From contig CP129478.1 in NCBI GenBank assembly GCA_030583845.1, positions 407,175 to 471,174 of the forward strand: 64,000 nucleotides of DNA. The letters run 5' to 3'. The notes under the pieces are model-generated. The model ran no database searches, was not told the origin of the DNA, and worked only from the letters and a program-made list of their open reading frames with translations. Shown here one piece after another: positions 1-64,000 of this stretch. The translations under genes were made by a program, and so were the position numbers. Source of the stretch: Candidatus Dojkabacteria bacterium (lineage in GTDB: Bacteria; Patescibacteriota; Dojkabacteria; SC72; JAHDCA01). Positions within the stretch are counted from its first letter, which is position 1; the number at the start of each line of letters is the position of its first letter.

Positions 1-357
1 GAGGTACAAAGCTCAGTTCGCGAAGGCACACTCTCCTCACAGATTCCATTGTTCACAACAATCCCACGCGGCTTTGATTTCTCAAACAAGGTTGGTTACT
101 ACTACTCGGCCCCAGAGTGGATTATCCAGACTGACAAAGAAGCCTTTGCTATCGACCCAACTATTGTAGAAGCGAAGAATGTACAAATAAGTGGAAATGG
201 TCCTCTGTTTATAAGCCCTACCTCACAGCCTACAGAAGGAGACCTTGTGGTCTATAAAGATGGCTCTAAACTGGTGGTGGACAAGTTCAGTGGTACGATT
301 GAGTCTTCGACGGTCGTCGGTATAGTACTTGCACAGGAGCGCCGTTTCGTCGAATAA
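1..357 (+). CDS. hypothetical protein, 5'-partial (frame open from window start; first ATG at 49)
   Basis: Frame 1 has no stop from base 1 to the stop at 355-357. The ORF track gives a 102-aa product from 49. No recognisable motif. Confidence 0.3.
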   Translation, partial: EVQSSVREGTLSSQIPLFTTIPRGFDFSNKVGYYYSAPEWIIQTDKEAFAIDPTIVEAKNVQISGNGPLFISPTSQPTEGDLVVYKDGSKLVVDKFSGTIESSTVVGIVLAQERRFVE

Positions 358-378
358 TCATCCCTTCAAAGGTCAAAC

Positions 379-410
379 AAAAAGGGGCTTTTCAGCCCCT
401 TTTCTTTCTC
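379..410. terminator. bidirectional rho-independent terminator between convergent genes
   Basis: GGGGCT-TTTC-AGCCCC hairpin (384-399), flanked by an A-run upstream and a T-run downstream. It sits between the end of the plus ORF (357) and the end of groEL (426). Confidence 0.7.
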
Positions 411-425
411 CATACCCATCCTCGA

Positions 426-2078
<1,653 letters not shown>

Positions 2079-2085
2079 TTAACTC

Positions 2086-2379
2086 TTATTTAGCAAGAAC
2101 TGCCAAAATCTCCTCTTCCTCGAGGATGTAGTAAAGCTGACCATCAATCTCGATCTCGTCCGGTGCATATTTCTTAAAGAACACTCTGTCACCAACTTTT
2201 ACTGAGAAAGTAAAATCTTTCTTGCCAGTACCAAGCTTAACAACTACGCCTACCTCAGGCTTCTTATCGCCCTGTGCTGTAGGTGGAATTATCAAACCTC
2301 CCGATGTTGTCTCCTCTGCCTCATCAGGCATTACGACGACTCTTGATCCGAGTGGCTGAAGTTTTGCATCTTTTGCCAT
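2086..2379 (-). CDS. groS: co-chaperonin GroES
   Basis: 97 aa, GroES-like (LKPLGSRVVV...GGLIIP...GDKK mobile loop). 28 nt upstream of groEL. Confidence 0.95.
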   Translation of the reverse strand: MAKDAKLQPLGSRVVVMPDEAEETTSGGLIIPPTAQGDKKPEVGVVVKLGTGKKDFTFSVKVGDRVFFKKYAPDEIEIDGQLYYILEEEEILAVLAK

Positions 2380-2417
2380 TTTTTATGAATAAAAATTTAA
2401 TTAGATATATACATGAA

Positions 2418-2444
2418 TTAGCAAACACCATTTGATGTTGCTAG
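2418..2444. promoter_or_regulatory. CIRCE-like inverted repeat (HrcA operator) upstream of groES
   Basis: TTAGCAAAC-N9-TGTTGCTAG compared with consensus TTAGCACTC-N9-GAGTGCTAA (7/9 and 5/9 arm matches; core TAGCAA/TTGCTA palindrome). Lies 3 nt downstream of a -10 box on the groES strand. Confidence 0.55.
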
Positions 2445-2447
2445 AAG

Positions 2448-2476
2448 ATTTTAATGTCATATGGCAGAATCGTCAA
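2448..2476 (-). promoter_or_regulatory. sigma70-like promoter for groES-groEL (TTGACG-17-TAAAAT)
   Basis: On the minus strand: -35 TTGACG (2476..2471), 17-nt spacer, -10 TAAAAT (2453..2448), followed immediately by the CIRCE-like repeat. Confidence 0.5.
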
Positions 2477-2502
2477 GCCTAATTTATCAGATATTAAGCC
2501 AG

Positions 2503-3288
2503 CTAATTCCTTCTCCCTTTGATAATTATAGAGCCTTCTTCAAGCTCTATGTTCTCGATCGTATGCGAAGCGTAATTATTATCATTTACCGTGAGCACAG
2601 CGTCATAGTAAGCCCGATTAATCGTATGTTTTAATGAATTCAGTCCAAGATTCTCCAGATTTACCGGACCAACATAGATATCCTCTACAAATATTTCAGC
2701 ACCCTCAACCGCATCCTTTACCACCACAAGATGCAGCACAGGCAGTGCCTCCTCTTGAGCAGATAGTTGAATATAGACGTTCCACTCCCCATCTGCTGTC
2801 TCGAGGTAAAATTTCTCAAGCTCGAGATACTCCGGGAGTGCATCGGCGATAGTATCAGCAAACAGAACAGCCGCTTCTTCCTTGGTTAGTTCTACAAAAT
2901 TCAGCTCCTCTTCACTATCAACAAAGCTGTCGATCTTCACAAGTGCACTATTACGTTGGGGGGTGTAATCGAAAGCTGCGATATCTACCTCAATCACATT
3001 GCTTGTCGCGAGATCCCTGTTGAAGCCTTCTTCCCACTGCATGTAGCTATAGATCAGGTATGCAACTACACCCACGATGATTAGGAAGAGTATAGTTAGT
3101 AGCAAAAATATCACTCCACAGCAGCCTCGCCTTTTCTTCTTTCTCTTTGGGCTGGCGGCCTTAACTTCTGCAGGCCGGTCAATCACTTCGACTGGCTCTA
3201 CCTGTGCGACTGGTTCACTCTCCTGCACCTTTGGCGCCACCTGCTCAACCTGTGGAACCGGGTTGTGCTGTGTAGCTTGGGGCTCCAT
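2503..3288 (-). CDS. hypothetical membrane protein (Pro/Glu-rich N-terminus, KRKKKRR stop-transfer, one TM)
   Basis: 261-aa ORF. N-terminal PVPQVEQVAP-type low complexity, then KRKKKRRGCCGVIFLLLTILFLIIVGVVAYLIY (TM helix). Its start codon abuts the murJ stop. Confidence 0.5.
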   Translation of the reverse strand: MEPQATQHNPVPQVEQVAPKVQESEPVAQVEPVEVIDRPAEVKAASPKRKKKRRGCCGVIFLLLTILFLIIVGVVAYLIYSYMQWEEGFNRDLATSNVIEVDIAAFDYTPQRNSALVKIDSFVDSEEELNFVELTKEEAAVLFADTIADALPEYLELEKFYLETADGEWNVYIQLSAQEEALPVLHLVVVKDAVEGAEIFVEDIYVGPVNLENLGLNSLKHTINRAYYDAVLTVNDNNYASHTIENIELEEGSIIIKGRRN

Positions 3289-3289
3289 C

Positions 3290-5086
3290 TTAAACGGCGA
3301 ATTTCAGTTTACGTCTGACGAAATCTATCCCTTTATTGACCATCGAGACCTCACTTAGTCCCGATAGATAACTGAGCAAAAGGTAAACAGATCCACCAAC
3401 TATTGCTGTAACAATAAACAAGAGGATAATGTTGGCTGTTCGAGTTGTGTCGAGAGAGAAGTCTGTCAAACGGTAGATGAAGTACATTACCGCACCCATG
3501 ACAAATGCGTTTACCATCATCAATGAGATCGGCTTGAAAGTGCGCGCCCAGCTAAGCACTGCAACCTTCCTATTCAAGAAGAACATATTTAGAGTCATCT
3601 CTACAACAAATGCGATGCTGAGGCTAAGTGCCAGTCCACCAACCGAGGCATTTGATGCACTCCTTGTGGTCATCCAGGTCCATATATCCCCTTGGATTGA
3701 AGAGGCAATGTCCAGCAATGATGCGCTACTCTCTGGAGACAGTCCACTCCCTATCTGGATCAGCAGCTCAGACAAGATTGGACGCCAGTCAACATAGTGG
3801 CTGAAGAAATTGGTGAGGTAGTAGCTACAGACAATGTTTACAACTATTGTAATCACCGTAACAAGCAGCGGTAGCTTAGTTTCGTGCAATGCAAACAAGC
3901 CCCTTAGAGTGATTGCATTTCCCGCCTGGGCGATCATTGAGCCCGCCAACAGAGCTAGCGACCATGCTGTTACAACCGTTGCTGTCCAGTTTCCCTCAAA
4001 TGAGAAAACCAACCTCACGATTGGCAATCTAAGCACAACCATAGCCACAACGCATGGCAGGATAATGAACATCATCTGCTTCAGAGATTTATTAAACTCG
4101 GTTACGAACTGATCAAGCTTATCACGGGAGAAATACTCGGCTAAGTTTGGCAAGGCCACAAGTGAGAAAGCACTCACAAAGATCTGCACAGGGAAAAGAT
4201 GCAGGCTCATCGCATATTCAAAGGCACTCAATGCACCCGATGCGATGTTAAATGCGATCAGGGTGTTGATGACGCTGCTAATCTGCTCACCAAGGAAGGC
4301 AAGCATCCTTGGGACGGCGAGACGGATGATTTCCCAAAGTCCTGTTACATAAAACTTAGTCCTCACCTGTATATCTTCAAGATGCTCGATCTTCAGGTGG
4401 ATCTTCACGAATTTGACGACTATCGGAATCTGCACTGCAACATGGAGCATCGACCCAAGAACCATAGCCCAAGCTAGCCCTTCGACCCCCATGTCGTAAT
4501 ACCCCACAAATATGATTGAACCGAAAATCATACCTACGTTATAGAGCAGCGGCGCTAAAGCCGTTACGAAGAATCTCCTGTGGACCTGTAAGAACGCCGT
4601 AATTATTGAGCTCACGCTAAGGAACAGCGGCGAGAGCAACATGATTCTTACCAGGAGCAGGAGAAGCGCCTTCTCTTCTTCACCCGCACTTACACGCAGG
4701 TTGCTACCCAGATAGCCCGATTCTAGTATAAACTCACTCATTCCAGGCGTAAGTACATAGAGGACAAACACCATAAACATCGAGAATATCGCTATCGCAC
4801 CACTCGTAACCAAGAACAACTTGAGCAGCTTCTGTTCGCCGCGCTTCACCCTCACATCCATGAATACAGGGATCACAGCGGCATTAATTGTACCTGCAAT
4901 GATAATGTTGAAAATCGTCTCGGGCACAAGAAAGGCTGCCCAGAATATGTCGAGCTCTGAATCTATACCGAACTGATCTGCAATAAGGCGTAGCTTGAAA
5001 AAACCAAACAGCTTGGTAAAGAAGAGGATTATCGAAATGATGATTACAGTATCCCGTCTGGCAAAAAGCTTCTTAAGAAAACTCAT
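3290..5086 (-). CDS. murJ: lipid II flippase MurJ (MviN family)
   Basis: 598 aa, multi-TM. N-terminus FGFFKLRLIADQFGIDSELDIFWAAFLVPETIFNIIIAGTINAAVIPVF is typical of MurJ/MviN. Confidence 0.85.
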   Translation of the reverse strand: MSFLKKLFARRDTVIIISIILFFTKLFGFFKLRLIADQFGIDSELDIFWAAFLVPETIFNIIIAGTINAAVIPVFMDVRVKRGEQKLLKLFLVTSGAIAIFSMFMVFVLYVLTPGMSEFILESGYLGSNLRVSAGEEEKALLLLLVRIMLLSPLFLSVSSIITAFLQVHRRFFVTALAPLLYNVGMIFGSIIFVGYYDMGVEGLAWAMVLGSMLHVAVQIPIVVKFVKIHLKIEHLEDIQVRTKFYVTGLWEIIRLAVPRMLAFLGEQISSVINTLIAFNIASGALSAFEYAMSLHLFPVQIFVSAFSLVALPNLAEYFSRDKLDQFVTEFNKSLKQMMFIILPCVVAMVVLRLPIVRLVFSFEGNWTATVVTAWSLALLAGSMIAQAGNAITLRGLFALHETKLPLLVTVITIVVNIVCSYYLTNFFSHYVDWRPILSELLIQIGSGLSPESSASLLDIASSIQGDIWTWMTTRSASNASVGGLALSLSIAFVVEMTLNMFFLNRKVAVLSWARTFKPISLMMVNAFVMGAVMYFIYRLTDFSLDTTRTANIILLFIVTAIVGGSVYLLLSYLSGLSEVSMVNKGIDFVRRKLKFAV

Positions 5087-5261
5087 GACTTTTGGTTAAA
5101 TAAATAGTTGTAGAATATAAGTTTCAACGTAGTAGTTTGCTTAAAATGCGTGTCATTTAGCGAAAATTAAGCATCGGGAATTATGATATACGTTCCAATA
5201 ACTTTTATCAACTCACTATTTTCATACGAAATTAACCTTTGGGAATTACAATTAGAGCAGT

Positions 5262-6053
5262 ATGCTCAAAACCCTCCTTAACCTTCTTTTTCCAGTATTT
5301 TGCATTGGCTGTGGCAAGAGTGGAGGCTGGCTTTGCTCGAGATGCGCGAAGCGACTGATTCCAACAGTTCCCGAGTGTTTTGTGTGCAGGCGAATTTCGG
5401 GCGGTTATCGAACTCATACCACCTGCGTTCGACCGAGTTCCCCTACTCGCGCAATCCCGCTCTGGAGATATAGCGATCTAGGTCGTGACCTGATGCGCGA
5501 TTTCAAATTTAAAGGCTACTTTGATCTGCAGAGTACTTTTGCTGCAATTATCAAACAGCGGCTAAGTCATATACCTGAGATACGCGAGTTGGTAAAGGAA
5601 AGCACGATTGTCCCGATCCCGCTCCATCGCACAAGGCAGAATGAGCGTGGATTTAACCAATCGGAGATCTTGGCACGAATAATCACCCAATTTGCTTGGA
5701 AAGAGTACGGTTTCGACCTGAAAGTTGTACCACTGCTGCACAAGCTATCTGCAAACCAGCACCAGAGCAGCTCTACAGTTGAAGAGAGGAGAACAAATGT
5801 GAAAGGTGTGTACCAGATGAATGAGATCGTTGCGAAAGATTGTCCGAAGATACTGATTGTCGACGATGTCATCACAACTGGCTCGACTGTAAGCGAGGCA
5901 ATCGCGACTATATCAGAATGGTATTCAATAAATCGAAGCACACAACCCGAGATAAATTGTATGGCACTGTTTAGGGGCAGGGCTTACTTCAATAAGCGCG
6001 CTGCCCCTTCCCAACCTGTACCAACTGACTACTCTACTATCTCGGCGTCTTGA
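5262..6053 (+). CDS. comFC: ComF family protein (ComFC-like phosphoribosyltransferase)
   Basis: 263 aa. N-terminal zinc-finger CIGCG...CSRC. PRTase motif [29 protein letters not shown] as in ComFC. The 3' end overlaps the dnaK 3' end by 25 nt (convergent). Confidence 0.75.
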
Positions 6054-7963
6054 GCCTTCTCCTTATCGTCGTCAGACTTCTTCTCTTTCCCTTTAGCATC
6101 TTTATCTTCTCCACCCTCTTTCTTCTCACCCTCCTCTTTCTCAACCTCTTGGGCTGCCTGCTGATACATCTTCTGGCTGATTTCACCAACCAACTTCTGT
6201 AGCTCAGATGTCTTCTCCTTCACCTTCTCTACATCGATTGGGTCAGCCTCGATTAGCTTTTTCAGCTCTTCGATCACCTTCTCAGCCTCTTTCTGCTTAT
6301 CTGCGTCGATCTTATCTTTGTTCTCGCTAAACAGCTTCTCTGTGTTAAATATCAATGAGTCGGCGTCATTCTTTGCTTCTGCTTTCTCTTTCTTCTCCTT
6401 ATCTTCCTTCGCGAATTTTGCTGCGTCGTCTACCATCTTTCCGATCTCGTCGTCGGACAAACCGGTATTCGCAGTTATTGTAATCTTCTGCTCCTTGCCC
6501 GTAGCCTTGTCAACAGCTTTCACATTGAGGATTCCGTTTGCGTCTAGTGCAAATGTAACCTCGATCTGTGGCACTCCGCGTGGTGCGGGTGGAATTCCGT
6601 CTAGCATGAATTTGCCAAGCGTCTTATTGTCTGACGCCATTTCTCGCTCACCCTGAAGCACGTGCACTTCGACCGATGGCTGATTGTCAGCATAGGTTGT
6701 AAAAGTCTGTGTCTTCTCAGTAGGGATTGTGGTGTTTCGTGGGATCATCACGGTGCGAACTCCACCGGCCGTCTCGATACCTAAGGTCAATGGTGTCACA
6801 TCGAGCAAAGTGATGTCGTGCACATCTCCAGCGAGTACCCCACCCTGGATTGCTGCTCCTACGGCTACAACCTCATCTGGGTTGACCGATTTATTTGGTT
6901 CTTTACCGAAGAATTCAGCAACTTTCTTCTGAACTGCCGGCATTCTTGTCATACCACCGACTAGGAGGATCTCTTTTATATCACTCTTTTCCAGCTTCGC
7001 ATCAGCCAATGCTTTCTTCATTGGCTCGATGGTGCTGTCGATCAGGTCGGACACCAGCTTCTCTAATTCAGCCCGTGTGAGATCCATGCGCAGGTGCTTT
7101 GGACCTGAGGCATCTGCTGTAATGTAAGGGATATTGATCTCGCTTTTCTCCGATGATGAGAGCTCAATCTTTGATTTCTCCGCTGCTTCTTTCAATCTTT
7201 GCAAAGCTGTCTTATCTTCTCGGAGGTCGATTCCGTTATCCTTCTTGAACTGCTCGGCAATATGATCAATCAATACCTGGTCGAAATTGTCACCGCCAAG
7301 GTGTGTATCACCATTTGTTGAAAGCACTTCAAAAACGCCATCACCGATCTCGAGGATTGAGATATCAAATGTACCGCCACCAAGGTCGTATACAGCAATG
7401 ATCTCATCATTCTTCTTGTCTAAGCCATATGCAAGTGCTGCAGCTGTAGGCTCATTTACCACGCGCTTCACATCTAGACCTGCAATCTTGCCTGCGTCTT
7501 TTGTAGCTTTACGCTGTGCATCGTCGAAGTATGCTGGAACAGTAATCACGGCTTCGGTGACCTCTTCACCCAGAAATGCTTCTGCATCTTTCTTAAGCTT
7601 GGCCAAGACTTTAGCCGAGACCTCCTGAGGTGACATCCATTTATCGCCCATTTTTACTTCGACGCCACCATTCTTGGCTTTCTGCATCTCGAATGGAAGC
7701 AGCCCTTTGTCTTTCTGGACTGCTGGGTCATCCCATCTACGTCCGATCAATCTCTTGACCGAGTAGATAGTCCCAGTAGGATTGGTTACAGCCTGGTTCT
7801 TTGCCGGTGTACCGACAAGCACCTGGCCTTTCTCATCCTGTGCAACTACAGATGGTATAAGTCGACCACCCTCGCTGCTTGCGATCACCTCTGGCTTACC
7901 ACCCGAGAGGTATGCCATTGCTGAGTTTGTTGTACCCAGATCTATTCCGATTATTTTTGCCAT
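6029..7963 (-). CDS. dnaK: molecular chaperone DnaK (Hsp70)
   Basis: 644 aa. [18 protein letters not shown], acidic C-terminal tail. Confidence 0.97.
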
Positions 7964-8049
7964 TGTTTATTATTTAATAATTTATATTACATGCTGATTT
8001 ATATTGCCAAGAATGACTTCGCACATATGCTGAAAAATTCCTGGCATTA

Positions 8050-8619
8050 TTAATTAGCAGGTACTTTATTTACAACCACCTTTGCTGGCCTGATTACGAG
8101 ATCATCTAATACATATCCGCCTTCGGCCAATGCATGAATAGTATTGTCTTCACCGAGATTCACTATGGCAATTGCCTCATGTAGCTCTGGGTCAAATCGA
8201 TCTCCTGGTTTCACCTCAATTGCTCTAATCCCAATCTGGCTCATAGCGCTTCTCAACTTACCCAATATATTGACCACCCCTTCTAGCCAAGCCTTGCCGG
8301 CAACATCAAGATGCATCTCCCTACTCTCGCCGATTGCATAATTCATATCCTCGGCAATTGTGATAAGCTCTGAAGCCATTTCCTTACGCATTTGAAACAT
8401 CCTCAGCTCGACCCTTCTGTCTATAGCCTGTTCCAGGTTTTGGTAGTCGGCCAAGCTTTTCTTCAACTGCGTTAACAGGGCCTCTTTTTCTTCACCTATT
8501 TTCTTACTATCACGAGTCACACTTTCTAACCTAGCTTCAAGCTCTTGAATCTTCTCAACAGCTACTGTGTTGCTCTCTTTTGTAATAGTAGTTTTTTTCT
8601 GTTTTGTATCTTTTTTCAT
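8050..8619 (-). CDS. grpE: nucleotide exchange factor GrpE
   Basis: 189 aa. Coiled-coil N-terminus and GrpE C-terminal beta domain (FDPELHEAI...VLDDLVIRPAKV). Lies between hrcA and dnaK. Confidence 0.85.
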   Translation of the reverse strand: MKKDTKQKKTTITKESNTVAVEKIQELEARLESVTRDSKKIGEEKEALLTQLKKSLADYQNLEQAIDRRVELRMFQMRKEMASELITIAEDMNYAIGESREMHLDVAGKAWLEGVVNILGKLRSAMSQIGIRAIEVKPGDRFDPELHEAIAIVNLGEDNTIHALAEGGYVLDDLVIRPAKVVVNKVPAN

Positions 8620-8633
8620 AATATTGATAGTGG

Positions 8634-9359
8634 CTAACTCCAGCCTTTAAGCGATTCCTCAACTGAAGTACGAACCTCTGATAACATCGGAATCACATTC
8701 CTATAATCCATTCTACGTGAGCCGATAACACCCATGTGCCCCACCCGGTTATCCCAAAACTTCATGGTTGTAAAAGCAACTGCACACTCGTTCAGATCTT
8801 TAATACCCAACTCACCGCCAATAAGCACAGTTACATCATCGCTACCGGCACGTGTAAACACGCTGCGCAACAGATTCTCATCTTCAAGCAGATCTAGAAT
8901 CCGCTGGAGGAAATCTACATTCTTCAACTCTTCATAGTTCATAAGCGAAGAGACTCCATAATGCCTCGACATATCGTCCATCAATATGAAAGATGCGCAT
9001 CCGCTATTCTGCACCAGCAGCTCCAAGATAGTCTTGATCAATTTCTCTGGGTAGAAGCGCACACTGAAAATTCCTTGCCTTATCTGCACCATTCGGATCG
9101 AGTCTTGCAGCGACTTATCAACCCGCTCATTTATATAGAGCCTAAATGCCATATCAGTTGGAAGCCTACCTGCTGAAGCATGGGGCTTGTCTAGATACCC
9201 AAGCTCCATCAGCTTCACCATCTCGTTGCGGACGGTAGCTGAGCTCACATTAAAACCGTACTTGTTGATGATCTGCGCAGAGCCAACCTCTTCGGGCTCT
9301 TGCATATACTCTTCAATTATCGCTAGCAGTATATCCTTCTGTCTTTCGGTAAGCGTCAT
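8634..9359 (-). CDS. hrcA: heat-inducible transcription repressor HrcA
   Basis: 241 aa. N-terminal winged helix (LTERQKDILLAIIEEYMQ...SSATVRNEMVKLMELGYL). hrcA-grpE-dnaK order is conserved. Confidence 0.8.
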   Translation of the reverse strand: MTLTERQKDILLAIIEEYMQEPEEVGSAQIINKYGFNVSSATVRNEMVKLMELGYLDKPHASAGRLPTDMAFRLYINERVDKSLQDSIRMVQIRQGIFSVRFYPEKLIKTILELLVQNSGCASFILMDDMSRHYGVSSLMNYEELKNVDFLQRILDLLEDENLLRSVFTRAGSDDVTVLIGGELGIKDLNECAVAFTTMKFWDNRVGHMGVIGSRRMDYRNVIPMLSEVRTSVEESLKGWS

Positions 9360-9386
9360 TTAGCACTCCACTTAATTAACTGCTAA
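9360..9386. promoter_or_regulatory. CIRCE element (HrcA operator) abutting the hrcA start codon
   Basis: TTAGCACTC-N9-AACTGCTAA (9/9 and 7/9 arm matches to TTAGCACTC-N9-GAGTGCTAA), directly adjacent to the hrcA ATG (9357-9359). Confidence 0.7.
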
Positions 9387-9415
9387 ATAATAGTGGATGA
9401 GCAAAAAGCTGTCAA
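9387..9415 (-). promoter_or_regulatory. sigma70 promoter TTGACA-17-TATTAT for hrcA-grpE-dnaK
   Basis: Minus strand: -35 TTGACA (9415..9410), 17-nt spacer, -10 TATTAT (9392..9387), then CIRCE, then the ATG. Little or no room for a Shine-Dalgarno sequence. Confidence 0.65.
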
Positions 9416-9453
9416 GGAAATGGTTAACGATTAGTGAAGAGCAAGATTGCTAC

Positions 9454-9996
9454 CTAGTCGGTGATCTTTGTGATTTGATGCAATGTAACTTGTGTTACAT
9501 TTCCACCTTTACTGTCAGAACTGCCATCAACCTTGACCTCGATCATTAGAGGGTAAACGAGTCCACCAATTCTATGAGTTACTGTTCTACTGTAATCATG
9601 CCACATCGGTAGAGCTGTGGAGCAACCCAACCATTCACGCTCATCTGTCTCAATTATGTCTACAGCATCACCAGTTATCTTTGCCTGCTGGACAGGAGTC
9701 CACTCATTCCCTCGTATATGTGCATATAGAGTAATGCTTACCCCTTCGCGCGTTGGGAGCCGATAGATCATAGATACTCTCACCTCAGCGGCAGAATCAC
9801 TCGGCTTGACAACTATATAATCAGCACTCTCCTCCATCCGCCCACCAAATCTCCAATCCATTGTTAAAACACCTGGCGCCTCCTGTAAGATTACCTTATT
9901 ATCCGGATCAGCATGATACACTTTTCCCATTCCAGTATTACTAGACACTTCTACAAAATGTTGAGCTTTAGGAGTCTCGGCGTTAATTACACTCAT
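9454..9996 (-). CDS. hypothetical protein
   Basis: 180-aa ORF with no recognisable motifs. Divergent from rplY. Confidence 0.45.
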   Translation of the reverse strand: MSVINAETPKAQHFVEVSSNTGMGKVYHADPDNKVILQEAPGVLTMDWRFGGRMEESADYIVVKPSDSAAEVRVSMIYRLPTREGVSITLYAHIRGNEWTPVQQAKITGDAVDIIETDEREWLGCSTALPMWHDYSRTVTHRIGGLVYPLMIEVKVDGSSDSKGGNVTQVTLHQITKITD

Positions 9997-10092
9997 TGGA
10001 TTTATTGGCGATAATCTTAACTAGTTACGCAACTATACCCTATAGTATGGCTACGGTCAACCCATTTAACAAGCTTCATCGCACAGAATTGT

Positions 10093-10121
10093 TGCTAATC
10101 TACCGCTCTTCTGGTACAATC
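10093..10121 (+). promoter_or_regulatory. sigma70-like promoter TTGCTA-17-TACAAT for rplY
   Basis: -35 TTGCTA (10093-10098), 17-nt spacer, -10 TACAAT (10116-10121), 9 nt before the ATG at 10131. Implies a leaderless or very short leader. Confidence 0.5.
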
Positions 10122-10130
10122 ACAACCGTT

Positions 10131-10814
10131 ATGACAAAGATCAAGCTCGAAAAAAGAGAATTAAAAGGAAAAAAGACCAAGCAGCTCCGCCGAGAAGGAA
10201 TCATCCCTGCTGTCATCTACGATAAGACAGGCAATTCCACAATGGTACAAGGAGTATTGGGAGATTTTGTAAGAATCCTCGAGAATGCTACAACTACAAC
10301 AGTTATCGAAGCAGAGCTTGACGGTACAGTTCACAAGACATTTATCAAAGAGATTGAGAAAGACCCTATCACAGACTCAGTGGTTCATATCTCATTCTTC
10401 GAGGTTAACGACAAGGATATCATCACATACGAGCTTCCTGTTGCACTTATCGGCACCTCTATCGCGGTTAAGAACAACCTCGGTGTATTGGTACAGCCAA
10501 CAAAGACATTGCACGTACGTTCTACATTGAGTGCCATGAAGCCGGTTCTCGAGCTCGATATTTCGGGTCTTGAGCATCCTGGTCAGAGCATCAACCTGAG
10601 CGAGATTCAGCTTCCTGAGGGTGTTGAATTCGTCCAGAAAGATGTAGAAGACAAAGCTATCGCCACAATTACCGATCTCCAGAAATCTGTTGAGGAAGAG
10701 ATTGCCGAAGAGGCAGCCGCAGCAGCAGAGGCTGGTGAGGTTGTTGAAGGTGAAGAGGGCGCTGAAGGCGCAGCAGAAGCAGCTCCAGAGGGTGAAGCAG
10801 CAGCAGAGGAGTAA
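10131..10814 (+). CDS. rplY: 50S ribosomal protein L25 / general stress protein Ctc form (acidic Ala/Glu-rich C-terminal tail)
   Basis: MTKIKLEKRELKGKKTKQLRREGIIPAVIYDK is the classic L25/Ctc N-terminus. The track ORF starts at 9996, but the homologous start is the ATG at 10131. Confidence 0.8.
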   Translation: MTKIKLEKRELKGKKTKQLRREGIIPAVIYDKTGNSTMVQGVLGDFVRILENATTTTVIEAELDGTVHKTFIKEIEKDPITDSVVHISFFEVNDKDIITYELPVALIGTSIAVKNNLGVLVQPTKTLHVRSTLSAMKPVLELDISGLEHPGQSINLSEIQLPEGVEFVQKDVEDKAIATITDLQKSVEEEIAEEAAAAAEAGEVVEGEEGAEGAAEAAPEGEAAAEE

Positions 10815-10828
10815 CCCCCAAAATTTTC

Positions 10829-11767
10829 ATGAGTATGGATATTGAGACACAACAACCTGGGCAGCCAGGTGGTGCAGATTTTGAGCCAGAAAAAGAGCTT
10901 CCAAGCCTAGCCGACATATGCATTGTGATTGATGGTCTTGACGGCTCAGGAAAAGGAACTCTTGCTGAATATCTAGCCAACCGTGGACTTGAGGGATACA
11001 ACTTCATCGTAGACTATCCACAATATGGATTGCCGTGGGGTAAAGTTCTCTACAGCCTTCTCCACGAGAATGATCAGGGACTCAGCATTAATGATCGCAT
11101 GTTGGTATATGCACTCAACCGGCTCGAGACAGCCCATCAACTCAGGTGGCATATGGAGAAGACTAGGATCGTACCTGATATAAAGATCAATCTGATATTT
11201 GACCGATTTGCGACTTCTAATATTATCACTGCCGCCTATTACTACAAACTGGTGCAAGACAAGTGGAGAACATTTCCTCTTGAAAATCCAGCTGACGAGC
11301 AGAGCAGCCTAAAGGATTGGATCCTGCCTATGTACGACCATATGATGCAGATAGACGCAGAATTTATGCAAATATTGGGGGTGAGCGATGCAGTAGTATT
11401 TGTACCGATGTTAGACGAGCGGATTTCTATGGAAAGTCTACTAAACGACCAATCCAGAAGCGGAGTAGATATGTATGAGACTGCAAGCGTGCAGGGTCTA
11501 GCGAGAAAATTGTATAGAATCGTCGCCGAGGCTCACCCTGAGAGATTACATCTATACGACCAGCATAATGGTGACAAGCGGATGAGTACCGAGGAGCAAG
11601 CAATGCATATACTTGGAGCGCTCGGCTTATCTGAAGCCCCAGCAGGAACGGCGAACAGGGTCAACTATGCATTCTACAAAGAGTTAGTCGATCGTGATGC
11701 GGTAAACGCTTTGTTGGAGAGGTTTGGCTCTGAGGAGCTGAAGAGGTTAAACCCGTACGCGGTTTAG
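10829..11767 (+). CDS. P-loop nucleotide kinase, thymidylate-kinase-like (Tmk/dNK superfamily) with C-terminal extension
   Basis: 312 aa. IVIDGLDGSGKGT P-loop. DRMLVYALNRLE resembles the Tmk lid/DR motif region. Longer than canonical Tmk. Confidence 0.5.
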   Translation: MSMDIETQQPGQPGGADFEPEKELPSLADICIVIDGLDGSGKGTLAEYLANRGLEGYNFIVDYPQYGLPWGKVLYSLLHENDQGLSINDRMLVYALNRLETAHQLRWHMEKTRIVPDIKINLIFDRFATSNIITAAYYYKLVQDKWRTFPLENPADEQSSLKDWILPMYDHMMQIDAEFMQILGVSDAVVFVPMLDERISMESLLNDQSRSGVDMYETASVQGLARKLYRIVAEAHPERLHLYDQHNGDKRMSTEEQAMHILGALGLSEAPAGTANRVNYAFYKELVDRDAVNALLERFGSEELKRLNPYAV

Positions 11768-11816
11768 TGAGTTGTAAGGACCAAGCAGCTGCATAGGAGC
11801 ATAGCCAGTTGAACAC

Positions 11817-11843
11817 TCAAATAAAACCCTCCTTGCGGAGGGT
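11817..11843 (-). terminator. rho-independent terminator after rpsG (ACCCTCC-TTGC-GGAGGGT plus U-run on the minus strand)
   Basis: 7-bp GC-rich stem with a 4-nt loop. On the minus strand it is followed by UUUUAUUUG. Lies between convergent genes (11767/11871). Confidence 0.7.
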
Positions 11844-11870
11844 CCAATTACAAATCCATTACAGAGACTC

Positions 11871-12338
11871 TTACCACCTAAAGTGCGCAAACGCCTTGTT
11901 GGCCTCGGCCATACGCTCGACCTCTTCCTTCTTCTTTACAGCCTCACCTGCGTTGTTGAAGGCATCCATAAGCTGTCGCTCGAGCAACTTGTCAAAGCTA
12001 TCACCACTGTTCTTGCGGGTAATGCCGACGATCCATCGAACAACCAATGCTTCTTGACGCTCACCACTTACAGGAACTGGTACTTGGTAGTTTGCACCAC
12101 CTACTCGTCGTGACTTAACCTCCAATGAAGGACGTACATTGTCGACGGCCTGGTTGAGGAAGTCCATAGGGTCAACTTTCACATTCTTTGCACCCTTCTC
12201 CATCGCTGCATAAAAGATCTTCTCAGCCTTCTGGCGCTTACCATCGTGCATGATCTGGCTAATGAAGCGGGTAACCAGCTGGCTACCATACTTAGGATCT
12301 TTTCTTAACTGTCTCTGTTTTGCGGCTTTACCTCTCAT
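11871..12338 (-). CDS. rpsG: 30S ribosomal protein S7
   Basis: 155 aa, S7 signature (PKYGSQLVTRFI..., DAFNNAGEAVKKKEE...). Directly downstream of rpsL. Confidence 0.95.
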   Translation of the reverse strand: MRGKAAKQRQLRKDPKYGSQLVTRFISQIMHDGKRQKAEKIFYAAMEKGAKNVKVDPMDFLNQAVDNVRPSLEVKSRRVGGANYQVPVPVSGERQEALVVRWIVGITRKNSGDSFDKLLERQLMDAFNNAGEAVKKKEEVERMAEANKAFAHFRW

Positions 12339-12363
12339 ATCAGAACAAATTCATTACTTAAAA

Positions 12364-12777
12364 TTACTGAGCGTCAACCTTGGCTCCATACTTAGATCGA
12401 GCCTTCTTGCGGCCTTTTACGCCCTGAGTGTCATATCGACCTCTTACAACTGTGTACTTAACACCTGGGAGGTCTCGCTTTCGACCTGCCTTCACCATTA
12501 CTACTGAGTGCTCCTGCAAGTTGTGACCCTCACCTGGGATATAGGCTGTTACCTCCATACCGTTTGAGAGCCTTACCCTTGCGACTTTTCGCAAAGCTGA
12601 GTTAGGCTTCTTAGGTGTCATTGTCTTAACCTGAAGACATACACCACGCTTGAATGGGTTGTTTGCTGTTGAATAGCGATTTCTCAATGGGTTGAAGTTT
12701 GTCGCCAAAGCAATATGTCGACTCTTCTGTCGCTTGCTTTTTCTTGGTTTTCGAACTAGTTGATTTATTGTTGGCAT
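12364..12777 (-). CDS. rpsL: 30S ribosomal protein S12
   Basis: 137 aa. [12 protein letters not shown]...[14 protein letters not shown]...VVRG, canonical S12. Confidence 0.95.
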
Positions 12778-12825
12778 TGCCTGAATAACTCTTAATTCTA
12801 TTAAATATCTACTGTGGGAGTCTTA

Positions 12826-12850
12826 AAATCCTTCGGATTATACAATAAAA
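12826..12850 (-). promoter_or_regulatory. candidate rpsL promoter/leader: TATAAT followed by AATCC-GAAG-GATT hairpin; shared motif with the rpmH upstream region
   Basis: Minus strand reads TTGTATAATCCGAAGGATTTTAAG. The same 19-mer AAATCCTTCGGATTATA recurs at 63858-63876 upstream of rpmH. Confidence 0.35.
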
Positions 12851-12874
12851 ACTCCACTCGCGCTACCTTTTGTT

Positions 12875-12919
12875 GCCCCGCTAACTTATAGTCCGGATCA
12901 GACTATGAGTTAGCGGGGC
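12875..12919. terminator. long perfect stem-loop (12-bp outer stem GCCCCGCTAACT/AGTTAGCGGGGC with nested 7-bp stem) just after the rpoC stop
   Basis: Perfect 12-bp inverted repeat at 12875-12886 / 12908-12919. No strong U-tract on the rpoC strand, so it may be a factor-dependent or RNA-processing site between the rpoBC and rpsL units. Confidence 0.55.
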
Positions 12920-12927
12920 AAGTTTTC

Positions 12928-15900
12928 CTACTCCGTTGCCGTAATTACCTCCGGCTCTGCATAAAGCTCTTTCGCTTCTTCAATATCGATCCTTGCCTCG
13001 TCTCCAACTGGGATTCGGCGTCCAATGATCACATTCTCCTTCATACCCTGCAAAGTATCGACTCGACCGGTGATTGCCGACTCGGTCAACACTCTTACCT
13101 GCTCCTGGAATGACATAGCAGATAGGAAGCTCTCGGTCTTCAAAGCTGTAGTCTTGATACCAAGTAGCTTTGGTGCGATCAGTGCAACATTCTTGCCCTC
13201 TTCTCGCAATCCATCATTCAAAAGCTCAGCACCATACCTATTTACCAATGATCCGATCAGATACTCTGAATCACCAGCATCCATTACCATTCCAAGCTTG
13301 GCCATCTGTCGCACGATTACCTCAATGTGTACATCGTCGATGGTTACACCCTGCTCAGAGAACACACCCTGAACTTCACGAATCACATACTCCTGTGCCC
13401 TAGTGATCGATGCATATTCTGCGAGCTTCTTAGGATCAACTGAGCCTACTGTGATCTGTGTACCTGCTGTGACCTCCTGGCCATCAATGACGAGGATATC
13501 GAATCCTGAGAGCACTGAGATCAGCTCCTCTGCATCCAACTTACCTGTTACGGTCATAATGCCGTGGTCGATCTTTACGACACCTGTAAATGGAGCCTGC
13601 TTCTCTTTCTCATGCGAGTCAATGAAGAGTGTTTGTCCAATTGTCACCTTGTCACCATCGGCTACACTTACCTTCTTTGCATTTCCAACAATATAGTGGC
13701 GCTCTGACAACTTCTTACCAGTGATCAAGATCTGTGATGAGCCATCGTCTGCTGTTGTGATGCTTACCTTACCATCAACTGAAGCAATCTCTGCCTCTGC
13801 CTTAGGTGTTCGTGCTTCAAACAACTCTTCGACTCTTGGGAGACCCTGTGTGATGTCTACCTTCTTAGCACCACCGAAGTGGAACTGCTTCAACGTCATC
13901 TGTGTACCTGGCTCTCCGATCGATTGCGCAGCGATTACTCCTGCAGCTTTTCCGATCTCCACCAGCTTGTTCTGCTCAATATCGTGTCCATAACACATCT
14001 GGCAGATACCAAGTGGAGCCTCACATACGATTGGTGATCGGACGAATACCTCGTTGATTCCAAGCTCTTCTGAGTTCTCGGCAACCTCACGGGAGATAAT
14101 TTCATTCTTCTTCAGGACTACTTTACCCTTCCCATCTTTAAGATCCTGTGCGAGCACGCGACCCTCGATTGTCTTCTCAAATGAAAGCCTTCGCTCGTCG
14201 GCTCTTCGGATAATATAACCATCACCATCATAACCACAATCTTCCATTCTTACGATTACATCGTGTGCTACGTCGTGAAGCTTCCTTGTGAGGTAGCCTG
14301 ATGATGCAGTTCTCAAGGCTGTGTCAGCCACGCCCTTACGTCCTGCACCTGTTGCCACGAAGTATTCAAATGTACCAAGACCCTCTCGGTAGTTACCCTT
14401 CAATGGAAGCTTGATCCAATCACCTGAAGCATTTCTTGCCATACCCTTGATCGACATAATCTGTCGAGCCTGGATCTGACCACCGTTTGCTCCTGACGTA
14501 ACCATCTCAAACACTGGGTTGTTCTTATCAAGACTTGCCCATGCCTCAGCAGCAAGCTCGTCTGTGAACTCATTCCACATTGTGACCGAGAGATTTGTCT
14601 TCTCCTGCTCGGTTAGCAAACCCTGTAGGTAGTTCTCCTGGAGATGCAAATCTTTCTGCTCAACCTCTTGAATCCTCTTCTTAAGATCGATGTCGACCTT
14701 ACAGTCTTCCATCGAGAATGAGAATCCTAGTGTCGTTGCAAATTTGAATCCAAGCATCTTCAGGTCGTCGAGCAATCGCACAACTTCATCGAGTGAGTAT
14801 TGATCCTTGATCTCGCGGATAATCTCATCTACATCTGACTTGCCGATTCTCTGGTTGATAAACTTGTAATCCTCTGGCAGTACCTGGTTAAACATTACTC
14901 GCCCTACCGAAGTATTGTGAACTTTGCCCTTACCCTTTACAAATATTGCCTCGTCAATCTCAAGCAAGCCTCTATCGTATGCACGTACTGCTTCCTCGAA
15001 GCTTCCGAACATCCTTGGCTTATCGCTCTCCTTATAGTCAGTCATCAGGAAGTATCCAAGCAACATATCGTTGGTTGGGCTAGCTAGAACACCACCGTTC
15101 TTGATGTCGATAATGTTGTAGGTAGAGAGCATCTTCTCAACACCCTCTTTAATAGCCTCTTCTGTCAACAATACATGCACAGCCATCTGGTCACCGTCGA
15201 AGTCGGCGTTATAAGCCTTACATACCAATGGGTGGATTCGGATTGAATCTCCCTCTACCAATACTGGGTAGAATGCCTGGATTGAATACTTGTGCAATGT
15301 TGGGGCACGGTTTAGAAGCACAGGCTTATTCTTGATAATCTTCTCAAGGATGTCCCATACAATATCTTCTTCTGCATCGATCATCTCCTTTGCAACCTTG
15401 ATGTTTGGTGCAAGCTCAGTCTCAATAAGATCGTGGATCAGGAATGGCTTGAACATCTCCAATGCGACTGCCTTTGGCAGACCGCACTGGTGCAGCTTCA
15501 ATCTTGTGTCACCAACGATAACAGCACGACCTGAGTAGTCAACACGCTTACCGAGGAGGTTTCTTCGGAAGATACCCTTCTTACCTCTCAAGTCATCTGT
15601 CAATGACTTATAAGGGAGCTTCTTGTTGTTCATCATCGGCTTGCTTGGTCGGTGACTGTTGTCGATCAATGCATCTACTGACTCCTGGAGCATGCGCTTC
15701 TCGTTTCGGAGAATTACATCAGGCGCACCAATCTCAATAAGTCTCTTAAGACGATTATTTCGGTTGATGATCCTGCGGTAGAGGTCGTTAAGGTCTGAAG
15801 TTGCAAATTTACCACCTGATAGGGCGATAATAGGTCGCAACTCTGGTGGGATGACTGGCAATGTCTTGATTATCATCCATGATGGATCGATCTTGTTCTG

Positions 15901-16854
15901 GTAGAAGCCTTCAACATACTGCAATCTTCGGATCAAAGACATCTTCTTTGCCTTTGATTTCTGATTCTTGATCTGGTGCTTAAGGTTTGAGACCTCTCCA
16001 TCGAGGTCAATCTTATCCAAAAGCTCCTGAATAGCCTCAGCACCCATCTTTGCTTTGAAGAAGAGCAGGTCACGATCCTCAAGGTCAACATACTCATCTT
16101 CTGTAATTATTGTGCCTACTGTTACCTCTTTTAGAAGCTTCATCAGTTTTGTATAGAAGGTCTCGATCGACTCCTCTCGCTCTGCAAACTCGCGTCGAAC
16201 CTTCGCAACTTTCTGGCTCCTCTTATGCTCGATCTGACTTGCCTTAAATTCTGCCTTTGACTTATCTTTCTCTTTCTTGCCACTCTGCTTGATCTGACCA
16301 TCAAATTCATCGTTCACTTCCTTAAGCGCAGCTTCCAATTCTGTATCCAGTGTCTTTCGATCTTCTGCGAGATACTCTTCAGCAGCCTTTACCTTCACCT
16401 CTCGGGACTCATTGTCCACTTCAACAACCATATATCTGGTGTAGTAAACAACTGAGAGCATCTTCTTGTGTGACATATCGAGAACGATAGACATCTTGTT
16501 TGGGACACCGTATGCAAACCATACATGTGTTACAGGTACTGCGAGGTCGATGTGACCCATTCGCTCGCGTCGCACATCTTTTCGAGTTACCTCTACACCA
16601 CACTTATCACAGATAATGCCCTTGTATCGTACTTTCTTATACTTACCACAGAAGCATTCATAATTCTTGGTAGGACCGAAGATCTTCTCACAGAAGAGAC
16701 CCTCTGGCTCCATCCTATATGTTCGGTAGTTAATGGTCTCGGCTTTTGTAACCTCACCATATGACCACCCTTTGATCTGCTCCGGCGATGCAAGCGTGAG
16801 CTTCAATGCATCGAAGTCGGAGTAGTCCTGTCTAAAGTTCTTCTTGGTTTTCAT
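12928..16854 (-). CDS. rpoC: DNA-directed RNA polymerase subunit beta' (RpoC)
   Basis: 1308 aa. NADFDGDQMAVH catalytic motif, zinc-binding CxxC N-terminus, full-length collinear. Confidence 0.97.
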   Translation of the reverse strand: MKTKKNFRQDYSDFDALKLTLASPEQIKGWSYGEVTKAETINYRTYRMEPEGLFCEKIFGPTKNYECFCGKYKKVRYKGIICDKCGVEVTRKDVRRERMGHIDLAVPVTHVWFAYGVPNKMSIVLDMSHKKMLSVVYYTRYMVVEVDNESREVKVKAAEEYLAEDRKTLDTELEAALKEVNDEFDGQIKQSGKKEKDKSKAEFKASQIEHKRSQKVAKVRREFAEREESIETFYTKLMKLLKEVTVGTIITEDEYVDLEDRDLLFFKAKMGAEAIQELLDKIDLDGEVSNLKHQIKNQKSKAKKMSLIRRLQYVEGFYQNKIDPSWMIIKTLPVIPPELRPIIALSGGKFATSDLNDLYRRIINRNNRLKRLIEIGAPDVILRNEKRMLQESVDALIDNSHRPSKPMMNNKKLPYKSLTDDLRGKKGIFRRNLLGKRVDYSGRAVIVGDTRLKLHQCGLPKAVALEMFKPFLIHDLIETELAPNIKVAKEMIDAEEDIVWDILEKIIKNKPVLLNRAPTLHKYSIQAFYPVLVEGDSIRIHPLVCKAYNADFDGDQMAVHVLLTEEAIKEGVEKMLSTYNIIDIKNGGVLASPTNDMLLGYFLMTDYKESDKPRMFGSFEEAVRAYDRGLLEIDEAIFVKGKGKVHNTSVGRVMFNQVLPEDYKFINQRIGKSDVDEIIREIKDQYSLDEVVRLLDDLKMLGFKFATTLGFSFSMEDCKVDIDLKKRIQEVEQKDLHLQENYLQGLLTEQEKTNLSVTMWNEFTDELAAEAWASLDKNNPVFEMVTSGANGGQIQARQIMSIKGMARNASGDWIKLPLKGNYREGLGTFEYFVATGAGRKGVADTALRTASSGYLTRKLHDVAHDVIVRMEDCGYDGDGYIIRRADERRLSFEKTIEGRVLAQDLKDGKGKVVLKKNEIISREVAENSEELGINEVFVRSPIVCEAPLGICQMCYGHDIEQNKLVEIGKAAGVIAAQSIGEPGTQMTLKQFHFGGAKKVDITQGLPRVEELFEARTPKAEAEIASVDGKVSITTADDGSSQILITGKKLSERHYIVGNAKKVSVADGDKVTIGQTLFIDSHEKEKQAPFTGVVKIDHGIMTVTGKLDAEELISVLSGFDILVIDGQEVTAGTQITVGSVDPKKLAEYASITRAQEYVIREVQGVFSEQGVTIDDVHIEVIVRQMAKLGMVMDAGDSEYLIGSLVNRYGAELLNDGLREEGKNVALIAPKLLGIKTTALKTESFLSAMSFQEQVRVLTESAITGRVDTLQGMKENVIIGRRIPVGDEARIDIEEAKELYAEPEVITATE

Positions 16855-19800
16855 TGGTCTCCTCGCTCTTCGCGTTAGAAATTAGATCAAGGTTTATGCA
16901 GAGTGCATTCAACTCTTTTACGAGTACCTTGAATGACTCCGGTAAGTTGATATTTTCAATCTTCTCACCATGGATAATTGCTTTGTAAGCCTGGGCACGT
17001 CCCTGGACATCGTCTGATTTGATAGTGAGCATCTCCTGAAGTGCATACGGTGTCCCGTGTGCCTCGAGAGCCCATACTTCCATTTCTCCGAATCTCTGAC
17101 CACCCATCTGTGCCTTACCACCAAGAGGCTGCTGTGTTACCAATGTGTATGGTCCTGTAGATCTAGCATGTACCTTCTCGTCAGCGATATGCTTCAGCTT
17201 CAACACATACTTCATACCTACGGCTACTTTCCTTGGGAACTTCTCACCTGTCCTACCGTCATACAGATCAACCTTCTCTGCCATCTCAAATCCGTTCTTC
17301 TTCAATTCTTCTGCAATCCACTCGCTGTTTACATCCTCAAATGTTGGGATTGAGAGCTTGATTCCAAGCATCTCGGCATAGTGCCCGAAGTGCACCTCAA
17401 GCGCCTGACCCATGTTCATACGCTTTACAAATGTAGGTGTCAGGACAATATCAACTGGCTGTCCATCTGCCGTGAAAGGCATATCCTCAACTGGCCTGAT
17501 AGCTGCGATTGTGTTCTTGTCTCCGTGCCTACCCGACAGCTTATCACCGTAGTCTACTTTCTTGGTCTCTGCGACCCATACCTTCACCTGCTTTAGCACG
17601 CCTGGCTTCAACTTATCGTCATTCTCGACTGATAGCATCTGCGTCTTAACAACAATACCTTTCGATCCGTGGGGAACTCTGAGTGATACATCTCTTACTT
17701 CGCTTGCAGCTTTTCCGAAGATTGCTCTCAAGAGCCTTTCCTCAGCTGTAAGCTCCTGCTCACCTCTTGGTGCTACGATACCGGCGAGGATATCTCCACC
17801 ATTTACACGTGCACCTACTCGTACAACACCCTCGATATCAAGATTGTGCAAGATTCTGATCGCTCACATGTGGGATATCTGCAGTAAGTACCTCAGGTCC
17901 GAGATCTGTATCTCGGAGATCTTGCATATATTCTCGGATATGGATTGATGTCAAAGTGTCATCACGCACAATGCTCTCTGAGATAACTGTTGAGTCCTCA
18001 TAGTTATAACCCTCGTAGAACATCAATGCTGCTCGAATATTTGTACCAAGTGCTAGCTCACCATTGTCCATAGTTGGACCGTCAACGAGCACATCATCTT
18101 TCTTAAATTTCTGTCCTACATCGACACGTGGCCTCTCTGAGAAAGCTGTGTCATAGTTCGACCTGAAGAATTTGGTGATCTTGTACTCCTTCTTTCCAAG
18201 CTTCTTATAATCAACCAAGATATGGTCTGCATCAAGTGTCAGTACTACACCATCATCTTCTGCGAATACACCCCAACCTGACTGTCGAGCAACGATCTCT
18301 TCATATCCTGTACCAACCATAGGTGCCTGCTGCTTAAGCAGAGGGACAGCCTGTCTTTGCTGGTTTGAACCGGTAAGCGCTCGCTTCGAGTCGTCGTGGT
18401 GAACAAATGGGATAAGAGCCATACCTACACCTGCCTGCTGTGCAGCAACCAGGTCGATATAGTTCACCATCTGTACATCCTGCATCAAGAAGTCTCCCCT
18501 ATACCTTACAGGTACGATCTTCTCAAGGATGTTGCCATCTCCGTCCACCTTGATGCCTTGCAAAGTAACATGCGCATCTTTCTCACTTGCTGCATCTAGA
18601 TACTCGATCGACTCTGTGATGAACGATCGAACCTCTAGCTCCTTCATATCCTTATTCTTAGCCAACTTTGTCGCAATTGCGGCTGTGATTACCTCACCCT
18701 CTTTTACGATAAGTTTGCCAGCCTCTTTGATATCTTCTGCGGCTAATCTTCCAACTGCATCCTTGCCATTGTTCTTTACATGATTGCGGACTACGTAGTA
18801 TGGAGCCTCGATAAAACCAAAGTCGTTGATCTTTGCGAACATTGCCAGCTGGTTTACAACACCGATCGATGCGCTTTCTGGGCTGGTGATAGGGTCGATA
18901 CGTGAGTAGTGTGTGTGGTGAACCTCACGGATTGAGAATGTAGCTCTCTCCTTGGTGATACCACCTGGGCCTGATGCGGTTACTTTTCGCTTATTCTCAA
19001 GCTCTGAAAGGATATTTGCCTGATCCATGAACATTGAAAGCTGGTTTGAGCCGAAGAAGTTGAGGATCGCAGCCGAGATAGGCTTGGTGCTGACAAGCAT
19101 TGATGGTGTAAGTTTTGAATCCTCACCGTACATGCTCATCTTATCCTTAATATTCTTCTCTACTCTTCGTACACCTACTCTGAGCTGGTCGATCAATACC
19201 TCACCGACGCTTCGAATTCTTCGATTTGACAATGAGTCGATATCGTCCGCTGTTTCAACGCCGTTGTTGATCTGGATAAGCTTCTTGATTATCAAGATCA
19301 GATCATCTGTGTAAAGCCTGCACTCTGGACCCTCAAGAGGATACTCTGTGCCAAGCTTTCGGTTGAGCTGGTAACGACCAACCTTTCCGAGGTCAAACCT
19401 TCTGTCATTGAAGAAATGTCCCTTAACATACTTCTCTGCACTCTCCAGGGTTACATTCTCATCAGGTCGGAGCTTGTTGTAGACATTGATTACCGCCTCT
19501 TCTCGTGATCTTGTGAAATCTCTTGCCAATGTAGCTTCTATATATTTGTGGTCTTCACTTGTATCTACATCTTTGAAAAGATCCCTTATCTCATCGTCTG
19601 ACTCATAACCCAAAATACGGAGAAGCTCGGTAAGGAGTACCTTTGGTCTCTTCTGTACCAATCTAATTGAGATTACATCGTGCTTGTTTACTTCAAATTC
19701 ATACCACTGTCCTCGTGCTGGCATCAGCTTTGCCGAGTAAAGGTTTCTTGCTGGAGATTTATCACTGATGTCGAAAAGCACTCCCTCTGCTCGCACTACC

Positions 19801-20213
19801 TGATGGGTAACTACTCTGCGTACACCATTAATAACAAAGTAGCCATCTTCAGTCATTAGAGGCATATCTGCCACGAATATCTCCTGCTCCTTGAGCTCAC
19901 CAGTCCTGTTGTTCAGCAGCTGCGAAGTCACGTATACAGGCGCATCATAAGAAAGCCCCTTGTCAGAGGCTTCTTCTACTGTGCGATTTGGCTTCCCATA
20001 TCGAAAATCCTTAAAGTCGAGGGTCCACATCCTCTCCATAGTGTCTTTCACCGGGGTGATTTCGGAGAAGAGGTACTCAAGGCCATCCTTCTTAAATTCT
20101 TCAAACGATTTGATCTGTGCTTCGATAAGATTCGGAAATTGAATCTTTGACAGATCTGTAGCACCGAGGTTGACTCTGCCCGCCCGGTTACTCAAGATTT
20201 GCTTTGCTGCCAT
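16832..20213 (-). CDS. rpoB: DNA-directed RNA polymerase subunit beta (RpoB), split into two overlapping ORFs by an apparent +1 frameshift near 17840-17851
   Basis: The N-part ORF (to about 17838) ends ...ADIPHVSDQNLAQS*. The C-part ORF begins (TTG)HNLDIEGVVRVGARVNGGDIL. Together they align collinearly with E. coli RpoB ...[32 protein letters not shown]. One extra nucleotide within AATCTTG restores the frame. Confidence 0.9.
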
Positions 20214-20607
20214 ACTTTGTGTGAGCCTAATTATTTAAGATAAATAAAAAAAGCGTAGAAAAAGCTCCACGCCGAAAACGCTATCTCAAACTACTATCGG
20301 GTTGATGGGTCAATGCCACCATAATGAAGATGAACTTTTGGCCTAAATATAAGTACAATCGCTAAAAATCGAATGGATACTAGCACAGTACGCCACCGAT
20401 GTCAAACGGGCATTTTTAACAATACGATCGAGCCTCAAAGAGGTTCAGTAATAATAACAAATTCCGGCTCCACTAACAAGCTTTTTGACCATCCAAGTCT
20501 ATAAAATCTGAGCCACCTTAATCTTCACTTAATGAAATTATTAACTACAATATTGAGTCACCTTCCCAATCGCATGAAAGATCTGTACAATCAACTAAAT
20601 CACAAAA

Positions 20608-22891
20608 ATGGGAAGACGAAAAAAAGCGACATCGGAAATAACTATTCATAGTAAAGAAACCAGGATTATACTTGGTTTATTCCTCATACTTATAGCGCTT
20701 ACGCTTATCGCTGCACCGTTCAGCACAGAGGCTGTCTTCGAGCCGATTGTATTCTATCTTGGGGTACCATCAGTGGCCTGGGGAATCCTCATACTCCTCA
20801 TGGCAATCCGCGTCATCAAAGGCCCGAGCAAGTTTACAAACTGGAAAACCATTACAGGTACGCTTCTTATCGCTCTAATTCTCAACATCCTCTTCACATT
20901 TTGGATCCCCGAGGAGATATTAAGCAGCCAGACAGACTTCTCCAATGAAGGTGGCCAACTCGGATATATATTGCACACACAGCTAAATGCCATGGTAGGA
21001 GACTTCATCGAATTTGTACTTATTATTGTATTAATAATTGTAGCCTTCTCCCTCATCTCAGGTGTAAGCCTCGAACGGATCTCAAATAGTGTGGGCAACC
21101 TATTCGACAAGCTATTTGAAAGCCGCAATAAACTGAAGCTTCCAAAAGGTGAGGATGACGACGGAATCAGCATTGTAGATAGTATGTTCAAAGGCGGCGA
21201 CGACGATGAGGCTATAGATGAAGCAATTGAGCCAGAGATTGAAAATGGAGCCGAGCCGATCGCGAATATGAGGGCAAAAACCGAGCCAAATATGAGTGCC
21301 AACGTCGAGGCAGAGATCCGTGAAGCAACAGGCAAAGAGTTCGTAGAATCACCAAAGTCAAACAGCAAAGAAAGCAGTGAAGAGGAAAGCAGTACACTTA
21401 GCGAGCCACTATATCCAAACTGGAAATTCCCACCAGTAAACCTGCTCCAGAAGCCACAGGTCAGCCCGCAAGACCCAAACCTACACAAGCGCAACGCCAG
21501 CGTCATCGAGAAAACCTCTGCGCAGCTTCAATATTGAGTCACGTATCAGCAAAGTCACAATCGGCCCAACAGTCGTCCAGTACGCTCTAAGCATTACCGT
21601 AGGCACCAAGGTCGCAAAAGTGCGCAACCTCTCAAATGACATCGCATTGGCTCTAGCGACACCTGAGTCACAAATCCGCATCGAGGCTCCGATCCCTGGC
21701 ACCTCATTAATTGGTATCGAGATCCCCAACCCTACCCCGAATTTTGTATTCATCCGTGAGCTGGTCGAGAAGCTGAATGAAGAGCACGACAAATATAGAC
21801 TACCTATCATTCTTGGTAAGAATGTCGCTGGCCAACCAATCATCAAAGACCTCACAAGTCTCCCCCACCTCTTGGTCGCAGGCGCGACTGGTACCGGTAA
21901 ATCTGTAGGTATCAACTCGCTACTAACTGGTCTACTTATGACCAAGTCTCCTGATGAGCTAAAGCTTATTCTCGTCGACCCAAAGATGGTTGAGATGGCG
22001 CCTTATAATGGCATCCCTCACCTACTCACTCCGGTCATCACAGATATGGAGCTGGTAGTAAATGCGCTACAATGGACTGTCGAGGAGATGTTGAAGCGGT
22101 ATAGGGTATTGAAGCAGATCGGAGCCAGGAATATCACCGAGTACAACGACAAGGTTGGCGATCTAACAATGCCATACATAATAGTAGTAATCGATGAGAT
22201 GGCTGACCTTATGCTTACGACTGGAGTAGATGTAGAGTCAAAGATTGTACGACTAGCTCAGATGGCACGAGCAGTGGGTATTCACCTAATATTGGCAACC
22301 CAGAGACCTTCTGTAGATGTAATCACTGGCTTGATCAAGGCAAACGTGCCGGGTCGAATCGCATACAGCGTATCGACAGCTATCGACTCACGAGTAATCA
22401 TCGACCAGACTGGCGCAGAGACACTGATCGGCAAGGGAGATATGATGTTTAAATCACCTTCTACAGGCAGACCTATCCGTATGCAGGGTGCTTGGACTGA
22501 CACAGTCGACACCGAGGCGATCATCAGCTTTATCAAAGACCAGACGAAAGAGCTTAAGTATAGCGACGCAATCACCCAGCCGAAAGAAGAGAAGTCAGAA
22601 GGCGGAGGAGCTGCTTCGGGTCATTCAGATGACGCAATGTTCGCAGATGCACTCGAGGTAGTTGTAAATGCTCAAAAGGCATCGGCCTCCCTACTCCAGA
22701 GGAGATTGAGGATCGGTTATAACCGGGCTGCCAGATTGATTGATGAATTGCATGAGGCAGGAGCAATAGGCCCACAGGAGGGTAGTTCACCACGAAAAGT
22801 GCTAGTCTCCAGCAGTGATCAGATCTTAGGCGCAGGCAGCAGTGACGTTGATGATTTTGCAGACAACCAGGACGACAAGTCCGACTTCTAG
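20608..22891 (+). CDS. ftsK: DNA translocase FtsK/SpoIIIE (N-terminal membrane domain, linker, motor, gamma domain), with an apparent +1 frameshift near 21521-21529
   Basis: ORF1 (20608..21537) gives 4-TM and linker. The frame-2 reading from about 21440 gives ...FNIESRISKVTIGPTVVQYAL... (the FtsK alpha/beta start), then the Walker motor VAGATGTGKS and gamma domain LLQRRLRIGYNRAARLIDELHEAG. The junction KTSAQ(L)/FNIES matches the FtsK ETLAEFGIEA region after skipping 1 nt. Confidence 0.85.
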
Positions 22892-23007
22892 AGGTCATCA
22901 GACTCTCTACATTGAAATTTCTGCCCGATAGAGATTAATTCATCAAATGCAAATCTGCAAAATGATACAATCGCAAGGCCTGCATAGAATATTAGAATAG
23001 ATGAAAT

Positions 23008-24051
23008 ATGAAATTAAGAAAAAAGACCAAAATTAGAGAGCCGAAAAAACCGGCAGCGCCAATAAGCACTGCCAATATGCTCACCGCAGGCCAGGTGCTT
23101 AAATCGCGCCGTAAAGAGCTTCGATTAAGCATTGACCGCGTCTCCGCCGAGACCAAGATTCAGAAGCGATATATTGAGATCATCGAGGCCGATGATTATG
23201 ACCAGCTCGAGAGCACTGTATTCATCTCTGGATTCATTAAAATCTATGCCGAATACCTCTCTCTTAATGTAGATAAAGTGCTCGCCCTCTACAGACGAAA
23301 CAGCAGCACCAAGGCTGACCAGGCAAAGAAAGCAGCAAAAGAGGTCGAGACGCAAAGCCTGAAGGATTATCTCACCCCGCAGACATTAGTGCTGCTTCTG
23401 GTTGCCGCGACAATCGTTGGCTTGTTCAGCTATATCGGGGTGCAATTTTATAGATTCCAAAAAGAGCCATACCTGATAATCGCCTCCCCTACCGAGCTTA
23501 CATTTGAGACCACAGATGAGATCCTACTTATCAAAGGTCAAACAGAGAGTGGAACTATACTTACCGTAAATGAAGATACTGTACCTTTGGATGATCAGGA
23601 CAAATTCGAGTATGAGTACGATCTGCAAGAAGGCAACAACACCATCATCGTAAAAGCAGTTAGGAATAACAATAAGCGAAGCGAGACCCTCAAGGTGCTT
23701 GAGGTAAAATATATCACAGAGGAAGAGGCAGCACAGCAGGCAGAAGAAAACCCTCCACCCGAAGAGGCGCCACCACCAGCTACCGAGTACAAGCTGAAGG
23801 TCGAAGTGGTCGACGACGAGGCTTGGATCAAAATCGTGGTTGATGATACTCAGCAGTATGCCCAGATCCTGCCTCCTGGCTTTAGCGAAGAGTTCACTGT
23901 AAAATCCAGCTTCGAGGTGATCTCCGGCCGCCCGACCATTACCAATGTATATGTAAATGGTGAAGCGCGAGAGATGGTACTCGACTCTGAGTCGGGGACT
24001 GCCAAATTGAACTGCTCAATTAGTGGAGATACTTTATCTTGCCAAGACTAG
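23008..24051 (+). CDS. RodZ-like membrane protein (N-terminal XRE-type HTH, one TM, C-terminal domain)
   Basis: 347 aa. LTAGQVLKSRRKELRLSIDRVSAETKIQKRYIEIIE (HTH), then a TM helix LVLLLVAATIVGLFSYIGV, and a C-terminal beta-rich domain as in RodZ/DUF4115. Confidence 0.5.
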   Translation: MKLRKKTKIREPKKPAAPISTANMLTAGQVLKSRRKELRLSIDRVSAETKIQKRYIEIIEADDYDQLESTVFISGFIKIYAEYLSLNVDKVLALYRRNSSTKADQAKKAAKEVETQSLKDYLTPQTLVLLLVAATIVGLFSYIGVQFYRFQKEPYLIIASPTELTFETTDEILLIKGQTESGTILTVNEDTVPLDDQDKFEYEYDLQEGNNTIIVKAVRNNNKRSETLKVLEVKYITEEEAAQQAEENPPPEEAPPPATEYKLKVEVVDDEAWIKIVVDDTQQYAQILPPGFSEEFTVKSSFEVISGRPTITNVYVNGEAREMVLDSESGTAKLNCSISGDTLSCQD

Positions 24052-24072
24052 ATTAAGCGTAGATAAGAGTAG

Positions 24073-25839
24073 ATGGATAATCGAGATACAATAGAGCTGG
24101 TAAAAAGCAAAGCAGATATTGTCGCTGTCGTAGAGCGATACGTGAAATTAAGACAGATGGGGAAAAATTATGGAGCCCCCTGCCCTTTCCACCAAGAGAA
24201 AACCCCGTCTTTCATGGTCAGCCCCGATCTTCAGCATTACAAGTGCTTCGGCTGTGGCGAGTCTGGTGACGTCATCAGCTTTGTCCAGAAAATTGAGAAT
24301 ATAGAATTCTTCGAGGCGCTCCAGAAGTTGGCCAAGGAGGTCGGCGTAGAGATCACCACCCACCAGAAAAACAGCAAGTATGCCAAGCTCGAGGAGCTCA
24401 ACGAGATCGCTACACAGTTTTACCAACAGCAGCTTGAGTCAGTTAATGGCAAGAAGGCCAAAGAGTACTTCGTAAAGCGCGGGCTTGATCATAGCGAGGC
24501 AAAGAAATTTCAGGTTGGATATGCTTATGGGCGCGATACTTTGCTGGGGAAATTACGCGCGTCCAAATATAGCAATGCCGATCTGGCCGCATCGGGTCTG
24601 TTTACTGATAAAAGTGGGCGATTAAAAGACAGGTTTATCAATCGCCTAATGTTTCCAATCAAATCCTCTACCGGCAAGGTGATTGCATTCTCTGGGAGAC
24701 AGCTCCCGGGCGATGATTTCGGGCCAAAGTATCTCAACTCTCCAGAGACAGCGATATTCCATAAGCGGGAGACTGTTTTCGGGATATTTGAGAGCAAGAA
24801 CTATATGCGAAAAGAAGATCTATGCGTCATGGTTGAAGGGCAGATGGATGTGATCTCTGCTCATAAAATCGGGCTAAATTACTGCGTTGCCCCACTTGGG
24901 ACGGGGCTCACACTCCAGCAGCTCGAGCTGATATCGCGCTACACTAAAAATATTTTGTTCTTTTTTGATAATGATACCGCTGGGCACAAAGCTGTTGAGC
25001 GTGGATTTGAGCTTGCCTCCCCTCTTGGCCTCAACCTGTTTGCGATGATTGCACCGAAGCCATACAAGGATATCGACGAGTTTATTCAATCCGAGCCAGA
25101 GAAGGTTGTAAAGCTGGTCAAACCGAAGGTTGATGCATTCACATTCCTCATCTCGCAGCAGCTGAGCCGACTTGATACCACTGGACTGAAGGGACGCGAG
25201 GAGTTTATAAGCTACTGCGAAGGGCTGCTAACTTTTGTTACCGATAAGCGGAAAGGTGAATATTACAGGCAGAAAGTAAAGAAACTATCAGGAATCTCGG
25301 TCGATGGTAGTGCAGAGAATGTGAAGCCTGCAGATGATGCTCCACAGGCCGCCACAGGCAAAGTTGAGCAATCGGTACTCTCGCGCGAGGAGTATCTGGT
25401 CAGCCAAGCATTGGTGCAAAAGTTTGACGAATCATTCCGAAAGATGGACAAGAAATATTTCACCAAGCCGGCGCTTAAAGAGTTGATTGAACTGATACAA
25501 GGCTCATTGGAAGCCGATGCGGACCTGGATGTGAAAGCAATATATGAGTCTGATGAGACGCCAGCAGAGGTAGTCGCCGAGCTAGAGAGAATCTACTTCT
25601 CACCTGAGCTGGCGAGTGCGAGACTTGTCGACAAACAGGAGCTAAACAATATCTATCGCCTAGTCAGGATCGGATACTACGAGCGAGTGCGAAACCATTA
25701 CCGCAAGCAGCAGGCAATCGCAGAGGAGGCTGGTGACACCAATACAGCAGATCGATTTACTGATAAAATAATCCAGGTAACAAGTAATATTAGGGAGCTT
25801 GAGGAGTGGCAGAAGAATTCAACACCGAAGAAGAAGTAA
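24073..25839 (+). CDS. dnaG: DNA primase DnaG
   Basis: 588 aa. CHC2 zinc finger CPFHQEKTPSF...YKCFGCGESGD, TOPRIM domain VMVEGQMDVISAHKIG. Confidence 0.9.
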   Translation: MDNRDTIELVKSKADIVAVVERYVKLRQMGKNYGAPCPFHQEKTPSFMVSPDLQHYKCFGCGESGDVISFVQKIENIEFFEALQKLAKEVGVEITTHQKNSKYAKLEELNEIATQFYQQQLESVNGKKAKEYFVKRGLDHSEAKKFQVGYAYGRDTLLGKLRASKYSNADLAASGLFTDKSGRLKDRFINRLMFPIKSSTGKVIAFSGRQLPGDDFGPKYLNSPETAIFHKRETVFGIFESKNYMRKEDLCVMVEGQMDVISAHKIGLNYCVAPLGTGLTLQQLELISRYTKNILFFFDNDTAGHKAVERGFELASPLGLNLFAMIAPKPYKDIDEFIQSEPEKVVKLVKPKVDAFTFLISQQLSRLDTTGLKGREEFISYCEGLLTFVTDKRKGEYYRQKVKKLSGISVDGSAENVKPADDAPQAATGKVEQSVLSREEYLVSQALVQKFDESFRKMDKKYFTKPALKELIELIQGSLEADADLDVKAIYESDETPAEVVAELERIYFSPELASARLVDKQELNNIYRLVRIGYYERVRNHYRKQQAIAEEAGDTNTADRFTDKIIQVTSNIRELEEWQKNSTPKKK

Positions 25840-26828
25840 ACGGTCGACAGGGCGACGCTGTTATAGATGATGTTTCCGACTCTACAGACAGCAAGGCAGA
25901 TGTAGCAGAGTACGACAAGTACAATTACGACTATAAAGAGTATTGGCAAGGTCGCGAGTATGAGAATCTCGCAGAAGACTCAGCTCTATCGCGGCTTCTC
26001 AAGAAAGTCCGCGGCAAACGAATCGTAGACATCGGTGGCTCATATGGGCGACTGCTTCCGATCTACTATGACAAATTCGAGCAGCCAGTAATTCTCGACT
26101 ATTCATTAAATACTCTACTTAAATATGAGAAAGGTATCCTTGAAAAATACCCCAACACAAAGCTGGTCGCGGCAAACGTTTACCATCTGCCATTTCGGGA
26201 AAATTCTTTTGATGGCGCCCTGATGGTCAGAGTTCTGCACCACGTCAATGACCCAGAGATCTATTACGAGGAGCTCGCGGAAATAATGGCCGACAAGGGG
26301 ATTTATGTACAGGAATTCGCAAACAAGATTCACCTCAAGGCACGACTAAAGTGGATGTTGAAAGGGCAATTTAAAATGCTTGGCGAAGAGCCGTATGAGC
26401 AGCCCACACAGGAGAGCTTCGAAGGAAGCGATAAGGCAAAGAAAGATGGAGGCATTTTCATGAACTTTCATCCAAATCATATTAAGGAGATGCTGAGAGA
26501 TGTCGACTTCAAGATTGTCGGCAAAAGTAGCAGCTCATTTTTGCGTGTACCCAAGCTAAAGAAGATGTTACCTCTGAGCATGATGATGGGTCTAGAGAAG
26601 GCAGCACAGCTCATTATCGGAGGCACCAATATTGCTCCAAGTGTTTTCTACAAAGCACGAATGGAGAAAGAGGCAGAAAAGAACAATCTAGAGAAAAGTT
26701 TTAATGAAATCCTCGTATGTCCAGAATGCAAAGGAGAGTTGCAGTTTGAGCTTGACCAGGCTCGCTGCTCCAAATGCGGTATGGAGTACAAGAAGCATTC
26801 GACTGTTTGGGATTTTAGAGTAAGCTAA
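25806..26828 (+). CDS. class I SAM-dependent methyltransferase with C-terminal Trm112-like zinc ribbon
   Basis: 340 aa. IVDIGGSYGRL (motif I). C-terminal ILVCPECKGELQFELDQARCSKCGMEY. The first ATG overlaps the dnaG end by 34 nt, so the true start is uncertain. Confidence 0.55.
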   Translation: MAEEFNTEEEVNGRQGDAVIDDVSDSTDSKADVAEYDKYNYDYKEYWQGREYENLAEDSALSRLLKKVRGKRIVDIGGSYGRLLPIYYDKFEQPVILDYSLNTLLKYEKGILEKYPNTKLVAANVYHLPFRENSFDGALMVRVLHHVNDPEIYYEELAEIMADKGIYVQEFANKIHLKARLKWMLKGQFKMLGEEPYEQPTQESFEGSDKAKKDGGIFMNFHPNHIKEMLRDVDFKIVGKSSSSFLRVPKLKKMLPLSMMMGLEKAAQLIIGGTNIAPSVFYKARMEKEAEKNNLEKSFNEILVCPECKGELQFELDQARCSKCGMEYKKHSTVWDFRVS

Positions 26829-26835
26829 AGCCAAA

Positions 26836-27594
26836 ATGCAAAGCATTACACCCAATAAATCGCTCGGACAGAACTTTTTCACAAACGCATCGCTTGCCAG
26901 AAAGATTGTAGATATTGTAGTCGAGAGTGACCCAAGCCATATCATTGAGATCGGGCCCGGGCCAGGCACATTTACCAATCTGCTCGCCGAACGAGCCCAG
27001 GTGATTGCGATAGAGAAGGATCATCAATTTGAGATGGTGCTGAGTCAGATTGATAACTTAGAGGTGCTGTATCAAGATATCCTAGAGACTGATTTTCATG
27101 AAATTTTAATGAAATGGGAACTCGAGGCTGAGAAAGTTGTGATTTTTGGATCCCTACCCTACAACATCTCTAAACGGATTATCGCCAACAATTTAAGGTC
27201 TAGTCTAATACAAAACCAGTACTACATTATTCAGAAAGAGGTCGCTGAGAAATATATTGCGAATGCCCCACAAAATAATATCCTCTCTTTAACCTCAGAG
27301 GTGTACTCACAATGCAACAAACTCTTTGATATTAGCCCAGGCTCCTTCAACCCACCGCCAAAAGTCACCAGCAGCTTCATTAAATTTACATTAAACGCAA
27401 CAGGTGAAATTCATGAAAATGCCGAGGAGCTTTGCAAATTCATTAGCAGCTCATTCTCCCACCCGCGCAAAACATTAAACAACAACCTTAAAAACTATTC
27501 AGAAGAGATTCATGACAAAGAGCTACTACAGATGCGACCCTCTCAACTTACCCTCGACCAGTATGTAGAATTATTCAATCAGTTGAAAAGATAA
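26836..27594 (+). CDS. rsmA: 16S rRNA (adenine1518/1519-N6)-dimethyltransferase RsmA/KsgA
   Basis: 252 aa. SLGQNFFTNASLARKIVDIV...IIEIGPGPGTFT is the KsgA signature. Confidence 0.85.
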   Translation: MQSITPNKSLGQNFFTNASLARKIVDIVVESDPSHIIEIGPGPGTFTNLLAERAQVIAIEKDHQFEMVLSQIDNLEVLYQDILETDFHEILMKWELEAEKVVIFGSLPYNISKRIIANNLRSSLIQNQYYIIQKEVAEKYIANAPQNNILSLTSEVYSQCNKLFDISPGSFNPPPKVTSSFIKFTLNATGEIHENAEELCKFISSSFSHPRKTLNNNLKNYSEEIHDKELLQMRPSQLTLDQYVELFNQLKR

Positions 27595-27656
27595 TCCAGA
27601 CCGACTAAACTACCAGACAAGCAAACCTTTAAGAGATATTTGATATAATCGCCCAA

Positions 27657-28115
27657 ATGTTTAGGAAAGAAGAAGAACAACCGCAATACGACCTCGGACT
27701 TAAACAGCCCAAGACAAACGCACTCAGACAGTACCGCCAGAAGATTATGTTAAAGCTCAGATTCCTCGAGACCAAAGGATATCTGCGCAGTCCTTATCCA
27801 TGGTTCTTTATATTTCTCTCGATTGCTTTAATAGCTGTGCAGGTCTACTGGATATACTATGCCCTTCCGGAAATGCCTTCGCAGGTGCCAATCTACCTAA
27901 ATCAGCGAGATCTCGCAGAAAGACTTGCCCCAAAGATGCATATCTACATATTCCCAATCTTTTCTGGAATTATCTTTGTAGCTTCATTTATAGTAACCTC
28001 CAAGTTCTATTATCTTATCAAGATTTTATCTAACTACACTTTTGTCATAGCAATCCTCTCAATCACAATGCTAACGCTCGGCCTATTCCAGATAATCGCA
28101 TACTACAATGTATAA
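27657..28115 (+). CDS. hypothetical small membrane protein (3-4 TM)
   Basis: 152 aa, hydrophobic. 8-nt overlap with the downstream GT4 gene suggests co-transcription. Confidence 0.45.
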   Translation: MFRKEEEQPQYDLGLKQPKTNALRQYRQKIMLKLRFLETKGYLRSPYPWFFIFLSIALIAVQVYWIYYALPEMPSQVPIYLNQRDLAERLAPKMHIYIFPIFSGIIFVASFIVTSKFYYLIKILSNYTFVIAILSITMLTLGLFQIIAYYNV

Positions 28116-29391
28116 CGATCAGATAACCGAAATAGCCCAATCACTCATTCTTCAGTTCCAGCACCCACAGATTCCAGTCGAATATGCCCGTTATCTCCAG
28201 TACGCACTTTTCTTCATAATCCCTTGCCTACTTGCTCTCGTCCTCACCCCTATCATCGGCAAGATTGCCAACGACCTAGATATTCGCAACGATACAAAAA
28301 CATTCACGAAAAATAAGCTCAATCGATATGAAAATAACTCCAGAAGGGTTAAGAAGACTCGGATCCCACTGCTAGGAGGGCTTGCGGTTATTCTCCCGCT
28401 CCTGGTTCTAATTCCTCTATTCTTCGGATTTAATGAAATTACTATACCTATACTTATAGCAATATCTATTCTTACAATTGCTGGGATTATCGACGATATC
28501 TACAATCTTCCAGGCAGCATTCAGCTGCTCGCACAGCTAGCAGCCGCCTTCATATTTGCAGCCTCTGTAGTCAATCTTGAAGTAATCAAGATACCTTTTG
28601 ATGGGTTTATCGACCTCTCCATGTACACTTGGAACGGCAATATCATGGGCTTGCCATGGGAATTCGTGTTCCCGGGAGATCTGATCGCAATGTTTTGGGT
28701 AGTTGTAGCTATCAATGCTATTAAATGGGTATCGGGATTAGACGCGCTCATGGAGTCAAATCTGATAGTAGGCTTCTTTATGATATTTATCATTGCTGCG
28801 CGTGGTGAGGCTGCACTAGTGCTCCTGCTCAGCGCCATGCTCACAGGTGGGCTTGCCGGATTTACCTTCTACAACTTCCCACCCGCCAAGATTATGTCGG
28901 CCGCCACTGGCAAGACTGTATACGGCTTCTTGGTCGCTGCCCTAGCACTGCTTAACGACACTAAGCTCGCAATTACGATTTTGATAATGCTGCTGCCACT
29001 GGTCGACTTCCTATTTGTCGTAACCAAGAGGTTTATCGTCAACCGTCCTAAATCTTTCAAGGAGACCATTCTTACACCTTTCAGACTGCTTAGAATCTCT
29101 GATACAAACCATATCCACCACCAGCTTCTTAAGCTTGGCTTCTCGACAAAGCAGATCTTGCTGCTCGAAACCAGCATCACCTTGCTGGCTGGCTCTATCG
29201 CGGTGCTCACGACAGAGGCGTATAGGCTGTTCTTTATCCTCGTGGGTGGTACTTTAATGCTGCTTTTCCTTACCATTCTTCATGTGAAGACTTCGAAGAT
29301 CCAGAAGCCGGTCGAGGAGAAAGAGGACAAGCCGGAAAAGAGACCACCTGAGCCTCCAAAGGGATCCCCGGAGTCGCGGTATTCTTATTGA
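28108..29391 (+). CDS. glycosyltransferase family 4 polyprenyl-phosphate phospho-sugar transferase (MraY/WecA-like)
   Basis: 427 aa, about 10 TM. IAGIIDDIYNLPGSIQLLAQ resembles the MraY/WecA cytoplasmic loop motif. Confidence 0.6.
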   Translation: MYNDQITEIAQSLILQFQHPQIPVEYARYLQYALFFIIPCLLALVLTPIIGKIANDLDIRNDTKTFTKNKLNRYENNSRRVKKTRIPLLGGLAVILPLLVLIPLFFGFNEITIPILIAISILTIAGIIDDIYNLPGSIQLLAQLAAAFIFAASVVNLEVIKIPFDGFIDLSMYTWNGNIMGLPWEFVFPGDLIAMFWVVVAINAIKWVSGLDALMESNLIVGFFMIFIIAARGEAALVLLLSAMLTGGLAGFTFYNFPPAKIMSAATGKTVYGFLVAALALLNDTKLAITILIMLLPLVDFLFVVTKRFIVNRPKSFKETILTPFRLLRISDTNHIHHQLLKLGFSTKQILLLETSITLLAGSIAVLTTEAYRLFFILVGGTLMLLFLTILHVKTSKIQKPVEEKEDKPEKRPPEPPKGSPESRYSY

Positions 29392-29461
29392 TTTGTCATG
29401 TGTGCTCTCTCACTGTGAGCTTGGGTCGAGCTATACAAATGCCAAGCTCAACGTTCGTTCG
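29389..29461 (+). repeat. compound hairpin starting at the GT4 stop codon: 17-bp outer stem (TGATTTGTCATGTGTGC/GCACACATGACAAATCA) enclosing a 9-bp inner stem TGAGCTTGG...CCAAGCTCA
   Basis: Perfect inverted repeats read directly. The inner 35-mer GTGAGCTTGGGTCGA..TA.AAATGCCAAGCTCAA is shared with 35229-35264. Confidence 0.6.
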
Positions 29462-29548
29462 CACACATGACAAATCAGCCGCAAGCCTGAGGAAGAAGTT
29501 TGCCATTTATTAATCAGCTATGCAGTATTATCCGCACGGATTGATACA

Positions 29549-29869
29549 TATTCTCAGGTAGGCTTCTTTATAAGACTACGAGACTTGGACTCATTTATAA
29601 GTAATTTCTTTGAGCTGGCTGGCTCTCGAAAAGAGCATTGGGTTCATCAATAATGTCAGAGGCTCGACATGAACCCACCGCGAGTTGAGAGTGAACAATA
29701 CTTAAGATAAATATATACTCAGGTAGGCTTCTTTATAAGACTACGAGATTTGGACTCATTTATAAGTAATTTCTTTGAGCTGGCTGGCTCTCGAAAAGAG
29801 CATTGGGTTCATCAATAATGTCAGAGGCTCGACATGAACCCACCGCGAGTTGAGAGAGCCAGCCAGCTC
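29549..29869. repeat. tandem direct duplication (2 x 143 bp, period 165 bp, 1 mismatch) ending in a 17-bp perfect inverted repeat that encloses the ATG at 29834
   Basis: Copy 1 is 29549-29691 and copy 2 is 29714-29856. The inverted repeat TGAGCTGGCTGGCTCTC (29776-29792) / GAGAGCCAGCCAGCTCA (29854-29870) holds a nested stem TGGGTTCAT/ATGAACCCA. Confidence 0.8.
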
Positions 29870-29884
29870 ATATATAATGAACCG

Positions 29885-30595
29885 ATGAAAAAATATCTGC
29901 CACTACTAATAATTGTAATAGTCGTGACGCTGTTCCTATCCGTGGTCCTCTTCACAAGGTCGCAGGAGTCACTATTAAAGAACCTCCCTTATTTCAAAGA
30001 GTCTTATAAAAACACATCTTTATCGATCACATCGCGAAATGGCGTTGCCGATATTATGATAAACGACAAAGAGTATGGTGAGACCCCGCTGGCGATTGAA
30101 GAGCTAACAGAGGGCAGGTATGAGGTAATCCTAGAAAAGAAAAGCTCAGAAGATGACAGCTCATTTTATGAGCCGATTGCACTATTCTTGGATTTATACA
30201 GGAATACTGAGGCTATCATCGATCTAGAGATTGCACCGGGTGGTTACAAGGCAGGATATGTACTTTACTACACTCCCGCACCACAAGCTGAGGCACAGAC
30301 AGGATTTATTACTGTGGAATCAAACAGCTCTAAGAGCAGAATGCTGCTAGATGGAGATTATTATAGCGACCTCCCGATCTCAGTTGATGAGCTCGAGGAG
30401 GGTGAGTATAAAATGAAAATTGAATCAACAGGGTATGAATCTGTTGAAGTTCCTATTATTATCAGACAGGGATACAATCTGAATGTAAGTACATTTCTAC
30501 TACCTATCCCAACTAATTTAGAGAAGCCTGCCCAGCCAGAAAGCGAGAATAGCGACTCGGATGCTGAAGCGCAGGATGAAGGAGGTGCCGAGTAA
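29885..30595 (+). CDS. PEGA-domain protein with N-terminal TM anchor (track ORF from 29834; likely start MKKYLPLLIIV at 29885)
   Basis: Two PEGA-like repeats (SITSRNGVADIMINDKEYGETPLAIEELTEGRYEVILEKK; ITVESNSSKSRMLLDGDYYSDLPISVDELEEGEYKMKIESTGY). Its stop overlaps the next gene's start (TAAATG). Confidence 0.5.
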   Translation: MKKYLPLLIIVIVVTLFLSVVLFTRSQESLLKNLPYFKESYKNTSLSITSRNGVADIMINDKEYGETPLAIEELTEGRYEVILEKKSSEDDSSFYEPIALFLDLYRNTEAIIDLEIAPGGYKAGYVLYYTPAPQAEAQTGFITVESNSSKSRMLLDGDYYSDLPISVDELEEGEYKMKIESTGYESVEVPIIIRQGYNLNVSTFLLPIPTNLEKPAQPESENSDSDAEAQDEGGAE

Positions 30596-33500
30596 ATGGC
30601 AAAAGATGAATTTAAACATGTAAAAACTTCTACGCTAATCTCTGTGGTTATTCACGGGGCAAATGACTTCGGATACAAGCTTTCTCGAACATTGGCCGAG
30701 CAAGGCAGCAGGGTTATTGTCGTTGATAATTTCAATAAAGATAGCAAAAACTGGGTCACCAAGCTGAAGCGACTCGAGAGGTGCGATTTCGTAGACTTCC
30801 AGGGTATTGAAGAGCTTTTCACAACACTTGGGCGATTCGATTATCTCTTCTACCTGCAGAATCAGTATCTAAATAACACAACCGAATTCAATAGCACACA
30901 GTTCCTTGCCGAATCAAACAACCTAAACATAGTACTCAAGAATGCCCAAAAATATAAGGCAAAGGTGAGTCTTGTCACAACTGTGCACTTTAACAAGATT
31001 GCAATTGAAAATAGCTTCCGTAACAAAGATTACCATCCATCCCCCTACTCCGCCGAGGAGATTCAGAAATATTCCGAGACGGTCACCGCTGAATTTCACG
31101 ATAAATCAAAGTTGAATGTAAGAATCTTGCGGCTCGGTGCTCTCTTGGGTGACAAATATCATACAACCGAGGATAAAGAGCTAAGCACATTAATCCATGA
31201 AGGTGTAACTAAATCTGAGATCGTAATCCAGGGCGAAGGACTGACAAACCATTACCTTGTACACCCAGAGGATGCCGTTTACGGCATTTTGAAGCTTACC
31301 TTCACCGGAGAGACCAATGGTGAGGTTATCACATTGGCACAGGAGAGACCACTTACCACTCTTTCGATTGCATATAAGCTGCTTGAATTAAATGTCTCTG
31401 CGACGAAGATCAAATTTGCCAAGTCAAAAGATAACGATTTTCTATTCCAGGAGATATACACACCTGCACCATTCGCTACTGAGTATGGATGGTCTGCTCA
31501 AAGAACAATTGATGAATCATTTACAGAGGCAATTAAAGCCCTCTACAAAGCCGAGAATAAGAAATGGGATATTGAGAAAGATAGAGAGATCGAGATCGAA
31601 AGCGCCGCCGAGGCCGACAAGATAAAAACTAAGCATACTGCTAAGGTTGAGAAGACATCATTGGGTCGATTTTTCGACAAGATACTCTCTCCATTTCGAG
31701 CCCTATTTGCCAAGATTGGTGGCAATGAGCTGGATGTTTTCAACTTCCGCAATATAGCTTTCTTCACAGTCGGAGTGATTCTACTAGGCTTGGTGTCATA
31801 CTTCTTTATAACTCCAGTCGCTGTGTTAGGCATCGACGGCTACCGTATCGCCAGAAATACTAAGCAGACCTATGCACAGATTCAGGAATTAGACTTCGAA
31901 GGCGCAGAGGAGACTGTTAACTCTATGAGCAACGACTTTGAGCGCGTGGAAACAAGCACTAAGAGGCTTGAATGGGTATTTATAGTAACGCGACAGGAAG
32001 AGCTGTATAAAAATGTAAATCAACTACTATTTGCGACAGGCTATGCACTGCAGGGAGCTGAAGATATGGTCTCGGCATTGGAGCCGTTTGCCATGTATAT
32101 GAAAGAGTTTGAGCCAGCGGTTTCGTTTGGCGGAGAGAATAGAACCAACCCGGTCGAATATACCCAGTATCTAGAGCAGATGAAAGAGAACAGGTCTAAG
32201 CTCGAGACAGCCTCATACAACCTCACTCTGGCATCTAGTATCGTAGATTCTCTTGAGATACAGGAATTTCCAAAGGCAATCCAGCCAAGAGTCGCCGAAT
32301 TGAAATCAATGAACCGCGAGGCAAGCGAACTAATTACCCCATTCCAGAAGACATTGATCTTCTTGCCAGAGCTGCTTGGCAGTGAAGGAAGACAGCGATA
32401 CCTAATACTGCTACAAAATCCTTCAGAGCTCCGCTCAACTGGTGGATGGCTTTCAAGCTATGCAATCCTCGGGATCGAGAACGGTCAGGTAAGGCAGCTA
32501 GATGTCGATGACATCTACAATCTGGATGGTCAGCTATCGCTCGCAGATAAGAGCTACAGCGCCCCAGAAGATATGCAAGAGGCTCTCGACATCGATGAAT
32601 GGAGCATGTCCACCTCAAACTGGAGTCCTCACTTCCCCACTACAGCTGAAAATGCCAAGTTTTTCATCCAGGAATCTGGCAAAGCATATGAAGTTGATGG
32701 TGTAATCGCACTAGACGTTACATTTATACAGATGCTTCTGGAGAAATGGGGAGGAATTGAGGTACAGGGAGAAGATGAAGAGGTCACAGCTGACAACCTC
32801 TATTCGAAGATTTTTGCAATCCACGATGAGTTCACGCCGGGATCAAGGCAGAAGGCAACATTTATCGCTAACTTGGCAGATGCAGTGCTGAAGAAAGTGA
32901 TCTCATCGGGCTCAGATGGATACCGAGATATGTCAGAAGTATTCCTGCAGGCATTAGATCAGAAAAATATCTTGATCACCTTGAATAACCGCGAGGCCAA
33001 CCAATATTTCTCTGACCAGGGCTGGAGCGGCACAATTACCGAGGGGTATGTGGGCACACCGATCCCTGTCGAGTGGAACTGGGGAGCCAACAAGGCCAAC
33101 CTCTATCTGGAGAAAACCCACTCGCTAAATATGGATATTAAAAATGAAGACACTGTTAACTATACATATGTACTGGCGGTGAAGAACGAGTCAGAAGAGG
33201 ATAAGTATCCAGAGGGTGAGTATCGAAATTGGTTTAGGGTGTATCTACCTGAGAATGCCGACGTTAAGAGCGTGATTGGCTTTGACGACGACGATTACAC
33301 CGTATACCTAGAGGATAGATTTACGGTGGTCGCGGGCTGGTTTACTACCGAAATTCAATCAACAAACCAGGTGGAAGTTAACTACACACTAACCCGCGAT
33401 GAAAGCTCAACCGACCCATTCCCGATAAATATAGCAAACAACAGTATCAGTACCGAGATCAAGCTGTATAAACAGCCTGGGATATTCGATGATGTATACC

Positions 33501-33634
33501 AGCTAGACGTAAGCTACCCTGACACTTGGGCAATTATTGAAAATGGTGATATGCAGGAGGGAGTCTCTAAGCTGAGCAATAGATATGAACTGGAGAGCGA
33601 CATTGAGGTAGATCTACTGTGGGAGTACCGTTAA
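30596..33634 (+). CDS. large envelope protein: N-terminal NAD-dependent epimerase/dehydratase-like Rossmann domain, one TM, C-terminal DUF4012-like domain
   Basis: 1012 aa. VVIHGANDFGYKL...GSRVIVVDNF (degenerate GxxGxxG). TM IAFFTVGVILLGLVSYFFITPV. C-terminal LILLQNPSELRSTGGWLSSYAILG recalls the DUF4012 signature (from memory, unverified). Confidence 0.5.
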   Translation: MAKDEFKHVKTSTLISVVIHGANDFGYKLSRTLAEQGSRVIVVDNFNKDSKNWVTKLKRLERCDFVDFQGIEELFTTLGRFDYLFYLQNQYLNNTTEFNSTQFLAESNNLNIVLKNAQKYKAKVSLVTTVHFNKIAIENSFRNKDYHPSPYSAEEIQKYSETVTAEFHDKSKLNVRILRLGALLGDKYHTTEDKELSTLIHEGVTKSEIVIQGEGLTNHYLVHPEDAVYGILKLTFTGETNGEVITLAQERPLTTLSIAYKLLELNVSATKIKFAKSKDNDFLFQEIYTPAPFATEYGWSAQRTIDESFTEAIKALYKAENKKWDIEKDREIEIESAAEADKIKTKHTAKVEKTSLGRFFDKILSPFRALFAKIGGNELDVFNFRNIAFFTVGVILLGLVSYFFITPVAVLGIDGYRIARNTKQTYAQIQELDFEGAEETVNSMSNDFERVETSTKRLEWVFIVTRQEELYKNVNQLLFATGYALQGAEDMVSALEPFAMYMKEFEPAVSFGGENRTNPVEYTQYLEQMKENRSKLETASYNLTLASSIVDSLEIQEFPKAIQPRVAELKSMNREASELITPFQKTLIFLPELLGSEGRQRYLILLQNPSELRSTGGWLSSYAILGIENGQVRQLDVDDIYNLDGQLSLADKSYSAPEDMQEALDIDEWSMSTSNWSPHFPTTAENAKFFIQESGKAYEVDGVIALDVTFIQMLLEKWGGIEVQGEDEEVTADNLYSKIFAIHDEFTPGSRQKATFIANLADAVLKKVISSGSDGYRDMSEVFLQALDQKNILITLNNREANQYFSDQGWSGTITEGYVGTPIPVEWNWGANKANLYLEKTHSLNMDIKNEDTVNYTYVLAVKNESEEDKYPEGEYRNWFRVYLPENADVKSVIGFDDDDYTVYLEDRFTVVAGWFTTEIQSTNQVEVNYTLTRDESSTDPFPINIANNSISTEIKLYKQPGIFDDVYQLDVSYPDTWAIIENGDMQEGVSKLSNRYELESDIEVDLLWEYR

Positions 33635-33703
33635 GCTCTTGAATTTGGGAATTCTGAGAACTTTGACAAGTCTGGGATCGCGTGGAAATGGCGCTAAAGG
33701 ATA

Positions 33704-34078
33704 TTAGAAGCTAACTGCCCTATCGATCTCTTCGAGCTGTGCAAAAAGATCTAGCACCTCGTCACTTGAGATTTTGGGGAGCTTGGCAAATCGGCCAATC
33801 TCGTCAATTAGTAGATCGCAATTAACAGGAACTCGGCTGCTCATGCCCATCGGCCTAATAAACGTGGCAATATGATTAGATTTACAATTGCTGCACGAGA
33901 AGTGTATAATACTCGAGAAATTTGACTCCTGAACAATATGAACATCGTCAGTACCATATTCAGTACCGCACCTGTCACAGAATTTCGCAACCGTATCTAT
34001 AAAGTATTTCTTTTTACTATTGGAGGCAGAACCATTTAAGTTGTTACTATTTTTGTGGGTCTTATCGTTATTTTCCAT
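33704..34078 (-). CDS. hypothetical zinc-ribbon protein (CxxC...CxxC), divergent from rpoD
   Basis: 124 aa. CDRCGTEY...CSNCKSN. Lys/Asn-rich N-terminus. Only 32 nt separate its start from the rpoD start. Confidence 0.45.
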
Positions 34079-34110
34079 ACTATTTAAAATTATATCATAG
34101 AGAGGTTAAT

Positions 34111-35205
34111 ATGCAGCAAAGAAAAAAAGAGGAAGTAATCAAGCAGCTACTGGTCAAAGGAAGAGACCAGGGTTTCTTAACTCAGGATGATATCCTGATG
34201 GAGGTTCCTCATGCTGAAGATGATCTTGAGCTCCTCGACGAGATTTTCACATTGCTACAAGATGAGTCGATAGCCGTCCTCGAAGGCGAAGAGGTCCAGG
34301 AGACCAGCCGCGACGAGGAGACATTAACACTCGAGAAGAAGATCCGTATCCTCAAGACAATCCAATCAACCATCTCAACCGACGCAATCCGCTCATACCT
34401 GCATGAGATCGGCAAGATCCCTCTATTGACCGCTGAAGAAGAGGTTATCCTAGCCAAGAGAATCGAAGCCGGCGACAGGGAGGCAACCCAATTGCTGATC
34501 ACAGCCAACCTCCGATTGGTAGTGAGCATCGCCAAGAAATATGCAAAGCGTGGCCTCGAGCTACTCGACCTGATCCAGGAAGGCAACATGGGCCTGATGC
34601 GAGCCGTCGAGAAATTCAACTATAAGAAGGGCTTCAAATTCTCCACCTATGCAACTTGGTGGATCCGACAAGCTATCACCCGTGCAATCGCCGACCAGGC
34701 CCGCACGATCCGTATCCCTGTACATATGATCGAGACAATCAACAAATTCAACAAGGTTCAAGCGACTTTAACCAGCAAGCTTGGCCGCAAGCCTACAGAT
34801 GACGAGATCGCCAAAGAGATGGGCATCGACCTCGCAAAGGTCGCCGAGATTAAGAAGATTTCTCAAAACCCAACCTCCCTCTCTACCCCTATCGGCGAGG
34901 ATAAGGAAAACGAGCTTGCAGACATTTTGTCAGATGACTGGTCAAAATCACCTGAGCAGATAGCAACTACCGAGTACCTCCGAAACCAGATGAAGCTTAT
35001 CTTGGACACTCTCCAAGATCGTGAGCGCCGAGTGTTGTCTTTGCGATTTGGTCTGGATGATGGTGTGACTCGAACCTTGGAAGAGGTTGGCCGCGAGTTC
35101 GGTGTAACTCGTGAGCGTATTCGTCAGATCGAAGCAAAAGCCCTGAAGAAGCTTAAAGAGAGGTCTATGCAGAAGCAGTTGGAGGATTATATATCTATCG
35201 ATTAG
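34111..35205 (+). CDS. rpoD: RNA polymerase sigma factor RpoD/SigA (regions 1.2, 2, 3, 4)
   Basis: 364 aa. [20 protein letters not shown], ...[16 protein letters not shown]...[24 protein letters not shown], and a region 4 [30 protein letters not shown]. Confidence 0.92.
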
Positions 35206-35288
35206 GTTTCCTGATTTTCTCGCTCGAGGTGAGCTTGGGTCGAAATATAAATGCCAAGCTCAATTCTCGCTCTAAATTCAGGAAACCT
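35205..35288 (+). repeat. compound hairpin starting at the rpoD stop codon: 11-bp outer stem AGGTTTCCTGA/TCAGGAAACCT enclosing an inner GAGCTTGG...CCAAGCTC stem (same 35-nt core as 29412-29447)
   Basis: Read directly. A degenerate third copy lacking the central 24 nt is at 35466-35490 (CGAGGTGAGCT|CAATTCTCACTC). Confidence 0.6.
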
Positions 35289-35588
35289 AACATGGGTTGC
35301 AGAACGAAAAGTCTCGCTCACAAGTCACCAAAATTAGCATGCCGTTGCATAAATGGTGGCTCACTTACACAAGTAACGTGAGGGCAATGACCTCCATAGC
35401 GAAGAGGAGTAATATACACGAGACTTGGGAACCACGTCGAAGAATTCTGCTTCCACGAAGCTTCATTCGAGGTGAGCTCAATTCTCACTCACAAGACTTG
35501 TAGGTTAACAGAGGGATATACGAACAAGGTATTCATCAGTGACGTGGGGGAAGATTTTCGAGACTTTGCTCGCAACGTCGAGAAAATT

Positions 35589-35879
35589 TTACTCCACTTC
35601 ACTTTTAAGTTCTTCGATTCTCTGCAGCGTTTCCTCTTCAATCTTCAGAAGATCCTCTGGGGGGACCTCTAAATTATCCGTTCTGGTTTCAATCTCGTCC
35701 AAGATTTCCGAGTCGAAGCTGCTGCTAATCGGGCGAAGCTGAGATTCAACACCCGGAGTCACCTCAACAGAAGAAACAGTATCGTACAAAGTGATTCCTG
35801 ACCAGGCGATAGCCACGACTGTCAGGAGCACAATTATGAGTGTCAAAAAGACTCTATTCATAGAAGAGCGGGTCATCAA
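35589..35879 (-). CDS. small membrane protein (possible pilus-assembly accessory, PilP-like position)
   Basis: 96 aa with an N-terminal TM. Overlaps the upstream pilO-like gene by 26 nt. No diagnostic motif. Confidence 0.35.
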   Translation of the reverse strand: MMTRSSMNRVFLTLIIVLLTVVAIAWSGITLYDTVSSVEVTPGVESQLRPISSSFDSEILDEIETRTDNLEVPPEDLLKIEEETLQRIEELKSEVE

Positions 35880-36462
35880 TCTTATATATCAAAATCGATA
35901 TAGAGGCGCGGATATTTCCATCGGAATCCTCCTCTGTCGAGTAGGTGATTTTGTCGATGATTGGGTACATTGGCATCGCCTCGATATCCTTCATGAATGG
36001 GATGATGTCTTCCTCCTTACCAATCACAGTTATGTTTGCCCTCCAGTTCTCAAGAACCACGGTCTGGATTGGAGGCTCGCGGTCGGGCTCGTCGAAGCTG
36101 ATATTGTTGAGCACGAAATTATTCTTCTCGGCCAGGCCCTCAATATTGGACATAAATAGGCTAAAGTCGCCGGTGTGCGGGAAGATCAGGGTCACTTCCT
36201 TGGCTGTATCCTCGAATTGTGTAAATTGAGCATAAAGTGAGCCAATTGCATTTATCTTTGCCTCGAGCTGCTCTTTATACTGCCTTTTGGTCTTGATCTC
36301 ACTCTGAACACGGATGATCGTGGCCACCGATGGGCGGATTGCGAATACGACGCAGATAATTACAACAATAAAGGTAAAGACTGTAAACCCATACACCTTC
36401 TTCTTGGAATCCTTGATGGATTCAACCTGTTCGATTATTTTTTGGTCTTTTTCAATTGCCAT
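35854..36462 (-). CDS. PilO-like type IV pilus assembly protein (N-terminal TM plus coiled coil)
   Basis: 202 aa. Short cytoplasmic N-terminus, TM FTVFTFIVVIICVVFAI, then a coiled coil QSEIKTKRQYKEQLEAKINAI. The TAATG overlap with the upstream pilN-like gene indicates translational coupling. Confidence 0.45.
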   Translation of the reverse strand: MAIEKDQKIIEQVESIKDSKKKVYGFTVFTFIVVIICVVFAIRPSVATIIRVQSEIKTKRQYKEQLEAKINAIGSLYAQFTQFEDTAKEVTLIFPHTGDFSLFMSNIEGLAEKNNFVLNNISFDEPDREPPIQTVVLENWRANITVIGKEEDIIPFMKDIEAMPMYPIIDKITYSTEEDSDGNIRASISILIYKIDDPLFYE

Positions 36463-37082
36463 TAGTTTGATGCCTCCGATGGAGCTGAGGTGTCGCTTGC
36501 AGCAGCAGCGCTTTCTGCAGCCTCCTCCTGATTTATATTAAAACCAACCGAGAACTCGATCTTATTGCTTGAGCTACCCGATTTATTGAGCAACACCTTG
36601 AGACTACTCTGGTCATAATTTGGATTTTTCTTGAGCAATGATTCATAGCCTTGAACTGCCTGGAAATCATTAGCGATGAAATTCATCGACACCCTACCTC
36701 CAACATACGACATGTCCACTAATTCAACATCAGACGGCACGCTTTCTGTAATTGAAGCGACCACGGTAGAGTTTTTCTGCTGCTCGGCCGAAATCCTATT
36801 CATATCCGAGAGAAGTCTGTGCCAGTTGTTATATTTAATCTCATTATTTCTGAAGAAGTCGTCAGCAAGTGTTGCAGACATTGTGTTAACCTCGCCGGTG
36901 AGGTCGTTGTTAATGCGGTCAAACGCAAATCTGAATCCGAATACTACCAATACTATGCCTAGAACTGCGATTAGGATATATTTGCCGAAGCTAAAAAGCC
37001 ACTCGTAAAGCCTCTCCCAAGAGTCCTCCGGGGTGTTTACGGGGGTGAGCAGGTTTATTGATTGTGGGACCTCATTGGCCAT
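36462..37082 (-). CDS. PilN-like type IV pilus assembly protein
   Basis: 206 aa. N-terminal cytoplasmic segment QSINLLTPVNTPEDSWERLYEW (PilM-binding-type N-terminus), a TM, and a periplasmic domain. Architecture matches PilN. Confidence 0.45.
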   Translation of the reverse strand: MANEVPQSINLLTPVNTPEDSWERLYEWLFSFGKYILIAVLGIVLVVFGFRFAFDRINNDLTGEVNTMSATLADDFFRNNEIKYNNWHRLLSDMNRISAEQQKNSTVVASITESVPSDVELVDMSYVGGRVSMNFIANDFQAVQGYESLLKKNPNYDQSSLKVLLNKSGSSSNKIEFSVGFNINQEEAAESAAAASDTSAPSEASN

Positions 37083-37163
37083 GTCTGGGCAGTACGAAAT
37101 CTAACTATAAAAAGTATAAAGAAAAGTCGAGATTTAAACAACTATACGGGTCAGCCCTCCGCA

Positions 37164-37197
37164 GGGCGTCCGACCACTTCAAAGTGGTCGGACGCCC
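37164..37197. terminator. near-perfect 15/16-bp hairpin GGGCGTCCGACCACTT-CA-AAGTGGTCGGACGCCC in the intergenic region upstream of pilN
   Basis: Read directly. An overlapping alternative small stem GCCCTCCGCAGGGC (37152-37168) allows mutually exclusive folds. Confidence 0.6.
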
Positions 37198-37413
37198 TGG
37201 TTCGTATTACGCTACTCTGGGCTGGAAAGTCGGGGTTTGTTACAATGGAATTAATAAGCTGATTAAGAATCTTAAATGGATTTAATAATAGATCACCTAC
37301 TTTATTTTGCGGTAACACTTGGGATCGGCTTCGCGCTAGGCTGGAAGCTGAAACCATCAGAAAGTCACCAAAAGGAAGAGGAAAAAGTTCGGGAGTAAGC
37401 CTGATCTAGAATT

Positions 37414-37437
37414 GCTCGGACCCGATCGGGTCCGAGC
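37414..37437 (-). terminator. perfect 24-nt palindrome GCTCGGACCCGATCGGGTCCGAGC, 18 nt after the stop of the 37455..38390 gene
   Basis: Read directly. On the minus strand it is followed by AAUUCUAGAUC, a weak U-tract. Confidence 0.5.
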
Positions 37438-37454
37438 ATTAAGGTCTGAGCTAG

Positions 37455-38390
37455 TTACAGAGGGTTTACACCTACAGCCGGGGTGAATGTAATATCAAGA
37501 CTTCTAGCTACTTCATCGCATATCGTATATCCAGGATCATCGTCACAAGACATCCAAACCCACTTAGCATCCCCATCATAAGAAATTTGGAGTGCACTCG
37601 GACCACACGGTGCTGGAACGTTCTCTCCCATAACCAAGCATGTGCCAGACATTGTTAGGTCGGAAACATAATTTGTATCCAGAGTTGCTGTTCCAATAGA
37701 CTCATGTCTATGGATTATCCCTATGTTCGGATTTTGTGCTACTTCAGTCAACGCGACACCCTCGAATGAGCCACTAAAGCCTTCATACCAGACAGAGAAT
37801 TTTAAATCTGTATTACCAGCGCCAAGAAGCAACTTTCCTACCTCTGGGGAGCTATCTGAGTCTGGCCCATTCTGCTGTACCACAAAGTCAGAACGGGACG
37901 AAGTAAACACTACATCATATTGACCCAATGCTTCTCCCGTGCCGAGCTCATATGTATAGAATGTATAATCATAGGCAGTAAGTTCTGGCTCATCCACCGG
38001 TGGTGTAGTTTCGTCATCTTCATCGTCCGTACTTTCATCTGTACCCTCATCTGTTGTATCCTCGTTCTCGTCTTCGTCATCCTCAACATCTACGACAATC
38101 GTGGGATTATTATCCTCTTGAGATTGCTGATACATCGTGTAACCTATGTAGCCAAGCAATCCAAGCAGAAGTAACAGAATCACCAACAATAGAACCATCA
38201 TTTTCTTCTTTTTCTTAGCTTCATCATCGGTAGGTGTCTTAACATCTCCTGCTGGAGTGTTTGTATCTGCATCGAAAGCTGGAGTTTCTACAGCTGTATC
38301 CTTTACACTGTCCATCTGAGGTTTATCTGAGACTGGCGCTGCGCTATTTACAACTGTACCACCCTGCTTTGTACTCTCTTTCGGATCCAT
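37455..38390 (-). CDS. hypothetical membrane-anchored protein (acidic linker, C-terminal Cys-containing domain)
   Basis: 311 aa. KKKKKMMVLLLVILLLLLGLLGYIGY (TM). A long D/E/T-rich acidic tract. C-terminal domain with 6 Cys. Confidence 0.5.
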   Translation of the reverse strand: MDPKESTKQGGTVVNSAAPVSDKPQMDSVKDTAVETPAFDADTNTPAGDVKTPTDDEAKKKKKMMVLLLVILLLLLGLLGYIGYTMYQQSQEDNNPTIVVDVEDDEDENEDTTDEGTDESTDDEDDETTPPVDEPELTAYDYTFYTYELGTGEALGQYDVVFTSSRSDFVVQQNGPDSDSSPEVGKLLLGAGNTDLKFSVWYEGFSGSFEGVALTEVAQNPNIGIIHRHESIGTATLDTNYVSDLTMSGTCLVMGENVPAPCGPSALQISYDGDAKWVWMSCDDDPGYTICDEVARSLDITFTPAVGVNPL

Positions 38391-38612
38391 ATGCTAATTA
38401 ATGAAATCTTAACTACTTCATACTACGAGTTTTGAACAGAAATGTCACTCGACTGGCAGCACCTTCAAAAAAGCTCTGCAGTAATGTAAAATCACTCCTA
38501 GTAAAATATTAAATTTCCTCCCGCAGAAAATAACCATTTATCACAAGCCCCAACTACCCCGCAGAAGATATTTATAGGTGTATCCTGGCCATACGCCAGC
38601 GGCAACATCCAT

Positions 38613-40346
38613 ATGGGTCACCTCGCTGGGCAGTATGTTGTTTGCGACATATTTGCGAGATACCACAGGCTAAAAGGAAATCAGGTGTTGATGGTGTCAG
38701 GGAGTGACTGCCATGGAGCACCGGTCGAATTTAAAGCAGAAGAACAAGGAATTTCCCCAGAAGAATTGGCGCAGAAATCTCACGACACAATCCTTGATAC
38801 ATATAAGAGACTAGGCTTCCTATACGAGTGTTACACAAAAACCGCTACAGAAAACCATAAGGTCGTCGCACAAAATCTTTTCACGGTACTCAAAGAAAAC
38901 GGATATTTAATCACCCAGACCTCGAAACAGTACTACGACCCGAAGGTTGACCGCTTCCTCCCCGACCGCTATGTCCGTGGTACATGCCCAAACTGCAAGG
39001 CAACAAACGCCCGCGGCGACGAATGCCCAGAGTGTGGCACATACCTAGAGCCAGAGCAGCTAATCGACCCATACAGCACCCTATCCGATGCCACTCCAAT
39101 TATGAAAGAAACCGAGCACTTCTATGTCGACCTTAAATCGCTCGAGCCAAAACTACAAGAGTATGCAGACGCAACAAGCAAAAACTGGCGCAAATGGGTT
39201 CGCGAGTTCTCGCTTGGATGGCTAAGGCAGGGATTAGAGCCCCGCCCTATCACACGAGATACCACATACGGAGTTCCAGTACCTGTCGAGGGCTGGGAGA
39301 AGAAATCGATGTATGTCTGGTTTGAGGCAGTCATCGGCTACCTGTCAGCCGCTATCGAGTGGGCAGACAATCAGGGCGAGCCTGGCAAGTGGCAGGACTT
39401 CTGGAAAAATCCCGAGGCTAAGCACTACTACTTCATCGCAGGCGGCAATGTTCCGTTCCATACGATCATGTGGCCAGGTGAAATCATCGGCTACAACGAG
39501 AAATATCAGAATGATGCCTTATATGAAGCCAATAAGCTTCCAGGCGAGGATAGTAAAGAGCCTCTGCAGCTGCCTTTTGATGTGCCTGCGAACAATATGC
39601 TTTTCTACCGCGGCAAGAAGATGTCAAAGGGTGATGGAACAGGAATTACAGTAGATCAGATCTTGGATCTCTTTGGACCGGATGCGCTGCGGTTCTTCTT
39701 TGCGAGATATGCCCCCGAGAATCAGGACCGCGAGTTTATCTGGAAAGACTTTATTGATGCAAATAATAATGAGCTGGTTGCAAATCTTGGTAATTTCATT
39801 AACCGTACTTTGATATTTGTGGAGAGGTATTTTGAGGGTCGAGTGCCGGAAGGGAGCTTGGATGCAGAAGTCGAGAAAGCAGTTAGATCTGCATTTAATG
39901 AAGTTGGTGGTGCAATCGAGAAGGCCAAGTTTGTGAAAGCCACAGAAGAGCTCTTAGCATTGGGTTTCTTTGCAAATAAATACTTTAATGACAGCGAGCC
40001 ATGGGTTGCGGTGAAAGATGACTCAAGCAAAGCCGCTCAGACCATTCACAATTGTGTACAGATTGTGAACGCGTTCCGGGTGCTGCTAAAGCCATTTACT
40101 CCATTTGCTGCTGATAAACTCTCAGATATGCTGAACTACACCAATATAAAGCGTGACCAAGAGTATATTTACGATGCCAACGCCGATCTTGAGCGAACCG
40201 GGAAAGTAAGTCACCTTATCGATACCTGGTTTGTTAAGAAAGATACCAACGATCTACCTGTCGGCCATCAGATTGGGAAGGCTGAGATCTTGTTCCCGAA
40301 GTTTGAGTATAGCGAGGAGCTAGAGAAGCAGGACAAAGGGGAATAG
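38613..40346 (+). CDS. metG: methionyl-tRNA synthetase (coordinates from first ATG; conserved N-terminus continues upstream in-frame to about 38505 with no canonical start codon)
   Basis: The frame upstream of the ATG encodes ...QKIFIGVSWPYASGNIHMGHLAG, the class I PYANG..HIGH region. Zinc knuckle CPNCKATNARGDECPECG. KMSKS as KMSKGDGTG. Confidence 0.9.
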   Translation: MGHLAGQYVVCDIFARYHRLKGNQVLMVSGSDCHGAPVEFKAEEQGISPEELAQKSHDTILDTYKRLGFLYECYTKTATENHKVVAQNLFTVLKENGYLITQTSKQYYDPKVDRFLPDRYVRGTCPNCKATNARGDECPECGTYLEPEQLIDPYSTLSDATPIMKETEHFYVDLKSLEPKLQEYADATSKNWRKWVREFSLGWLRQGLEPRPITRDTTYGVPVPVEGWEKKSMYVWFEAVIGYLSAAIEWADNQGEPGKWQDFWKNPEAKHYYFIAGGNVPFHTIMWPGEIIGYNEKYQNDALYEANKLPGEDSKEPLQLPFDVPANNMLFYRGKKMSKGDGTGITVDQILDLFGPDALRFFFARYAPENQDREFIWKDFIDANNNELVANLGNFINRTLIFVERYFEGRVPEGSLDAEVEKAVRSAFNEVGGAIEKAKFVKATEELLALGFFANKYFNDSEPWVAVKDDSSKAAQTIHNCVQIVNAFRVLLKPFTPFAADKLSDMLNYTNIKRDQEYIYDANADLERTGKVSHLIDTWFVKKDTNDLPVGHQIGKAEILFPKFEYSEELEKQDKGE

Positions 40347-40351
40347 CAAAA

Positions 40352-41032
40352 TCAATTCTCTATTATCGACATTTTATTAGATTGTATTCGCACTACTTTT
40401 CCAAGATTCACATGTGCGCGAACTACTCCTGTTGAACCATATATAGGCGTACTACCTTTATATCTATCACCCCAATTCTTACCTCCACAGAGTTGAAAAA
40501 TAACAGCGCAATACTGTCCCTTTTCCAGTAATTTATTTAGCAAATCATCAACTCTGACAAGCGGACCATCAGTCGCACCTACTTTCAGGACAGTCGAAGG
40601 CAATCCTAAGAAACCACCAATTGAACCACCATGACCCGATACCACTAGAAGTGGCTTATCACTAGACCGTACATCTTGTTCCAGCATTCTCATAGCTTTT
40701 TCGTTAATAACTCCTTTCGGCTTAAATAAACCAACGATTATCTCTTTAACCGGCTCGCCTTGTAGATCTTGCCACATTTGATCTGCAGTATCATCTACCC
40801 TAGATATTTCACGCCTTATTATCCCATGCACTTCTGCCTCTTCGATTGGAGATCCCTTCTTTTCGATCCCAATATTAATGTAGGTTACAGGCACATCATT
40901 TACCCCGGCTAACTCAGGCAGGCGCAAACCACTCACCGTGAAAATCATAAGACCATTATATGTCTCGGCCGTAGCTCTAGTTTCAAGTTTCTGTGTGGGC
41001 ATATAGGATCCACCACTCGTTTCTCCCGACAT
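40352..41032 (-). CDS. hypothetical protein with caspase-like (clan CD, C14-type) His/Cys dyad arrangement
   Basis: 226 aa. LLVVSGHGGSIGGFLG (hydrophobic block-His-Gly) and, about 48 residues later, CAVIFQLCGG (hydrophobic block-Q-x-Cys-G-G), resembling caspase-3 IVLLSHGEEG...KLFIIQACRG in spacing and context. Confidence 0.4.
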   Translation of the reverse strand: MSGETSGGSYMPTQKLETRATAETYNGLMIFTVSGLRLPELAGVNDVPVTYINIGIEKKGSPIEEAEVHGIIRREISRVDDTADQMWQDLQGEPVKEIIVGLFKPKGVINEKAMRMLEQDVRSSDKPLLVVSGHGGSIGGFLGLPSTVLKVGATDGPLVRVDDLLNKLLEKGQYCAVIFQLCGGKNWGDRYKGSTPIYGSTGVVRAHVNLGKVVRIQSNKMSIIEN

Positions 41033-41064
41033 CTTTTAGATCTTTCGCAAGTTATTCTATAGTT

Positions 41065-43395
41065 CTACTCCCCTATCTGCTCAACCGTCAACCAACCATC
41101 CGCCAGCTCCAGTTTCTTCAGCTCCTGCCAGACAGCCTCTGTGACATACGGCATGAACGGATGCATAATTTTCATGCTCTCTTTCATTAAATGGATCATC
41201 TCTGCGAGGGCTGCAATTCGTTTATTCGACCCTATCTCTTCGTCAGCGATCTCGGTTTTGACAGCCTCGATATGCTTGTCACAATACTCACCCCAGAAAT
41301 ACTCGCGGATTGCCTCTGCACCGAGGTGGAATTTCATATCATCCATATATTTAATGATGCGTGTCTTATAATCCGCAAACTGCCTAAGCCGTTCGCTATC
41401 ATTTTCATGGATTTCATTAATTTTTAATGAAATGGCCTCTATCTCTGAGTCATCAAGATTCATTAAAACAAACCGACTTGCATTCCAGATCTTATTAACA
41501 AAGAATCGATGCCCTTTAATCTTCTCCTCCTGAAGTGGAGTATTTGAGCCTGGCAATGCATCGCTGTAATACCACATTCTCAATGCATCAGCACCATATT
41601 TCTCGAATATCTCACCCGGCTCAACACCATTACCCTTTGATTTCGACATCTTAGTTCCATCAGGAGCCAAGATCATCCCGTGCAGAAATACCCTCGAAAA
41701 AGGCGTCTTACCTGTGCGATATATCCCGAGCATCATCATACGTGCAACCCACCAGAACAGTATGTCGTGCATAGTCTCCATAGCCTGGGTCGGATAGTAC
41801 TTCTCAAAGTCATCTGCTCCTGGACCACCCAAAGTCGAGTATGGCCACTGCCCCGAGCTAAACCATGTGTCAAAGATATCTTCTTCCTGCTCCAGCAAGA
41901 GATCGTCTGCACTACCCGTCCAATCTGGATCGCCATCAGGCTTTTCTAGCCCCTTGATCAATTTCCCGCTTCCTCGAGCTTTCTCTCCAGTCTCAGCCTC
42001 ATAAGCGGTCAAGCTCCTTCCTGGATTCTCCTGCATCCAGTCGTACAAAGCCTTTCCACCGCTATACCAGACAGGGATTCTTTGCCCCCACCAAAGCTGG
42101 CGCGAGATGCACCACGGCTTGATATTTTCAAAGAAATGAATCAGCGCACGCTGCTTTCCAGCCGGCATTATCGTAGTCTCACCATTGTTGATTGCTTCAA
42201 TGCCCTTCTCGGCTAGCGGCTTTACATTTAGAAACCACTGGTGCGAGATAATTGGCTGAATTGTTGTACCGCATCGCTCGCAGACAGAGACCTCATGCTT
42301 AATTTTCTCCATTTTATGAAGCAACCCAAGCTCCTCAAGCTCTTTGACCAGGGCTTTTGAGCACTCAATCGTATCCATACCCTTAAATCGCTCAGGGATC
42401 GGGCCGTCCATCTTCCCTTCTTCATTTATTACATTGATAATCTCGAGCCCATGCCTCTCCCCCATCTCGAAGTCTACAGCCGCATGAGCAGGAGTCGCCT
42501 TCAACGCACCGGTACCAAATTCAGGATCGATCTCCTCATCGGCAATCAGTGGAATCTCCCGATCGGCGATCGGCAATCTAAGCATCTTTCCAACAAATTC
42601 TTTGTATCGCTCATCATCCGGATGGACAGCAACAGCCGTATCACCCAGCATCGTCTCAGGTCGCGTCGTTGCGACCATAATTCCGCGATATCCCAGCTTC
42701 TTATCGGCGGCATCATTATCAGCCTCATCGGCAAACGGATATATAATGTATGCGAAAATTCCACGCTGCTCTTCTTTGATTGTGTCTATATCGGCGAGCG
42801 CAGTTCGGTCGTACGAGCACCAGTTGATGATATATTTGCCTCGATAGATCAGCCCCTCGTCGAGCAATTTATAAAACGTATCGTAAATTATCTCAGTCAG
42901 CCTCGGGTCGAGGGTAAAGAAATCTCTGCTCCAATCGGCTGAAAGTCCTATGCGCTTCTCCTGCTCCTGAGCATTTTTCGCCGCCTCCATACAGAATTCA
43001 TAGCATCGCTTATAAAACTCCTCGCGACCCAGCTCCCATTTGCTCTCGCCCTGCTTCTCAAGTATTCGCGCAAAGACAGACTCGGTCTGGATGCTGGCGT
43101 GATCTTTGCCCGGTAGCAGAAGGGTTGGATGTCCGCGCATTCGGTTAAATCGCCCCATCGCGTCCTGGAAAGAGTAACCACATGTATGGCCTAGGTGAAG
43201 ATTGCCGTTGGCGTTTGGAGGTGGAAGCGGGATCGTGAAAGGCGTTTTCGGCTCCATGCCTTGCTCTTTTAATTTTTTCTCTAGCGTCTCTGGGCGGAAT
43301 AGGTCGTTCTCCTCCCACATTTTATAGATTTCTGGCTCCATCGTGTTGGAGTCGAATGCTTTTGGGATCTGTTCCGCTTTATTCTGTTTTTCCAC
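41065..43395 (-). CDS. valS: valyl-tRNA synthetase (short form lacking a C-terminal coiled coil)
   Basis: 776 aa. PPPNANGNLHLGH (HIGH region, ValRS-type PPPN), TKMSKSKGN (KMSKS), editing-domain-sized insertion. Confidence 0.8.
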   Translation of the reverse strand: MEKQNKAEQIPKAFDSNTMEPEIYKMWEENDLFRPETLEKKLKEQGMEPKTPFTIPLPPPNANGNLHLGHTCGYSFQDAMGRFNRMRGHPTLLLPGKDHASIQTESVFARILEKQGESKWELGREEFYKRCYEFCMEAAKNAQEQEKRIGLSADWSRDFFTLDPRLTEIIYDTFYKLLDEGLIYRGKYIINWCSYDRTALADIDTIKEEQRGIFAYIIYPFADEADNDAADKKLGYRGIMVATTRPETMLGDTAVAVHPDDERYKEFVGKMLRLPIADREIPLIADEEIDPEFGTGALKATPAHAAVDFEMGERHGLEIINVINEEGKMDGPIPERFKGMDTIECSKALVKELEELGLLHKMEKIKHEVSVCERCGTTIQPIISHQWFLNVKPLAEKGIEAINNGETTIMPAGKQRALIHFFENIKPWCISRQLWWGQRIPVWYSGGKALYDWMQENPGRSLTAYEAETGEKARGSGKLIKGLEKPDGDPDWTGSADDLLLEQEEDIFDTWFSSGQWPYSTLGGPGADDFEKYYPTQAMETMHDILFWWVARMMMLGIYRTGKTPFSRVFLHGMILAPDGTKMSKSKGNGVEPGEIFEKYGADALRMWYYSDALPGSNTPLQEEKIKGHRFFVNKIWNASRFVLMNLDDSEIEAISLKINEIHENDSERLRQFADYKTRIIKYMDDMKFHLGAEAIREYFWGEYCDKHIEAVKTEIADEEIGSNKRIAALAEMIHLMKESMKIMHPFMPYVTEAVWQELKKLELADGWLTVEQIGE

Positions 43396-43430
43396 TGTTC
43401 AGTCTGTTTAATTTAATCTCTTGCAAACGG

Positions 43431-43492
43431 TCAAATAAAAACCGTCCTCGAAAAATAAAAAAGCATAACTCTTTTATTCTCTAAGGACGGTC
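43431..43492 (-). terminator. rho-independent terminator on the minus strand (GACCGUCCU...AGGACGGU stem followed by UUUUUAUUU) immediately upstream of valS
   Basis: The plus strand shows ACCGTCCT...AGGACGGT with a preceding A-run TCAAATAAAA (43431-43440). Confidence 0.7.
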
Positions 43493-43690
43493 TTCACCGT
43501 GGTACCACCTTATTTCCCTGCACGGTTGCCCACACAGGCTTAATGTGTACTTTGAATTCAACATACACCCTCTATTTACGGTTGAGTTTCCGCCGGACTC
43601 TACTCTCTTCTGAAGCTACAGTGTGCCTATCAGATTTCCTTCCGGACCTCGAGGGTGACAAGCCCTCTCAAGCGGTTCTCTATTTAAATT
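43432..43690 (-). ncRNA. candidate structured ncRNA (about 260 nt) with SRP-RNA helix-8-like motif AGGUCCGGAAGGAA; possibly a divergent or large-type SRP RNA
   Basis: Bounded by an extended -10 promoter (TGGTATAAT, minus strand, 43705..43697) and the terminator at 43431-43492. Contains GAGGUCCGGAAGGAAAUC (a 14-nt identity to E. coli 4.5S RNA domain IV around the GGAA tetraloop) and UGUAGCU. No ORF. Confidence 0.4.
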
Positions 43691-43696
43691 TCATGA

Positions 43697-43735
43697 ATTA
43701 TACCATATATTAGCGCAGGGATCGATCTATTAGCG
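43697..43735 (-). promoter_or_regulatory. extended -10 promoter TGGTATAAT (minus strand) for the candidate ncRNA
   Basis: Reverse complement of 43697-43705 is TGGTATAAT. Weak -35. Confidence 0.4.
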
Positions 43736-43961
43736 GCCTCAAGTGTGCGGCGGCGTGGCGTGTTGCCATTTATATAACCCTATAGTATAATCTCGCTCAA
43801 TTGATTGTAGATGTGACGAAAGTTCATCGAAAATCTGCTCTTTAATATGAGGGATCATTTTCACCTCCATCAGGCTTTATGCCTGCATAAGAAGATTTAG
43901 CGGGAATAGATAACCGTGGTTGTCTGTTTTGCTAAATCTTTTAACAACAAGGAGGTTAAAC

Positions 43962-44117
43962 ATGCAAGGATTATTCATCGCCGGCGCGGCAGCGGCCCTT
44001 TCGGGGGTTATAGTCGTCGCTGTCGGCATAATGGGTAAGTCCCGCCCATCAATATACGCGGGACTTACTCTTACAGCCCTAGGGCTTGCGGTGGCGATAG
44101 CGCTAACGCCTGCCTAG
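43962..44117 (+). CDS. small hydrophobic membrane protein (51 aa) with strong SD
   Basis: AAGGAGGT is 7 nt upstream of the ATG at 43962. MQGLFIAGAAAALSGVIVVAVGIMGKSRPSIYAGLTLTALGLAVAIALTPA has two predicted TM helices. The track ORF begins at 43920. Confidence 0.5.
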   Translation: MQGLFIAGAAAALSGVIVVAVGIMGKSRPSIYAGLTLTALGLAVAIALTPA

Positions 44118-44274
44118 GGCTGGGGCACTCGGTTTGGGAAAATATTTTATAAAATTTCTCTTGCAAAAGAGTCTTCTTATCAAAATACAATTTCCATTCC
44201 GGGTGCCTAAACAATTTCACAAGACGAGAAACCACTTATAAACATTACCCCGTCAATAACGATATACTAAATAA

Positions 44275-45237
44275 ATGACTACCAACAAAGTACAAAGCAT
44301 AACCGACGAACAAATTTCGCCTGAAAACGACCCTTGCAATACAACAGCACAGCCTGAGGTCGATCCCATCGACTCACTAATATACAGACTTATCGACGAG
44401 GCACCGCATTATCATGGATTAGACCCTTTTACAGAGAATTACCAATACGGTTCTGATAATCCGTTTACACGATCCGAGCGGGCAAAAGCAATTCACTACA
44501 GGGTAAAAGAATGGCTGGACTATCTAGAGGAGGAGAAATTATACATTACATCAGAGGATCAGTCCTCTGCAGGCTCTTTCACATTAGTGTCGAAGCTTAA
44601 GGAGTTTGAAGGTGATAAAGAATTCGAGGCTATCCTTCTCAATACATTGGTTCGGCTTTCAGCTCAGGAAATTGACACTCTCAGCTGTGCAGATATATGG
44701 AGAAGCGATCTTTCAGCAGTGCATGAAGCAATCAAGAGATCAAGAATACTCTTCGATCAGAGAAAGGGTAATAGAACTCTCACAAAGCATGCGCTAAGAG
44801 TGGGTACAGCTATCTGCCTTGCGCTAATTCTTGCTTCATGCGCGAGTGGCGACTCACAACCAGAGTTTGACCATATAGTTTGTAGAGTTGGCGACTCCTT
44901 GGAAGATTTCTATCCAGTGCAAGGATCGGACGGGACAGTGAGTTACACATCAAGTGGGATTGAAGACCCATGGATAACATTAAGCTTTGGATCAGGCACA
45001 ACTCATCCTCTTTACTTAACACCCGCTGGCAATGGCACACCACCTCTACCTCAAGGTACTAATATCGAAGGAGTGGTCGCACACAGAGGATCCACAAGTA
45101 CAGACCCATTAGGAAGAATTCTTGGCTATTTGGAGTATCTATTCGATCCAAAAAAGGTCGTATTTGAGGCGACTGTTAGCCCTGATGATCCAAGCAAAAA
45201 ATGTGTAGGTGTGATGATTCCACCAACTCTACCTTAA
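44275..45237 (+). CDS. hypothetical single-pass membrane protein, paralog A (conserved N-terminal soluble domain, mid-protein TM with Cys, divergent C-terminal domain)
   Basis: 320 aa. The N-domain shares ...RAKAIHYRVKEWLDYLEEE... and ...LSAQEIDTLSCADIWRSDL... with the downstream paralog. TM LRVGTAICLALILASCASG. Confidence 0.55.
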   Translation: MTTNKVQSITDEQISPENDPCNTTAQPEVDPIDSLIYRLIDEAPHYHGLDPFTENYQYGSDNPFTRSERAKAIHYRVKEWLDYLEEEKLYITSEDQSSAGSFTLVSKLKEFEGDKEFEAILLNTLVRLSAQEIDTLSCADIWRSDLSAVHEAIKRSRILFDQRKGNRTLTKHALRVGTAICLALILASCASGDSQPEFDHIVCRVGDSLEDFYPVQGSDGTVSYTSSGIEDPWITLSFGSGTTHPLYLTPAGNGTPPLPQGTNIEGVVAHRGSTSTDPLGRILGYLEYLFDPKKVVFEATVSPDDPSKKCVGVMIPPTLP

Positions 45238-45257
45238 CAGTACACAATCTATCAGTA

Positions 45258-46181
45258 ATGACCACCGAAACAATTAGAGAAGAGATTAATAATAACGACT
45301 GTAACCAACTCCCCGAGAATTTGCTTATGCTTATTCAAAAATACCCACACCTCGAACAGCAGGCGATTTTAGCATCGAACAATATCCAACATTTTAGATC
45401 AGACGACCTCGGCACGGTGCACCAAGAATTCAATGACCATGCAGAGAGACACAAAGCTATAGCCTACAGGACACTCGAATGGCTGGAGTACCTAGATTCA
45501 ATACACGAGGGAGAGGTATTCCAAGAGCTATTTGGATTTGAAGCGGCAGAGCAATTTAGAAGTGCTTTGAGCGACCCAGATGAATCAAATATGATTGCCC
45601 TATCATTAGCAGTTATCTCCGCTATAGAGATCAATACGCTCTCGGTCTCCAATATCTGGCCGATGGATAAAAAGAAGCTTATGAGATCAGTAAGTCAATC
45701 TCGTGAAATCTACCCTCATATCGCTAAAAGTCTTGGCACATTGACAATGGTGCTATTGATAGCAGTTGCCTGTGCAACTCCATCTACACCTCCATACAAT
45801 TATGTTGTTTGTAGTAACGGTTATGAGCTCACCCTTTATACACAGGGTACAGGCACGGGAACTATTGGGGGGTTTAGGCGCGAACTGACTGCACCACCAG
45901 GTACAAACCTAACATTGGGATTACCAGGTAACTCTGGATGGGTAATCGATATCTCGCCACGTGCTCCGAGTCGAGGGATAGGGCAACATTCATCCGGATT
46001 TCTCGATCTAGAAGTTAATCCAACCATTCCTAATCCCCCTAATCCCCCTAATCAGATACCCGATCTTGATGAACTTGCCGACTCTTACCTTCAACCTCCA
46101 CTTATAACTTATACATCAGTTGATCCTCTAGCGATAGGAGACAGCCCTTCTAGCACATGTACTGGAATAAATGTTAGATAG
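45258..46181 (+). CDS. hypothetical single-pass membrane protein, paralog B (track ORF from 45201; start likely MTTETIRE at 45258)
   Basis: Shares N-domain motifs with paralog A (HKAIAYRTLEWLEYLD; ISAIEINTLSVSNIWPMD). TM LGTLTMVLLIAVACATP. The C-terminus is Pro/Gly-rich with PNPPNPPNQ and unrelated to A. Confidence 0.55.
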   Translation: MTTETIREEINNNDCNQLPENLLMLIQKYPHLEQQAILASNNIQHFRSDDLGTVHQEFNDHAERHKAIAYRTLEWLEYLDSIHEGEVFQELFGFEAAEQFRSALSDPDESNMIALSLAVISAIEINTLSVSNIWPMDKKKLMRSVSQSREIYPHIAKSLGTLTMVLLIAVACATPSTPPYNYVVCSNGYELTLYTQGTGTGTIGGFRRELTAPPGTNLTLGLPGNSGWVIDISPRAPSRGIGQHSSGFLDLEVNPTIPNPPNPPNQIPDLDELADSYLQPPLITYTSVDPLAIGDSPSSTCTGINVR

Positions 46182-46497
46182 TATACGACCGTAGATCACT
46201 GGTTATAACTTTCCTCGACAATGACTCAAGAGCAAAGTATAATCATCTAAGATCATTATGGAGTATCGAATAGACTTCAAGCTTATTGAGTCCACCGATT
46301 GCAACTTTAAAGTGAAGTTGCTTTGAAAGCTCATGCAAAAGCATGAATTTCCCAGACATCAATGTGAGTTACGCACAAATTCACTTCACGTGTCAGAAAC
46401 TTACCACTTCTTGTAAGTGGTTATAAATTAAGGCTTGGCGAAATTGTCGCATAAGCCTACAATAAATTAATTTAGTAATTAAGAAAGAATTTTAAAT

Positions 46498-48672
46498 ATG
46501 GAAAATAGAAATAGAAGACCAGGGCAAAATGCTCCTGGCAATAGTTCCGGATATCGATCCGGAGGAAGCTCTGGGCGTAGACCCAGAAATAACTCTGGAC
46601 ATAGGTCCGGAGGCTCTGGCCGCAATAGGCGCCCAGACAACAACAGTAGCCGGCCAAGGCACAGCTCCTACACGAGCCGTCCCACGGAAGGCAGACCAAC
46701 TGAGAATCGGTATTCAGACGATCGTCCGCGTACCTATTCCCCTAATCGAGGGAGTAATCCTCGCGGTCGTTCTAGCCGTCCACAAGGTGGCAGCGATCGA
46801 AGAGGTAGTAATCGAGGTCACTCTGGTGATAGAAACAGATCGCGTAGTTCAAACCGATCTACATCAGGCTATTCAGGCTCGCGCAACTTCCAGACCCCAC
46901 GACCGGCTCACCGCCGAAACAACCCACGGGTATATGGCGAACGTAAATTCATAACTCCAAAGGTATTTATCGAGCATGAGCCAATTGCCCCTGACGATAT
47001 AGAGAGCAAGCGACACCTCAAAGTGTGCACCCTCTCAGGTACAGGCGAAGTAGGTCGTAACTGTAATTTCGTAGAGTTTGGCGACGACATCATTATGATC
47101 GATGCTGGATTCTCATTCCCTGGACAAGAATTGTACGGAATCGATTACCTTATCCCAAATATCAGCTACCTACGCAAGCATAGGGATAAGATACGTGGAA
47201 TTTTGATCACACACGGCCACCTAGATCACACTGGGTCACTCCCCTACATCTTGCCTGAGCTCGATTTCCCAACTATATATGGTGGGAAATTTGCAAACGC
47301 CCTGATCAAGGCTAGGTTAAAAGAATTTAATCTGGATCAGAAAGTGAAGTTTGTCGACATTGGCAGGAATACCGAGATCGAGCTTGGCAGCTTAAAGGCC
47401 AAATTCATCGGTGTGACCCACAGCATCCCAAATGCATTCTCAATCTTCGTATCCTCATCTGACGGAAATGTATTTTTCTCAGGAGACTATAAGATTGACG
47501 AGGCACCAGCCAACGAGCCGGAGACCGACTACACTGCATTGAAAGAGCTGCAAGGAAAAGTAGACCTAGCGTTGATGGAAAGCACAAATGCCGATTCAAC
47601 TGGCAAGTCAAAATCTGAGCAGGAGATCGCAGGAAATCTCGAGAGAGTGATCACCGGCCACGACGGTAGAATTGTACTGGCAGCATTCTCCTCACTGGTG
47701 TCACGACTCTATTCTGTGATTAAAATCGCAGAAAAGACTGGTCGCAAAGTATTTATCTCGGGTAGAAGTATAAATCTATCTATCCAGATCGCTCGTGAGC
47801 AGGGATATATAAATGTACCCGATGGGCTGATCTTAGACGAGCGCAGGCTTTCCGAATTCCCTGATAACAAGGTGCTATTCCTTTGTACCGGCAGTCAAGG
47901 CGAAAGATATGCCGCACTAAACAGGATTTCACTTGGTGAGCATAAGTACTTCAAAGCGAAAGAGGGCGATATGGTCGTGCTTTCAGCATCGGAGATCCCA
48001 TCAAATGTGGTTCAGATTGAGAAGATGACCGACCGCCTGATCAGCATGGGGGTCGTATTGATCCAGAAAGATTACGAGCAGATCCATGAGAGCGGTCACG
48101 CGCTTCAGATGGATATGCAGATGATGTACGACATGGTAAAGCCACGTGAGATCATCCCGATCCACGGCAGCCTCACCATGCGCTACAAGAATAAGCGCAA
48201 CTATGTGAATTGGGGAATGCGCGACGACCAGGTGCACCTCACCAAAGATGGCCAGGTATGGATCCACACTGGAAATGGCGAAAACGGTAGCTGGAGGCGT
48301 GGCAAGCAGATCCCTTCCAAGCCGATATTGATCGACGGACTCGGTGTTGGTGATATTGGTGACGCAGTTATCAAAGATCGCCAGCAGTTAGCAGAGTACG
48401 GCATGCTCACAGTGATTATGAACCTAAGCTCGAAGAATAAGCAGCTGATTGGAAATCCCCGCTTCGTATCGAGGGGCTTCGTATATGTGAAGACATCGGG
48501 CGAGCTATTCGCCGAGGTCGAACAGATGGTTCGCGATATTCACCGCGACTGGATCGGACGGGCTGGTTCGAAAGACACTCGTGAATTGACCCGTGAAGTT
48601 GAAGATGCGATTGGGAAGCTGCTCTATAAGCGCACTGAGCGCGAGCCGATCGTGATGGCCGTAGCATTGTAA
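46498..48672 (+). CDS. rnj: ribonuclease J (beta-CASP metallo-beta-lactamase RNase) with a 150-aa Arg/Ser/Gly-rich N-terminal low-complexity extension
   Basis: Core: LSGTGEVGRNCNFVEFGDDIIMIDAGFSFP...ILITHGHLDHTGSLPY (HxHxDH), then beta-CASP and a C-terminal domain. The N-terminus NRNRRPGQNAPGNSSGYRSGGSSGRRPRNNSGHRSGG... is disordered and RS/RG-rich. Confidence 0.9.
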   Translation: MENRNRRPGQNAPGNSSGYRSGGSSGRRPRNNSGHRSGGSGRNRRPDNNSSRPRHSSYTSRPTEGRPTENRYSDDRPRTYSPNRGSNPRGRSSRPQGGSDRRGSNRGHSGDRNRSRSSNRSTSGYSGSRNFQTPRPAHRRNNPRVYGERKFITPKVFIEHEPIAPDDIESKRHLKVCTLSGTGEVGRNCNFVEFGDDIIMIDAGFSFPGQELYGIDYLIPNISYLRKHRDKIRGILITHGHLDHTGSLPYILPELDFPTIYGGKFANALIKARLKEFNLDQKVKFVDIGRNTEIELGSLKAKFIGVTHSIPNAFSIFVSSSDGNVFFSGDYKIDEAPANEPETDYTALKELQGKVDLALMESTNADSTGKSKSEQEIAGNLERVITGHDGRIVLAAFSSLVSRLYSVIKIAEKTGRKVFISGRSINLSIQIAREQGYINVPDGLILDERRLSEFPDNKVLFLCTGSQGERYAALNRISLGEHKYFKAKEGDMVVLSASEIPSNVVQIEKMTDRLISMGVVLIQKDYEQIHESGHALQMDMQMMYDMVKPREIIPIHGSLTMRYKNKRNYVNWGMRDDQVHLTKDGQVWIHTGNGENGSWRRGKQIPSKPILIDGLGVGDIGDAVIKDRQQLAEYGMLTVIMNLSSKNKQLIGNPRFVSRGFVYVKTSGELFAEVEQMVRDIHRDWIGRAGSKDTRELTREVEDAIGKLLYKRTEREPIVMAVAL

Positions 48673-48972
48673 ATGATTACAGGAGATGGGCTTAACGATA
48701 CCAATTAAGGGTTGTTTAACCCAGCTGTGACAGTTCTGTTACATTAGATTGTGACGGGCGTAGTCTGTGGTGCTGCGCCCGAATGTACCCCACGTAGCAG
48801 TCACCTCTACCCCAGGTGGCTGATCAGTTCGGGTGCGGCACCCCCACGAATTTTCATACGCACTTAAGTCGTGAATGCCACACACATCCTTGTTAAATTT
48901 CATTAAATTAGTGATAATCATTAAACTTTCGCATTTAAATAAGGGTAAACCGCTTTAAAACAGAGCAATTCA

Positions 48973-50619
48973 ATGAGGAGCGCTGACTTCGACAAACCAA
49001 TAGACGAGGCTATCGACAAGACCAAGCAGGAGCTGGATGAGCTAGCTCTACTTGAAAAAGGTAAGGCTACAATTGAAGACACCAAACCAAAGGACAGGAA
49101 CAGCGGCTATCCTACACATGTGCCACGCTGGTTTACTAGGACAGTTGAAATTGTGCCCGGAATATTCACATGGCTTATGATCCTACTGCCGTTTATAACG
49201 GCACTAATGGGTTACCCGCAGGTCATTATTATATATGTATCGTTTTTAACGATTTACTGGTCATATCGAGGTGTGAAATTTCTGGTCAGTCTTTTTATGG
49301 GATATAGCAGGTATAAGCACGATATGGCGTTTGATTTTGCTGGAGAGATGGTGAAGGTGGCTAAAGAGTCGGGTCAAGAACTACCCTACTATGTCTATAT
49401 CTGCCCAGTTGTAAATGAAGGAATGGACGTCCTCGAACCCACGTTTGAGGCATTTGCCAAACAGGATATAGATCCCAAAAGAATCTCAGTTGTATTTGCT
49501 CTTGAGGAAAGATTCGAAGCTGTAAGTAAACCGAATGCGGAGAAAATTATCGAGAAGTTTGGAAGCAATTTTAGGGAATCAATGATTTCGGTACATCCAA
49601 ATGATATCGAGGGCGAAGTGCTGGGAGTTAAAGGTGCAAATATTAACTGGGCGACAAGGAATTTCGTCAAAATCGTGAAAGCTCGAGGAGAGGATATTGC
49701 AGATTACCTTTTGATCACAGCTGATAGCGACATGAGACCACATCCAAAATATCTCTCAGCAATCACCTGGAAATACCTAACAGACGACAAACCGCTCCGA
49801 CGCTTCTACTCTACCGCGATTCACACATTCAATAATAATGTATGGCGAGTTCCGCCAATCAATCGTGTATTCTCAATTTCATTAACCATGGCCCTATTCC
49901 ATGACTGGGTTGTCCGCGGAAAGAAGCGTGAGACCTTCTCATCATATGTTGTGAACCTGCAAACAGTGCACGACGTCGGCTATTGGGATCCGCAGATCGG
50001 AATCGACGACACTACATTCTACTGGAATGCCTTGATACGCTTCGCTGGTGACTTCAGCGGAAAAGAGGTCTACATCCCTACATATAATGATGCTGTCGAG
50101 AACCAGACCTTCTGGAAAAGCCACAAATCTCTGTATAAACAGCAGCACCGTTGGGGCTGGGGAATTATCGTCTTCCCAATGACTTTTGCGGGGCTTTACA
50201 AGAATAAGGATGTGCCATTTATGACAAAGATGCGGATGATCTTCCGAGTAACTGAGAATCAGCTACTCTTTCTAACCGTTGTATATACCATCACCCTCTC
50301 ATTACCTATTTTGCAGATCTTCAGTATTGAGTATCAGTACAGCGCCGCCTCATACAATCTCGCACGAATGATGCGCTACATTCTTACTGTTTTGATGTTC
50401 TTCAATATCCCTATCTTCATGATTAGGCAGAAAATCACCCCTTCCCCTTCTAATTGGCCGCTGTGGAGGAAAATCTTGGATTTCTTTGAGGTTGTATTGG
50501 TAAGTATCAACATGCTTACAATCGGCTTTATCCCGAAAATTCATGCTCAAACTGAGATGTTGCTCAACAGGTTCAATAAGAAGTATTACGCGACAGAGAA
50601 AGTTGCAATCAAAAAGTAG
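48973..50619 (+). CDS. membrane-bound family 2 glycosyltransferase (processive, cellulose-synthase-like; QxxRW motif)
   Basis: 548 aa. TM helices flanking a cytoplasmic GT-A domain (LITADSDMRPHP...; QQHRWGWG is the QxxRW motif). Several C-terminal TM helices. Confidence 0.65.
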   Translation: MRSADFDKPIDEAIDKTKQELDELALLEKGKATIEDTKPKDRNSGYPTHVPRWFTRTVEIVPGIFTWLMILLPFITALMGYPQVIIIYVSFLTIYWSYRGVKFLVSLFMGYSRYKHDMAFDFAGEMVKVAKESGQELPYYVYICPVVNEGMDVLEPTFEAFAKQDIDPKRISVVFALEERFEAVSKPNAEKIIEKFGSNFRESMISVHPNDIEGEVLGVKGANINWATRNFVKIVKARGEDIADYLLITADSDMRPHPKYLSAITWKYLTDDKPLRRFYSTAIHTFNNNVWRVPPINRVFSISLTMALFHDWVVRGKKRETFSSYVVNLQTVHDVGYWDPQIGIDDTTFYWNALIRFAGDFSGKEVYIPTYNDAVENQTFWKSHKSLYKQQHRWGWGIIVFPMTFAGLYKNKDVPFMTKMRMIFRVTENQLLFLTVVYTITLSLPILQIFSIEYQYSAASYNLARMMRYILTVLMFFNIPIFMIRQKITPSPSNWPLWRKILDFFEVVLVSINMLTIGFIPKIHAQTEMLLNRFNKKYYATEKVAIKK

Positions 50620-50718
50620 GCCGCTAGCCTATAATGCGTAGCATTTCACGGCTCATTTGGCATAATTAATAGGCAAGTATAACCCGTGTGAGTATTAAAT
50701 GTGGGAAATCGGTAGGCT

Positions 50719-50967
50719 CTACTTAACTCTTTTCATCGCGGCATACCAGACATTCCCATGTTGCTTCAGTTTCTTCTCGCGGTCGTACGCGGCAAGCATT
50801 ATCATGTAACCCTCCACATATACAAGCTCCCACCTATGTTTCTTGGTGTAGCCTCTGTTTAATAATGAATTGTGCTGATTGAGGCGTAGTAGAAGATTAG
50901 ATGTTACACCAATGTAAAATGGATACCGCCTTGGTTTAATTGATTTGAGCACATATACGAAGTACAC
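50719..50967 (-). CDS. GIY-YIG domain nuclease-family small protein (UPF0213/YhbQ-like)
   Basis: 82 aa. YFVYVLKS...YIGVTSNLLLRLNQHN...GYTKKHRWELVYVE is GIY-YIG. Confidence 0.7.
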   Translation of the reverse strand: MYFVYVLKSIKPRRYPFYIGVTSNLLLRLNQHNSLLNRGYTKKHRWELVYVEGYMIMLAAYDREKKLKQHGNVWYAAMKRVK

Positions 50968-51052
50968 ATTTAATTATGGAGGAGAGGTGTTAAATTCGAT
51001 TAAAATTTCACCTATCCACTGGCTATAAGTTAGCGGCATGATATACTAAGTT

Positions 51053-52321
51053 ATGTTCAAGCTGCCTTTCCTTGGCCAGAAAGATGAGAAAATCCAGATA
51101 ACGCCTGATACACATCTTGTTGCGATTGATATCGGGACAGAAGCGCTTAAAACGATACTTTTCACGATCGATCAGTTCGGCGTCCACGTTAAAAAAGTGG
51201 CGCGCATCAACCAGCAGCAAAACGCAGTCAGCAAAGGTGTAATCCAAAACCTAAACACGGTAATGGAGAATTGCAACCTTGCCATAAACCAACTCACTAA
51301 CGAGTTACCCGAAGAACAATTGCCAAAGCACTCAGTAATGGGCATCGCAGGCGAGTATGTTCAAGGCGTTTCAATCATTGTGAACTATGAACGGGAAGAA
51401 AAGTATGACTTCGAAGTTACGGAGAAAGAAGAGGCACGCATAATTAGCAAAGTACACCAGCAAATATCCGAAGAGGGCAAAGAAGATCTGGCACGCCGCA
51501 CAGGCCTAATGCGTGAAGATATTGAGATTCTACATATAACCGTGACCGGCATGGAAATCGGTGGGATGAATGTAGAATCACTCCAGGGATTCCGTGGGAA
51601 AAGTGTCAGGCTTTACTTCTATGCCTCTTTCGCACCAAAGACATATATCGAAGCGTTGAAATCGGTGGCTAATGGGTTAAACATGTCACTAATGGGGATC
51701 GTTGCACAGCCGTTTGCTGTTGCGCGCGCCTATGCAGGCGCGCGCAACAAAGACTTCTCAGCAATCTTTGTCGATATCGGCGGTGGCACAACCGATGTCG
51801 CAGTCGTTAAAAATGGAAATGTCCTAGACACCCAAATGTTTGGATTTGGTGGGCGTGTATTTACTAAAGAGCTTGCCGCAGCCATGAACCTCGATTATAG
51901 GCATGCAGAGATGCGCAAGATTAAATATTCAAATAATGAGCTAGACGACAAGATTAAAAACGAGGTTAAAAAGCATATGAGAGAGACAACCTCAGTGTGG
52001 ATCAAAGGATTGAAGGCTGCAATCGAGAGCATCGAGGATGTAGAGGTGATGCCGACCCAGATCTATCTCTGTGGTGGTGGCGCACTTTTACCAGATATTA
52101 AGAATAGTATGCTAGAGTATCCGTGGACTCAGCTGCTACCCTTCCCGACAGTACCGAAGATCAATATCTTCCTCCCTGAGAGACTTTATGAGATTACAGA
52201 TGAGTCTGGCGAGCTGAAAAATGCATTTGATGTTACACCAGCCGCACTTGCTCGTTTTGCATATGATAAGATAACAAAGCCCGAAAACTACTACTTCAGC
52301 ACAATTAATGATTCCAAGTGA
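51053..52321 (+). CDS. actin-like ATPase of the FtsA/PilM family (FtsA-like, with 1C/SHS2 insert)
   Basis: 422 aa. LVAIDIGTEALKT (phosphate 1), VDIGGGTTDVAVV (phosphate 2), IYLCGGGALLPDI (adenosine motif). Confidence 0.6.
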   Translation: MFKLPFLGQKDEKIQITPDTHLVAIDIGTEALKTILFTIDQFGVHVKKVARINQQQNAVSKGVIQNLNTVMENCNLAINQLTNELPEEQLPKHSVMGIAGEYVQGVSIIVNYEREEKYDFEVTEKEEARIISKVHQQISEEGKEDLARRTGLMREDIEILHITVTGMEIGGMNVESLQGFRGKSVRLYFYASFAPKTYIEALKSVANGLNMSLMGIVAQPFAVARAYAGARNKDFSAIFVDIGGGTTDVAVVKNGNVLDTQMFGFGGRVFTKELAAAMNLDYRHAEMRKIKYSNNELDDKIKNEVKKHMRETTSVWIKGLKAAIESIEDVEVMPTQIYLCGGGALLPDIKNSMLEYPWTQLLPFPTVPKINIFLPERLYEITDESGELKNAFDVTPAALARFAYDKITKPENYYFSTINDSK

Positions 52322-52441
52322 GTGCATTAATTGCGACAGCCTGCCCACGATTGCCAACGGTTAAAGAATTTACTATGCTCAATTAAGAATTTAACGCTAC
52401 TTTGGTATTAATTCGCCAAGTCGCAAGAATAATAGAGGATC

Positions 52442-54580
52442 ATGAACCTGAATTCGAATGTTAAAAAAATTGTAATAAAGCCCGATCACGAGCTTACGGA
52501 TGTGATTCGCCAAGTCAAGAATGCGAAGGAGGATCGCATTGTCCTCACATTCACAGAGAAATCTGACATGCTTGTTAGCCCTATCAATATGAAGGTGCTT
52601 CTCGAAGAGGCCGATGCAAATAGCAAGCTACTTGTAACCCAGATCATCCAAAACCCGGCCGGTATCCGCAACTCGAAAGCGGCGGGAATTATCACAACCG
52701 ACAGCTCTGGTGCAGTTGACGAGGATATGTGGAGTAAAGCAGAAGAGACCTTCTCAAATCGTGTCGCAGCATTTCAGAGTCAGCTTAAGTCAAACCGTAC
52801 AACCCATCAGGACACAGATACACATGCTGATCCTGAAGCAGATATTATTGTAGACCTCACCGACACAGTCAAAAATCCTGTCACCGAGATTGAATTTGAA
52901 GATCAGAACCCTGAGCTGACCCATGTTGAGGAGCTAACCACTGAATCGTCTCCAGATGAGATGAGCGATCTACAGGTAGATGATATGAGCCATAAAGCTG
53001 AAGAGGTTGCAGGTGAGGAGAATACACCGGACATGCAAAGCCAGACAAATCAGCCCGAGACAGCATTTAGCAAGCGAGTAAACAGCGCGATTAAACGCTC
53101 ACAGGAAGAGCTAATCCGCAAGAGCAGCAGCAAGAAGGTTGTAAGCGAAAGCGGAGTTGCGATCGCACTCGACAGCGACATTGACGATCAATCAGCTGGT
53201 AGTGCAAATTCTATGGTCGGTAAAGATTTCAATGCAATGACGCCGGGTGGGATGGCAAAGGCACCATCAAAGATCCCTGCAATGTCTGGCGCACAGATGT
53301 TTAAAGCACCTGGTGGCAAAGCTACATCTGGAGCCAAGTTCAATTTCGCAAATTTGAAGCTACCAAAGATAAATATGGCCGCCCTAAAGAAGAAAGGTCC
53401 TATTGTTGCGATCCCCATTGCTTTAGTTGCCCTATTCATCGTCTACATCGTGTATGCAAACGCTCCTTTTGCTTCTGCCAAGATCTATATTGAGAGTCGT
53501 CCAGTCGAGGTCGAGGAATCATTCACCGGTAAGCCAGATGTCACAGAATTTAATGTCGAAGATAGAATGGTCCAGATCAAGCAGGAAGTGGTAGAAAAGG
53601 GTCGCTCCGACTCTCGTGAGACCACCCAGACAGCACGTCGTGGTGAGAAGGCCGATGGTATAGCAAATGTGAGATGCTATCTAAATGGATCTCTAGAGCT
53701 AGCCGAGGGTACAGTGATAACTGCGCCAAACGGTCTCCAGTTCCAGACCTTAGCCACAGTGACTATGATCTGCCCATGGCAGGAAACTGTCGCAGTCGAA
53801 GCACTGGCTGTTGGAAGCGAATACAACATGCAATCGGGTACACTGTTCTCGGTACCAAACTACAATGTAAACCAGGTGGTTATGCAAAATGATCTTTCGG
53901 CATTTACAGGTGGCTCAAGCGAGGAGTACCAGGTGGTTGGACAGGTCGACATCGACAACGCCAGCAAAGATCTACAGGAATCAGCCTTCGAAGAGGCTAA
54001 TAGTGAGCTTCAAGAGATGGCAAAAGATGGCTGGAAAATTATTGATTCAACGATCAAGAACGAGGTTGTTGGTGGTGTGAAAAGCGATTACCCTGTCGGT
54101 GCAGAGGCGGAAATAGTTAATGTGTCTTTGGAGACTAAATCAACCGCGCTTTATTATAAGGAGGATGAGATAAAAGATGTGGGTGAAGAGCTTCTACTCG
54201 AGGCTGCTCGTGAGCAGAATCTGTTCGATTCAGATGAAGATCTTGAGCTGAAGCTTGGTGATGATATTTTAACTGAGGTAAGTGTGGAAAAAGTCGAGGA
54301 CACGACAGTGACAATAAAAGTGAAATCTTCCGGCTCAGTTAAGCCCGACGTCGACAAGAATCAGATCATTGCTGACCTAAAGGGCATGGGCTGGGAAAAT
54401 GGTACAAAGTATCTTGAAGATCTTAACTTCACATCTAAGGACCCTCAATATGAGTTCTCCCCTACCTGGTTCCCAGGATTCTTGTGGAGATTCCCATCAA
54501 AGCAGGGCCGGATCAAGCTCGTAGTCGAAGAAGTTGAGAGACCTGCCGAGGAGAATACGAGTGAGGCGACTGAGGAGTAA
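52442..54580 (+). CDS. hypothetical bitopic membrane protein (cytoplasmic N-domain, acidic linker, TM, large extracytoplasmic C-terminal region)
   Basis: 712 aa. TM IVAIPIALVALFIVYIVYA at about residue 320. No catalytic motif recognised. Directly follows the FtsA-like gene. Confidence 0.5.
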   Translation: MNLNSNVKKIVIKPDHELTDVIRQVKNAKEDRIVLTFTEKSDMLVSPINMKVLLEEADANSKLLVTQIIQNPAGIRNSKAAGIITTDSSGAVDEDMWSKAEETFSNRVAAFQSQLKSNRTTHQDTDTHADPEADIIVDLTDTVKNPVTEIEFEDQNPELTHVEELTTESSPDEMSDLQVDDMSHKAEEVAGEENTPDMQSQTNQPETAFSKRVNSAIKRSQEELIRKSSSKKVVSESGVAIALDSDIDDQSAGSANSMVGKDFNAMTPGGMAKAPSKIPAMSGAQMFKAPGGKATSGAKFNFANLKLPKINMAALKKKGPIVAIPIALVALFIVYIVYANAPFASAKIYIESRPVEVEESFTGKPDVTEFNVEDRMVQIKQEVVEKGRSDSRETTQTARRGEKADGIANVRCYLNGSLELAEGTVITAPNGLQFQTLATVTMICPWQETVAVEALAVGSEYNMQSGTLFSVPNYNVNQVVMQNDLSAFTGGSSEEYQVVGQVDIDNASKDLQESAFEEANSELQEMAKDGWKIIDSTIKNEVVGGVKSDYPVGAEAEIVNVSLETKSTALYYKEDEIKDVGEELLLEAAREQNLFDSDEDLELKLGDDILTEVSVEKVEDTTVTIKVKSSGSVKPDVDKNQIIADLKGMGWENGTKYLEDLNFTSKDPQYEFSPTWFPGFLWRFPSKQGRIKLVVEEVERPAEENTSEATEE

Positions 54581-54588
54581 ACCGACAC

Positions 54589-54732
54589 ATGGTTAAATTG
54601 TGGAAGGCGATTAGGCGAGTCTCTCCAATTCTTAAGGAGTACATGAACGGTGAAATTAGTGACAAAGCGCTTATTGAGAGGCTGGATCTATTTTTTGTGA
54701 AATTTAGTGAGAAGAGCGAACTGGAGATGTAG
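54589..54732 (+). CDS. possible small ORF (47 aa), weak support
   Basis: ATG at 54589. GAGGAG lies 11 nt upstream, which is a long spacer. MVKLWKAIRRVSPILKEYMNGEISDKALIERLDLFFVKFSEKSELEM. Confidence 0.2.
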   Translation: MVKLWKAIRRVSPILKEYMNGEISDKALIERLDLFFVKFSEKSELEM

Positions 54733-54752
54733 GTTGGCACTTAGGTTCACAC

Positions 54753-54766
54753 GGAGAGAAATGGAT
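54753..54766 (-). repeat. att-like direct repeat: copy of the tRNA-Ser 3' end (GGAGAGAAATGGAT on plus; 13/14 match)
   Basis: Reverse complement ATCCATTTCTCTCC matches the tRNA-Ser(GGA) T-arm 3' strand plus acceptor 3' strand. Followed by GGACGCTCGGTCG, which is shared with the copy at 55829. Confidence 0.5.
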
Positions 54767-54830
54767 GGACGCTCGGTCGATGCCCAACTATCGATTACTC
54801 TTAACAAATCTAGTGTGTAAAAAGGTTGGT

Positions 54831-55109
54831 CTAATCCTCTGACCGAACATTGGACACCTTCAGATCCTCTGATTTGTAAAAAAAATACCCACAGTGCTCT
54901 GTAAATATCCCTATTTCCCCTAAGAGCTCATTCTTAATATAAAAGGCATATCTCAATTTCATAGTTGAGTCATCTGGGAATAAAACCTCAACAGTACTAT
55001 TAGCGTCAAAATCAGTCGCTTCTAAGGTTTTACGTGCCTGGCCCGTTCGCTCATATGTATATTTTTCAATTTGTTCAACCCAGTTATCTGGGACAATATT
55101 GCTTACCAT
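54831..55109 (-). CDS. hypothetical protein (cassette ORF between att-like repeats)
   Basis: 92 aa, no motif recognised. Sits between repeat copies at 54753 and 55146. Confidence 0.4.
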   Translation of the reverse strand: MVSNIVPDNWVEQIEKYTYERTGQARKTLEATDFDANSTVEVLFPDDSTMKLRYAFYIKNELLGEIGIFTEHCGYFFYKSEDLKVSNVRSED

Positions 55110-55145
55110 TTTTGTATTATATACTGCTTATACACTTTATCCTAC

Positions 55146-55159
55146 GGAGAGAAAGGGAT
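55146..55159 (-). repeat. att-like direct repeat: exact 14-nt copy of the tRNA-Ser 3' end (GGAGAGAAAGGGAT on plus)
   Basis: Exact match to tRNA-Ser positions 55973-55986. Followed by a conserved block of about 105 nt (55160-55265) homologous to 55829-55937. Confidence 0.55.
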
Positions 55160-55379
55160 GTTTATGCGTGTCACTTCGACCCTCTCAATAAATCAGGGAG
55201 TTGAGCTGCTCCCTGATATACGTACCCCCGCTCGCTTCGCGAAGCAGAGGTTCTCACAATAATCTTCTTCATTGATCTCCAACCATCCAGAGGCTTTCGG
55301 AGATTAAATGCAAAACTACTCTTATAGTTAGTGCAAAAGATACAACAGTTCGTATAGCTCAAAGTAAGATTTTGATGCG

Positions 55380-55781
55380 TTACCCGAAATAACCCTTTTC
55401 ATATACCTTTTGAAAAAATTCCTCCATATTTTTACCTAGTTCAATAATTGCGTCGTATTCGAACATAAATGGAATAAGAATAACTTTCGATTGATTTTCT
55501 CTTAGATCGAAGGCTATAGCTTCACCTCCACCATTTGATCCTATTAAAAAGATTCCAGGAGTAAACTTTTCTACCTCATAATTGGCATTCATTTGCTTTA
55601 GATCTTCGACTTTGTACAGTATTAAATATTCCTCACCAATAAATCCTTCCCCACCATTATGTAGCTGTAGAAATGATAAATAATCAGAGGGTGTATTATC
55701 CGGCAAGTTTAGATCTAATAGGAGTTTTTTATCGACTCCTGGGTTGCCATTAAATTTTTTAAGATATTTCTCGTTGATCAT
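55380..55781 (-). CDS. SMI1/KNR4 (SUKH-1) family protein, putative polymorphic-toxin immunity protein
   Basis: 133 aa. LPDNTPSDYLSFLQLHNGGEGFIGEEYLILYKVEDL...FLIGSNGGGEAIAFDL is the SUKH/SMI1 hallmark. No toxin gene is adjacent. Confidence 0.6.
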   Translation of the reverse strand: MINEKYLKKFNGNPGVDKKLLLDLNLPDNTPSDYLSFLQLHNGGEGFIGEEYLILYKVEDLKQMNANYEVEKFTPGIFLIGSNGGGEAIAFDLRENQSKVILIPFMFEYDAIIELGKNMEEFFQKVYEKGYFG

Positions 55782-55814
55782 GTTTATAAATATTCATAAA
55801 TAATTTTTGAACTC

Positions 55815-55828
55815 GGAGAGAAAGGGAT
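55815..55828 (-). repeat. att-like direct repeat: exact 14-nt copy of the tRNA-Ser 3' end
   Basis: GGAGAGAAAGGGAT. The adjacent 55829-55937 block contains hairpins (CAGGGAG...CTCCCTG; CTTCGCGAAG palindrome) shared with 55160-55265. Confidence 0.55.
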
Positions 55829-55937
55829 GGACGCTCGGTCGCTTTGCTCCCTCTCTAGATATCAGGGAGTTAAACTGCTCCCTGATATACGTACCCCTGC
55901 TCGCTTCGCGAAGCAGAGGTTCTCACAATAATCTTCT

Positions 55938-55974
55938 CCGTTGACCTGCAACCCGATGGGTTACAGGTCAACGG
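55938..55974 (-). promoter_or_regulatory. 17-bp hairpin (CCGTTGACCTGCAACCC-GAT-GGGTTACAGGTCAACGG) abutting and overlapping the 3' end of tRNA-Ser
   Basis: Read directly. One G-U wobble. Could be a tRNA 3' processing or terminator structure, or an integrase arm site. Confidence 0.4.
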
Positions 55975-56059
55975 AGAGAAAGGGATTCGAACCCTTGGCA
56001 CAGTTTCCTGCGCGCACGCACTCCAAGCGTGTCCTTTCGACCACTCAGGCATCTCTCCT
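55972..56059 (-). tRNA. tRNA-Ser (anticodon GGA), type II with long variable arm, no encoded CCA
   Basis: Minus strand: GGAGAGA-UG-CCUG AGUGGUCGAAA GG-A-CACGC UUGGAGU GCGUG-CGCGCAGGAAACUGUGCC-AAGGG UUCGAAU CCCUU-UCUCUCC-G. All stems pair, G discriminator. Confidence 0.85.
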
Positions 56060-56192
56060 CTGCTTTCTTTTGGCTAATATGAGCCTCAGAAAGAGCATCA
56101 AGAGTATATCAAAAGTACTGTTTGGCTTAAAGAAGCTTGGATCATGATAATTGCAACTATTTGAAGAGATGCTTCTCAACCTTATCGAGGCT
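56060..56192. repeat. 133-bp segment upstream of tRNA-Ser, duplicated at 56828-56960 (about 93% identity)
   Basis: Aligned by eye, about 10 mismatches. Both copies lie directly 5' (in tRNA orientation) of a tRNA-Ser copy. Confidence 0.7.
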
Positions 56193-56297
56193 GCACAATA
56201 GTGCCATTGAATCATTAGAGAGCTTCGCAAGTTCCGATTGTATCAATAGAAAAAAGCCCAAGAAGATCTTGGGCCTAAGATCTATACCGTTTAGATA

Positions 56298-56594
56298 CTA
56301 CATCTTCGCAAGAATTTCTTGCTTCTTCTGTGTAAATTCTTCCTCTGTGAGGATTCCTTTATCTCTAAGATCTGCTAATTTCTGAAGCTCTGCTGCATAA
56401 TCAACTGCAGGAGCATCTGCCACTGGAGCGTCTGCTGCTGGCATTGGTGCTTGCTGCATCTGCGGATCTTGTGGTGCAGCCTGTGCCTGCTGCTGCGCCT
56501 GGTTACTTCCCTCGATATTCTTGCGGATTGCTCGGTTTGTTCGTGCACTGCTAACCGCCTGTGCAGTAACTGCTGCTCTTAATAATCTACCCAT
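56298..56594 (-). CDS. SHOCT-domain protein (Gln/Ala/Pro-rich linker, C-terminal SHOCT)
   Basis: 98 aa. C-terminal LQKLADLRDKGILTEEEFTQKKQEILAK matches the SHOCT motif. Confidence 0.45.
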   Translation of the reverse strand: MGRLLRAAVTAQAVSSARTNRAIRKNIEGSNQAQQQAQAAPQDPQMQQAPMPAADAPVADAPAVDYAAELQKLADLRDKGILTEEEFTQKKQEILAKM

Positions 56595-56665
56595 TATTGT
56601 GTGGTGTTAATTTATTATTACTGGATTATATCACGGCGGAGATGAAGGATTGGTTTTGGGGATTT

Positions 56666-56827
56666 GGAGAGAAAGGGATATCTACGTGTGCCACTTCGTG
56701 GCAACTTCGCTGTCCGTCATGCTTCCCACTCACTTCGCTCGCGGAGCATGTCCGCTCGAACCCTTGGCACAGTTTCCTGCGCGCACGCACTCCAAGCGTG
56801 TCCTTTCGACCACTCAGGCATCTCTCC
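56666..56827 (-). tRNA. second tRNA-Ser(GGA) copy interrupted by a 75-nt insertion inside the T-loop (between UUCGA and AUCCC); pseudo-tRNA or intron-containing
   Basis: 5' part 56827..56755 is identical to copy 1 through GGGUUCGA. Then the 75-nt insert (plus 56680-56754). Then AUCCCUUUCUCUCC (plus 56666-56679). Confidence 0.6.
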
Positions 56828-56960
56828 TTTGCTTTCTTTTAGCTCATTTGAGCCTTAGAAAGAGCATCAAGAGTATATCAAAAGTACTGTTTGGCTTAAA
56901 GAAGCTTGGATCGTGGTAATTGCGACTATTTGAAGAGATGCTTCTCAACCTTATCGAGGC
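56828..56960. repeat. second copy of the 133-bp tRNA-upstream segment
   Basis: See 56060-56192. Overlaps the last 11 codons of the ORF 56926..57213. Confidence 0.7.
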
Positions 56961-57213
56961 GAGCACTATTCCCATCAACCTGGGCTTGGGTTAGTGGCAG
57001 CTCTGCCATTACGTAACTGTGGATCTGCATTACAAGATCCTGTAGGCTTCCGAAGTTGACCTTGAAGTCTGCAAATGCAGTCTCAAGTTTATCAAATCTC
57101 TCTTCTAGTTCATCAAAACGAGCGTCAATACTTGCAAACTTTAAGTCCTGCGTTGTAAACCTTTTCTCCATCAAAGCATCAATTAATTGTAGGTCTTTCT
57201 TTGTAAGAGCCAT
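56926..57213 (-). CDS. hypothetical coiled-coil protein
   Basis: 95 aa. The C-terminal 11 codons lie inside the duplicated segment. Confidence 0.4.
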   Translation of the reverse strand: MALTKKDLQLIDALMEKRFTTQDLKFASIDARFDELEERFDKLETAFADFKVNFGSLQDLVMQIHSYVMAELPLTQAQVDGNSARLDKVEKHLFK

Positions 57214-57420
57214 ATCGCAATCAATATAAACTTAGTTGATTATATTCGATTATAAAAAGTAGATGTTAAAAATTTGTGAAATCTGGGAAATTTGTACTCC
57301 ATGTTAAAACATTCTCTCTCTACTCAAAACTACCCCCTTCATCCTCCCTACCAAGCGACTTTTGTGCGATAATATTAATGAAATCTTAATGAACTTAAAA
57401 TTTAGCTTTGCAGGAATTTA

Positions 57421-59463
57421 ATGAAAGGAATTCTTCTCAAGGAGTACAAACCCGCCCGAATGCTGTATAAGCTGTTTTTCGAGTTGATAGCAATCCCTAT
57501 TGTTGCGCTGTTTCTTCCCGGTGTGTCAATTGATAGCTATCTGCAGCTAGCCATTCTTATCACATTAACTTCTGCTGTCTTTGCACTGATTTGGCCAATC
57601 ATTGCGAAGTATCTTTTAACAATCCTTCTCTACTCCGCTGGCATCTTAAACCTCCTACTTAATACATTAATCATCTGGCTACTCGCCCAGTTATTCCCTG
57701 GCGTTCAAATTGAGACACTATGGAGTGCCTTTATGGTGAGTATCTTAATAATGGGTTTTCGTATGTTGGCCGACGCTATTTTAAATATAGATGAAGAGGG
57801 CTCGTTTTACCGTCTATACACCAAGCGTGTCGCCTATAAGAATAGCCCTATAAAAGAACAGCTTGAGTCGTCAAAAGAATTAGATGATGGGACAATTTTT
57901 ATAGAGATCGACGGATTGTCCGCCGATGTCCTTAAATTTGCTGTCAGAAATGGCTATATGCCAACTTTACAACAGCTGATGATGGAACAGGGCTATAAGA
58001 TTCGTGAATGGGTCTGCGAGTACGGTGCATCCACACCGGTATGCCAGGCAGGAATACTCCAAGGAAAGAATAAAAATCTACCAGCATTCAGGTGGTTCGA
58101 CCGATCCGAGCAGAAAGTGAAGACAGGAAACAATCCTCAGCACTCTGCAGAGGTATTAAAAGAGATATCGAATGGTAAAGGGCTGTTAGCTGATCATGGA
58201 ATTAGCATCGGTAATATTTTTACAGGTGACGCAGAAGAGAGTGTTGCAACATTTAGTACGCTTCTAAATAAGAAAGATCGAGGTCTAAATTATTTTTACT
58301 ACTATTTCCTAAATCCTGATAACTACTTAAGGTCGTTTGTACTTTTCTGGATTGATGTTCTCTCGGAGATTAAAGATCAGCTATATCTTCAGGCTTATAA
58401 CATTCAACCTCGAATCAGAAAACAGTGGACTATGCCATTCATACGAGGTTTTCTCTCTATCTTTATGAGGGATATGCTTACCAGCGTGCTTATTGGGAAG
58501 ATGTATGAAGGGATTAAAAATGTATATATCGTTTATGCTGGGTACGATTTTATTGCCCATGAAAACGGGTTGGAGAGAGGTGAGGCGATTAAGGCCTTGA
58601 CGCAGACCGATAGAAAGATCAGCAATATAATGAAAGCGGCACAAACGACCCCTAGAAAATATCGGTTTGTGTTTCTGTCGGATCATGGGCAAAGCCAGGG
58701 AGCAAGCTTTAAGCAGCGCTACGGCTACTCTATTGATAAGTATATTTCTGAGATTGTTGGTCATTCGGCAGGAATCGAGGCATTGGAGCTTTCAGAGCCT
58801 GAAGCTGTTGATCAGCTAAGCCTCATATTGACTGAACAGTCCTATGAAAGCGGTAAGATTCACAAGGCAATTGGGAAGCTTTTCAGGCAAAAAACAAGGC
58901 CACTACCATCAAATAAGAAAGTGAAAAAGGTGTTGAGTGATGGGTCAAGTAGCCGTGCTGACATAAATAAGATCGTATGCCTCTTCTCGGGCAACCAAGC
59001 CGAGCTCTACTTTAAAGGCAATAAAAAGCGAGTAACAGTAGAGGAGATTAATGAAAAATATCCTAAGCTTATAAACTTGCTGAGCAGCCACCCAGGCGTC
59101 GGTTTTATATCGGTAGTCAGCGAGAAAGATGGCCCGCTAGTGATTGGCAAAAAAGGTACAAGATACCTAGATTCCGACAAGCTTAAAGGCCAAGATCCAC
59201 TCCTAAACTTTGATAAATATGCTGTTGACCAGCTTAAGCAGGTAAATACTTACGATACAGCTGCGGACATTATTATTAACAGCACACTTTACAGAAACAC
59301 CGATGAAGTAGCAGCGTTTGAAGAGTTTATTAGCAGCCATGGTGGCATAGGTGGTGGTCAGACAAAGCCGTTCATCATGTTTCCAAAGCAGTTTGAGTAC
59401 CCAGCCCAGCCAGTTTACAGGTCAACTGAGCTTCACAAAGTTATGAAATCCTGGCTCGCTTAA
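57421..59463 (+). CDS. membrane-anchored alkaline-phosphatase-superfamily protein (type I phosphodiesterase / nucleotide pyrophosphatase-like)
   Basis: 680 aa. N-terminal polytopic segment (about 4 TM). IFIEIDGLSADVL...GASTPVCQAGILQG and VFLSDHGQSQG resemble AlkP-core metal-ligand motifs (DGL..., SDHG). Confidence 0.55.
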   Translation: MKGILLKEYKPARMLYKLFFELIAIPIVALFLPGVSIDSYLQLAILITLTSAVFALIWPIIAKYLLTILLYSAGILNLLLNTLIIWLLAQLFPGVQIETLWSAFMVSILIMGFRMLADAILNIDEEGSFYRLYTKRVAYKNSPIKEQLESSKELDDGTIFIEIDGLSADVLKFAVRNGYMPTLQQLMMEQGYKIREWVCEYGASTPVCQAGILQGKNKNLPAFRWFDRSEQKVKTGNNPQHSAEVLKEISNGKGLLADHGISIGNIFTGDAEESVATFSTLLNKKDRGLNYFYYYFLNPDNYLRSFVLFWIDVLSEIKDQLYLQAYNIQPRIRKQWTMPFIRGFLSIFMRDMLTSVLIGKMYEGIKNVYIVYAGYDFIAHENGLERGEAIKALTQTDRKISNIMKAAQTTPRKYRFVFLSDHGQSQGASFKQRYGYSIDKYISEIVGHSAGIEALELSEPEAVDQLSLILTEQSYESGKIHKAIGKLFRQKTRPLPSNKKVKKVLSDGSSSRADINKIVCLFSGNQAELYFKGNKKRVTVEEINEKYPKLINLLSSHPGVGFISVVSEKDGPLVIGKKGTRYLDSDKLKGQDPLLNFDKYAVDQLKQVNTYDTAADIIINSTLYRNTDEVAAFEEFISSHGGIGGGQTKPFIMFPKQFEYPAQPVYRSTELHKVMKSWLA

Positions 59464-60905
59464 GATTTCCTACTTATAGTTAGGTAAACAAGCGAAAGAT
59501 TCATGAAAAGAAATATTGTTATGCCCTGAGGTAGGGTTAAAAGATAATGATCTAGAAGACCGATTATTAATATTGATGAAATAATCGATACTGTGTAGTA
59601 GAAGTCTTTACTCCTCAACAGACTGTACCCCCAAAAGGCGATCATGAAAAGGATCGTAGCGACCCCGGCGAACAATCCATTCTCTAAGATCAAGAGCAAG
59701 AAGATGTTGTGAACAGGTTGGTTTAATGTAAATCCACCAGTCGTTTGAAGCTTAATCTTCTCGTAAATTTCAACCGATCTTCCAATTCCTGTGCCTACAA
59801 GCCAATTCTCTTTAATGCCCGAAATTGCTGCTTGAGAAAGCTTCAACCGATCTTCAAAGCTCTCGTCTTGTATATTCGATGGCGAGAGTCGTTGCATAAA
59901 CACAGGAATTCCTATTACAGCAAGGTTAACTTTCTTTTCATTAACTTTCTCTAATGTAAATTTCATTAACATTAGAAATGCAAAAACGGCAAATGCTAAA
60001 GCTGCTGAACGTGATAATGTGATAGCTATTCCGAGTGCGATTATAGAGTAAACAGCCACATTAAATATTAATGAAATATCAGCACGTTTAAACGGCCTAA
60101 AACTGCTCTGCCCAAACAGATAGGCTGCAAGCAGTAAATAACCAGCAAAAATATTAGGATGAGGGAAAGTGCCATAAGCTCTAAGAAAATCTTGCCCGCT
60201 ATAGCTCCAGAAGCTCACACCCATTATTCCAGTCATTAAATTTGATTCTCCAAGAAAGCTTAATCCCATATCTGCCCCTCTATTTATCTGTGCCAGCCCA
60301 AGTCCAACCTCGAACAGCAAAATCAGAAGTCCAAGCCAAACGAACAGATATTTAATGAAATATTCATTAACTTTTTTAAACTTCATGAATATTTCATCTT
60401 TATCAAACAGAGCAAGTCCGATAAGATTGACAGCCACTAAATAGCGTACTCCAGAAATAAAGGTTATCCATTCTGGGTGTAGAAGGTAGTGCACCAGTAG
60501 GTATCCAAGCGATATAACCACTAAAAAAACACTCCAACGGGATAAACTGCGTCCAAAATCCACGAGAACACCTATAAGTGCAAGCAAAAGAAAAATATCT
60601 AGAATTGATAAAGTCGGAATAAGGTAGTTACTAATTATTAAATTTGCATATGGGTCGTATTCGAAAATCCCTTGAGGTAGCTGATAGGTGATATTGAAGG
60701 GTAGAGCCAAGAATAGAGTTATCAGGCCAGCAAAAGCATAGCTTTTTCCCTTCCATACAATATATGCCCATCCTATAAGTGAAAATGCGACAATGGCTGC
60801 TCGCTCATAACTCTCCTTCATTAAAAAGATACAAAGCGTGAGACCAAGAGCTAAAACGACCCATACAAGATATCTATGAATTAATGAAATAGTTTTCATG
60901 AGCAC
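59460..60905 (-). CDS. O-antigen ligase / polymerase family membrane protein (Wzy_C-like)
   Basis: 481 aa, about 10-12 TM. GTFPHPNIFAGYLLLAAYLF and SRSAALAFAVFAFLML resemble the Wzy_C/WaaL periplasmic loop motifs. Confidence 0.55.
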   Translation of the reverse strand: MLMKTISLIHRYLVWVVLALGLTLCIFLMKESYERAAIVAFSLIGWAYIVWKGKSYAFAGLITLFLALPFNITYQLPQGIFEYDPYANLIISNYLIPTLSILDIFLLLALIGVLVDFGRSLSRWSVFLVVISLGYLLVHYLLHPEWITFISGVRYLVAVNLIGLALFDKDEIFMKFKKVNEYFIKYLFVWLGLLILLFEVGLGLAQINRGADMGLSFLGESNLMTGIMGVSFWSYSGQDFLRAYGTFPHPNIFAGYLLLAAYLFGQSSFRPFKRADISLIFNVAVYSIIALGIAITLSRSAALAFAVFAFLMLMKFTLEKVNEKKVNLAVIGIPVFMQRLSPSNIQDESFEDRLKLSQAAISGIKENWLVGTGIGRSVEIYEKIKLQTTGGFTLNQPVHNIFLLLILENGLFAGVATILFMIAFWGYSLLRSKDFYYTVSIISSILIIGLLDHYLLTLPQGITIFLFMNLSLVYLTISRKS

Positions 60906-60975
60906 TATTGTAGCGCATCCGCAACTTCATGGCGCGATTAAATCGGCTGAGTCCAAGAAATAGCAGTCTAATAAG

Positions 60976-61548
60976 CTATTCTAATGCTTCGTCATTCAGC
61001 ACATCGTCCGCTTCAGACTCACTGTTTGCGTCATCTGCATTTGATTCCTCACTAGCGCCCTCGATAACTGGGATGATTCGCACAAATCGATCTGGGGCTT
61101 CTCCCTGGCTCTCAGTTCGGATATCAGGGAACTGTGACAAAATCATATGAACCACCCTTCGCTCTGCTGGTGGAAGAGGCTCCATATCAACATAATCGCC
61201 AAGGATTCTTGCATCTTCAGCTTTCTGAAGAGCAATTCTCTCGATCTTGTCGAAGCGCGACCTTCTATACCCACCTACATCGACGTTTACATACACCGTA
61301 CTATCTCCACCGTCCGCAAGCTCTCGATTTATCAAGAGGCTGACAATATACTGCAAGGCCTTTAGATGCCTACCGTGCTGGCCAATCATATAGCCCAAAT
61401 CATCGCCTTCAAACTCAACCTTGATGACTTTGGCGTCACCGTCGTCTGAAGCCTCAATAGCATAGGTAATCTTTGCATCAATGTTCATCATTGACGAAAG
61501 ATCTCCTACAATCTGCTGAGCCTTATTTAACAATTCTTGCTCATTCAT
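60976..61548 (-). CDS. jag: Jag/KhpB-like RNA-binding protein (KH plus R3H domains)
   Basis: 190 aa. The R3H region ...YRRSRFDKIERIALQKAEDARILGDYVDMEPLPPAERRVVHMIL. Conserved position after yidC. Confidence 0.75.
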   Translation of the reverse strand: MNEQELLNKAQQIVGDLSSMMNIDAKITYAIEASDDGDAKVIKVEFEGDDLGYMIGQHGRHLKALQYIVSLLINRELADGGDSTVYVNVDVGGYRRSRFDKIERIALQKAEDARILGDYVDMEPLPPAERRVVHMILSQFPDIRTESQGEAPDRFVRIIPVIEGASEESNADDANSESEADDVLNDEALE

Positions 61549-61589
61549 AATTATTTTAATGAATATTAAATTAAAAATTTTTCATCTCT

Positions 61590-61656
61590 CAGGTACCTGT
61601 ATAAATTCTCTTTAAGTGACCTAAGGTCAATTCTCGATAATTTATACAAGTACCTG
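61590..61656. promoter_or_regulatory. 18-bp inverted repeat (CAGGTACCTGTATAAATT ... AATTTATACAAGTACCTG, 1 mismatch) with a 31-nt spacer in the yidC-jag intergenic region
   Basis: Read directly. Located between the yidC stop (61693) and the jag start (61548). Confidence 0.5.
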
Positions 61657-61692
61657 ATATGATTTCTAGGGCAGAAGGCACAACATCCAACT

Positions 61693-62625
61693 TTACTCTT
61701 TACTACTTGCTTTCTTGGCGGGACGAACTCTGCTCACAATCTTTTTCATAACTTCAATGCTCTTATCTTTATCCACCACTATATACTGCACAAACATCAT
61801 TAATGATTGTACCAACCAGTATAATCCAAGCACCGCTGGTGCACTTAATGAAATCCACACAGTAAGAAGTGGGAATATCAGATTCATTGACTTCATCATC
61901 TGAGCCTGCATCTCTTGTGGATCCATAGGCTCATTCTTGTTACCCTTTTTCTCCGCTACGGCAGGCTTTTTAGCATTCTGGATCGACGACATAAATTTGG
62001 TGCTAAACCACTGAGCAATACCAACTGCTACACCTAGCAACAGGTATGGAATCGATTGAAGTGAGAAATACCCAACCTCTTTAGCCAAGGTTGTGTACTG
62101 AGTCGAAAGGTCAAGGAAAAGGAATTGTGTATTAATCTTTATATCACCACTGCCAAATACAAAATTCTCTACCCAAGGGTAAATTCCATCAGTATTACCA
62201 TCTGTCACAGCTCGAATCACTCCAATCATCGCTGCCAGAACTACAAATTGTGGAAGCATCGAGCCAAGACAACCAACAGGATTGTAACCAACCTCGCGAT
62301 AAAGCTTCATCTGCTCCTGACTTAGCTTCTGCTGATTATGCTTATACTGCTCCTGAAGCTTTTTCAGGCGTGGCTGCATCTCGGACATCTTGCTGGTCAT
62401 CTCCATCTGTTTCTTCGTTGACGGGATAAGGGCCACCCTTACAATTACAGCAACAGCAATAACAGCCAACCCGAGGTTATCACCCAAAACAGCGTAAAAC
62501 AGGAGCATTACGTTCAGGAACGGGCCGATTATTAATGTATGCCAAGCCGTGCTTAAAAACTCTATCATTAAAATTTCATTAATCGTTAAATATCCGACTA
62601 TGATACGCGCACCCGATATTCTCAA
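61693..62625 (-). CDS. yidC: membrane protein insertase YidC
   Basis: 310 aa. PFLNVMLLFYAV...AVIAVAVIVRVALIPSTKKQMEMTSKMSEMQPRLKKLQEQYK is the YidC core. Confidence 0.9.
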   Translation of the reverse strand: MRISGARIIVGYLTINEILMIEFLSTAWHTLIIGPFLNVMLLFYAVLGDNLGLAVIAVAVIVRVALIPSTKKQMEMTSKMSEMQPRLKKLQEQYKHNQQKLSQEQMKLYREVGYNPVGCLGSMLPQFVVLAAMIGVIRAVTDGNTDGIYPWVENFVFGSGDIKINTQFLFLDLSTQYTTLAKEVGYFSLQSIPYLLLGVAVGIAQWFSTKFMSSIQNAKKPAVAEKKGNKNEPMDPQEMQAQMMKSMNLIFPLLTVWISLSAPAVLGLYWLVQSLMMFVQYIVVDKDKSIEVMKKIVSRVRPAKKASSKE

Positions 62626-62799
62626 GTGGGTAGGATGATCTCAGAACTCGGTATAAGATGTCTGAACAGTTCAGAAGCGTTCTTACAAGCTCTGAGCTAA
62701 TGTCTCGCTGCTATCAATATCTGCATGGATTATACATCGGGAGTGCTCTCTCATCAAGGCAGCCTTCAACCACACAAACAGGCAATATTAATGAACAAC

Positions 62800-63048
62800 T
62801 TACAGTTTCTCCGGCACAGGATCGTAGTGAGGCCTAGTACTCCACTCATGACAACTACCAACCCTTTTTATTGCCAACCAACCACCTCGCACAGCCCCAA
62901 AACGCTCAATAGCCTCATAGCCGTATTGTGAACAGCTTGGGGTATATCGACAATAACGAGTGTTAGGAAACAGCTTACCCGTGAAACCATGATCGAACGA
63001 CAGTGTAGCTTGGTACAGTTTTATCAGTCCCATAAGGAGGTATTTCAT
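62800..63048 (-). CDS. yidD: membrane protein insertion efficiency factor YidD
   Basis: 82 aa. [11 protein letters not shown]...[35 protein letters not shown]. Confidence 0.8.
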
Positions 63049-63147
63049 ATCTAATTATACCAGTTCGTATCTATTTTAAATTACTACGCCATTCCACGTG
63101 TAACGAAGTGGAGTTTTAACCACAGCAAAAACGCAAAGGAAACCTCG

Positions 63148-63501
63148 CTACGAAGCCAATTTTAAAGACTCAATCAGTTCTTTTTTAAGACTTGCAATTT
63201 CTTGTGGCATTTCGTATGCAACATATGAGTACTTACAATTTGCTCCATATTCAGGATTTTCTGCCATAAATTCGGTGATAATGCTTCTCAGCCAGCGGGT
63301 CATCTTATGCCGCGTCACAGCATTTCCAATTTTCTTACTTACAACAAAGCCAAATTGAGGCGGTACGTCGGTCGAAGACTCATTATGCGGAGCGGGGGAC
63401 AGGGCAATCAGCATGCCATATTTGCCACGGTATTTCATTCCGTTTCTGTAAATTTTCTGAAAATCAGCTGTAGACTTGAGACGGTACTGCTTTGGAAGCA
63501 T
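63148..63501 (-). CDS. rnpA: ribonuclease P protein component RnpA
   Basis: 117 aa. MLPKQYRLKSTADFQKIYRNG...FGFVVSKKIGNAVTRHKMTRWLR. Conserved rpmH-rnpA order. Confidence 0.75.
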   Translation of the reverse strand: MLPKQYRLKSTADFQKIYRNGMKYRGKYGMLIALSPAPHNESSTDVPPQFGFVVSKKIGNAVTRHKMTRWLRSIITEFMAENPEYGANCKYSYVAYEMPQEIASLKKELIESLKLAS

Positions 63502-63607
63502 AGTCAGAGATAGTTACCTAAATATACCCAATTAAACACGCTACTATTGTGATGGTCAACAAAACCGCCACAAAGGAGAGCAATCAAAGTGAAGTAATAT
63601 GAATAAA

Positions 63608-63790
63608 CTAGCGGGCTTTTGACTTTGGCTTCTTACGGAGAAGCTTGAATTCGCTACTTACTGTGAGCTTCTTGCGACCCTTGGCCCTTCTTCGGCTAAG
63701 AACTCTTCGACCACCTTTGGTGGACATCCTAGCTCTGAAGCCAAGCTTCTTGATTCGCTTCATCTTTTTTGGTTGGTATGTTCTCTTCAT
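63608..63790 (-). CDS. rpmH: 50S ribosomal protein L34 (with short Lys-rich C-terminal extension)
   Basis: [44 protein letters not shown] is the L34 signature. Confidence 0.8.
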
Positions 63791-63857
63791 TTCGCCTAAA
63801 TTTGTACGTCAAAGTCTTTAGATGTGCAACTCGCTACCGACATGGCATGCAAAGTTG

Positions 63858-63876
63858 AAATCCTTCGGATTATATA
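63858..63876 (-). promoter_or_regulatory. second copy of the TATA(T)AATCCGAAGGATTT promoter/leader motif, upstream of rpmH
   Basis: AAATCCTTCGGATTATATA on plus. Identical 17-mer to 12826-12842 (rpsL upstream). On the minus strand it reads as a TATATAAT -10-like box plus an AATCC-GAAG-GATT hairpin. Confidence 0.35.
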
Positions 63877-64000
63877 CTAACTCTCCTTATCTAGCAACGA
63901 TTCGTCGGCCGCAGGCTCTTCTTCAACCTCTGCTGTCTCTTGACCGACAGCCTGCTGATTTGCAGCCGCAGCCTGAGCTATGGCATCAGCGATAGGTGGT
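63867..64000 (-). CDS. 3' end of an unidentified minus-strand gene running off the window (Ala/Glu-rich C-terminus)
   Basis: Open frame from the window edge to the TAG at 63867-63869. ...AAANQQAVGQETAEVEEEPAADESLLDKES*. Confidence 0.3.

Follow-up and report, generated by a model that had tools for sequence, protein, structure and literature searches.

In the window (the whole 64,000-nt stretch analyzed here, from the 1,036,382-bp Candidatus Dojkabacteria MAG contig CP129478.1), a glycosyltransferase gene and the PEGA/DUF4012 operon are separated by a 494-nt spacer built of palindromes, and the inverted repeat in it (H3) is a member of a lineage-specific family of DNA palindromes. This family is previously undescribed, and a full-text literature search found no description of such repeats in Dojkabacteria. 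It is also more interesting than the direct duplication for which the region was flagged: taken by itself the duplication is an ordinary recent rearrangement, and part of its value is that it brings to light an undescribed family of DNA palindromes interspersed in a ~1-Mb Patescibacteria genome. We consider it moderately probable that, in the flagged region, palindrome-driven rearrangement at the DNA level has recently produced a strain-specific structural variant of the spacer. Features are listed in Table 1; the window proteins on record are WKZ31507-WKZ31513 (locus tags QY318_...).

Structure and authenticity of the duplicated spacer

The glycosyltransferase-PEGA spacer is among the longest non-coding gaps in the window. 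A repeat search (TRF score 604) places in it two direct copies of 144 nt each with a period of 165, which differ at 29552 (T/A) and 29584 (C/T) and nowhere else. The first-pass annotation had reported near-perfect tandem copies of 143 bp with the same period and a single mismatch, which is correct when counted from 29553; counted from 29548, the copies have 144 nt and two mismatches. The rest of each period is not repeated: the 21-nt junction between the copies (TGAACAATACTTAAGATAAAT) has no second occurrence in the window, and the flagged repeat is therefore not a simple head-to-tail duplication. In the RNA fold, this junction can form an imperfect pairing with the linker at 29594-29610.

Three parts make up the duplicated unit: an older palindrome (H2') represented by its left half, a 17-nt linker, and H3. 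The left half of H2' is kept twice in the window (29556-29593 and 29721-29758). The two copies end differently, copy 1 running into the junction and copy 2 into a right arm exactly complementary to the left one. The palindrome in copy 1 (29611-29691) is truncated, with its left arm and apex present and its right basal arm missing. In H3 itself, the basal arm TGAGCTGGCTGGCTCTC (29776-29792) pairs with GAGAGCCAGCCAGCTCA (29854-29870) at 17 of 17 positions, and a nested 9-bp stem is formed by TGGGTTCAT (29804-12) and ATGAACCCA (29834-42); an inverted-repeat search gives full arms of 37 nt that are 81% complementary. Both the 17-bp inverted repeat, completed in copy 2 only, and the nested stem had been described in the first-pass annotation, and we found them as described. 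Folded as RNA, copy 2 reaches -65.7 kcal/mol (z = -5.6), compared with z = -1.5 for copy 1 alone.

Table 1. Coordinates of genes, repeat copies, palindromes and the predicted promoter in the window (bit scores from covariance model R1)
Feature	Position	Strand	Remarks
MraY-family (Glycos_transf_4) glycosyltransferase gene, WKZ31509.1	28108..29391	+	PF00953; upstream of the spacer
Palindrome H1, family "+" orientation	29389..29477 (R1: 29388-29478)	+	Starts on the TGA stop codon of the upstream gene; 91.6 bits; sister-strain allele ~31% different, both arms
Spacer common to both strains	29492..29547	.	Identical in both strains; missing from sister species
Copy 1 of direct repeat	29548..29691	+	H2' left half (29556-29593), 17-nt linker, truncated palindrome 29611-29691
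Truncated copy-1 palindrome, R1 match	29625..29691	-	51.9 bits, model positions 15-78
Unique junction between copies	29692..29712	.	21 nt
Copy 2 of direct repeat	29713..29856	+	Repeat search, TRF, contig comparison
Complete palindrome H3, family "-" orientation	29776..29870	-	17-bp perfect basal arms, 9-bp apical stem; 90.8 bits
Predicted PEGA operon promoter	29850..29878	+	-35 TTGAGA 29850-55 (in H3 right half), 17-nt spacer, -10 TATAAT 29873-78
PEGA-domain gene	29885..30595	+	236 aa, MKKYLPLL...; start ATG as called in relatives, 6 nt past the -10
Epimerase-DUF4012 gene, WKZ31511.1	30596..33634	+	
Palindrome I3	35202..35290	+	Starts on the rpoD TAG stop codon; 93 bits; left half replaced in sister strain
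Member with collapsed apex	35445..35508	+	Apex collapsed at palindromic TGAGCTCA; 31 bits; full apex kept in sister strain
Palindrome I4, short member between yidC and jag	61589..61657	+	39.8 bits; outside training set

Because rpoB and ftsK are split by frameshifts in the window assembly, we checked the duplication for artefact by comparing a k = 31 de Bruijn simulation of the window with the Logan contigs of SRR24881069. Logan contigs are built with k = 31. In the simulated graph of the two-copy window, one unitig has to end at 29582 and another to start at 29827, and the short-read contigs do the same: one (L003) ends at 29582 and another (L008) begins at 29827. A first break at 29582 and not at 29583 needs a k-mer leading from the junction into copy 2, and a second break at 29827 needs both the GAGAG-T and the GAGAG-A continuations. 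Breaks at both predicted positions thus mean that both junctions are backed by short reads, and the duplication is real. The split genes do suggest residual indel errors, which could point to an artefact of error-prone long-read assembly; this is extremely unlikely given that independent short-read contigs break exactly where the duplication predicts, which needs both copy 1-to-junction and junction-to-copy 2 k-mers in the reads.

A conserved promoter downstream of the repeats

Upstream of the PEGA gene, 13 Dojkabacteria loci have the same layout of TAGACA, 17-18 nt, TATAAT, 6-10 nt and ATG, even though the neighboring DUF4012 proteins at these loci are just 37-49% identical to that of the window. 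The layout is also found at the three loci of the same or the sister species that were compared (the window, L001 and L029), and the window copy matches the consensus at 11 of 12 positions. This is strong comparative evidence for a predicted σ70-type PEGA operon promoter that is deeply conserved across Dojkabacteria, and it is of use in annotating promoters and start sites of uncultivated CPR bacteria. Since the conserved -10 lies 6 nt before the ATG at 29885, the spacing suggests that the PEGA mRNA is probably leaderless or nearly so.

The conserved -35 and -10 positions would also place the transcription start downstream of the repeats and the H3 hairpin. The right half of H3 abuts the -10 and carries the -35 along with most of the promoter spacer, and the -35 varies with genotype: it is TTGAGA in the window and TAGAAT in a sister strain, with TAGACA being the genus consensus. 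The -10 lies outside the repeat, so the predicted promoter is not duplicated. The first-pass annotation had proposed two tandem promoters; this does not agree with the position of the -10, nor with the copies themselves, in which matches to the promoter consensus are weak (9/12 at best).

The ATG at 29834 lies in the 3' arm of the H3 apical stem. Its homologues open an 8-codon reading frame in the sister strain and a 13-codon frame in copy 1, and it is not conserved as a start. A small peptide from the apex ATG (M[N/S]PPRVE) was considered; three third-position differences between H3 and H2' looked synonymous, but other family members have either no ATG or an in-frame stop, and the reading was rejected.

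A palindrome family that varies between strains

A whole-window inverted-repeat scan revealed a common core in H1, the rpoD stop-codon hairpin, the yidC-jag hairpin and, on the minus strand, H3. Members of the family are 65-95 nt in length. Each has a perfectly Watson-Crick basal stem of 16-18 bp, whose sequence changes from locus to locus, and a core composed of an internal loop with both strands pyrimidine-rich (TTCTCGCTC-like), GTG, an apical stem of 5-9 bp with a loop of 1-21 nt, and CAA. A covariance model (R1) built from six members finds six matches in the window, one of which (I4) was outside the training set, and further members in relatives. The model found no members in 14 more distant Dojkabacteria loci, and core-pattern scans of viral and JGI metagenome contigs gave chance-level apex matches alone. 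In a Pfam scan, ~40 window proteins were either housekeeping or without a match, with no transposase, recombinase, HUH or integrase gene among them.

Across 11 members, 89.5% of cells are paired and 25 of the 28 pairs have changed on both sides, with 81 double changes vs two one-sided ones. Wobble pairs occur at one of the 28 pair positions (27/74) and nowhere in the 16-bp basal helix. We also looked for an RNA function in strand asymmetry of folding and found none, the folding energy of the family being equal on both strands. Together, the pattern of pair changes and the equal folding of the strands are as expected of arms copied from each other as DNA, not of RNA under structural selection.

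Comparison with close relatives shows how these elements change. Contigs of a sister strain (L001 from DRR779146 and L002 from DRR859400) carry the same genes as the window and match it with 0 mismatches over 26932-29392 and 29871-32610, i.e., 2.46 kb upstream and 2.74 kb downstream. Within the spacer, both palindrome modules differ from those of the window and the duplication is missing, in agreement with the earlier view that it is recent. The H1 allele of the sister strain has a stem that is still perfect despite change in both arms, and in place of the duplicated region there is a single, different palindrome, H2', which has the arms AGGTAGGCTTCTTTATAAGACTACGAGATTTGGACTCA and TGAGTCCACCTCGAGTAGAATTATAAAGAAGCCTACT and ends at the same TATATAATGAACCGATG. 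Another contig (L007, from DRR779145) starts at 29871, the first base common to both alleles, which suggests that both alleles coexist in DRR779145. Thus, of the proposal that the repeat is either under selection or hypervariable, hypervariability stands, in the form of a strain-level structural polymorphism (the sister-strain allele, and the apparently mixed DRR779145). In a sister species (L029-L032), whose RpoD falls in the same 90%-identity cluster, the spacer is 116 nt long, with the promoter intact and neither palindrome nor duplication.

Similar events are seen at the rpoD locus. In the sister strain, the left half of the palindrome is replaced together with the stop codon (TAG vs TAA). 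The locus also shows the apex collapse listed in Table 1, and the sister species has the core in two places separated by 192 nt, the 25-nt core itself being identical, which represents an older core duplication. Half-palindrome replacement, apex collapse and core duplication thus recur here, in two lineages, and three contigs of relatives end within the core. An inversion was considered as the source of the non-homologous block 3' of rpoD and was rejected, as BLAST on both strands returned no inverted match. The yidC-jag member I4 differs by only about six substitutions between strains, so not every member is a hot spot. An exact-protein look-up for further strains found the species in five sequencing runs only, with the 253-aa PEGA form and the jag protein not on record.

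Overall, the palindromes are the main differences between otherwise identical strains at two of three comparable loci, where they rewrite stop codons and a -35. A large share of regulatory and structural variation may stem from them, and they could be useful as strain markers.

Origin of the rearrangement and relation to known repeats

We propose that the arrangement arose at the DNA level, and we infer the order of events and the population frequency. Two routes could have led to it, either alone or in succession: hairpin-induced replication template switching (quasipalindrome correction; PMC7202029), and unequal exchange between alleles of the module coexisting in the population. The two copies resemble such alleles, of which one may have arisen from the other through an intramolecular template switch. 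Slippage or unequal exchange would then have placed them in tandem, at the short microhomology ATATA, which is present at three places: the upstream spacer end, the junction, and just before the -10. Likely consequences would be a changed -35 and extra structure-forming DNA and RNA between the two transcription units, perhaps blocking read-through. However, the ~31% change on both arms of H1 within identical flanks requires replacement of a whole module by recombination or mobility, beyond template switching alone, and the conserved core at dispersed loci implies some spreading mechanism beyond the proposed rearrangement.

Readings in which the structure acts as a switch fare less well. The first-pass annotation saw in it an attenuator or riboregulator that sequesters an ATG; more fully, a cis-regulatory RNA (attenuator, riboregulator or RNase III site) could lie in a long 5' UTR or in a read-through transcript from the upstream gene, with two left arms vs a single right arm controlling translation from the ATG at 29834 or 29885. 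The predicted RNA structure is indeed highly stable (z = -5.6 and -7.2), the single right arm is contested by two left arms, AGAGG lies 6 nt 5' of the ATG at 29834, and no intrinsic terminator is predicted in a scan of 29000-30200, so that read-through past the upstream gene would be possible. We nevertheless regard such a role as very unlikely. By comparative inference, the conserved promoter puts the transcription start at or beside the ATG at 29885, downstream of the structure; the hairpin would therefore lie outside a transcribed 5' leader, overlapping the -35 as DNA, and the ATG it encloses is the unconserved one. Nor is the structure conserved in orthologous leaders, being missing in the sister species and swapped for another palindrome in the sister strain, and its stems have the near-absence of wobble pairs and the equal folding of both strands described above. 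An Rfam scan, suggested along with the attenuator reading, gave no match at 29300-30000: at gathering thresholds the window yielded tRNA-Ser alone, and a permissive scan of that interval returned chance-level matches alone. A K-turn or box C/D-like reading of GTGA...TCAA was also rejected, since these bases merely lengthen the apical stem. The window variant probably has no dedicated RNA-regulatory role. A phase-variable copy-number switch, in which gain or loss of the 165-bp unit tunes the envelope operon through the spacing or number of the elements upstream, would fit with near-identical copies that favor slippage, a locus that is polymorphic in natural samples and envelope-related genes downstream. 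It is very improbable indeed, as the genotypes seen are one two-copy form and one unrelated single palindrome, and the -10 and start codon lie outside the 165-bp unit; variants with one or three copies were not observed, although k-mer graphs cannot resolve them.

A mobile origin touches more directly on what palindrome-driven rearrangement leaves unexplained. The palindromes could be non-autonomous mobile or cassette-like elements, with an enzyme encoded elsewhere (a transposase, HUH or tyrosine recombinase) recognizing the core; the linker and H3 would have been inserted, as a new element, in the apex of an older palindrome, and the duplication would then have been mediated by the element. 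In favor of this, dispersed loci carry one and the same core, in either orientation, alleles are swapped whole between strains with identical flanks, breakpoints fall at the boundary of apex loop and stem or at the core edge, and contigs of relatives end inside the core, as multi-copy sequence would. The strands of the internal loop are also weakly like direct repeats and co-vary within a member (permutation p about 0.02), which is a hint only. Against this, target-site duplications are lacking, each copy has "terminal" stems of its own, which thus offer no common transposase binding site, no transposase, recombinase or HUH gene was found among the ~40 window proteins, and the family is missing from the viral contigs, the JGI metagenome contigs and the 14 other Dojkabacteria loci. 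We judge this origin unlikely, yet it stays alive because the spread of the core and the exchange of whole alleles are not accounted for by palindrome-driven rearrangement. A more specific and quite unlikely idea is that the core is recognized by an undescribed system, linked to recombination or replication, in these reduced CPR genomes. Such a system would act on folded single-stranded DNA and, where housekeeping genes end, swap palindromes in whole or in half along with the stop codon or -35 box. If true, this would amount to attC-like cassette exchange without a known integrase, and it would account for the 31% allele divergence in identical DNA, the breakpoints at apex and core edge, and the always-perfect arms.

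Among known systems, integron attC sites share with the family an imperfectly palindromic form, a similar size, a beginning at or on the stop codon of the ORF that precedes them, and a conserved structure in which most of the sequence is variable. In attC sites, conserved basal R''/R' boxes (RYYYAAC...GTTRRRY) and extrahelical bases are characteristic, and the sites work with the IntI integrase. The conserved part here is instead apical or internal. No R'' RYYYAAC was found at the 5' base or R' GTTRRRY at the 3' base; I3 alone has ACCTAAC, at the wrong (3') end. There is likewise no sign of intI, attI and a cassette array, as the flanking housekeeping genes are syntenic across Dojkabacteria and the window encodes no integrase.

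Correia elements of Neisseria (PMC2649163) and other MITEs (PMC10969869) resemble the family in being ~100-nt palindromes 5' of genes that can give promoter hexamers, fold as RNA and are present in some strains and missing in others. These elements have conserved terminal inverted repeats, target-site duplications and many near-identical copies (PMC2649163; PMC10969869). In the family described here, the outer arms are locus-specific and the inner core alone is common. The target-site duplication of Correia elements is TA. Around the palindromes we found no consistent abutting direct repeat, the best being 0-2 nt in six of eight members.

The likeness to REPs and BIMEs (PMC3733652) is in genomic distribution: these are short extragenic palindromes, mostly just 3' of ORFs and between unidirectional or convergent genes, that are found in either orientation, gather into larger structures and are restricted to particular lineages. 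REPs, however, are 20-40 bp palindromes with family-conserved stems and an unpaired GTAG/CGTC head, many of them linked to RAYT transposases (PMC3733652), whereas members here are 65-95 nt, with a locus-specific basal stem, an internal conserved part and no consistent GTAG/CGTC head. All 16 basal-stem pairs vary between copies. With regard to the GTAG/CGTC end, H2' alone starts AGGTAGG, while the others start TGAT, TTAG, TGAG or TCAG, and there is no RAYT (Y1 transposase) gene among the ~40 window proteins.

Quasipalindrome template-switch hot spots (PMC7202029) are similar in the conversion of imperfect into perfect inverted repeats and in complex changes clustered within a hairpin. Because this correction makes perfect repeats, it fits the perfect 17-bp arm found in copy 2 only; it is, however, a mutational mechanism and not an element family, and leaves the shared core at dispersed loci unexplained. 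Given that the members have no conserved terminal repeats, GTAG/CGTC head, target-site duplications or R boxes, we class them as interspersed extragenic palindromes that stand outside the REP, MITE and attC groups.

The promoter of the PEGA/DUF4012 operon

The arrangement TAGACA-17/18-TATAAT, followed 6-10 nt on by an ATG, is conserved 5' of the PEGA gene in the window (29840-29887), in 13 other Dojkabacteria loci (L011-L023) and in the relatives L029 and L031. The DUF4012 proteins at the 13 loci are only 37-49% identical to that of the window. The 6-10 nt between the conserved TATAAT and the ATG imply that the mRNAs of the PEGA/DUF4012 operon would be leaderless or near-leaderless.

Partial matches to the palindrome arms

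Within the glycosyltransferase CDS, the 13-nt sequence GCTGGCTGGCTCT (29184-29196) repeats, base for base, a stretch of the left arm of the complete palindrome at 29776-29870, and a 16-nt segment shows 94% complementarity with that palindrome's right arm. These matches are possibly due to chance, because GCTGGCTGGCTCT is of low complexity. A further partial match lies in the spacer that is identical in the window strain and its sister strain. There, AAGAAGTTTGCC (29492-29504) can pair with GGTAGGCTTCTT (29557-29570), the left arm of the sister-strain palindrome of which the window keeps only the left half, and the two are paired in the predicted minimum-free-energy fold. AAGAAGTTTGCC is also similar to the right arm that was lost, AAAGAAGCCTAC.

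The region 3' of rpoD

The spacer between the convergent rpoD and 90-96-aa genes is highly variable between strains and includes a block of ~120 nt without homology. In the sister strain (L009) it carries two perfect long-range inverted repeats that are interleaved, with no match in Rfam. Three short-read contigs of related lineages break off right after the rpoD stop codon, within the core common to the palindrome family, as would be expected if the core were multi-copy in these genomes (L030, L031, and L037).

Split genes and an unusual cluster

The conserved rpoB motif NLDIEGVVRVGARV runs on in a different frame across the split in this gene, indicating a frameshift, most likely from an assembly indel error. 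In ftsK, the alpha domain likewise resumes in a different frame, beyond an apparent gap of 82 nt; this is the second frameshift hitting an essential gene. Separately, the gene cluster at 52442-59463 has an unusual flavor for a housekeeping region.

Coordinates of the features (window positions unless a contig is named)
Feature	Position	Description
rpoB, split	16832-20213	minus strand; two overlapping ORFs, junction near 17838-17851
ftsK, split	20608-22891	4TM and motor parts, junction near 21520-21540
rpoD/90-96-aa gene spacer	35206-35588; L009 3596-4094	390-500 nt
Inverted repeat, 22 nt	L009 3619-3640 with 3899-3920	arms ~257 nt apart
Inverted repeat, 25 nt	L009 3783-3807 with 4064-4088	arms ~257 nt apart
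Contig ends in core	L030 8144; L031 8136; L037 3569	just 3' of rpoD stop codon
Baseplate_J-like domain protein	within 52442-59463	712 aa
SHOCT protein	within 52442-59463	
SUKH/SMI1 protein	55380-55781	immunity-type
tRNA-Ser	55972-56058	minus strand; 20-bp hairpin follows it
Holin-like 4TM domain fused to phosphodiesterase	57421-59463

Follow-up and report, generated by a model that had tools for sequence, protein, structure and literature searches.

Tandem islands at the ends of tRNA and tmRNA genes

Stacked scars of tRNA or tmRNA gene ends are known from the ssrA locus of Dehalococcoides (PMC3146451), the tycheposon islands of Prochlorococcus (bioRxiv 10.1101/2020.12.28.424599), and the accretion of streptococcal CIMEs (Pavlovic 2004, reviewed in PMC5704250). 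The ssrA islands are kilobases long, and every repeat in them is directly preceded by a conserved, element-borne motif of 15 bp (McMurdie et al. 2011, PMC3146451); a six-gene integration module that includes a CcrB-like serine recombinase is present in 16 of them, and some units, having no such module, were suggested to be fixed or mobilisable in cis (PMC3146451). Partial tRNAs and decayed elements lie scattered in tycheposon islands (Hackl et al., bioRxiv 10.1101/2020.12.28.424599). In CIMEs, the integration and transfer genes have been lost, attL and attR are kept, and the units form a tandem stack at the 3'-end of the target gene (PMC5704250).

The window, i.e., the whole stretch of 64,000 nt of Dojkabacteria DNA analysed here, contained a locus sharing features with each of these systems. 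As in the ssrA islands, tandem units lie downstream of one tRNA-like gene, each bounded by a short 3'-end direct repeat, and a motif of element type, not aligning with the gene itself, is found directly upstream of every repeat; however, the target is tRNA-Ser instead of tmRNA, two upstream motifs alternate instead of one, the units are only 0.15-0.67 kb, and no recombinase was seen in the window. With the tycheposon islands the locus shares a streamlined host genome, a tRNA anchor, older elements pushed inward, and partial-tRNA remnants, whereas tycheposons are defined by tyrosine recombinase and replication modules, none of which were present in the window, and their islands extend over tens of kilobases versus 2.5 kb. 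The CIME-like traits are the tandem stack and the loss of integration and transfer genes with attL and attR retained; however, mobilisation of CIMEs by a related ICE has been shown experimentally, whereas the window had no ICE, conjugation genes or evidence of excision, and its units are about ten times smaller.

Two further systems were considered. The locus is reminiscent of integrons in that its units are small, mostly contain a single gene, all point the same way and have a foldable, recurring recombination-type site between them; nevertheless, intI, attI, Pc and any Phage_integrase-type domain were absent from the window, the recurring site is an exact tRNA 3'-end where an integron would have an attC palindrome, degenerate and with the core GTTRRRY, each ORF appears to have a -10-like box of its own, and the hairpin block occurs in only two of the four units, so that an integron was rejected. 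Orphan or poly-immunity loci of polymorphic toxin systems (SUKH/SMI1-KNR4) are similar in having a lone SUKH gene with no adjacent toxin in a variable islet, but only one recognisable immunity-type gene was found here.

The tRNA-Ser(GGA) gene and its 3'-end repeats

The tRNA gene and the repeats of its 3'-end are as follows:

55972-56058, minus strand: intact tRNA-Ser(GGA) (ARAGORN; Rfam RF00005, 54 bits)
55935-55977, minus strand: terminator-like hairpin of 20 bp, including the last 5 nt of the tRNA
56666-56679, minus strand: 14-mer copy A, exact, followed by A
55973-55986, minus strand: 14-mer copy B, exact, within the intact tRNA-Ser
55815-55828, minus strand: 14-mer copy C, exact, followed by G
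55146-55159, minus strand: 14-mer copy D, exact, followed by G
54753-54779, minus strand: pre-core b arm (54767-54779) and 14-mer copy E (54753-54766, one mismatch, followed by G)

The intact tRNA-Ser(GGA) gene, reported in an earlier note on this DNA, was called by both ARAGORN and Rfam. Its last 14 nt, ATCCCTTTCTCTCC, recurred exactly on the minus strand at 56666, 55973, 55815 and 55146, and ATCCATTTCTCTCC at 54753 on the same strand is this 14-mer with one mismatch. Three further copies had been claimed downstream of the tRNA; those at 55815 and 55146 were exact, whereas the mismatch in that at 54753 had been left unmentioned, and the intervals, given previously as 136, 660 and 378 bp, were computed to be 144, 655 and 379 nt between successive 14-mers. 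Units of 144-655 nt between repeats are far below the size of any autonomous integrative element, an observation that speaks against integration. The five minus-strand matches compare with 0.65 expected by chance, and at least five were obtained in none of 100 shuffles. Four of the five copies were directly followed by the discriminator base G, and the identity started at one fixed base, A59 in the T-loop, in all copies. The region of the last repeat (54753-54779) was 94% identical to 55811-55841. Thus, a full-length tRNA gene stands at one end of the island, and 3'-end repeats in the same orientation delimit the segments downstream. The intact tRNA is followed by a trailer, GTTGACCTGTAACCCATC, which was also kept after a core in two relatives (L019 and L025).

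A pseudo-tRNA body was not detected 5' of copies C, D and E by blastn (word size 7), ARAGORN or Rfam (E<=5). A decayed tandem array of tRNA genes, raised by the earlier note as what would overturn its reading, was rejected: full pseudo-tRNAs were absent at 55815, 55146 and 54753, the tRNA 5' part being present only at copy A (56666).

The disrupted upstream copy

Upstream of the intact gene, the following features were observed:

56756-56960, minus strand: duplicate copy A, consisting of the ORF95 3'-end, the tRNA promoter region, and the 5' 72 nt of tRNA-Ser (56756-56827)
55987-56191, minus strand: duplicate copy B, consisting of a fragment of the ORF95 3'-end, the promoter region, and the tRNA 5' part
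56680-56755, minus strand: 76 nt inserted after T-loop position 58, ahead of the 14-mer, the last 19 nt being pre-core a

The duplication spans 205 nt (55987-56191 versus 56756-56960) with 96% identity; all 8 mismatches are confined to the flank, the 72 tRNA nt being identical. Copy A runs from the tRNA 5' 72 nt, ending at TTCGA in the T-loop, through 76 unrelated nt to the 14-mer, with A in place of the discriminator G. An upstream duplication of the tRNA had thus been recognised correctly as a repeat; it is, however, a disrupted copy with 76 nt in the T-loop, called as a tRNA by neither ARAGORN nor Rfam, and not a second tRNA gene.

Element arms and folded blocks

The sequence 5' of each non-tRNA repeat was not tRNA-like and fell into two families, a (at 56680 and 55160) and b (at 55829 and 54767). 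The pre-core b arm is the 13-nt sequence CGACCGAGCGTCC (55829-55841, minus strand), and the pre-core a arm at 56680-56698 on the same strand forms a small hairpin, GCCAC-GAA-GTGGC. Element-derived, non-tRNA sequence abuts each of these repeats at a fixed insertion point. Two arms are preceded by a larger block:

55829-55953, minus strand: block 1 (two strong hairpins and GAGAGGG) and pre-core b arm (repeat search, blastn)
55160-55284, minus strand: block 2 and pre-core a arm (55160-55178) (repeat search, blastn)

The two blocks shared 141 nt with 85% identity (55814-55953 versus 55145-55284), and block 2 starts inside a copied tRNA terminator, in the 3' half (loop). It had been stated that a structured block begins every interval; this did not hold, since the block was present in two of the three intervals only, at their 3'-ends abutting the next 14-mer, and the third interval had only the 13 nt of CGACCGAGCGTCC in common with the first. 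Block 1 was predicted to fold with -58 kcal/mol (z -5.9) and block 2 with a z of -3.9, whereas the z-scores of unit E (0.17) and of the 76-nt insert of copy A (0.39) were near zero. In the consensus fold of blocks 1 and 2, which are paralogous copies, none of the 37 predicted pairs showed a compensatory change. Three of the four non-tRNA cores were perfect although the adjoining sequence had diverged by 10-15%. The motif CGAAG[CT]G[AG] occurred 13 times in the whole window, 5 of them in the array, all on one strand.

Genes between the repeats

Four ORFs were associated with the array:

56926-57213, minus strand: ORF95, predicted coiled-coil protein upstream of the tRNA (ORF list)
56298-56594, minus strand: SHOCT-domain ORF, 98 aa (PF09851, 2.5e-10)
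55380-55781, minus strand: SMI1/KNR4 (SUKH) ORF, 133 aa (PF09346, 1.1e-10)
54831-55109, minus strand: ORF92, unnamed small-protein family (154 family clusters)

The last 13 codons of ORF95 lie inside the 205-nt duplication. Its Pfam hits were sub-threshold coiled-coil matches only; an identical protein was found on an independent Logan contig (L030), and no relationship was seen to the 88-aa ORF that takes its place in L019. The SHOCT and SUKH assignments, both made earlier, were borne out by the Pfam matches, that of SUKH to PF09346 scoring 42.6 bits against a curated cut-off of 25.4. Equally, the SUKH gene stands with no toxin partner, as had been noted, for no toxin domain was detected in the neighbouring ORFs with Pfam, NCBIfam, PHROGs or PADLOC; neither an immunity nor a toxin assignment was obtained for ORF92 and the SHOCT protein, and ORF92 had no Pfam match. 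An intrinsic terminator was predicted for the SHOCT ORF at 56254-56276 (terminator scan) and, by eye, a -10-like box was seen before each ORF. The SHOCT protein, the SUKH immunity-type protein and ORF92 are probably expressed independently.

The SUKH gene forms a low-GC patch (0.32-0.35 versus 0.42-0.50 around it), and its closest homologues (73% identity) occur in unrelated contexts with neither the tRNA nor the block; it alone looks like a recent import. The SHOCT protein was 78% identical to that of an ORF at the equivalent place in L025, and ORF92 was 61% identical to an ORF adjoining the Baseplate_J gene there. Both genes are kept in the same order in L025, with a neighbouring gene 69% identical at the protein level, so that part of the islet is old and vertically inherited. 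The two are conserved long-term residents, neither fresh cargo nor freely shuffling cassettes. The conserved order counts against integration.

Comparison with relatives

The gene content between the tRNA-Ser and a conserved Baseplate_J gene was different in every relative recovered, which agrees with the accessory variability that a comparison of related genomes had been proposed to reveal. Two NUDIX genes were present in L019 and L026, seven genes in L025, and three in the window. L019 and L026 were 91% identical overall and 95-99% in the NUDIX genes, and nevertheless differed precisely at the tRNA junction.

Both arm families were also found beside the same tRNA 3'-end in other Dojkabacteria, and the arms were conserved across species whose neighbouring proteins were only 66-71% identical. 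L026 and L027 have GACAGCAAAGATGTCACGAAGTGACACACGGGAT directly followed by ATCCCTGTCTCTCC at the contig end, 84% identical over 55 nt to 56660-56714 of the window, that is, to the 14-mer with the last 35 nt (56680-56714) of the copy A insert. In L025, GCCGAGCGTCC is directly followed by ATCACTGTCTCTTC, an arm beside the tRNA 3'-end, and the decayed core precedes GTTGACATGTAA, the trailer found after the intact tRNA in the window. This decayed core with the native trailer reads as a textbook attR, a displaced old end of the tRNA.

The 22-nt 3'-end of tRNA-Ser also occurred at or near the ends of proviral contigs in IMG/VR, and in L013 a tyrosine integrase adjoins tRNA-Ser, part of the tRNA being repeated at a distance of 9.4 kb.

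Search for a recombinase and a donor element

The search for recombinases covered the 64-kb window of the 1.04-Mb genome and the loci of the relatives. No integrase (in agreement with the earlier note), resolvase or transposase domain was detected in the window at Pfam E<=1e-5 (40 ORFs of at least 120 aa judged non-spurious and the ORFs of the locus) or in the relatives' loci; this lack of a recombinase domain weighs against integration. An intact donor element was found neither in IMG/VR and JGI metagenomes by DNA pattern nor in GTDB genomes, which were searched with a tRNA pattern of 35 nt and by scanning for neighbour proteins. Likewise, no element with the block or the arms was recovered by DNA-pattern search of IMG/VR and JGI metagenome contigs, which also weighs against integration.

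Probable serial integration at tRNA-Ser(GGA)

The locus is probably, though by no means certainly, a small genomic islet generated by repeated site-specific recombination at tRNA-Ser(GGA). Each incoming element would itself carry the terminal 14-15 nt of the tRNA, and therefore a working tRNA would be rebuilt at every integration, with the previous 3'-end and the element arm in front of it shifted further downstream. Deletions between or beside repeats may then have left nothing of the elements but single genes and fragments of arms. Local duplication presumably contributed as well: copying of 141 nt of trailer and arm would have produced the second block, and copying of 205 nt of promoter and tRNA 5' part the disrupted upstream copy. 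Both repeats are local copies, and the array would have been shaped by duplication as well as integration. The recombinase may be encoded elsewhere in the genome or may have been lost long ago. What the sequences show are the repeats, the two arm families and their recurrence in other species, the variable genes, and no recombinase in view; the enzyme itself, the order of events and whether any site is active today are inferred. Read so, the islet is what mobile DNA ordinarily leaves behind after repeated insertion at one tRNA, worn to tiny pieces. Decayed remains of serial 3'-end integrations, one of two options offered by the earlier note, are supported by the element-like arms in other species, the variable genes, and the displaced tRNA end in L025.

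Alternative explanations

The other option, a cassette array of integron-like or satellite type mobilised in trans, found no positive evidence, there being neither a recombinase in the window or the relatives' loci nor a donor in the collections searched, nor a block in all units. In its fullest form it would be an active platform comparable to an integron or a pdif-module system anchored on the tRNA, in which a trans-acting chromosomal recombinase inserts, deletes and reshuffles units at the T-loop, each unit of 0.15-0.7 kb consisting of one gene and a folded arm of about 125 nt ending in the tRNA 3' core. The perfect cores beside diverged sequence, the arms kept across species with dissimilar neighbouring proteins, the strong folds of the blocks, and the five same-strand CGAAG[CT]G[AG] motifs, which may be of the arm-type binding sort, are consistent with such a platform. 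It is nevertheless unlikely: besides the missing recombinase, the block is limited to two of the four units, as paralogous copies with 0/37 compensated pairs, SHOCT and ORF92 are in the same order in L025, a free or relocated unit turned up in none of the collections searched, independent contigs from this strain or one 98% identical to it stop at the repeats and reveal no alternative junction, and each ORF appears to have its own -10-like box.

Purely local evolution without foreign elements, in which the tRNA 3' region and its trailer were multiplied by segmental duplication and unequal crossing-over, would account for the 205- and 141-nt repeats as copies of local sequence, for the start of block 2 in the loop of a tRNA-terminator copy, and for the vertical conservation of SHOCT and ORF92. 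As the whole explanation it is improbable, because non-tRNA sequence, with no T-stem, precedes cores C, D and E from exactly A59, and the SUKH gene is compositionally foreign. Moreover, the arm families precede different genes in other species (NUDIX there, SHOCT here), so that the arms move together with the core, independently of the flanks.

The block and the 14-mer might instead form a functional tRNA-like RNA, serving between genes as punctuation for RNase P/Z processing or as small RNAs, its closing stem and a T-arm-like stem together stacking 12 bp in the manner of an acceptor/T minihelix. A predicted cloverleaf-like fold is common to units C and D, with a 7-bp stem between the 14-mer and GAGAGGG, a 5-bp closing stem, and an end at the discriminator G; hairpin substitutions are few and in loops or U-A to U-G, and the pre-core a hairpin has one compensatory change (GCCAC/GTGGC in copy A versus GTCAC/GTGAC in L027). 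This reading is quite improbable in view of only two paralogous copies with no both-sided changes, the unstructured unit E (z 0.17) and 76-nt insert (z 0.39), and the closing-stem partner in C that doubles as half of the tRNA terminator; Rfam gave no match at E<=5 and no homologue was found elsewhere.

That copy A is a working tRNA gene, its 76-nt insert being removed as an intron or tolerated as an expanded T-loop bulged at 59/60, is very unlikely. Its promoter stretch and 72 tRNA nt are identical to those of copy B while the flank differs at 8/133 positions (Fisher p 0.05), its 14-mer is intact, and the 3' part of the insert is kept in L026 and L027; however, the discriminator is A, and the intact tRNA-Ser lies 700 nt downstream. 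A tRNA intron, either group I or archaeal bulge-helix-bulge, was rejected: the insert had no group I or other Rfam match and an insignificant fold, and its last 19 nt recur in unit D with no tRNA 5' half, and are therefore an element arm and not an intron end. The archaeal splicing endonuclease is not known from bacteria.

Finally, an assembly artefact joining two strain haplotypes as a false tandem, conceivable for a source record that is a MAG with copies A and B 96% identical, is scarcely credible, since the A/B homology stops sharply upstream inside ORF95, unexpected for alleles, L030 (a 97.9%-identical strain from another run, independently assembled) ends at the first base where A and B differ, the signature of both continuations being present, and the L024 contig breaks inside the stretch common to blocks 1 and 2.

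Implications

The pattern of the islet is the expected one, and it belongs with the known tRNA-anchored tandem islands. In annotation, the upstream "tRNA", being a disrupted copy, should be left out of the gene count, and the 14-mers are to be regarded as att-type scars. A Patescibacteria genome of about 1 Mb, in an otherwise strictly housekeeping neighbourhood, still has a tRNA-anchored hotspot at which accessory genes turn over between close relatives. If the active platform were real, it would represent integron-like gene capture built on a tRNA gene in bacteria with tiny genomes; and if the partner recombinase were found, the locus would offer a tractable case of tiny units mobilised in trans, from a lineage whose mobile elements are poorly described.

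The tRNA-Ser(GGA) gene and its 3'-end repeats

The single tRNA gene of the locus, on which ARAGORN and Rfam agreed, was tRNA-Ser(GGA) at 55972-56058 on the minus strand; searching 54300-57500 against Rfam at E<=5 yielded this tRNA and its antisense shadow and nothing more. Its 3'-end 14-mer, ATCCCTTTCTCTCC (the core), occurred as exact minus-strand copies at 56666, 55973 (the tRNA itself), 55815 and 55146, and on the same strand with one mismatch at 54753. Five matches stood against 0.65 expected, and none of 100 shuffles reached five, which bore out the tRNA-Ser 3'-end repeats reported in an earlier note; the intervals that it gave as 136, 660 and 378 bp measured 144, 655 and 379 nt. The tRNA discriminator base, G, directly followed four of the five copies, and A followed the copy at 56666. 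In every non-tRNA copy, identity to the tRNA started at one base, A59 in the T-loop, and the sequence immediately 5' of the core was not tRNA and belonged to one of two families, called here arms a and b.

Repeat families and order of parts along the minus strand (5' to 3')
Arm a: CGAAGTGRCACRCRTARAY, at 56680 and 55160 (repeat D3/D4 analysis)
Arm b: CGACCGAGCGTCC, at 55829 and 54767 (repeat D3/D4 analysis)
Part 1: ORF95 (56926-57213, minus), promoter, tRNA 5' part, 76-nt insert ending in arm a, core A (56666)
Part 2: SHOCT gene (56298-56594, minus) with normal intrinsic terminator, ORF95 fragment, promoter, intact tRNA (core B, 55973)
Part 3: 20-bp terminator-like hairpin, structured block 1, arm b, core C (55815)
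Part 4: SUKH gene (55380-55781, minus), half copy of the 20-bp terminator-like hairpin, structured block 2, arm a, core D (55146)
Part 5: ORF92 (54831-55109, minus), arm b, core E (54753)
Part 6: 3' end of the convergent Baseplate_J-like gene

Duplication and the disrupted upstream tRNA copy

A 205-nt duplication (56756-56960 versus 55987-56191, 96% identical) ended at TTCGA in the T-loop, and in the upstream copy, copy A, 76 unrelated nt separated TTCGA from the 14-mer. The tRNA and its 5' flank had earlier been described as duplicated; this held for the 205 nt, but since the upstream copy is disrupted by the 76 nt, there is no duplicated tRNA. Between copy A and copy B (the one with the intact tRNA), the 133-nt flank accounted for all 8 mismatches, and the 72 tRNA nt and the promoter stretch were identical (Fisher p 0.05), a distribution that hints weakly at constraint on copy A or at its gene conversion. 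No Rfam family matched the 76-nt insert, and its fold was not significant (z 0.39). Its last 19 nt were found again in unit D, which is without the tRNA 5' half; the insert was therefore read as an arm of an element rather than an intron.

Two observations speak for a real duplication. Homology between copies A and B stopped inside ORF95, as alleles would not do, and the contig L030 (ERR15459717), assembled independently from a 97.9%-identical strain, stopped at window position 56857, the last base of a 56-nt stretch common to both copies, as expected if that sample holds both continuations. The contig of a 99.97% identical strain (L024, SRR24881069) stopped inside the stretch common to blocks 1 and 2.

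The structured block

The block was a 141-nt repeat (55814-55953 versus 55145-55284, 85% identity) present in two intervals only, at their 3' ends and abutting the next 14-mer; its existence was as claimed, but not its placement at the beginning of each interval. Folding gave -58 kcal/mol (z -5.9) for unit C and a z of -3.9 for unit D. Their consensus comprised two long hairpins, a 7-bp stem in which GAGAGGG pairs with the CCCTTTC within the 14-mer, and a closing stem of 5 bp that uses the remaining TCTCC. The outline was cloverleaf-like, with stacked stems totalling 12 bp as in a tRNA minihelix, a resemblance of the predicted fold that is suggestive. The two copies were paralogues, with compensatory changes at none of the 37 predicted pairs between units C and D, and the fold was absent from unit E and from the copy-A insert. 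The block core, CTGCTTCGCGAAGCGAGCNGGGG, and a variant of it had no match in IMG/VR or JGI metagenome contigs. The motif CGAAG[CT]G[AG] occurred 13 times in the window, five of them in the array and there on one strand only; these copies would fit putative arm-type protein-binding sites.

Genes in and beside the array

Pfam matches identified SUKH (PF09346, 1.1e-10) and SHOCT (PF09851, 2.5e-10) proteins, in agreement with the earlier reading of these ORFs. ORF92 and ORF95 belonged to no Pfam family, the small ORFs had no match in NCBIfam or PADLOC, and in PHROGs the SUKH, SHOCT and ORF95 proteins matched unknown-function families only. There was no exact-sequence record of the SUKH, SHOCT or neighbouring 680-aa protein.

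The SUKH gene formed a low-GC patch (0.32-0.35 versus 0.42-0.50 in the surroundings), and its nearest homologues, at 73% identity, were in unrelated contexts without tRNA, block or arm; in the contexts of the homologues on L021-L023, the common sequence was the coding part only. The gene looks imported. SHOCT and ORF92 were common to the relative L025 in the same order, which points to genes long resident in the islet. For ORF95, which lies upstream of the tRNA, the relative L019 had no counterpart, and an unrelated 88-aa ORF was at that place.

Proteins of about 90 aa make up the unnamed family of ORF92 (154 clusters at E<=1e-3, no Pfam model), with invariant residues D46, S48, F69, E71, H72 and G74 and the motif FPDGS...FTEHCGYH; one member, P0193 (1107 aa), contained 8 tandem copies. 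An AlphaFold model built with the alignment (pLDDT 93) predicted an N-terminal helix and a small SH3/Sm-like barrel, to which no PDB structure was convincingly similar (best E 0.016, small YgdR-type barrels). Core E and the Baseplate_J gene were separated by a 250-nt gap containing a 47-aa ORF (54589-54732, plus strand) that was a called gene on L024 and had no family match; the gap was absent in L025, where ORF91 ended 10 nt from the Baseplate_J gene.

The locus in relatives

Among GTDB representatives, a DNA scan with a 35-nt tRNA pattern, probably too specific, and a protein scan with the 680-aa neighbour gave nothing. Logan contigs of four relatives were reached through homologues of two flanking proteins.

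Relatives compared at the locus
L019/L020: flanking proteins 66-70% identical; FtsA, Baseplate_J, tRNA-Ser(GGA) and a 687-aa gene in synteny
L026/L027/L028: 91% identical to L019 overall and 95-99% in the NUDIX genes; differing exactly at the tRNA-Ser junction
L025: 69% identical; seven genes between the Baseplate_J gene and the contig end

On L019/L020, two NUDIX genes stood where the window has its cassettes, and a degenerate second tRNA end, GAATCCCTGTCTACCC, lay 21 nt past the tRNA, those 21 nt opening with a homologue of the window tRNA trailer. Upstream of the NUDIX genes, L026-L028 carried GACAGCAAAGATGTCACGAAGTGACACACGGGAT, ATCCCTGTCTCTCC and G in succession, a stretch that over 55 nt matched the window at 84% identity, along the 3' part of its 76-nt insert, arm a and core A; the independent assemblies L026 and L027 stopped at the same base by the junction. 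On L025, the ORF92 homologue (61%) was right beside Baseplate_J and the SHOCT gene (78%) further up, and the far end read CTAGAGAGG...GCCGAGCGTCC, ATCACTGTCTCTTC and GTTGACATGTAA, i.e. arm b, a decayed core and the tRNA trailer as in the window. Judged by its sequence, this end is a textbook candidate attR, in which the old tRNA 3' end and native trailer would have been displaced by whatever came in with arm b. These comparisons indicate that the arms move together with the core rather than the flanking genes, and that the interval from tRNA-Ser to Baseplate_J turns over between close relatives.

In coordinates, L019 6824-6874 (minus) comprised the intact tRNA, 21 nt and a decayed core, and L026 8391-8444 (minus) a long arm a followed by an intact core; at the tRNA-Ser junction, the L026 type broke in three independent assemblies. 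The 712-aa Baseplate_J-like protein (52442-54580, plus strand; L019 3221-5392; L025 3134-5269) was encoded directly after ftsA, a synteny kept in all Dojkabacteria relatives recovered, and makes an unusual neighbour of a cell-division gene.

Searches for elements and a recombinase

Integrase, resolvase or transposase domains were found in none of the 40 non-spurious ORFs of at least 120 aa in the window. IMG/VR held no match to the arm-plus-core patterns of either family, or to the tRNA 5' 28-mer and trailer pattern; in metagenomes, the pre-core a pattern matched once, on L029, a chance match inside unrelated coding sequence. An active platform with cassettes mobilised in trans is improbable, and nothing found supports it. 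A retroviral-type primer-binding site was rejected, no TGG/CCA complement being present in the flanks of the five copies on our own reading of the sequence, as were IS200/IS605, IS110 bridge RNA and CAST homing, for which transposase and Cas genes were lacking and the repeat is a one-orientation 14-mer.

The rest of the window was housekeeping (GroEL, DnaK/GrpE/HrcA, RpoB/C, S7, S12, FtsK, DnaG, sigma-70, MetRS, LeuRS, RNase J, FtsA, YidC). Here rpoB (16832-20213, minus) consisted of two overlapping ORFs, 17838-20213 with Rpb2 domains 1-3, 45 and the start of domain 6, and 16832-17851 with the rest of 6 plus 7; the gene may be split, or there may be a frameshift or a sequencing error. FtsK (20608-22891, plus) was likewise in two ORFs, a 4TM membrane part (20608-21537) and the motor with the gamma domain (21620-22891). 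The 680-aa protein (57421-59463, plus) was a fusion of a holin-like 4-TM domain (PF04020) and a type I phosphodiesterase domain (PF01663), an architecture with >1300 homologues in Chloroflexota, Patescibacteria and Methanobacterium.

Comparison with known systems and origin of the locus

The closest description is that of the Dehalococcoides ssrA island region, in which islands lie in tandem downstream of one tRNA-like gene, each bounded by a 20-bp 3'-end repeat, with a conserved 15-bp motif directly upstream of every repeat that does not align with the gene; for some units without an integration module, cis-mobilisation or fixation was suggested there (PMC3146451). Like stacking, with scattered partial tRNAs and decayed elements, is described for Prochlorococcus tycheposon islands (bioRxiv 10.1101/2020.12.28.424599), and decay followed by renewed integration at a retained att site is the CIME/accretion model (PMC5704250). 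Several IMG/VR proviral contigs had the exact 22-nt 3' end of the window tRNA-Ser at or close to their own ends; on one of these contigs, L013, a tyrosine integrase lay next to tRNA-Ser, with a partial tRNA repeat at the other end. The window differs from known systems in its very small units, the lack of a recombinase in view, the alternation of two arm types and the disrupted second tRNA copy.

The array of the earlier note consists of real repeats, although its intervals, block placement and tRNA copy were inaccurate. It is probably explained by serial site-specific integration at tRNA-Ser(GGA), with deletion and local duplication thereafter. Elements would have integrated one after another at the T-loop of this gene, and the later deletion and local duplication would have left behind att-type scars and arm fragments together with three small genes; among these genes, SUKH alone looks recently acquired.

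Follow-up and report, generated by a model that had tools for sequence, protein, structure and literature searches.

A stand-alone SUKH-1 family gene in a tRNA-Ser(GGA) islet of a Candidatus Dojkabacteria genome

The 64-kb stretch of Candidatus Dojkabacteria DNA analysed here (referred to below as the window) carries on its minus strand a SUKH-1 family gene, which lies in a 2.3-kb islet built around tRNA-Ser(GGA). Five co-oriented copies of the tRNA 3′ end split the islet into segments, each either empty or with a single small ORF that runs on the tRNA strand. In our reading the SUKH gene is probably horizontally acquired, stand-alone cargo, left by serial integration at the tRNA-Ser(GGA) T-loop and subsequent decay.

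Results

Identification of the SUKH-1 protein

The gene under study is the following:

55380..55781, minus strand: SUKH-1/SMI1_KNR4 ORF of 133 aa (Pfam, PDB profile match, fold, GC)

An earlier note on this DNA had proposed a SUKH-1 protein, and the Pfam profile search returned a significant match to SMI1_KNR4 (PF09346; E 1.1e-10, 42.6 bits vs. a curated cut-off of 25.4). The protein barely cleared the SUKH_6 profile as well (27.3 vs. a cut-off of 27), and PF09346 is present in all its close homologues. In NCBI it is a 100% match to WKZ31529.1, a MAG-derived entry annotated 'SMI1/KNR4 family protein [Candidatus Dojkabacteria bacterium]'; no NCBIfam equivalog was matched. A profile built from 30 homologues matched PDB 3D5P, a member of the SMI1/KNR4 family, at E 6e-17. 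The AlphaFold model has a pLDDT of 94.1 and aligned with 3D5P in Foldseek with a TM of 0.80 (E 9e-8); other Foldseek matches were B. subtilis YobK (2PRV), yeast Knr4, Syd and an Rhs immunity protein. Since the Pfam score, the 3D5P profile match and the AlphaFold fold agree, the family assignment is secure, and the ORF encodes a genuine SUKH-1/SMI1_KNR4 protein with the alpha/beta SUKH fold.

The GC content of the gene is 32.8%, vs. 44.9% for the whole window and 42-47% for the conserved neighbours, which is consistent with a foreign origin. Homologues at 50-60% identity are patchily distributed across phyla, and no SUKH gene was found on viral contigs. No sigma70-like promoter was recognised in the 33-nt spacer ahead of the gene.

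Architecture of the tRNA-Ser(GGA) islet

The islet comprises the following features besides the SUKH ORF:

55972..56058, minus strand: intact tRNA-Ser(GGA), the islet anchor (ARAGORN; Rfam tRNA, 54 bits)
56666..56827, minus strand: second tRNA-Ser(GGA) copy, interrupted in the T-loop (alignment of both tRNA regions)
56666..56679, minus strand: partial-tRNA repeat 0, the 3′ piece of the interrupted tRNA copy (exact 14-mer)
55815..55828, minus strand: partial-tRNA repeat 1, 33 nt upstream of the SUKH start codon (exact 14-mer)
55146..55159, minus strand: partial-tRNA repeat 2, 220 nt downstream of the SUKH stop codon (exact 14-mer)
54753..54766, minus strand: partial-tRNA repeat 3, at the distal end of the islet, with 1 mismatch and the same 13-nt 'arm B' flank as repeat 1 (repeat family D4)
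55829..55971, minus strand: empty unit U1 (143 nt), made up of a 20-bp hairpin from the tRNA 3′ end, the 105-nt repeat D2 and the 13-nt arm B (repeats D2, D4, I2)
55160..55284, minus strand: unit U2 (125 nt), which closes the SUKH segment on its 3′ side and consists of D2 and arm A preceded by the 3′ half of the hairpin (repeat D2, identity to U1)
55987..56191, minus strand: 205-nt duplication D1, with a second copy at 56756-56960 that is 96% identical (repeat search and alignment)
54831..55109, minus strand: 92-aa ORF in the next islet segment, with the motif FTEHCGYH (conserved family, no assigned function)
56298..56594, minus strand: SHOCT-domain ORF of 98 aa between the two tRNA copies (Pfam SHOCT, E 2.5e-10)

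The repeated 14-mer, ATCCCTTTCTCTCC, runs from T-loop position 59 of the tRNA-Ser through acceptor position 72, just ahead of the discriminator base. Its reverse complement, GGAGAGAAAGGGAT, occurs in four exact copies and one copy with 1 mismatch. These five copies, that of the tRNA included, lie on a single strand between 54753 and 56679, within 1.9 kb, and none is present elsewhere in the window; the chance expectation, estimated from shuffles, is ~0.84 matches at up to 2 mismatches. The partial-tRNA repeats are real and beyond chance, which confirms that att-like repeats delimit a tRNA-linked segment, as the earlier note had claimed. The tRNA end that the copies share is 14-15 nt long (positions 59-72/73, from the T-loop to the 3′ end), and the sole mutated copy is the one furthest from the tRNA. 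The distance of 34-42 bp that had been given for both sides of the SUKH gene holds approximately upstream, where a 14-mer lies 33 nt away, and fails downstream, where the nearest one is 220 nt away.

Further candidate matches were discarded as not significant. A symmetric repeat 27-36 nt either side of the SUKH gene amounted to a 5-nt GTTC/GAAC inverted match; a degenerate partial tRNA 68 nt past the SUKH stop codon (55298-55311) had only TCTCCG in common with the others; and the motifs GCGAAGC / CGAAGTG were not significantly enriched across the window.

Read along the minus strand, the islet begins with a 95-aa coiled-coil ORF, the interrupted tRNA copy with its 14-mer and the SHOCT ORF. It continues with the D1 duplicate running into the intact tRNA, U1, a 14-mer, the 33-nt spacer and the SUKH gene, and ends with 95 nt of DNA, U2, a 14-mer, the 92-aa ORF, arm B, the last 14-mer and the end of a conserved 712-aa gene. 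The segments thus ordered are 0.14-0.7 kb in size.

The 95 nt between the SUKH stop codon and U2 are unique, and the 3′ boundary of the SUKH segment is formed by U2, a copy of a repeat unit that is also found empty. U1 and U2 share ~85% identity over 141 nt, including the 15-mer, and their D2 repeats 90% over 105 nt. Both are strongly structured, with fold z-scores of -5.5 to -9.3 for U1, whose hairpin is terminator-like, and of -4.5 for U2. Together with the 14-mer, the units fold into a tRNA-like multi-branch shape (z -4.5 to -5.5), for which there are three homologous copies only. The 5′ flanks of the 14-mers form a mosaic of arm A or arm B, with or without D2; D2 is missing both from the segment after the 92-aa ORF and from the insert in the second tRNA copy.

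In this second copy, tRNA positions 1-58 extend from 56827 to 56756 and are followed by a 76-nt insert (56755 to 56680) and then by positions 59-72. The insert sits exactly between A58 and A59, has a modest fold z-score and showed neither an Rfam match nor a core duplication. The interrupted copy was not called by ARAGORN. Duplication D1 spans the final 37 nt of the 95-aa ORF, the intergenic region and tRNA positions 1-58.

Gene neighbourhood

Apart from the islet, the Pfam matches in the window are to housekeeping proteins: GroEL, MurJ, DnaK/GrpE/HrcA, ribosomal proteins, RpoB/C, FtsK, DnaG, sigma-70, MetRS, a LeuRS-like second class I aminoacyl-tRNA synthetase, RNase J, FtsA, a Wzy-type ligase, KhpB and YidC. 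About 10 ORFs had no Pfam match. YidD, RnpA and L34 at the right end of the window were identified from the ORF translations and from synteny with locus L021, not by the Pfam scan. The islet is ~8 kb from the rpmH-rnpA-yidD-yidC genes, and the locus is therefore close to the usual origin-proximal gene cluster.

The Pfam scan of the ~50 ORFs of the 64-kb window revealed no toxin domain and no recombinase domain. Neither of the same-strand neighbours of the SUKH gene, the 92-aa ORF and the SHOCT ORF beyond the tRNA, contains a toxin domain by Pfam, and the adjacent cognate toxin expected of a polymorphic-toxin immunity gene was not found within the window. The SUKH gene is thus solitary, as had been noted earlier. 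A tyrosine recombinase or integron integrase was likewise not found in the window; tblastn found no remnant of the serine recombinase of L003 (see below), and no replication gene or recombinase fragment is detectable in the islet.

The 92-aa ORF belongs to a family with 154 representatives at E<1e-3 and one distant match in viral contigs. It has no Pfam, NCBIfam or PDB match, and its model, one helix with a small beta-barrel, gave no significant fold match; it is a candidate for a second immunity gene. The SHOCT ORF carries its own promoter-like and terminator-like sites.

Partial-tRNA repeats at the orthologous tRNA of relatives

A search of species-representative genomes with the FtsA of the window found three loci. 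In two of them, L003 and L004, whose FtsA proteins are 67% and 65% identical to that of the window, tRNA-Ser(GGA) is followed by a long hairpin, 75-130 nt of further DNA and 17 nt that copy the 3′ end of that genome's own tRNA (GAATCCCTGTCTCTCCG). The entire unit from the hairpin to the 17-mer is doubled in tandem in L004. The partial copy follows the tRNA of its own genome, with CCCTTT in the window vs. CCCTGT in L003 and L004, and the repeat starts at A59 in the window vs. G57 in the two relatives. The L003 element shares with D2 of the window a GAGAACC motif and a GC-GAA-GC-tipped hairpin, and that of L004 is unrelated to D2 in sequence.

More distant Dojkabacteria retain the gene order RNase J, FtsA, 6xx-aa gene, tRNA-Arg, tRNA-Ser, ..., Wzy, KhpB, YidC. 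In those with the same FtsA-flank synteny (L021, L023 and L006-L020) the partial-tRNA repeats are absent. As the repeats are present in L003 and L004 and missing from the distant relatives, they are a derived, variable feature of tRNA-Ser(GGA). A synteny search with the 712-aa neighbour yielded only four relatives, at 35-43% identity. The 5′ half of tRNA-Ser(GGA) was found at 15 loci in metagenomes, all from a more distant lineage and free of partial repeats, which served as negative control. No SUKH gene is present at the orthologous tRNA in any of the compared loci.

Searches for the repeats beyond these loci were negative. The composite of the D2 core and the partial tRNA had 0 matches in the viral and metagenome contig collections, arm B had 0 matches in viral contigs, and GAGAACC..GCGAAGC occurs in no other fetched locus. 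The 15-mer ATCCCTTTCTCTCCG gave 55 matches in viral contigs, mostly tRNA genes of unrelated hosts, unrelated attP-like fragments or chance matches, and was discarded as uninformative for the clade.

Serine-recombinase elements targeting tRNA-Ser genes

The 17-mer of L003 falls within the 3′ end of an ORF that runs on the opposite strand and is frameshifted; this ORF encodes Resolvase, Recombinase and Zn_ribbon_recom domains and is a large serine recombinase. A Phage_rep_O gene adjoins it, and the contig stops inside the element. The order at L003 is tRNA, terminator, X, 17-mer, recombinase, an arrangement that does not look like a simple attL; it resembles an intact attB with an unrecombined attP behind it.

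Relatives of this recombinase were found at three further loci. The recombinase of L034 is 95% identical, has RepO upstream, and its last codons overlap the 3′ end of tRNA-Ser(TGA). In L029, on a 770-kb contig, the recombinase is 70% identical, with HTH_36 and Replic_Relax genes upstream and its last codons overlapping the 3′ end of tRNA-Ser(GCT); no distal partial tRNA was found within 10 kb. The third relative, L035, carries restriction-modification, reverse-transcriptase and RhuM cargo. No relatives were found in viral contigs. These plasmid-like integrative elements have tRNA-Ser genes as their targets, at the T-arm and acceptor end, and bring a substitute 3′ end with them. As a side observation, this serine-recombinase plasmid family may be of greater interest than the SUKH gene itself.

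SUKH homologues in integron cassettes

The nearest homologues of the SUKH protein are 56-73% identical and lie on short metagenome contigs. Three of the four contexts examined (L001, L002 and L026/L027) are attC-flanked integron cassettes. The SUKH homologue of L001 is the first cassette after a tyrosine-recombinase gene, with attC-bounded cassettes for HXXEE and nitroreductase behind it. That of L002 has a barstar cassette on one side and a HicB/HicA pair on the other, and that of L026/L027 is enclosed by the 25-nt inverse-core pair GTTAGGTGC...GCACCTAAC. In L025, the fourth context, no attC-like sites were found.

The attC family of L001 and L002 (TTACATCAYATAACACGGCATAT...AAACGTT) reappears in L029. 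There, directly beside the serine-recombinase element, an IntI/XerA-like recombinase heads an array of two cassettes. This tyrosine recombinase scored 219 bits against NF040815 (cut-off 220) and 204 against TIGR02249 (cut-off 265), and is 57% identical to the fragment in L001. Such an IntI/XerA-like cassette platform within a small genome is possibly also of more interest than the SUKH gene.

At the SUKH gene of the window no attC was found, and none of the six attC sites of L001, L002 and L029 could be aligned with its 3′ UTR. A possible attC relic downstream of the gene, GCTATACGAAC-T-GTTG, resembles the L'-R' half-site of the L002 attC and was rejected, as the alignment did not support it. 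With no attC, no nearby integrase and no sigma70-like promoter, the SUKH gene of the window is not callable as an integron cassette. The earlier suggestion that immunity genes of this kind circulate as mobile cassettes is thus borne out for homologues of the subfamily, which are attC cassettes in three of four contexts; it is not supported for the window copy, for which neither an attC nor a recognisable promoter was found, nor a recombinase within 64 kb.

These contexts also bear on the function of the protein. A SUKH fold could serve a role other than immunity, in the way of yeast Smi1/Knr4 or bacterial Syd, for example that of a regulator or a protein-binding adaptor, and Knr4 and Syd are indeed among the fold matches. 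The family-defining paper notes non-immunity members of the superfamily (PMC3113570), and the lack of a cognate toxin in the window and of an NCBIfam equivalog match would fit such a role. Yet small single-domain bacterial SUKH-1 proteins are the class tied to toxin genes (PMC3113570), YobK and the Rhs immunity protein are likewise among the fold matches, the homologues are accessory cassettes beside barstar and HicAB cassettes, and the distribution at 50-60% identity is patchy. We therefore consider a non-immunity role unlikely. An immunity function of the window protein is predicted from its family membership.

Discussion

Origin of the islet

The reading that we favor is that tRNA-Ser-targeting elements integrated repeatedly at the T-loop, each restoring the tRNA while the old 3′ end stayed behind as a scar. 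Recombinase and replication backbones would later have been deleted, with short pieces of cargo, the SUKH gene among them, remaining. The gene probably arrived as accessory cargo, since its nearest relatives are integron-type cassettes and the cassette platform of L029 adjoins a recombinase element. Were the gene expressed, its product would bind a toxin domain that other cells deliver and neutralise it, which is the role proposed for isolated copies in this family. Both the recombinase responsible for the islet and the expression of the SUKH gene are points that we infer.

Several findings count against serial integration. No recombinase, fragment of one or replication gene is detectable in the islet, and the link to serine recombinases comes from relatives whose FtsA is 65-67% identical to that of the window; the mosaic of arms and D2 is not explained by one crossover site; and the interrupted tRNA copy has no duplicated core. 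Moreover, the repeats begin at A59 in the window and at G57 in L003 and L004, L003 does not look like a simple attL, L029 showed no distal partial tRNA within 10 kb, and for the SUKH gene no sigma70-like promoter was found.

The segments could alternatively be active mini-cassettes, their units being excised, circularised and re-inserted by a recombinase whose gene lies in another part of the genome or on a co-resident element. The islet would then equal an integron-like gene-capture array with the tRNA T-arm as attachment site. Every islet ORF is co-oriented with the tRNA, the units are strongly structured, the 'empty' unit is present in three genomes and duplicated in tandem in L004, and SUKH genes are found as cassettes elsewhere. 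Of the five 14-mers, four are exact despite ~15% divergence of the flanking units, a difference that is not significant (roughly p = 0.09 per pair). However, no recombinase was found within 64 kb, the boundaries of the segments are heterogeneous (arm A or arm B, D2 or not), and D2 has just two copies, with none in the other fetched loci or in the viral and metagenome scans. Also, hybrid sites of serine integrases are normally no substrate for further integration. On balance we regard active mini-cassettes as improbable.

Still less likely is that the repeat units are functional RNA, i.e., locally duplicated tRNA-like 3′ structures through which the upstream transcript would be processed or stabilised (RNase P/Z-type maturation): the multi-branch fold of U1/U2 with the 14-mer is closed by GAGAA/UUCUC and has a T-arm-like hairpin, the motifs shared by the L003 element show compatible substitutions, and the partial tRNA matches that of each genome, but no Rfam family was matched, three homologous copies are too few for covariation, D2 is missing from the segment after the 92-aa ORF and from the 76-nt insert, the L004 element is unrelated in sequence, and a terminator-like hairpin lies between the tRNA and the unit. 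In addition, the partial tRNA of L003 lies within the 3′ end of the recombinase ORF, which favors an att site.

Relation to known systems

tRNA islands with partial-tRNA scars are classical. Like such islands, the islet has an intact tRNA with direct repeats of its 3′ part (four further copies), atypical GC and variable presence; an internal site-specific recombinase was not found in the window. Serial integration at tRNA genes has been described for the tycheposon islands of Prochlorococcus, where older copies end up further out while partial tRNAs and degraded elements remain, and where a minority of elements use large serine recombinases (bioRxiv 10.1101/2020.12.28.424599). The islet shares with them the intact tRNA at one end, the partial-tRNA repeats with cargo between them, the degraded distal repeat and the streamlined genome. 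In contrast to tycheposons, it is only 2.3 kb long with segments of 0.14-0.7 kb, holds no integrase or fragment of one, and includes a duplicated tRNA split in the T-loop; the lineage and the recombinase family differ as well.

The comparison with integron cassettes is similarly divided. The homologues in L001, L002 and L026 are single-ORF units with GTT...AAC inverse cores and attC, in L001 beside an IntI/XerA-like tyrosine recombinase, whereas the SUKH gene of the window has no attC or nearby integrase and is bounded by partial-tRNA repeats.

Zhang, Iyer and Aravind (2011, PMC3113570), who defined the family, already proposed that isolated SUKH copies provide immunity to non-self toxins. The window protein resembles the isolated ('supernumerary') genes described there: it is ~130 aa long, consists of a single SUKH-1 domain with the motifs and fold of the family, and has no adjacent toxin. 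It differs in its host, an ultra-small member of the Patescibacteria, and in its location, which is a tRNA islet and neither a toxin locus nor a tandem array of SUKH genes; its role in immunity is predicted from sequence.

For Bacteroidales, protection by mobile arrays of orphan immunity genes (AID-1 and rAID-1) has been shown experimentally; AID-1 ICEs insert at a tRNA, and rAID-1 arrays have integron-like intergenic repeats and are defined by a 5′ XerD-like recombinase and at least 2 co-directional low-GC immunity genes (bioRxiv 10.1101/471110). The islet is like these arrays in carrying orphan immunity-type genes of skewed GC on or beside mobile DNA. Unlike rAID-1, it has one recognisable immunity-family gene and no XerD-like recombinase, belongs to another phylum and is known from sequence alone. 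Mobile orphan immunity genes and the architecture of tRNA islets are therefore already known, and what is new is this example in an unusual host phylum.

Significance

Patescibacteria grow attached to other cells, and their genomes, of ~1 Mb, contain little accessory DNA. One could go further and picture a working gene-capture array, in which a large serine recombinase acting in trans moves single-gene modules, some of them from the attC-cassette pool of related small genomes, at a T-arm site of tRNA-Ser. We think this very unlikely; if true, it would mean that ultra-reduced episymbiont genomes swap immunity and accessory genes in the manner of integrons. Under the preferred reading, of cargo left by serial integration and decay, the T-arm of tRNA-Ser is identified as an entry point for foreign DNA, and the presence of a foreign immunity-type gene at this tRNA hotspot suggests that even such small genomes sample the anti-toxin gene pool of their community.

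Repeat units and the second tRNA-Ser(GGA) copy

Beside the islet's tRNA-Ser(GGA), the two structured repeat units, U1 and U2, were folded together with the partial tRNA (a copy of tRNA positions 59-72) that follows each of them.

55145-55284, minus strand: U2 and partial tRNA, predicted fold
55814-55971, minus strand: U1 and partial tRNA, predicted fold
56666-56827, minus strand: second tRNA-Ser(GGA) copy, interrupted in the T-loop by a 76-nt insert between A58 and A59
55987-56191 and 56756-56960: two copies of a 205-nt duplication

The predicted fold (z -4.5 to -5.5) is tRNA-like and multi-branched, is closed by GAGAA/UUCUC and includes a T-arm-like hairpin. Rfam holds no family for these units; an akin element, GAGAACC with a GC-GAA-GC hairpin, is present in L003, a relative with the same kind of repeat at the orthologous tRNA. 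ARAGORN and Rfam both report the intact tRNA-Ser(GGA) only, leaving the interrupted copy uncalled. The insert of the latter shows no core duplication, and the 205-nt duplication takes in also the final 37 nt of the 95-aa ORF upstream.

Genes at the islet edge and split housekeeping genes

52442-54580, plus strand: conserved 712-aa gene downstream of ftsA
54831-55109, minus strand: 92-aa ORF of a conserved uncharacterised family
16832-20213, minus strand: rpoB as two overlapping ORFs (791 and 339 aa), split within Rpb2 domain 6
20608-22891, plus strand: ftsK as two ORFs (4TM part and motor part)

Orthologues of the 712-aa gene hold the post-FtsA position across Dojkabacteria-like genomes; its product has a long, acidic, low-complexity N-terminal half and a weak Baseplate_J-like match. 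Directly after it, adjoining the distal partial-tRNA repeat, a 47-aa ORF (54589-54732, plus strand) was observed, for which no family match was found. The family of the 92-aa ORF comprises 154 representatives of ~90-100 aa each with an invariant F..D.S..F.E..GY (motif FTEHCGYH), and the ORF's product had no match in Pfam, NCBIfam or PDB; a confident model predicts a single helix and a small SH3/Sm-like barrel. The division of rpoB and ftsK may be genuine, or it may come from frameshifts or sequencing errors.

Integron-like platforms and serine recombinases in other loci

L029 3900-6320 (ERZ24794647 NODE_2, 770-kb contig): integron-like platform
L029 10001-11675, L034 1552-3228 and L003 15377-17000: large serine recombinase family (541 aa)

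The L029 platform, hosted by a small-genome organism, encodes a 273-aa IntI/XerA-like tyrosine recombinase. Divergent from this gene lie the attI-like GTTATATGAAATA and two or more cassettes bounded by attC sites (adh_short; a 101-aa ORF). Contigs L001 and L002, which carry SUKH genes, have attC sites of the same family. In L026, another such contig, a perfect tandem repeat of the 8-nt AGGGATTT (1176-1279, ~13 copies) is flanked by two attC sites within an integron cassette array.

The cargo of a related recombinase/RepO element (L035 435-9573) is of the defence type and consists of an MmeI-like methylase/restriction fusion, a reverse transcriptase, RhuM and an HTH regulator. The large serine recombinases of L029, L034 and L003, the last copy frameshifted, are carried by RepO or Replic_Relax plasmid-like elements, and their final codons run through the reverse complement of the acceptor and T-arm of tRNA-Ser, with anticodon GCT (L029), TGA (L034) or GGA (L003).

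Follow-up and report, generated by a model that had tools for sequence, protein, structure and literature searches.

The window, that is the whole 64-kb stretch of DNA that was analysed, belongs to the core chromosome of a reduced Dojkabacteria genome of 1.04 Mb and carries groEL, dnaK, rpoBC, dnaG, rpoD, metS, leuS, rnj and the jag-yidC-yidD-rnpA-rpmH cluster. A single tRNA was called in it by ARAGORN, a tRNA-Ser(GGA) at 55972..56058 on the minus strand (copy 1), which was also matched by Rfam RF00005 with 54 bits. The surrounding tRNA region (54581..57420) is bordered by the gene of a Baseplate_J-like 712-aa protein and the gene of a 680-aa protein with a holin/phosphodiesterase domain. An interrupted second copy of the tRNA (copy 2; 56666..56827, minus strand), with copy 1 sitting 769 nt downstream of it, was called by neither ARAGORN nor Rfam. 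All features of the tRNA region given below are on the minus strand. For comparison, syntenic Logan contigs were recovered by exact-protein look-ups; these relatives cover three related species, and their contigs stop at repeats.

The first 72 nt of copy 2 (56756..56827), from the acceptor 5' strand to T-loop A58, are identical to copy 1 (72/72) and end with GGGTTCGA, as the earlier note had described. After a 76-nt insert (56680..56755), copy 2 picks up again with the 14-mer ATCCCTTTCTCTCC at 56666..56679, identified by a 14-mer search and made up of the T-loop end, the T-stem 3' strand and the acceptor 3' strand. The 72 nt and the 14 nt add up to the full tRNA body. The insert itself had been correctly recognized, while its reported size of 75 nt (56680-56754) was one base short. 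By standard tRNA numbering, the T-loop (TTCGA|AT) is interrupted after A58 and before A59, and this breakpoint is unambiguous, the two ends having 0 bases in common. The tRNA part stops where the 14-mer starts, so the insertion point does coincide with the 5' edge of the repeated 14-nt core, as had been stated. Copy 2 is a genuine but broken duplicate of tRNA-Ser(GGA). Since its T-loop is split, it cannot make a normal tRNA, and the downstream copy 1 would supply the tRNA-Ser(GGA) function.

The duplication is wider than the tRNA. A 205-nt repeat with 96% identity is present at 55987..56191 and 56756..56960; it takes in 133 nt upstream of the tRNA, promoter region included, and reaches the last ~35 nt of ORF95 (56926..57213; coiled-coil, no family), which lies upstream of copy 2. 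On the copy 2 side the repeat comprises the ORF95 3' end, the tRNA promoter region and the tRNA 5' part, and on the copy 1 side a truncated ORF95 3' remnant is followed by the promoter region and the tRNA 5' part. All 8 mismatches fall upstream (8/133) and none in the tRNA part (0/72; hypergeometric P = 0.029). A promoter-like stretch, TTTTGATATACTC, is common to copy 1, copy 2 and the related contig L003, and the first 67 nt of the tRNA are identical even in L003. Given this conservation of the tRNA, the 6% divergence upstream against none in the tRNA fits an import from a related strain, and one of the two 205-nt copies would derive from a related strain or element.

Read in the orientation of the tRNA, the region begins with ORF95, followed by the first 205-nt repeat, at whose end the tRNA 5' part lies, and then by the 76-nt insert and a core. 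Next is a SHOCT-domain ORF of 98 aa between copy 2 and copy 1 (56298..56594; Pfam SHOCT, 2.5e-10), with its own terminator-like hairpin (56254..56276, terminator scan). The second 205-nt repeat then completes the intact tRNA with its core (55973..55986), and another terminator-like hairpin comes right after copy 1 (55935..55977, terminator scan); the first ~17 nt of this hairpin are kept after the tRNA/core in L003 and L006. The following segment consists of a 105-nt structured repeat with two hairpins (55849..55953), an A-type arm (..CCGAGCGTCC) and a core (55815..55828) that closes an ORF-less 157-nt unit. It is followed by a SUKH-1/SMI1-KNR4 immunity-type ORF of 133 aa (55380..55781; Pfam, 1.1e-10), the second copy of the 105-nt repeat downstream of this ORF (55180..55284, 90% identical to the first), a diverged copy of the B-type arm (55160..55186, repeat comparison) and a core (55146..55159). 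The last features are ORF92 (54831..55109; no function assigned), whose homolog adjoins the Baseplate_J-like gene in L006, an A-type arm, and the outermost core ATCCATTTCTCTCC with 1 mismatch (54753..54766). The cores at 55815, 55146 and 54753 with their arms were located by repeat and core searches.

The five cores are all on one strand in direct orientation within 2 kb (exact at 56666, 55973, 55815 and 55146; 1 mismatch at 54753), against 0.84 expected from shuffles when up to 2 mismatches are allowed (<=2). Every core has an A- or B-type arm 5' of it, except the core within the intact tRNA. The arm+core patterns are GYCACGAAGTGRCACACG..ATCCCT and CCGAGCGTCCATCC, and the GCGAAGYGAG / RGCRAAG motif is common to the arms and the 76-nt insert. 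Between the cores lie single-gene units (SHOCT, SUKH-1 and two ORFs without known function), which are arranged head to tail, measure 157-693 nt and contain one gene or none each; in three cases the ORF starts 25-72 nt after the core. No recombinase or integrase domain was detected with Pfam among the 44 window ORFs scanned, cassette ORFs included.

The ORF-less 157-nt unit (55815..55971) has a DNA fold far better than shuffles (z = -3.95). A second copy of its 105-nt core is found at 55180..55284, and the segment kept after the tRNA/core in L003 and L006 is its first ~17 nt. It had no Rfam family match in the scan of 53-59 kb at E<=1. The role of this unit might be that of a structured site for recombination or of a small RNA.

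Judged from its sequence, the 76-nt insert has the appearance of a compact form of the module with which the neighbouring units end. Its motif GCGAAGTGAG also occurs in the 105-nt repeats and in L006, and CGAAGT is present three times within it. On manual reading, nt 9-34 align with GCTTCGCGAAGCGAGCGGGGG, the first hairpin of the 105-nt repeat, and the last 19 nt together with the core resemble the 55146 junction (85% over 33 nt). The last 35 nt, GACAGCGAAGTTGCCACGAAGTGGCACACGTAGAT, lie directly 5' of the 14-mer (56680..56714) and correspond to a B-type arm, with 29/35 positions identical to L007. Next to the longer modules with the 105-nt repeat, the insert gives the impression of a truncated form, as a deletion would leave. 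Small hairpins are found near both insert ends, and the two hairpins quoted in the earlier note (GCGGA-CATGC-TCCGC and GCCAC-GAA-GTGGC) are indeed there. The DNA fold of insert plus core was no better than shuffles (z = -0.05), and an integron attC-like fold was rejected on this ground. An IS200/IS605-type miniature element (PATE/MITE) was also rejected, since the insert is single copy in the 64 kb and its conserved flank is always on the core side, the wrong side. No second copy of the 76 nt was found in the 64-kb window, and a chimeric six-frame protein query of copy 2 plus the modules gave no match at E<=10.

Alignment of homologous loci, proposed in the earlier note as a check, was performed with the relatives. 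L003 and L004, with ~70% amino-acid identity in the flanking gene, have one uninterrupted tRNA-Ser(GGA) without the insert, followed by two NUDIX genes. A degenerate second tRNA 3' end, ATCCCTGTCTACCC, is present in L003 (6824..6837, minus strand), 23 nt past the tRNA and just before the NUDIX genes, indicating that the att-type duplication predates the lineage of the window. L007 and L008 contain the same NUDIX genes as L003, with 95% nucleotide identity over 1514 nt, and their contigs end 34 nt upstream of the core. The homology of L003 and L007 stops at the 5' edge of a core copy; past this point L003 continues with the tRNA side and L007 with the B-arm. A presence/absence polymorphism with its breakpoint at the repeat was thus seen, in this one strain pair only. 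Past the core edge L007 reads GACAGCAAAGATGTCACGAAGTGACACACGGGAT, which agrees with the final 35 nt of the insert at 29/35 positions, and the hairpin change from insert to L007 is compensatory (GCCAC/GTGGC to GTCAC/GTGAC; a single covarying pair).

A different cargo is present in L006 (69% amino-acid identity), including homologs of SHOCT (73.6% nt identity, in the variable region) and ORF92. An A-type arm is present there too, as are a degenerate core and a homolog of the hairpin that follows the tRNA in the window. Between the same conserved flanking genes there are accordingly NUDIX genes in L003 and L007, and an ABC transporter, SHOCT and others in L006. Three species have the arm|core boundary in common. 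Other blastn matches between the variable region and the relatives were confined to the tRNA, ~30 nt upstream of the 680-aa gene (L003, L005), and SHOCT plus ORF92 (L006). The more distant L010 and L013 have tRNA-Arg and tRNA-Ser at the locus, and neither an extra copy of their own 14-mer nor A-/B-type arms were found there. No recombinase was among the Pfam matches for the variable regions of L003, L006 and L007. The arm+core patterns had 0 matches in viral and metagenome contig collections, in which no cognate integrase-bearing element was found, and BLAST of the 2.8-kb region against phage and plasmid collections returned the tRNA only. Likewise, 0 matches were obtained for the tRNA 23-mer in metagenome and genome contig collections and for the 680-aa neighbour in a protein search of the genome contig collection, and exact look-ups of the SHOCT and SUKH-1 proteins gave no record.

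The 3' ends of tRNA and tmRNA genes are well known as attachment sites (PMC1762012, PMC3146451). We propose that the 3' end of the tRNA-Ser(GGA) gene anchors the variable region as such a site. Each unit ends in a conserved arm (A or B) plus a repeat of the terminal 14 nt of the tRNA, and the exchange point of DNA would be the 5' edge of the 14-mer, at T-loop 58|59. This exchange point is suggested by the end of the L003/L007 homology and by the end of the tRNA part of copy 2, both at this edge; the latter would be expected at about 1-4/87 for a random break. In copy 2, the duplicated promoter and tRNA 5' part would have been joined at 58|59 to a 90-nt end-module (76 + 14) instead of to the 14-mer alone, and a site-specific recombinase encoded elsewhere would cut at 58|59. 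Direct repeats of the tRNA 3' segment do bound the inserted DNA, with five cores in the window and copies in L003, L006 and L007. It is probable, though well short of certain, that copy 2 is a dead tRNA copy and marks an att-type junction of non-canonical form, within a hotspot of cassettes anchored on the tRNA. Because copy 2 keeps the promoter-like stretch and the terminator scan placed no terminator-like site ahead of SHOCT, it is probably transcribed and may now act as promoter and leader of this gene. The earlier note had argued for a recombination junction over random decay, and the 14-mer edge, the recurring arm+14-mer module and the L003/L007 break bear this out, but its term "attL-type hybrid" is inaccurate. 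The arm|core half resembles a distal (attR-type) junction fused straight to the tRNA 5' part, with no core between. An intact tRNA regenerated at the proximal junction, as integration at a tRNA 3' end should give, is seen at copy 1 and not at copy 2. Canonical integration yields the order tRNA5'-core-element-arm-core, not tRNA5'-arm-core. Moreover, GCGGACA at the start of the insert is unlike the core ATCCCTT, which makes an ordinary exchange of the second strand difficult to envisage. No integrase inside the element beside the att site was found, either with the 44 window ORFs scanned or in the relatives' variable regions. Several stepwise histories were considered and rejected, namely a Campbell insertion via the 205-nt repeat, insertion into a core of a 693-nt circle carrying the intact tRNA, an unequal crossover, and template switching; every one needs a precursor already having the tRNA5'|76 junction, so none is preferred.

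An alternative is an assembly artefact, in which repeats might have been collapsed or mis-joined in a metagenome-assembled genome, and the essential genes rpoB and ftsK look frameshifted, which makes small assembly errors possible. Nevertheless, the 205-nt copies differ at 8 positions and hence are distinct loci, and a 76-nt insert is beyond what small indel errors create. Contigs from other samples point the same way. The L001 contig ends in the 205-nt repeat, just before a site where both copies differ, five contigs from five samples end at the same point in the 105-nt repeat, and contigs with ORF95, ORF92 or the 712-aa protein all end in repeats. Since short-read contigs of independent samples stop where repeats would branch the graph, the repeats are real and not peculiar to one assembly; short-read contigs of other samples also have copy 2 variants beside ORF95 and end at the predicted branch point, while the copy 2 junction itself was read from this assembly. 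We therefore regard an assembly artefact as very improbable. Still less credible is the T-loop intron that the earlier note had offered as an alternative, in which the 76 nt would be excised to give a second functional tRNA-Ser. Copy 2 resembles known tRNA introns (group I, PMC13011429; archaeal bulge-helix-bulge introns at non-canonical positions, PMC3241643) in that an insert splits a tRNA with intact exons, which here sum to the full tRNA, with acceptor and T stems that can pair around the insert, and Patescibacteria are a phylum known to be rich in tRNA introns (PMC13011429). However, the known group I tRNA introns of Patescibacteria lie in the anticodon loop (PMC13011429), whereas the insert is at A58/A59 of the T-loop. 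The covariance-model check suggested before was run with Rfam and matched copy 1, not copy 2; at E<=1 the 53-59 kb segment gave copy 1 and one antisense plastid match without any intron or ribozyme family, and the whole 64-kb window gave the tRNA only. No group I catalytic core was recognized in the insert by covariance models. Known group I introns are much longer than the 76 nt of the insert. A bulge-helix-bulge is absent as well, the cloverleaf-constrained fold placing the 5' junction within a helix and leaving the 3' junction in a single strand of 8 nt, and the fold of the insert has no advantage over shuffles. No splicing endonuclease or ligase was found among the ORFs scanned in the 64-kb window. 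Furthermore, the module at the 3' end of the insert is found at 55146 as well, without any tRNA 5' part, an intact copy adjoins, the gene of L003 is uninterrupted, and no conservation as an intron was seen. A spliced copy 2 would equal copy 1 in sequence, so tRNA-seq cannot tell them apart.

Another explanation for the junction is an illegitimate rearrangement, in which a microhomology deletion after the duplication, or a template switch, joined TTCGA to the interior of a module and the match to the core edge is chance. By manual reading, the 105-nt repeat has GCGAAGCGA|GCGGGGG where copy 2 has TTCGA|GCGGACA, with CGA|GCGG in common, and the 76 nt match only the 3' part of the longer modules. 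The lack of a recombinase among the 44 window ORFs scanned and the fact that canonical recombination cannot yield this junction are in its favour, and with an intact spare the loss of copy 2 would be harmless. On the other hand, the left break is at the sole position where the 14-mer starts (about 1-4/87 for a random tRNA break), the same edge is the L003/L007 homology breakpoint, and the arm|core boundary is shared by three species. Such a rearrangement is a serious contender, though the less likely one in our estimation. Apart from its origin, copy 2 may have been retained for a use, either as a tRNA promoter and tRNA-like leader for the SHOCT cassette or as a docking site for further cassettes, and this we consider quite doubtful. 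Copy 2 has an intact version of the promoter-like stretch that copy 1 and L003 also carry, and the terminator scan placed no terminator-like site between copy 2 and the SHOCT ORF and one after SHOCT. The cloverleaf-constrained fold is only 0.5 kcal/mol above the free fold; the acceptor and T stems of such a leader can still pair, and RNase P or RNase Z might trim it. The 0/72 changes in the tRNA part compared with 8/133 upstream would also agree with retention, but this conservation fits equally well a divergence of two lineages before the copies met. In addition, SHOCT has its own -10-like GTGATATAATC (identified by eye); the L006 homolog is likewise preceded by it, with no tRNA found there.

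With copy 2 read as a dead tRNA copy at an att-type junction, the locus belongs to a known kind, tRNA integration hotspots with att-type debris and small cassettes. In tandem islands at tRNA/tmRNA genes (Dehalococcoides ssrA, PMC3146451), direct repeats of the RNA-gene 3' end likewise delimit successive units past an intact gene, with strain-variable cargo at a fixed chromosomal site. A repeat that begins in the T-loop is also seen in T-loop integration by tyrosine integrases (mycobacteriophage Ms6, PMC1762012). The present locus differs from tandem islands in its units of 157-693 nt, in having no integrase in the units or the scanned 64 kb, and in the copy 2 junction, which has no proximal repeat and splits a duplicated tRNA. 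Att-flanked units without recombination genes, stacked at one site, are a property of CIMEs and tandem accretion (PMC5704250) and are found here; unlike CIMEs, no related integrase-bearing element was found for this site, and we infer mobility from one strain comparison. Similar hybrids beside a canonical gene, easily misread as extra or odd tRNAs, are the partial non-canonical tRNA genes that integrating elements leave behind (PMC9897764), whereas in copy 2 both tRNA halves are present, parted by an element arm. What is odd about the locus is that the proximal core is missing, that the units are very small and that no recombinase was found nearby.

The locus also shares with integron arrays the single same-orientation ORFs, a conserved structured end-module after each, and the fixed-edge exchange. 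In contrast to integrons, there is no intI, attI or Pc, no tyrosine recombinase was found in the window, and the anchor is a tRNA gene. The modules end with ATCCCTTTCTCTCC and have neither GTTRRRY/RYYYAAC boxes nor a long imperfect palindrome, and the cassettes appear to have their own promoters. An active integron-like cassette platform undescribed in CPR bacteria, with the T-loop of tRNA-Ser(GGA) as docking point and an outside recombinase, is in our opinion unlikely. If it were true, cassettes (SUKH-1, SHOCT and others) with A-/B-type end-modules and RGCRAAG motifs would be exchanged at the 5' edge of the 14-mer, and copy 2 would be a by-product of the enzyme or an extra docking site.

The analysis disposes of an attractive but false lead, that of a tRNA intron in a bacterial T-loop, and shows the origin of such hybrids beside a working gene, which tRNA annotation can misread or miss. 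It documents a small tRNA-anchored variable hotspot in a reduced Dojkabacteria genome, within its conserved core near the origin, at which gene-sized units with conserved end-modules are swapped between close strains. Gene gain and loss in CPR bacteria is little known, and if a dedicated recombinase drives the hotspot, it would be a compact and tractable example.

Some further observations were made in the window and the related contigs. The rpoB gene (16832..20213, minus strand) consists of two overlapping ORFs with a junction near 17838..17865. At this junction, CAG AATCTTGCAC AATCTTGATATC, a 10-nt near-tandem duplication shifts the frame, and without it ...DQNLDIEGVVRVGA is restored; the split reflects an error of the assembly or else a true lesion in an essential gene. 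The ftsK gene (20608..22891, plus strand) is split near 21537..21620 into an ORF with four transmembrane segments (4TM) and an ORF beginning with a truncated alpha domain, and the downstream frame is open upstream of the stop of the first ORF, which points to a frameshift. The two splits together suggest small indel errors in the assembly. In contig L014 from another sample (DRR859400), positions 1..40 read GAGCAGGGG, the variant of the tRNA-proximal 105-nt repeat, and then GCAGCTCAAC, the variant of the distal repeat (55180..55284); these mixed variants represent either a SNP or a sign of exchange between both 105-nt repeats.

The Baseplate_J/gp47-like 712-aa gene (52442..54580, plus strand) is paired with an FtsA/PilM-like gene (51053..52321, plus strand). 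This conserved core gene pair, with its phage-baseplate-type domain, is kept across Dojkabacteria down to ~37% identity and is always beside the tRNA-Ser locus near the replication origin. Between the FtsA/PilM-like gene and a conserved 548-aa gene there is a stand-alone 82-aa GIY-YIG nuclease-domain gene (50719..50967, minus strand), which is missing at that position in L003 and present in L014, and which may be a small mobile or homing-type gene.
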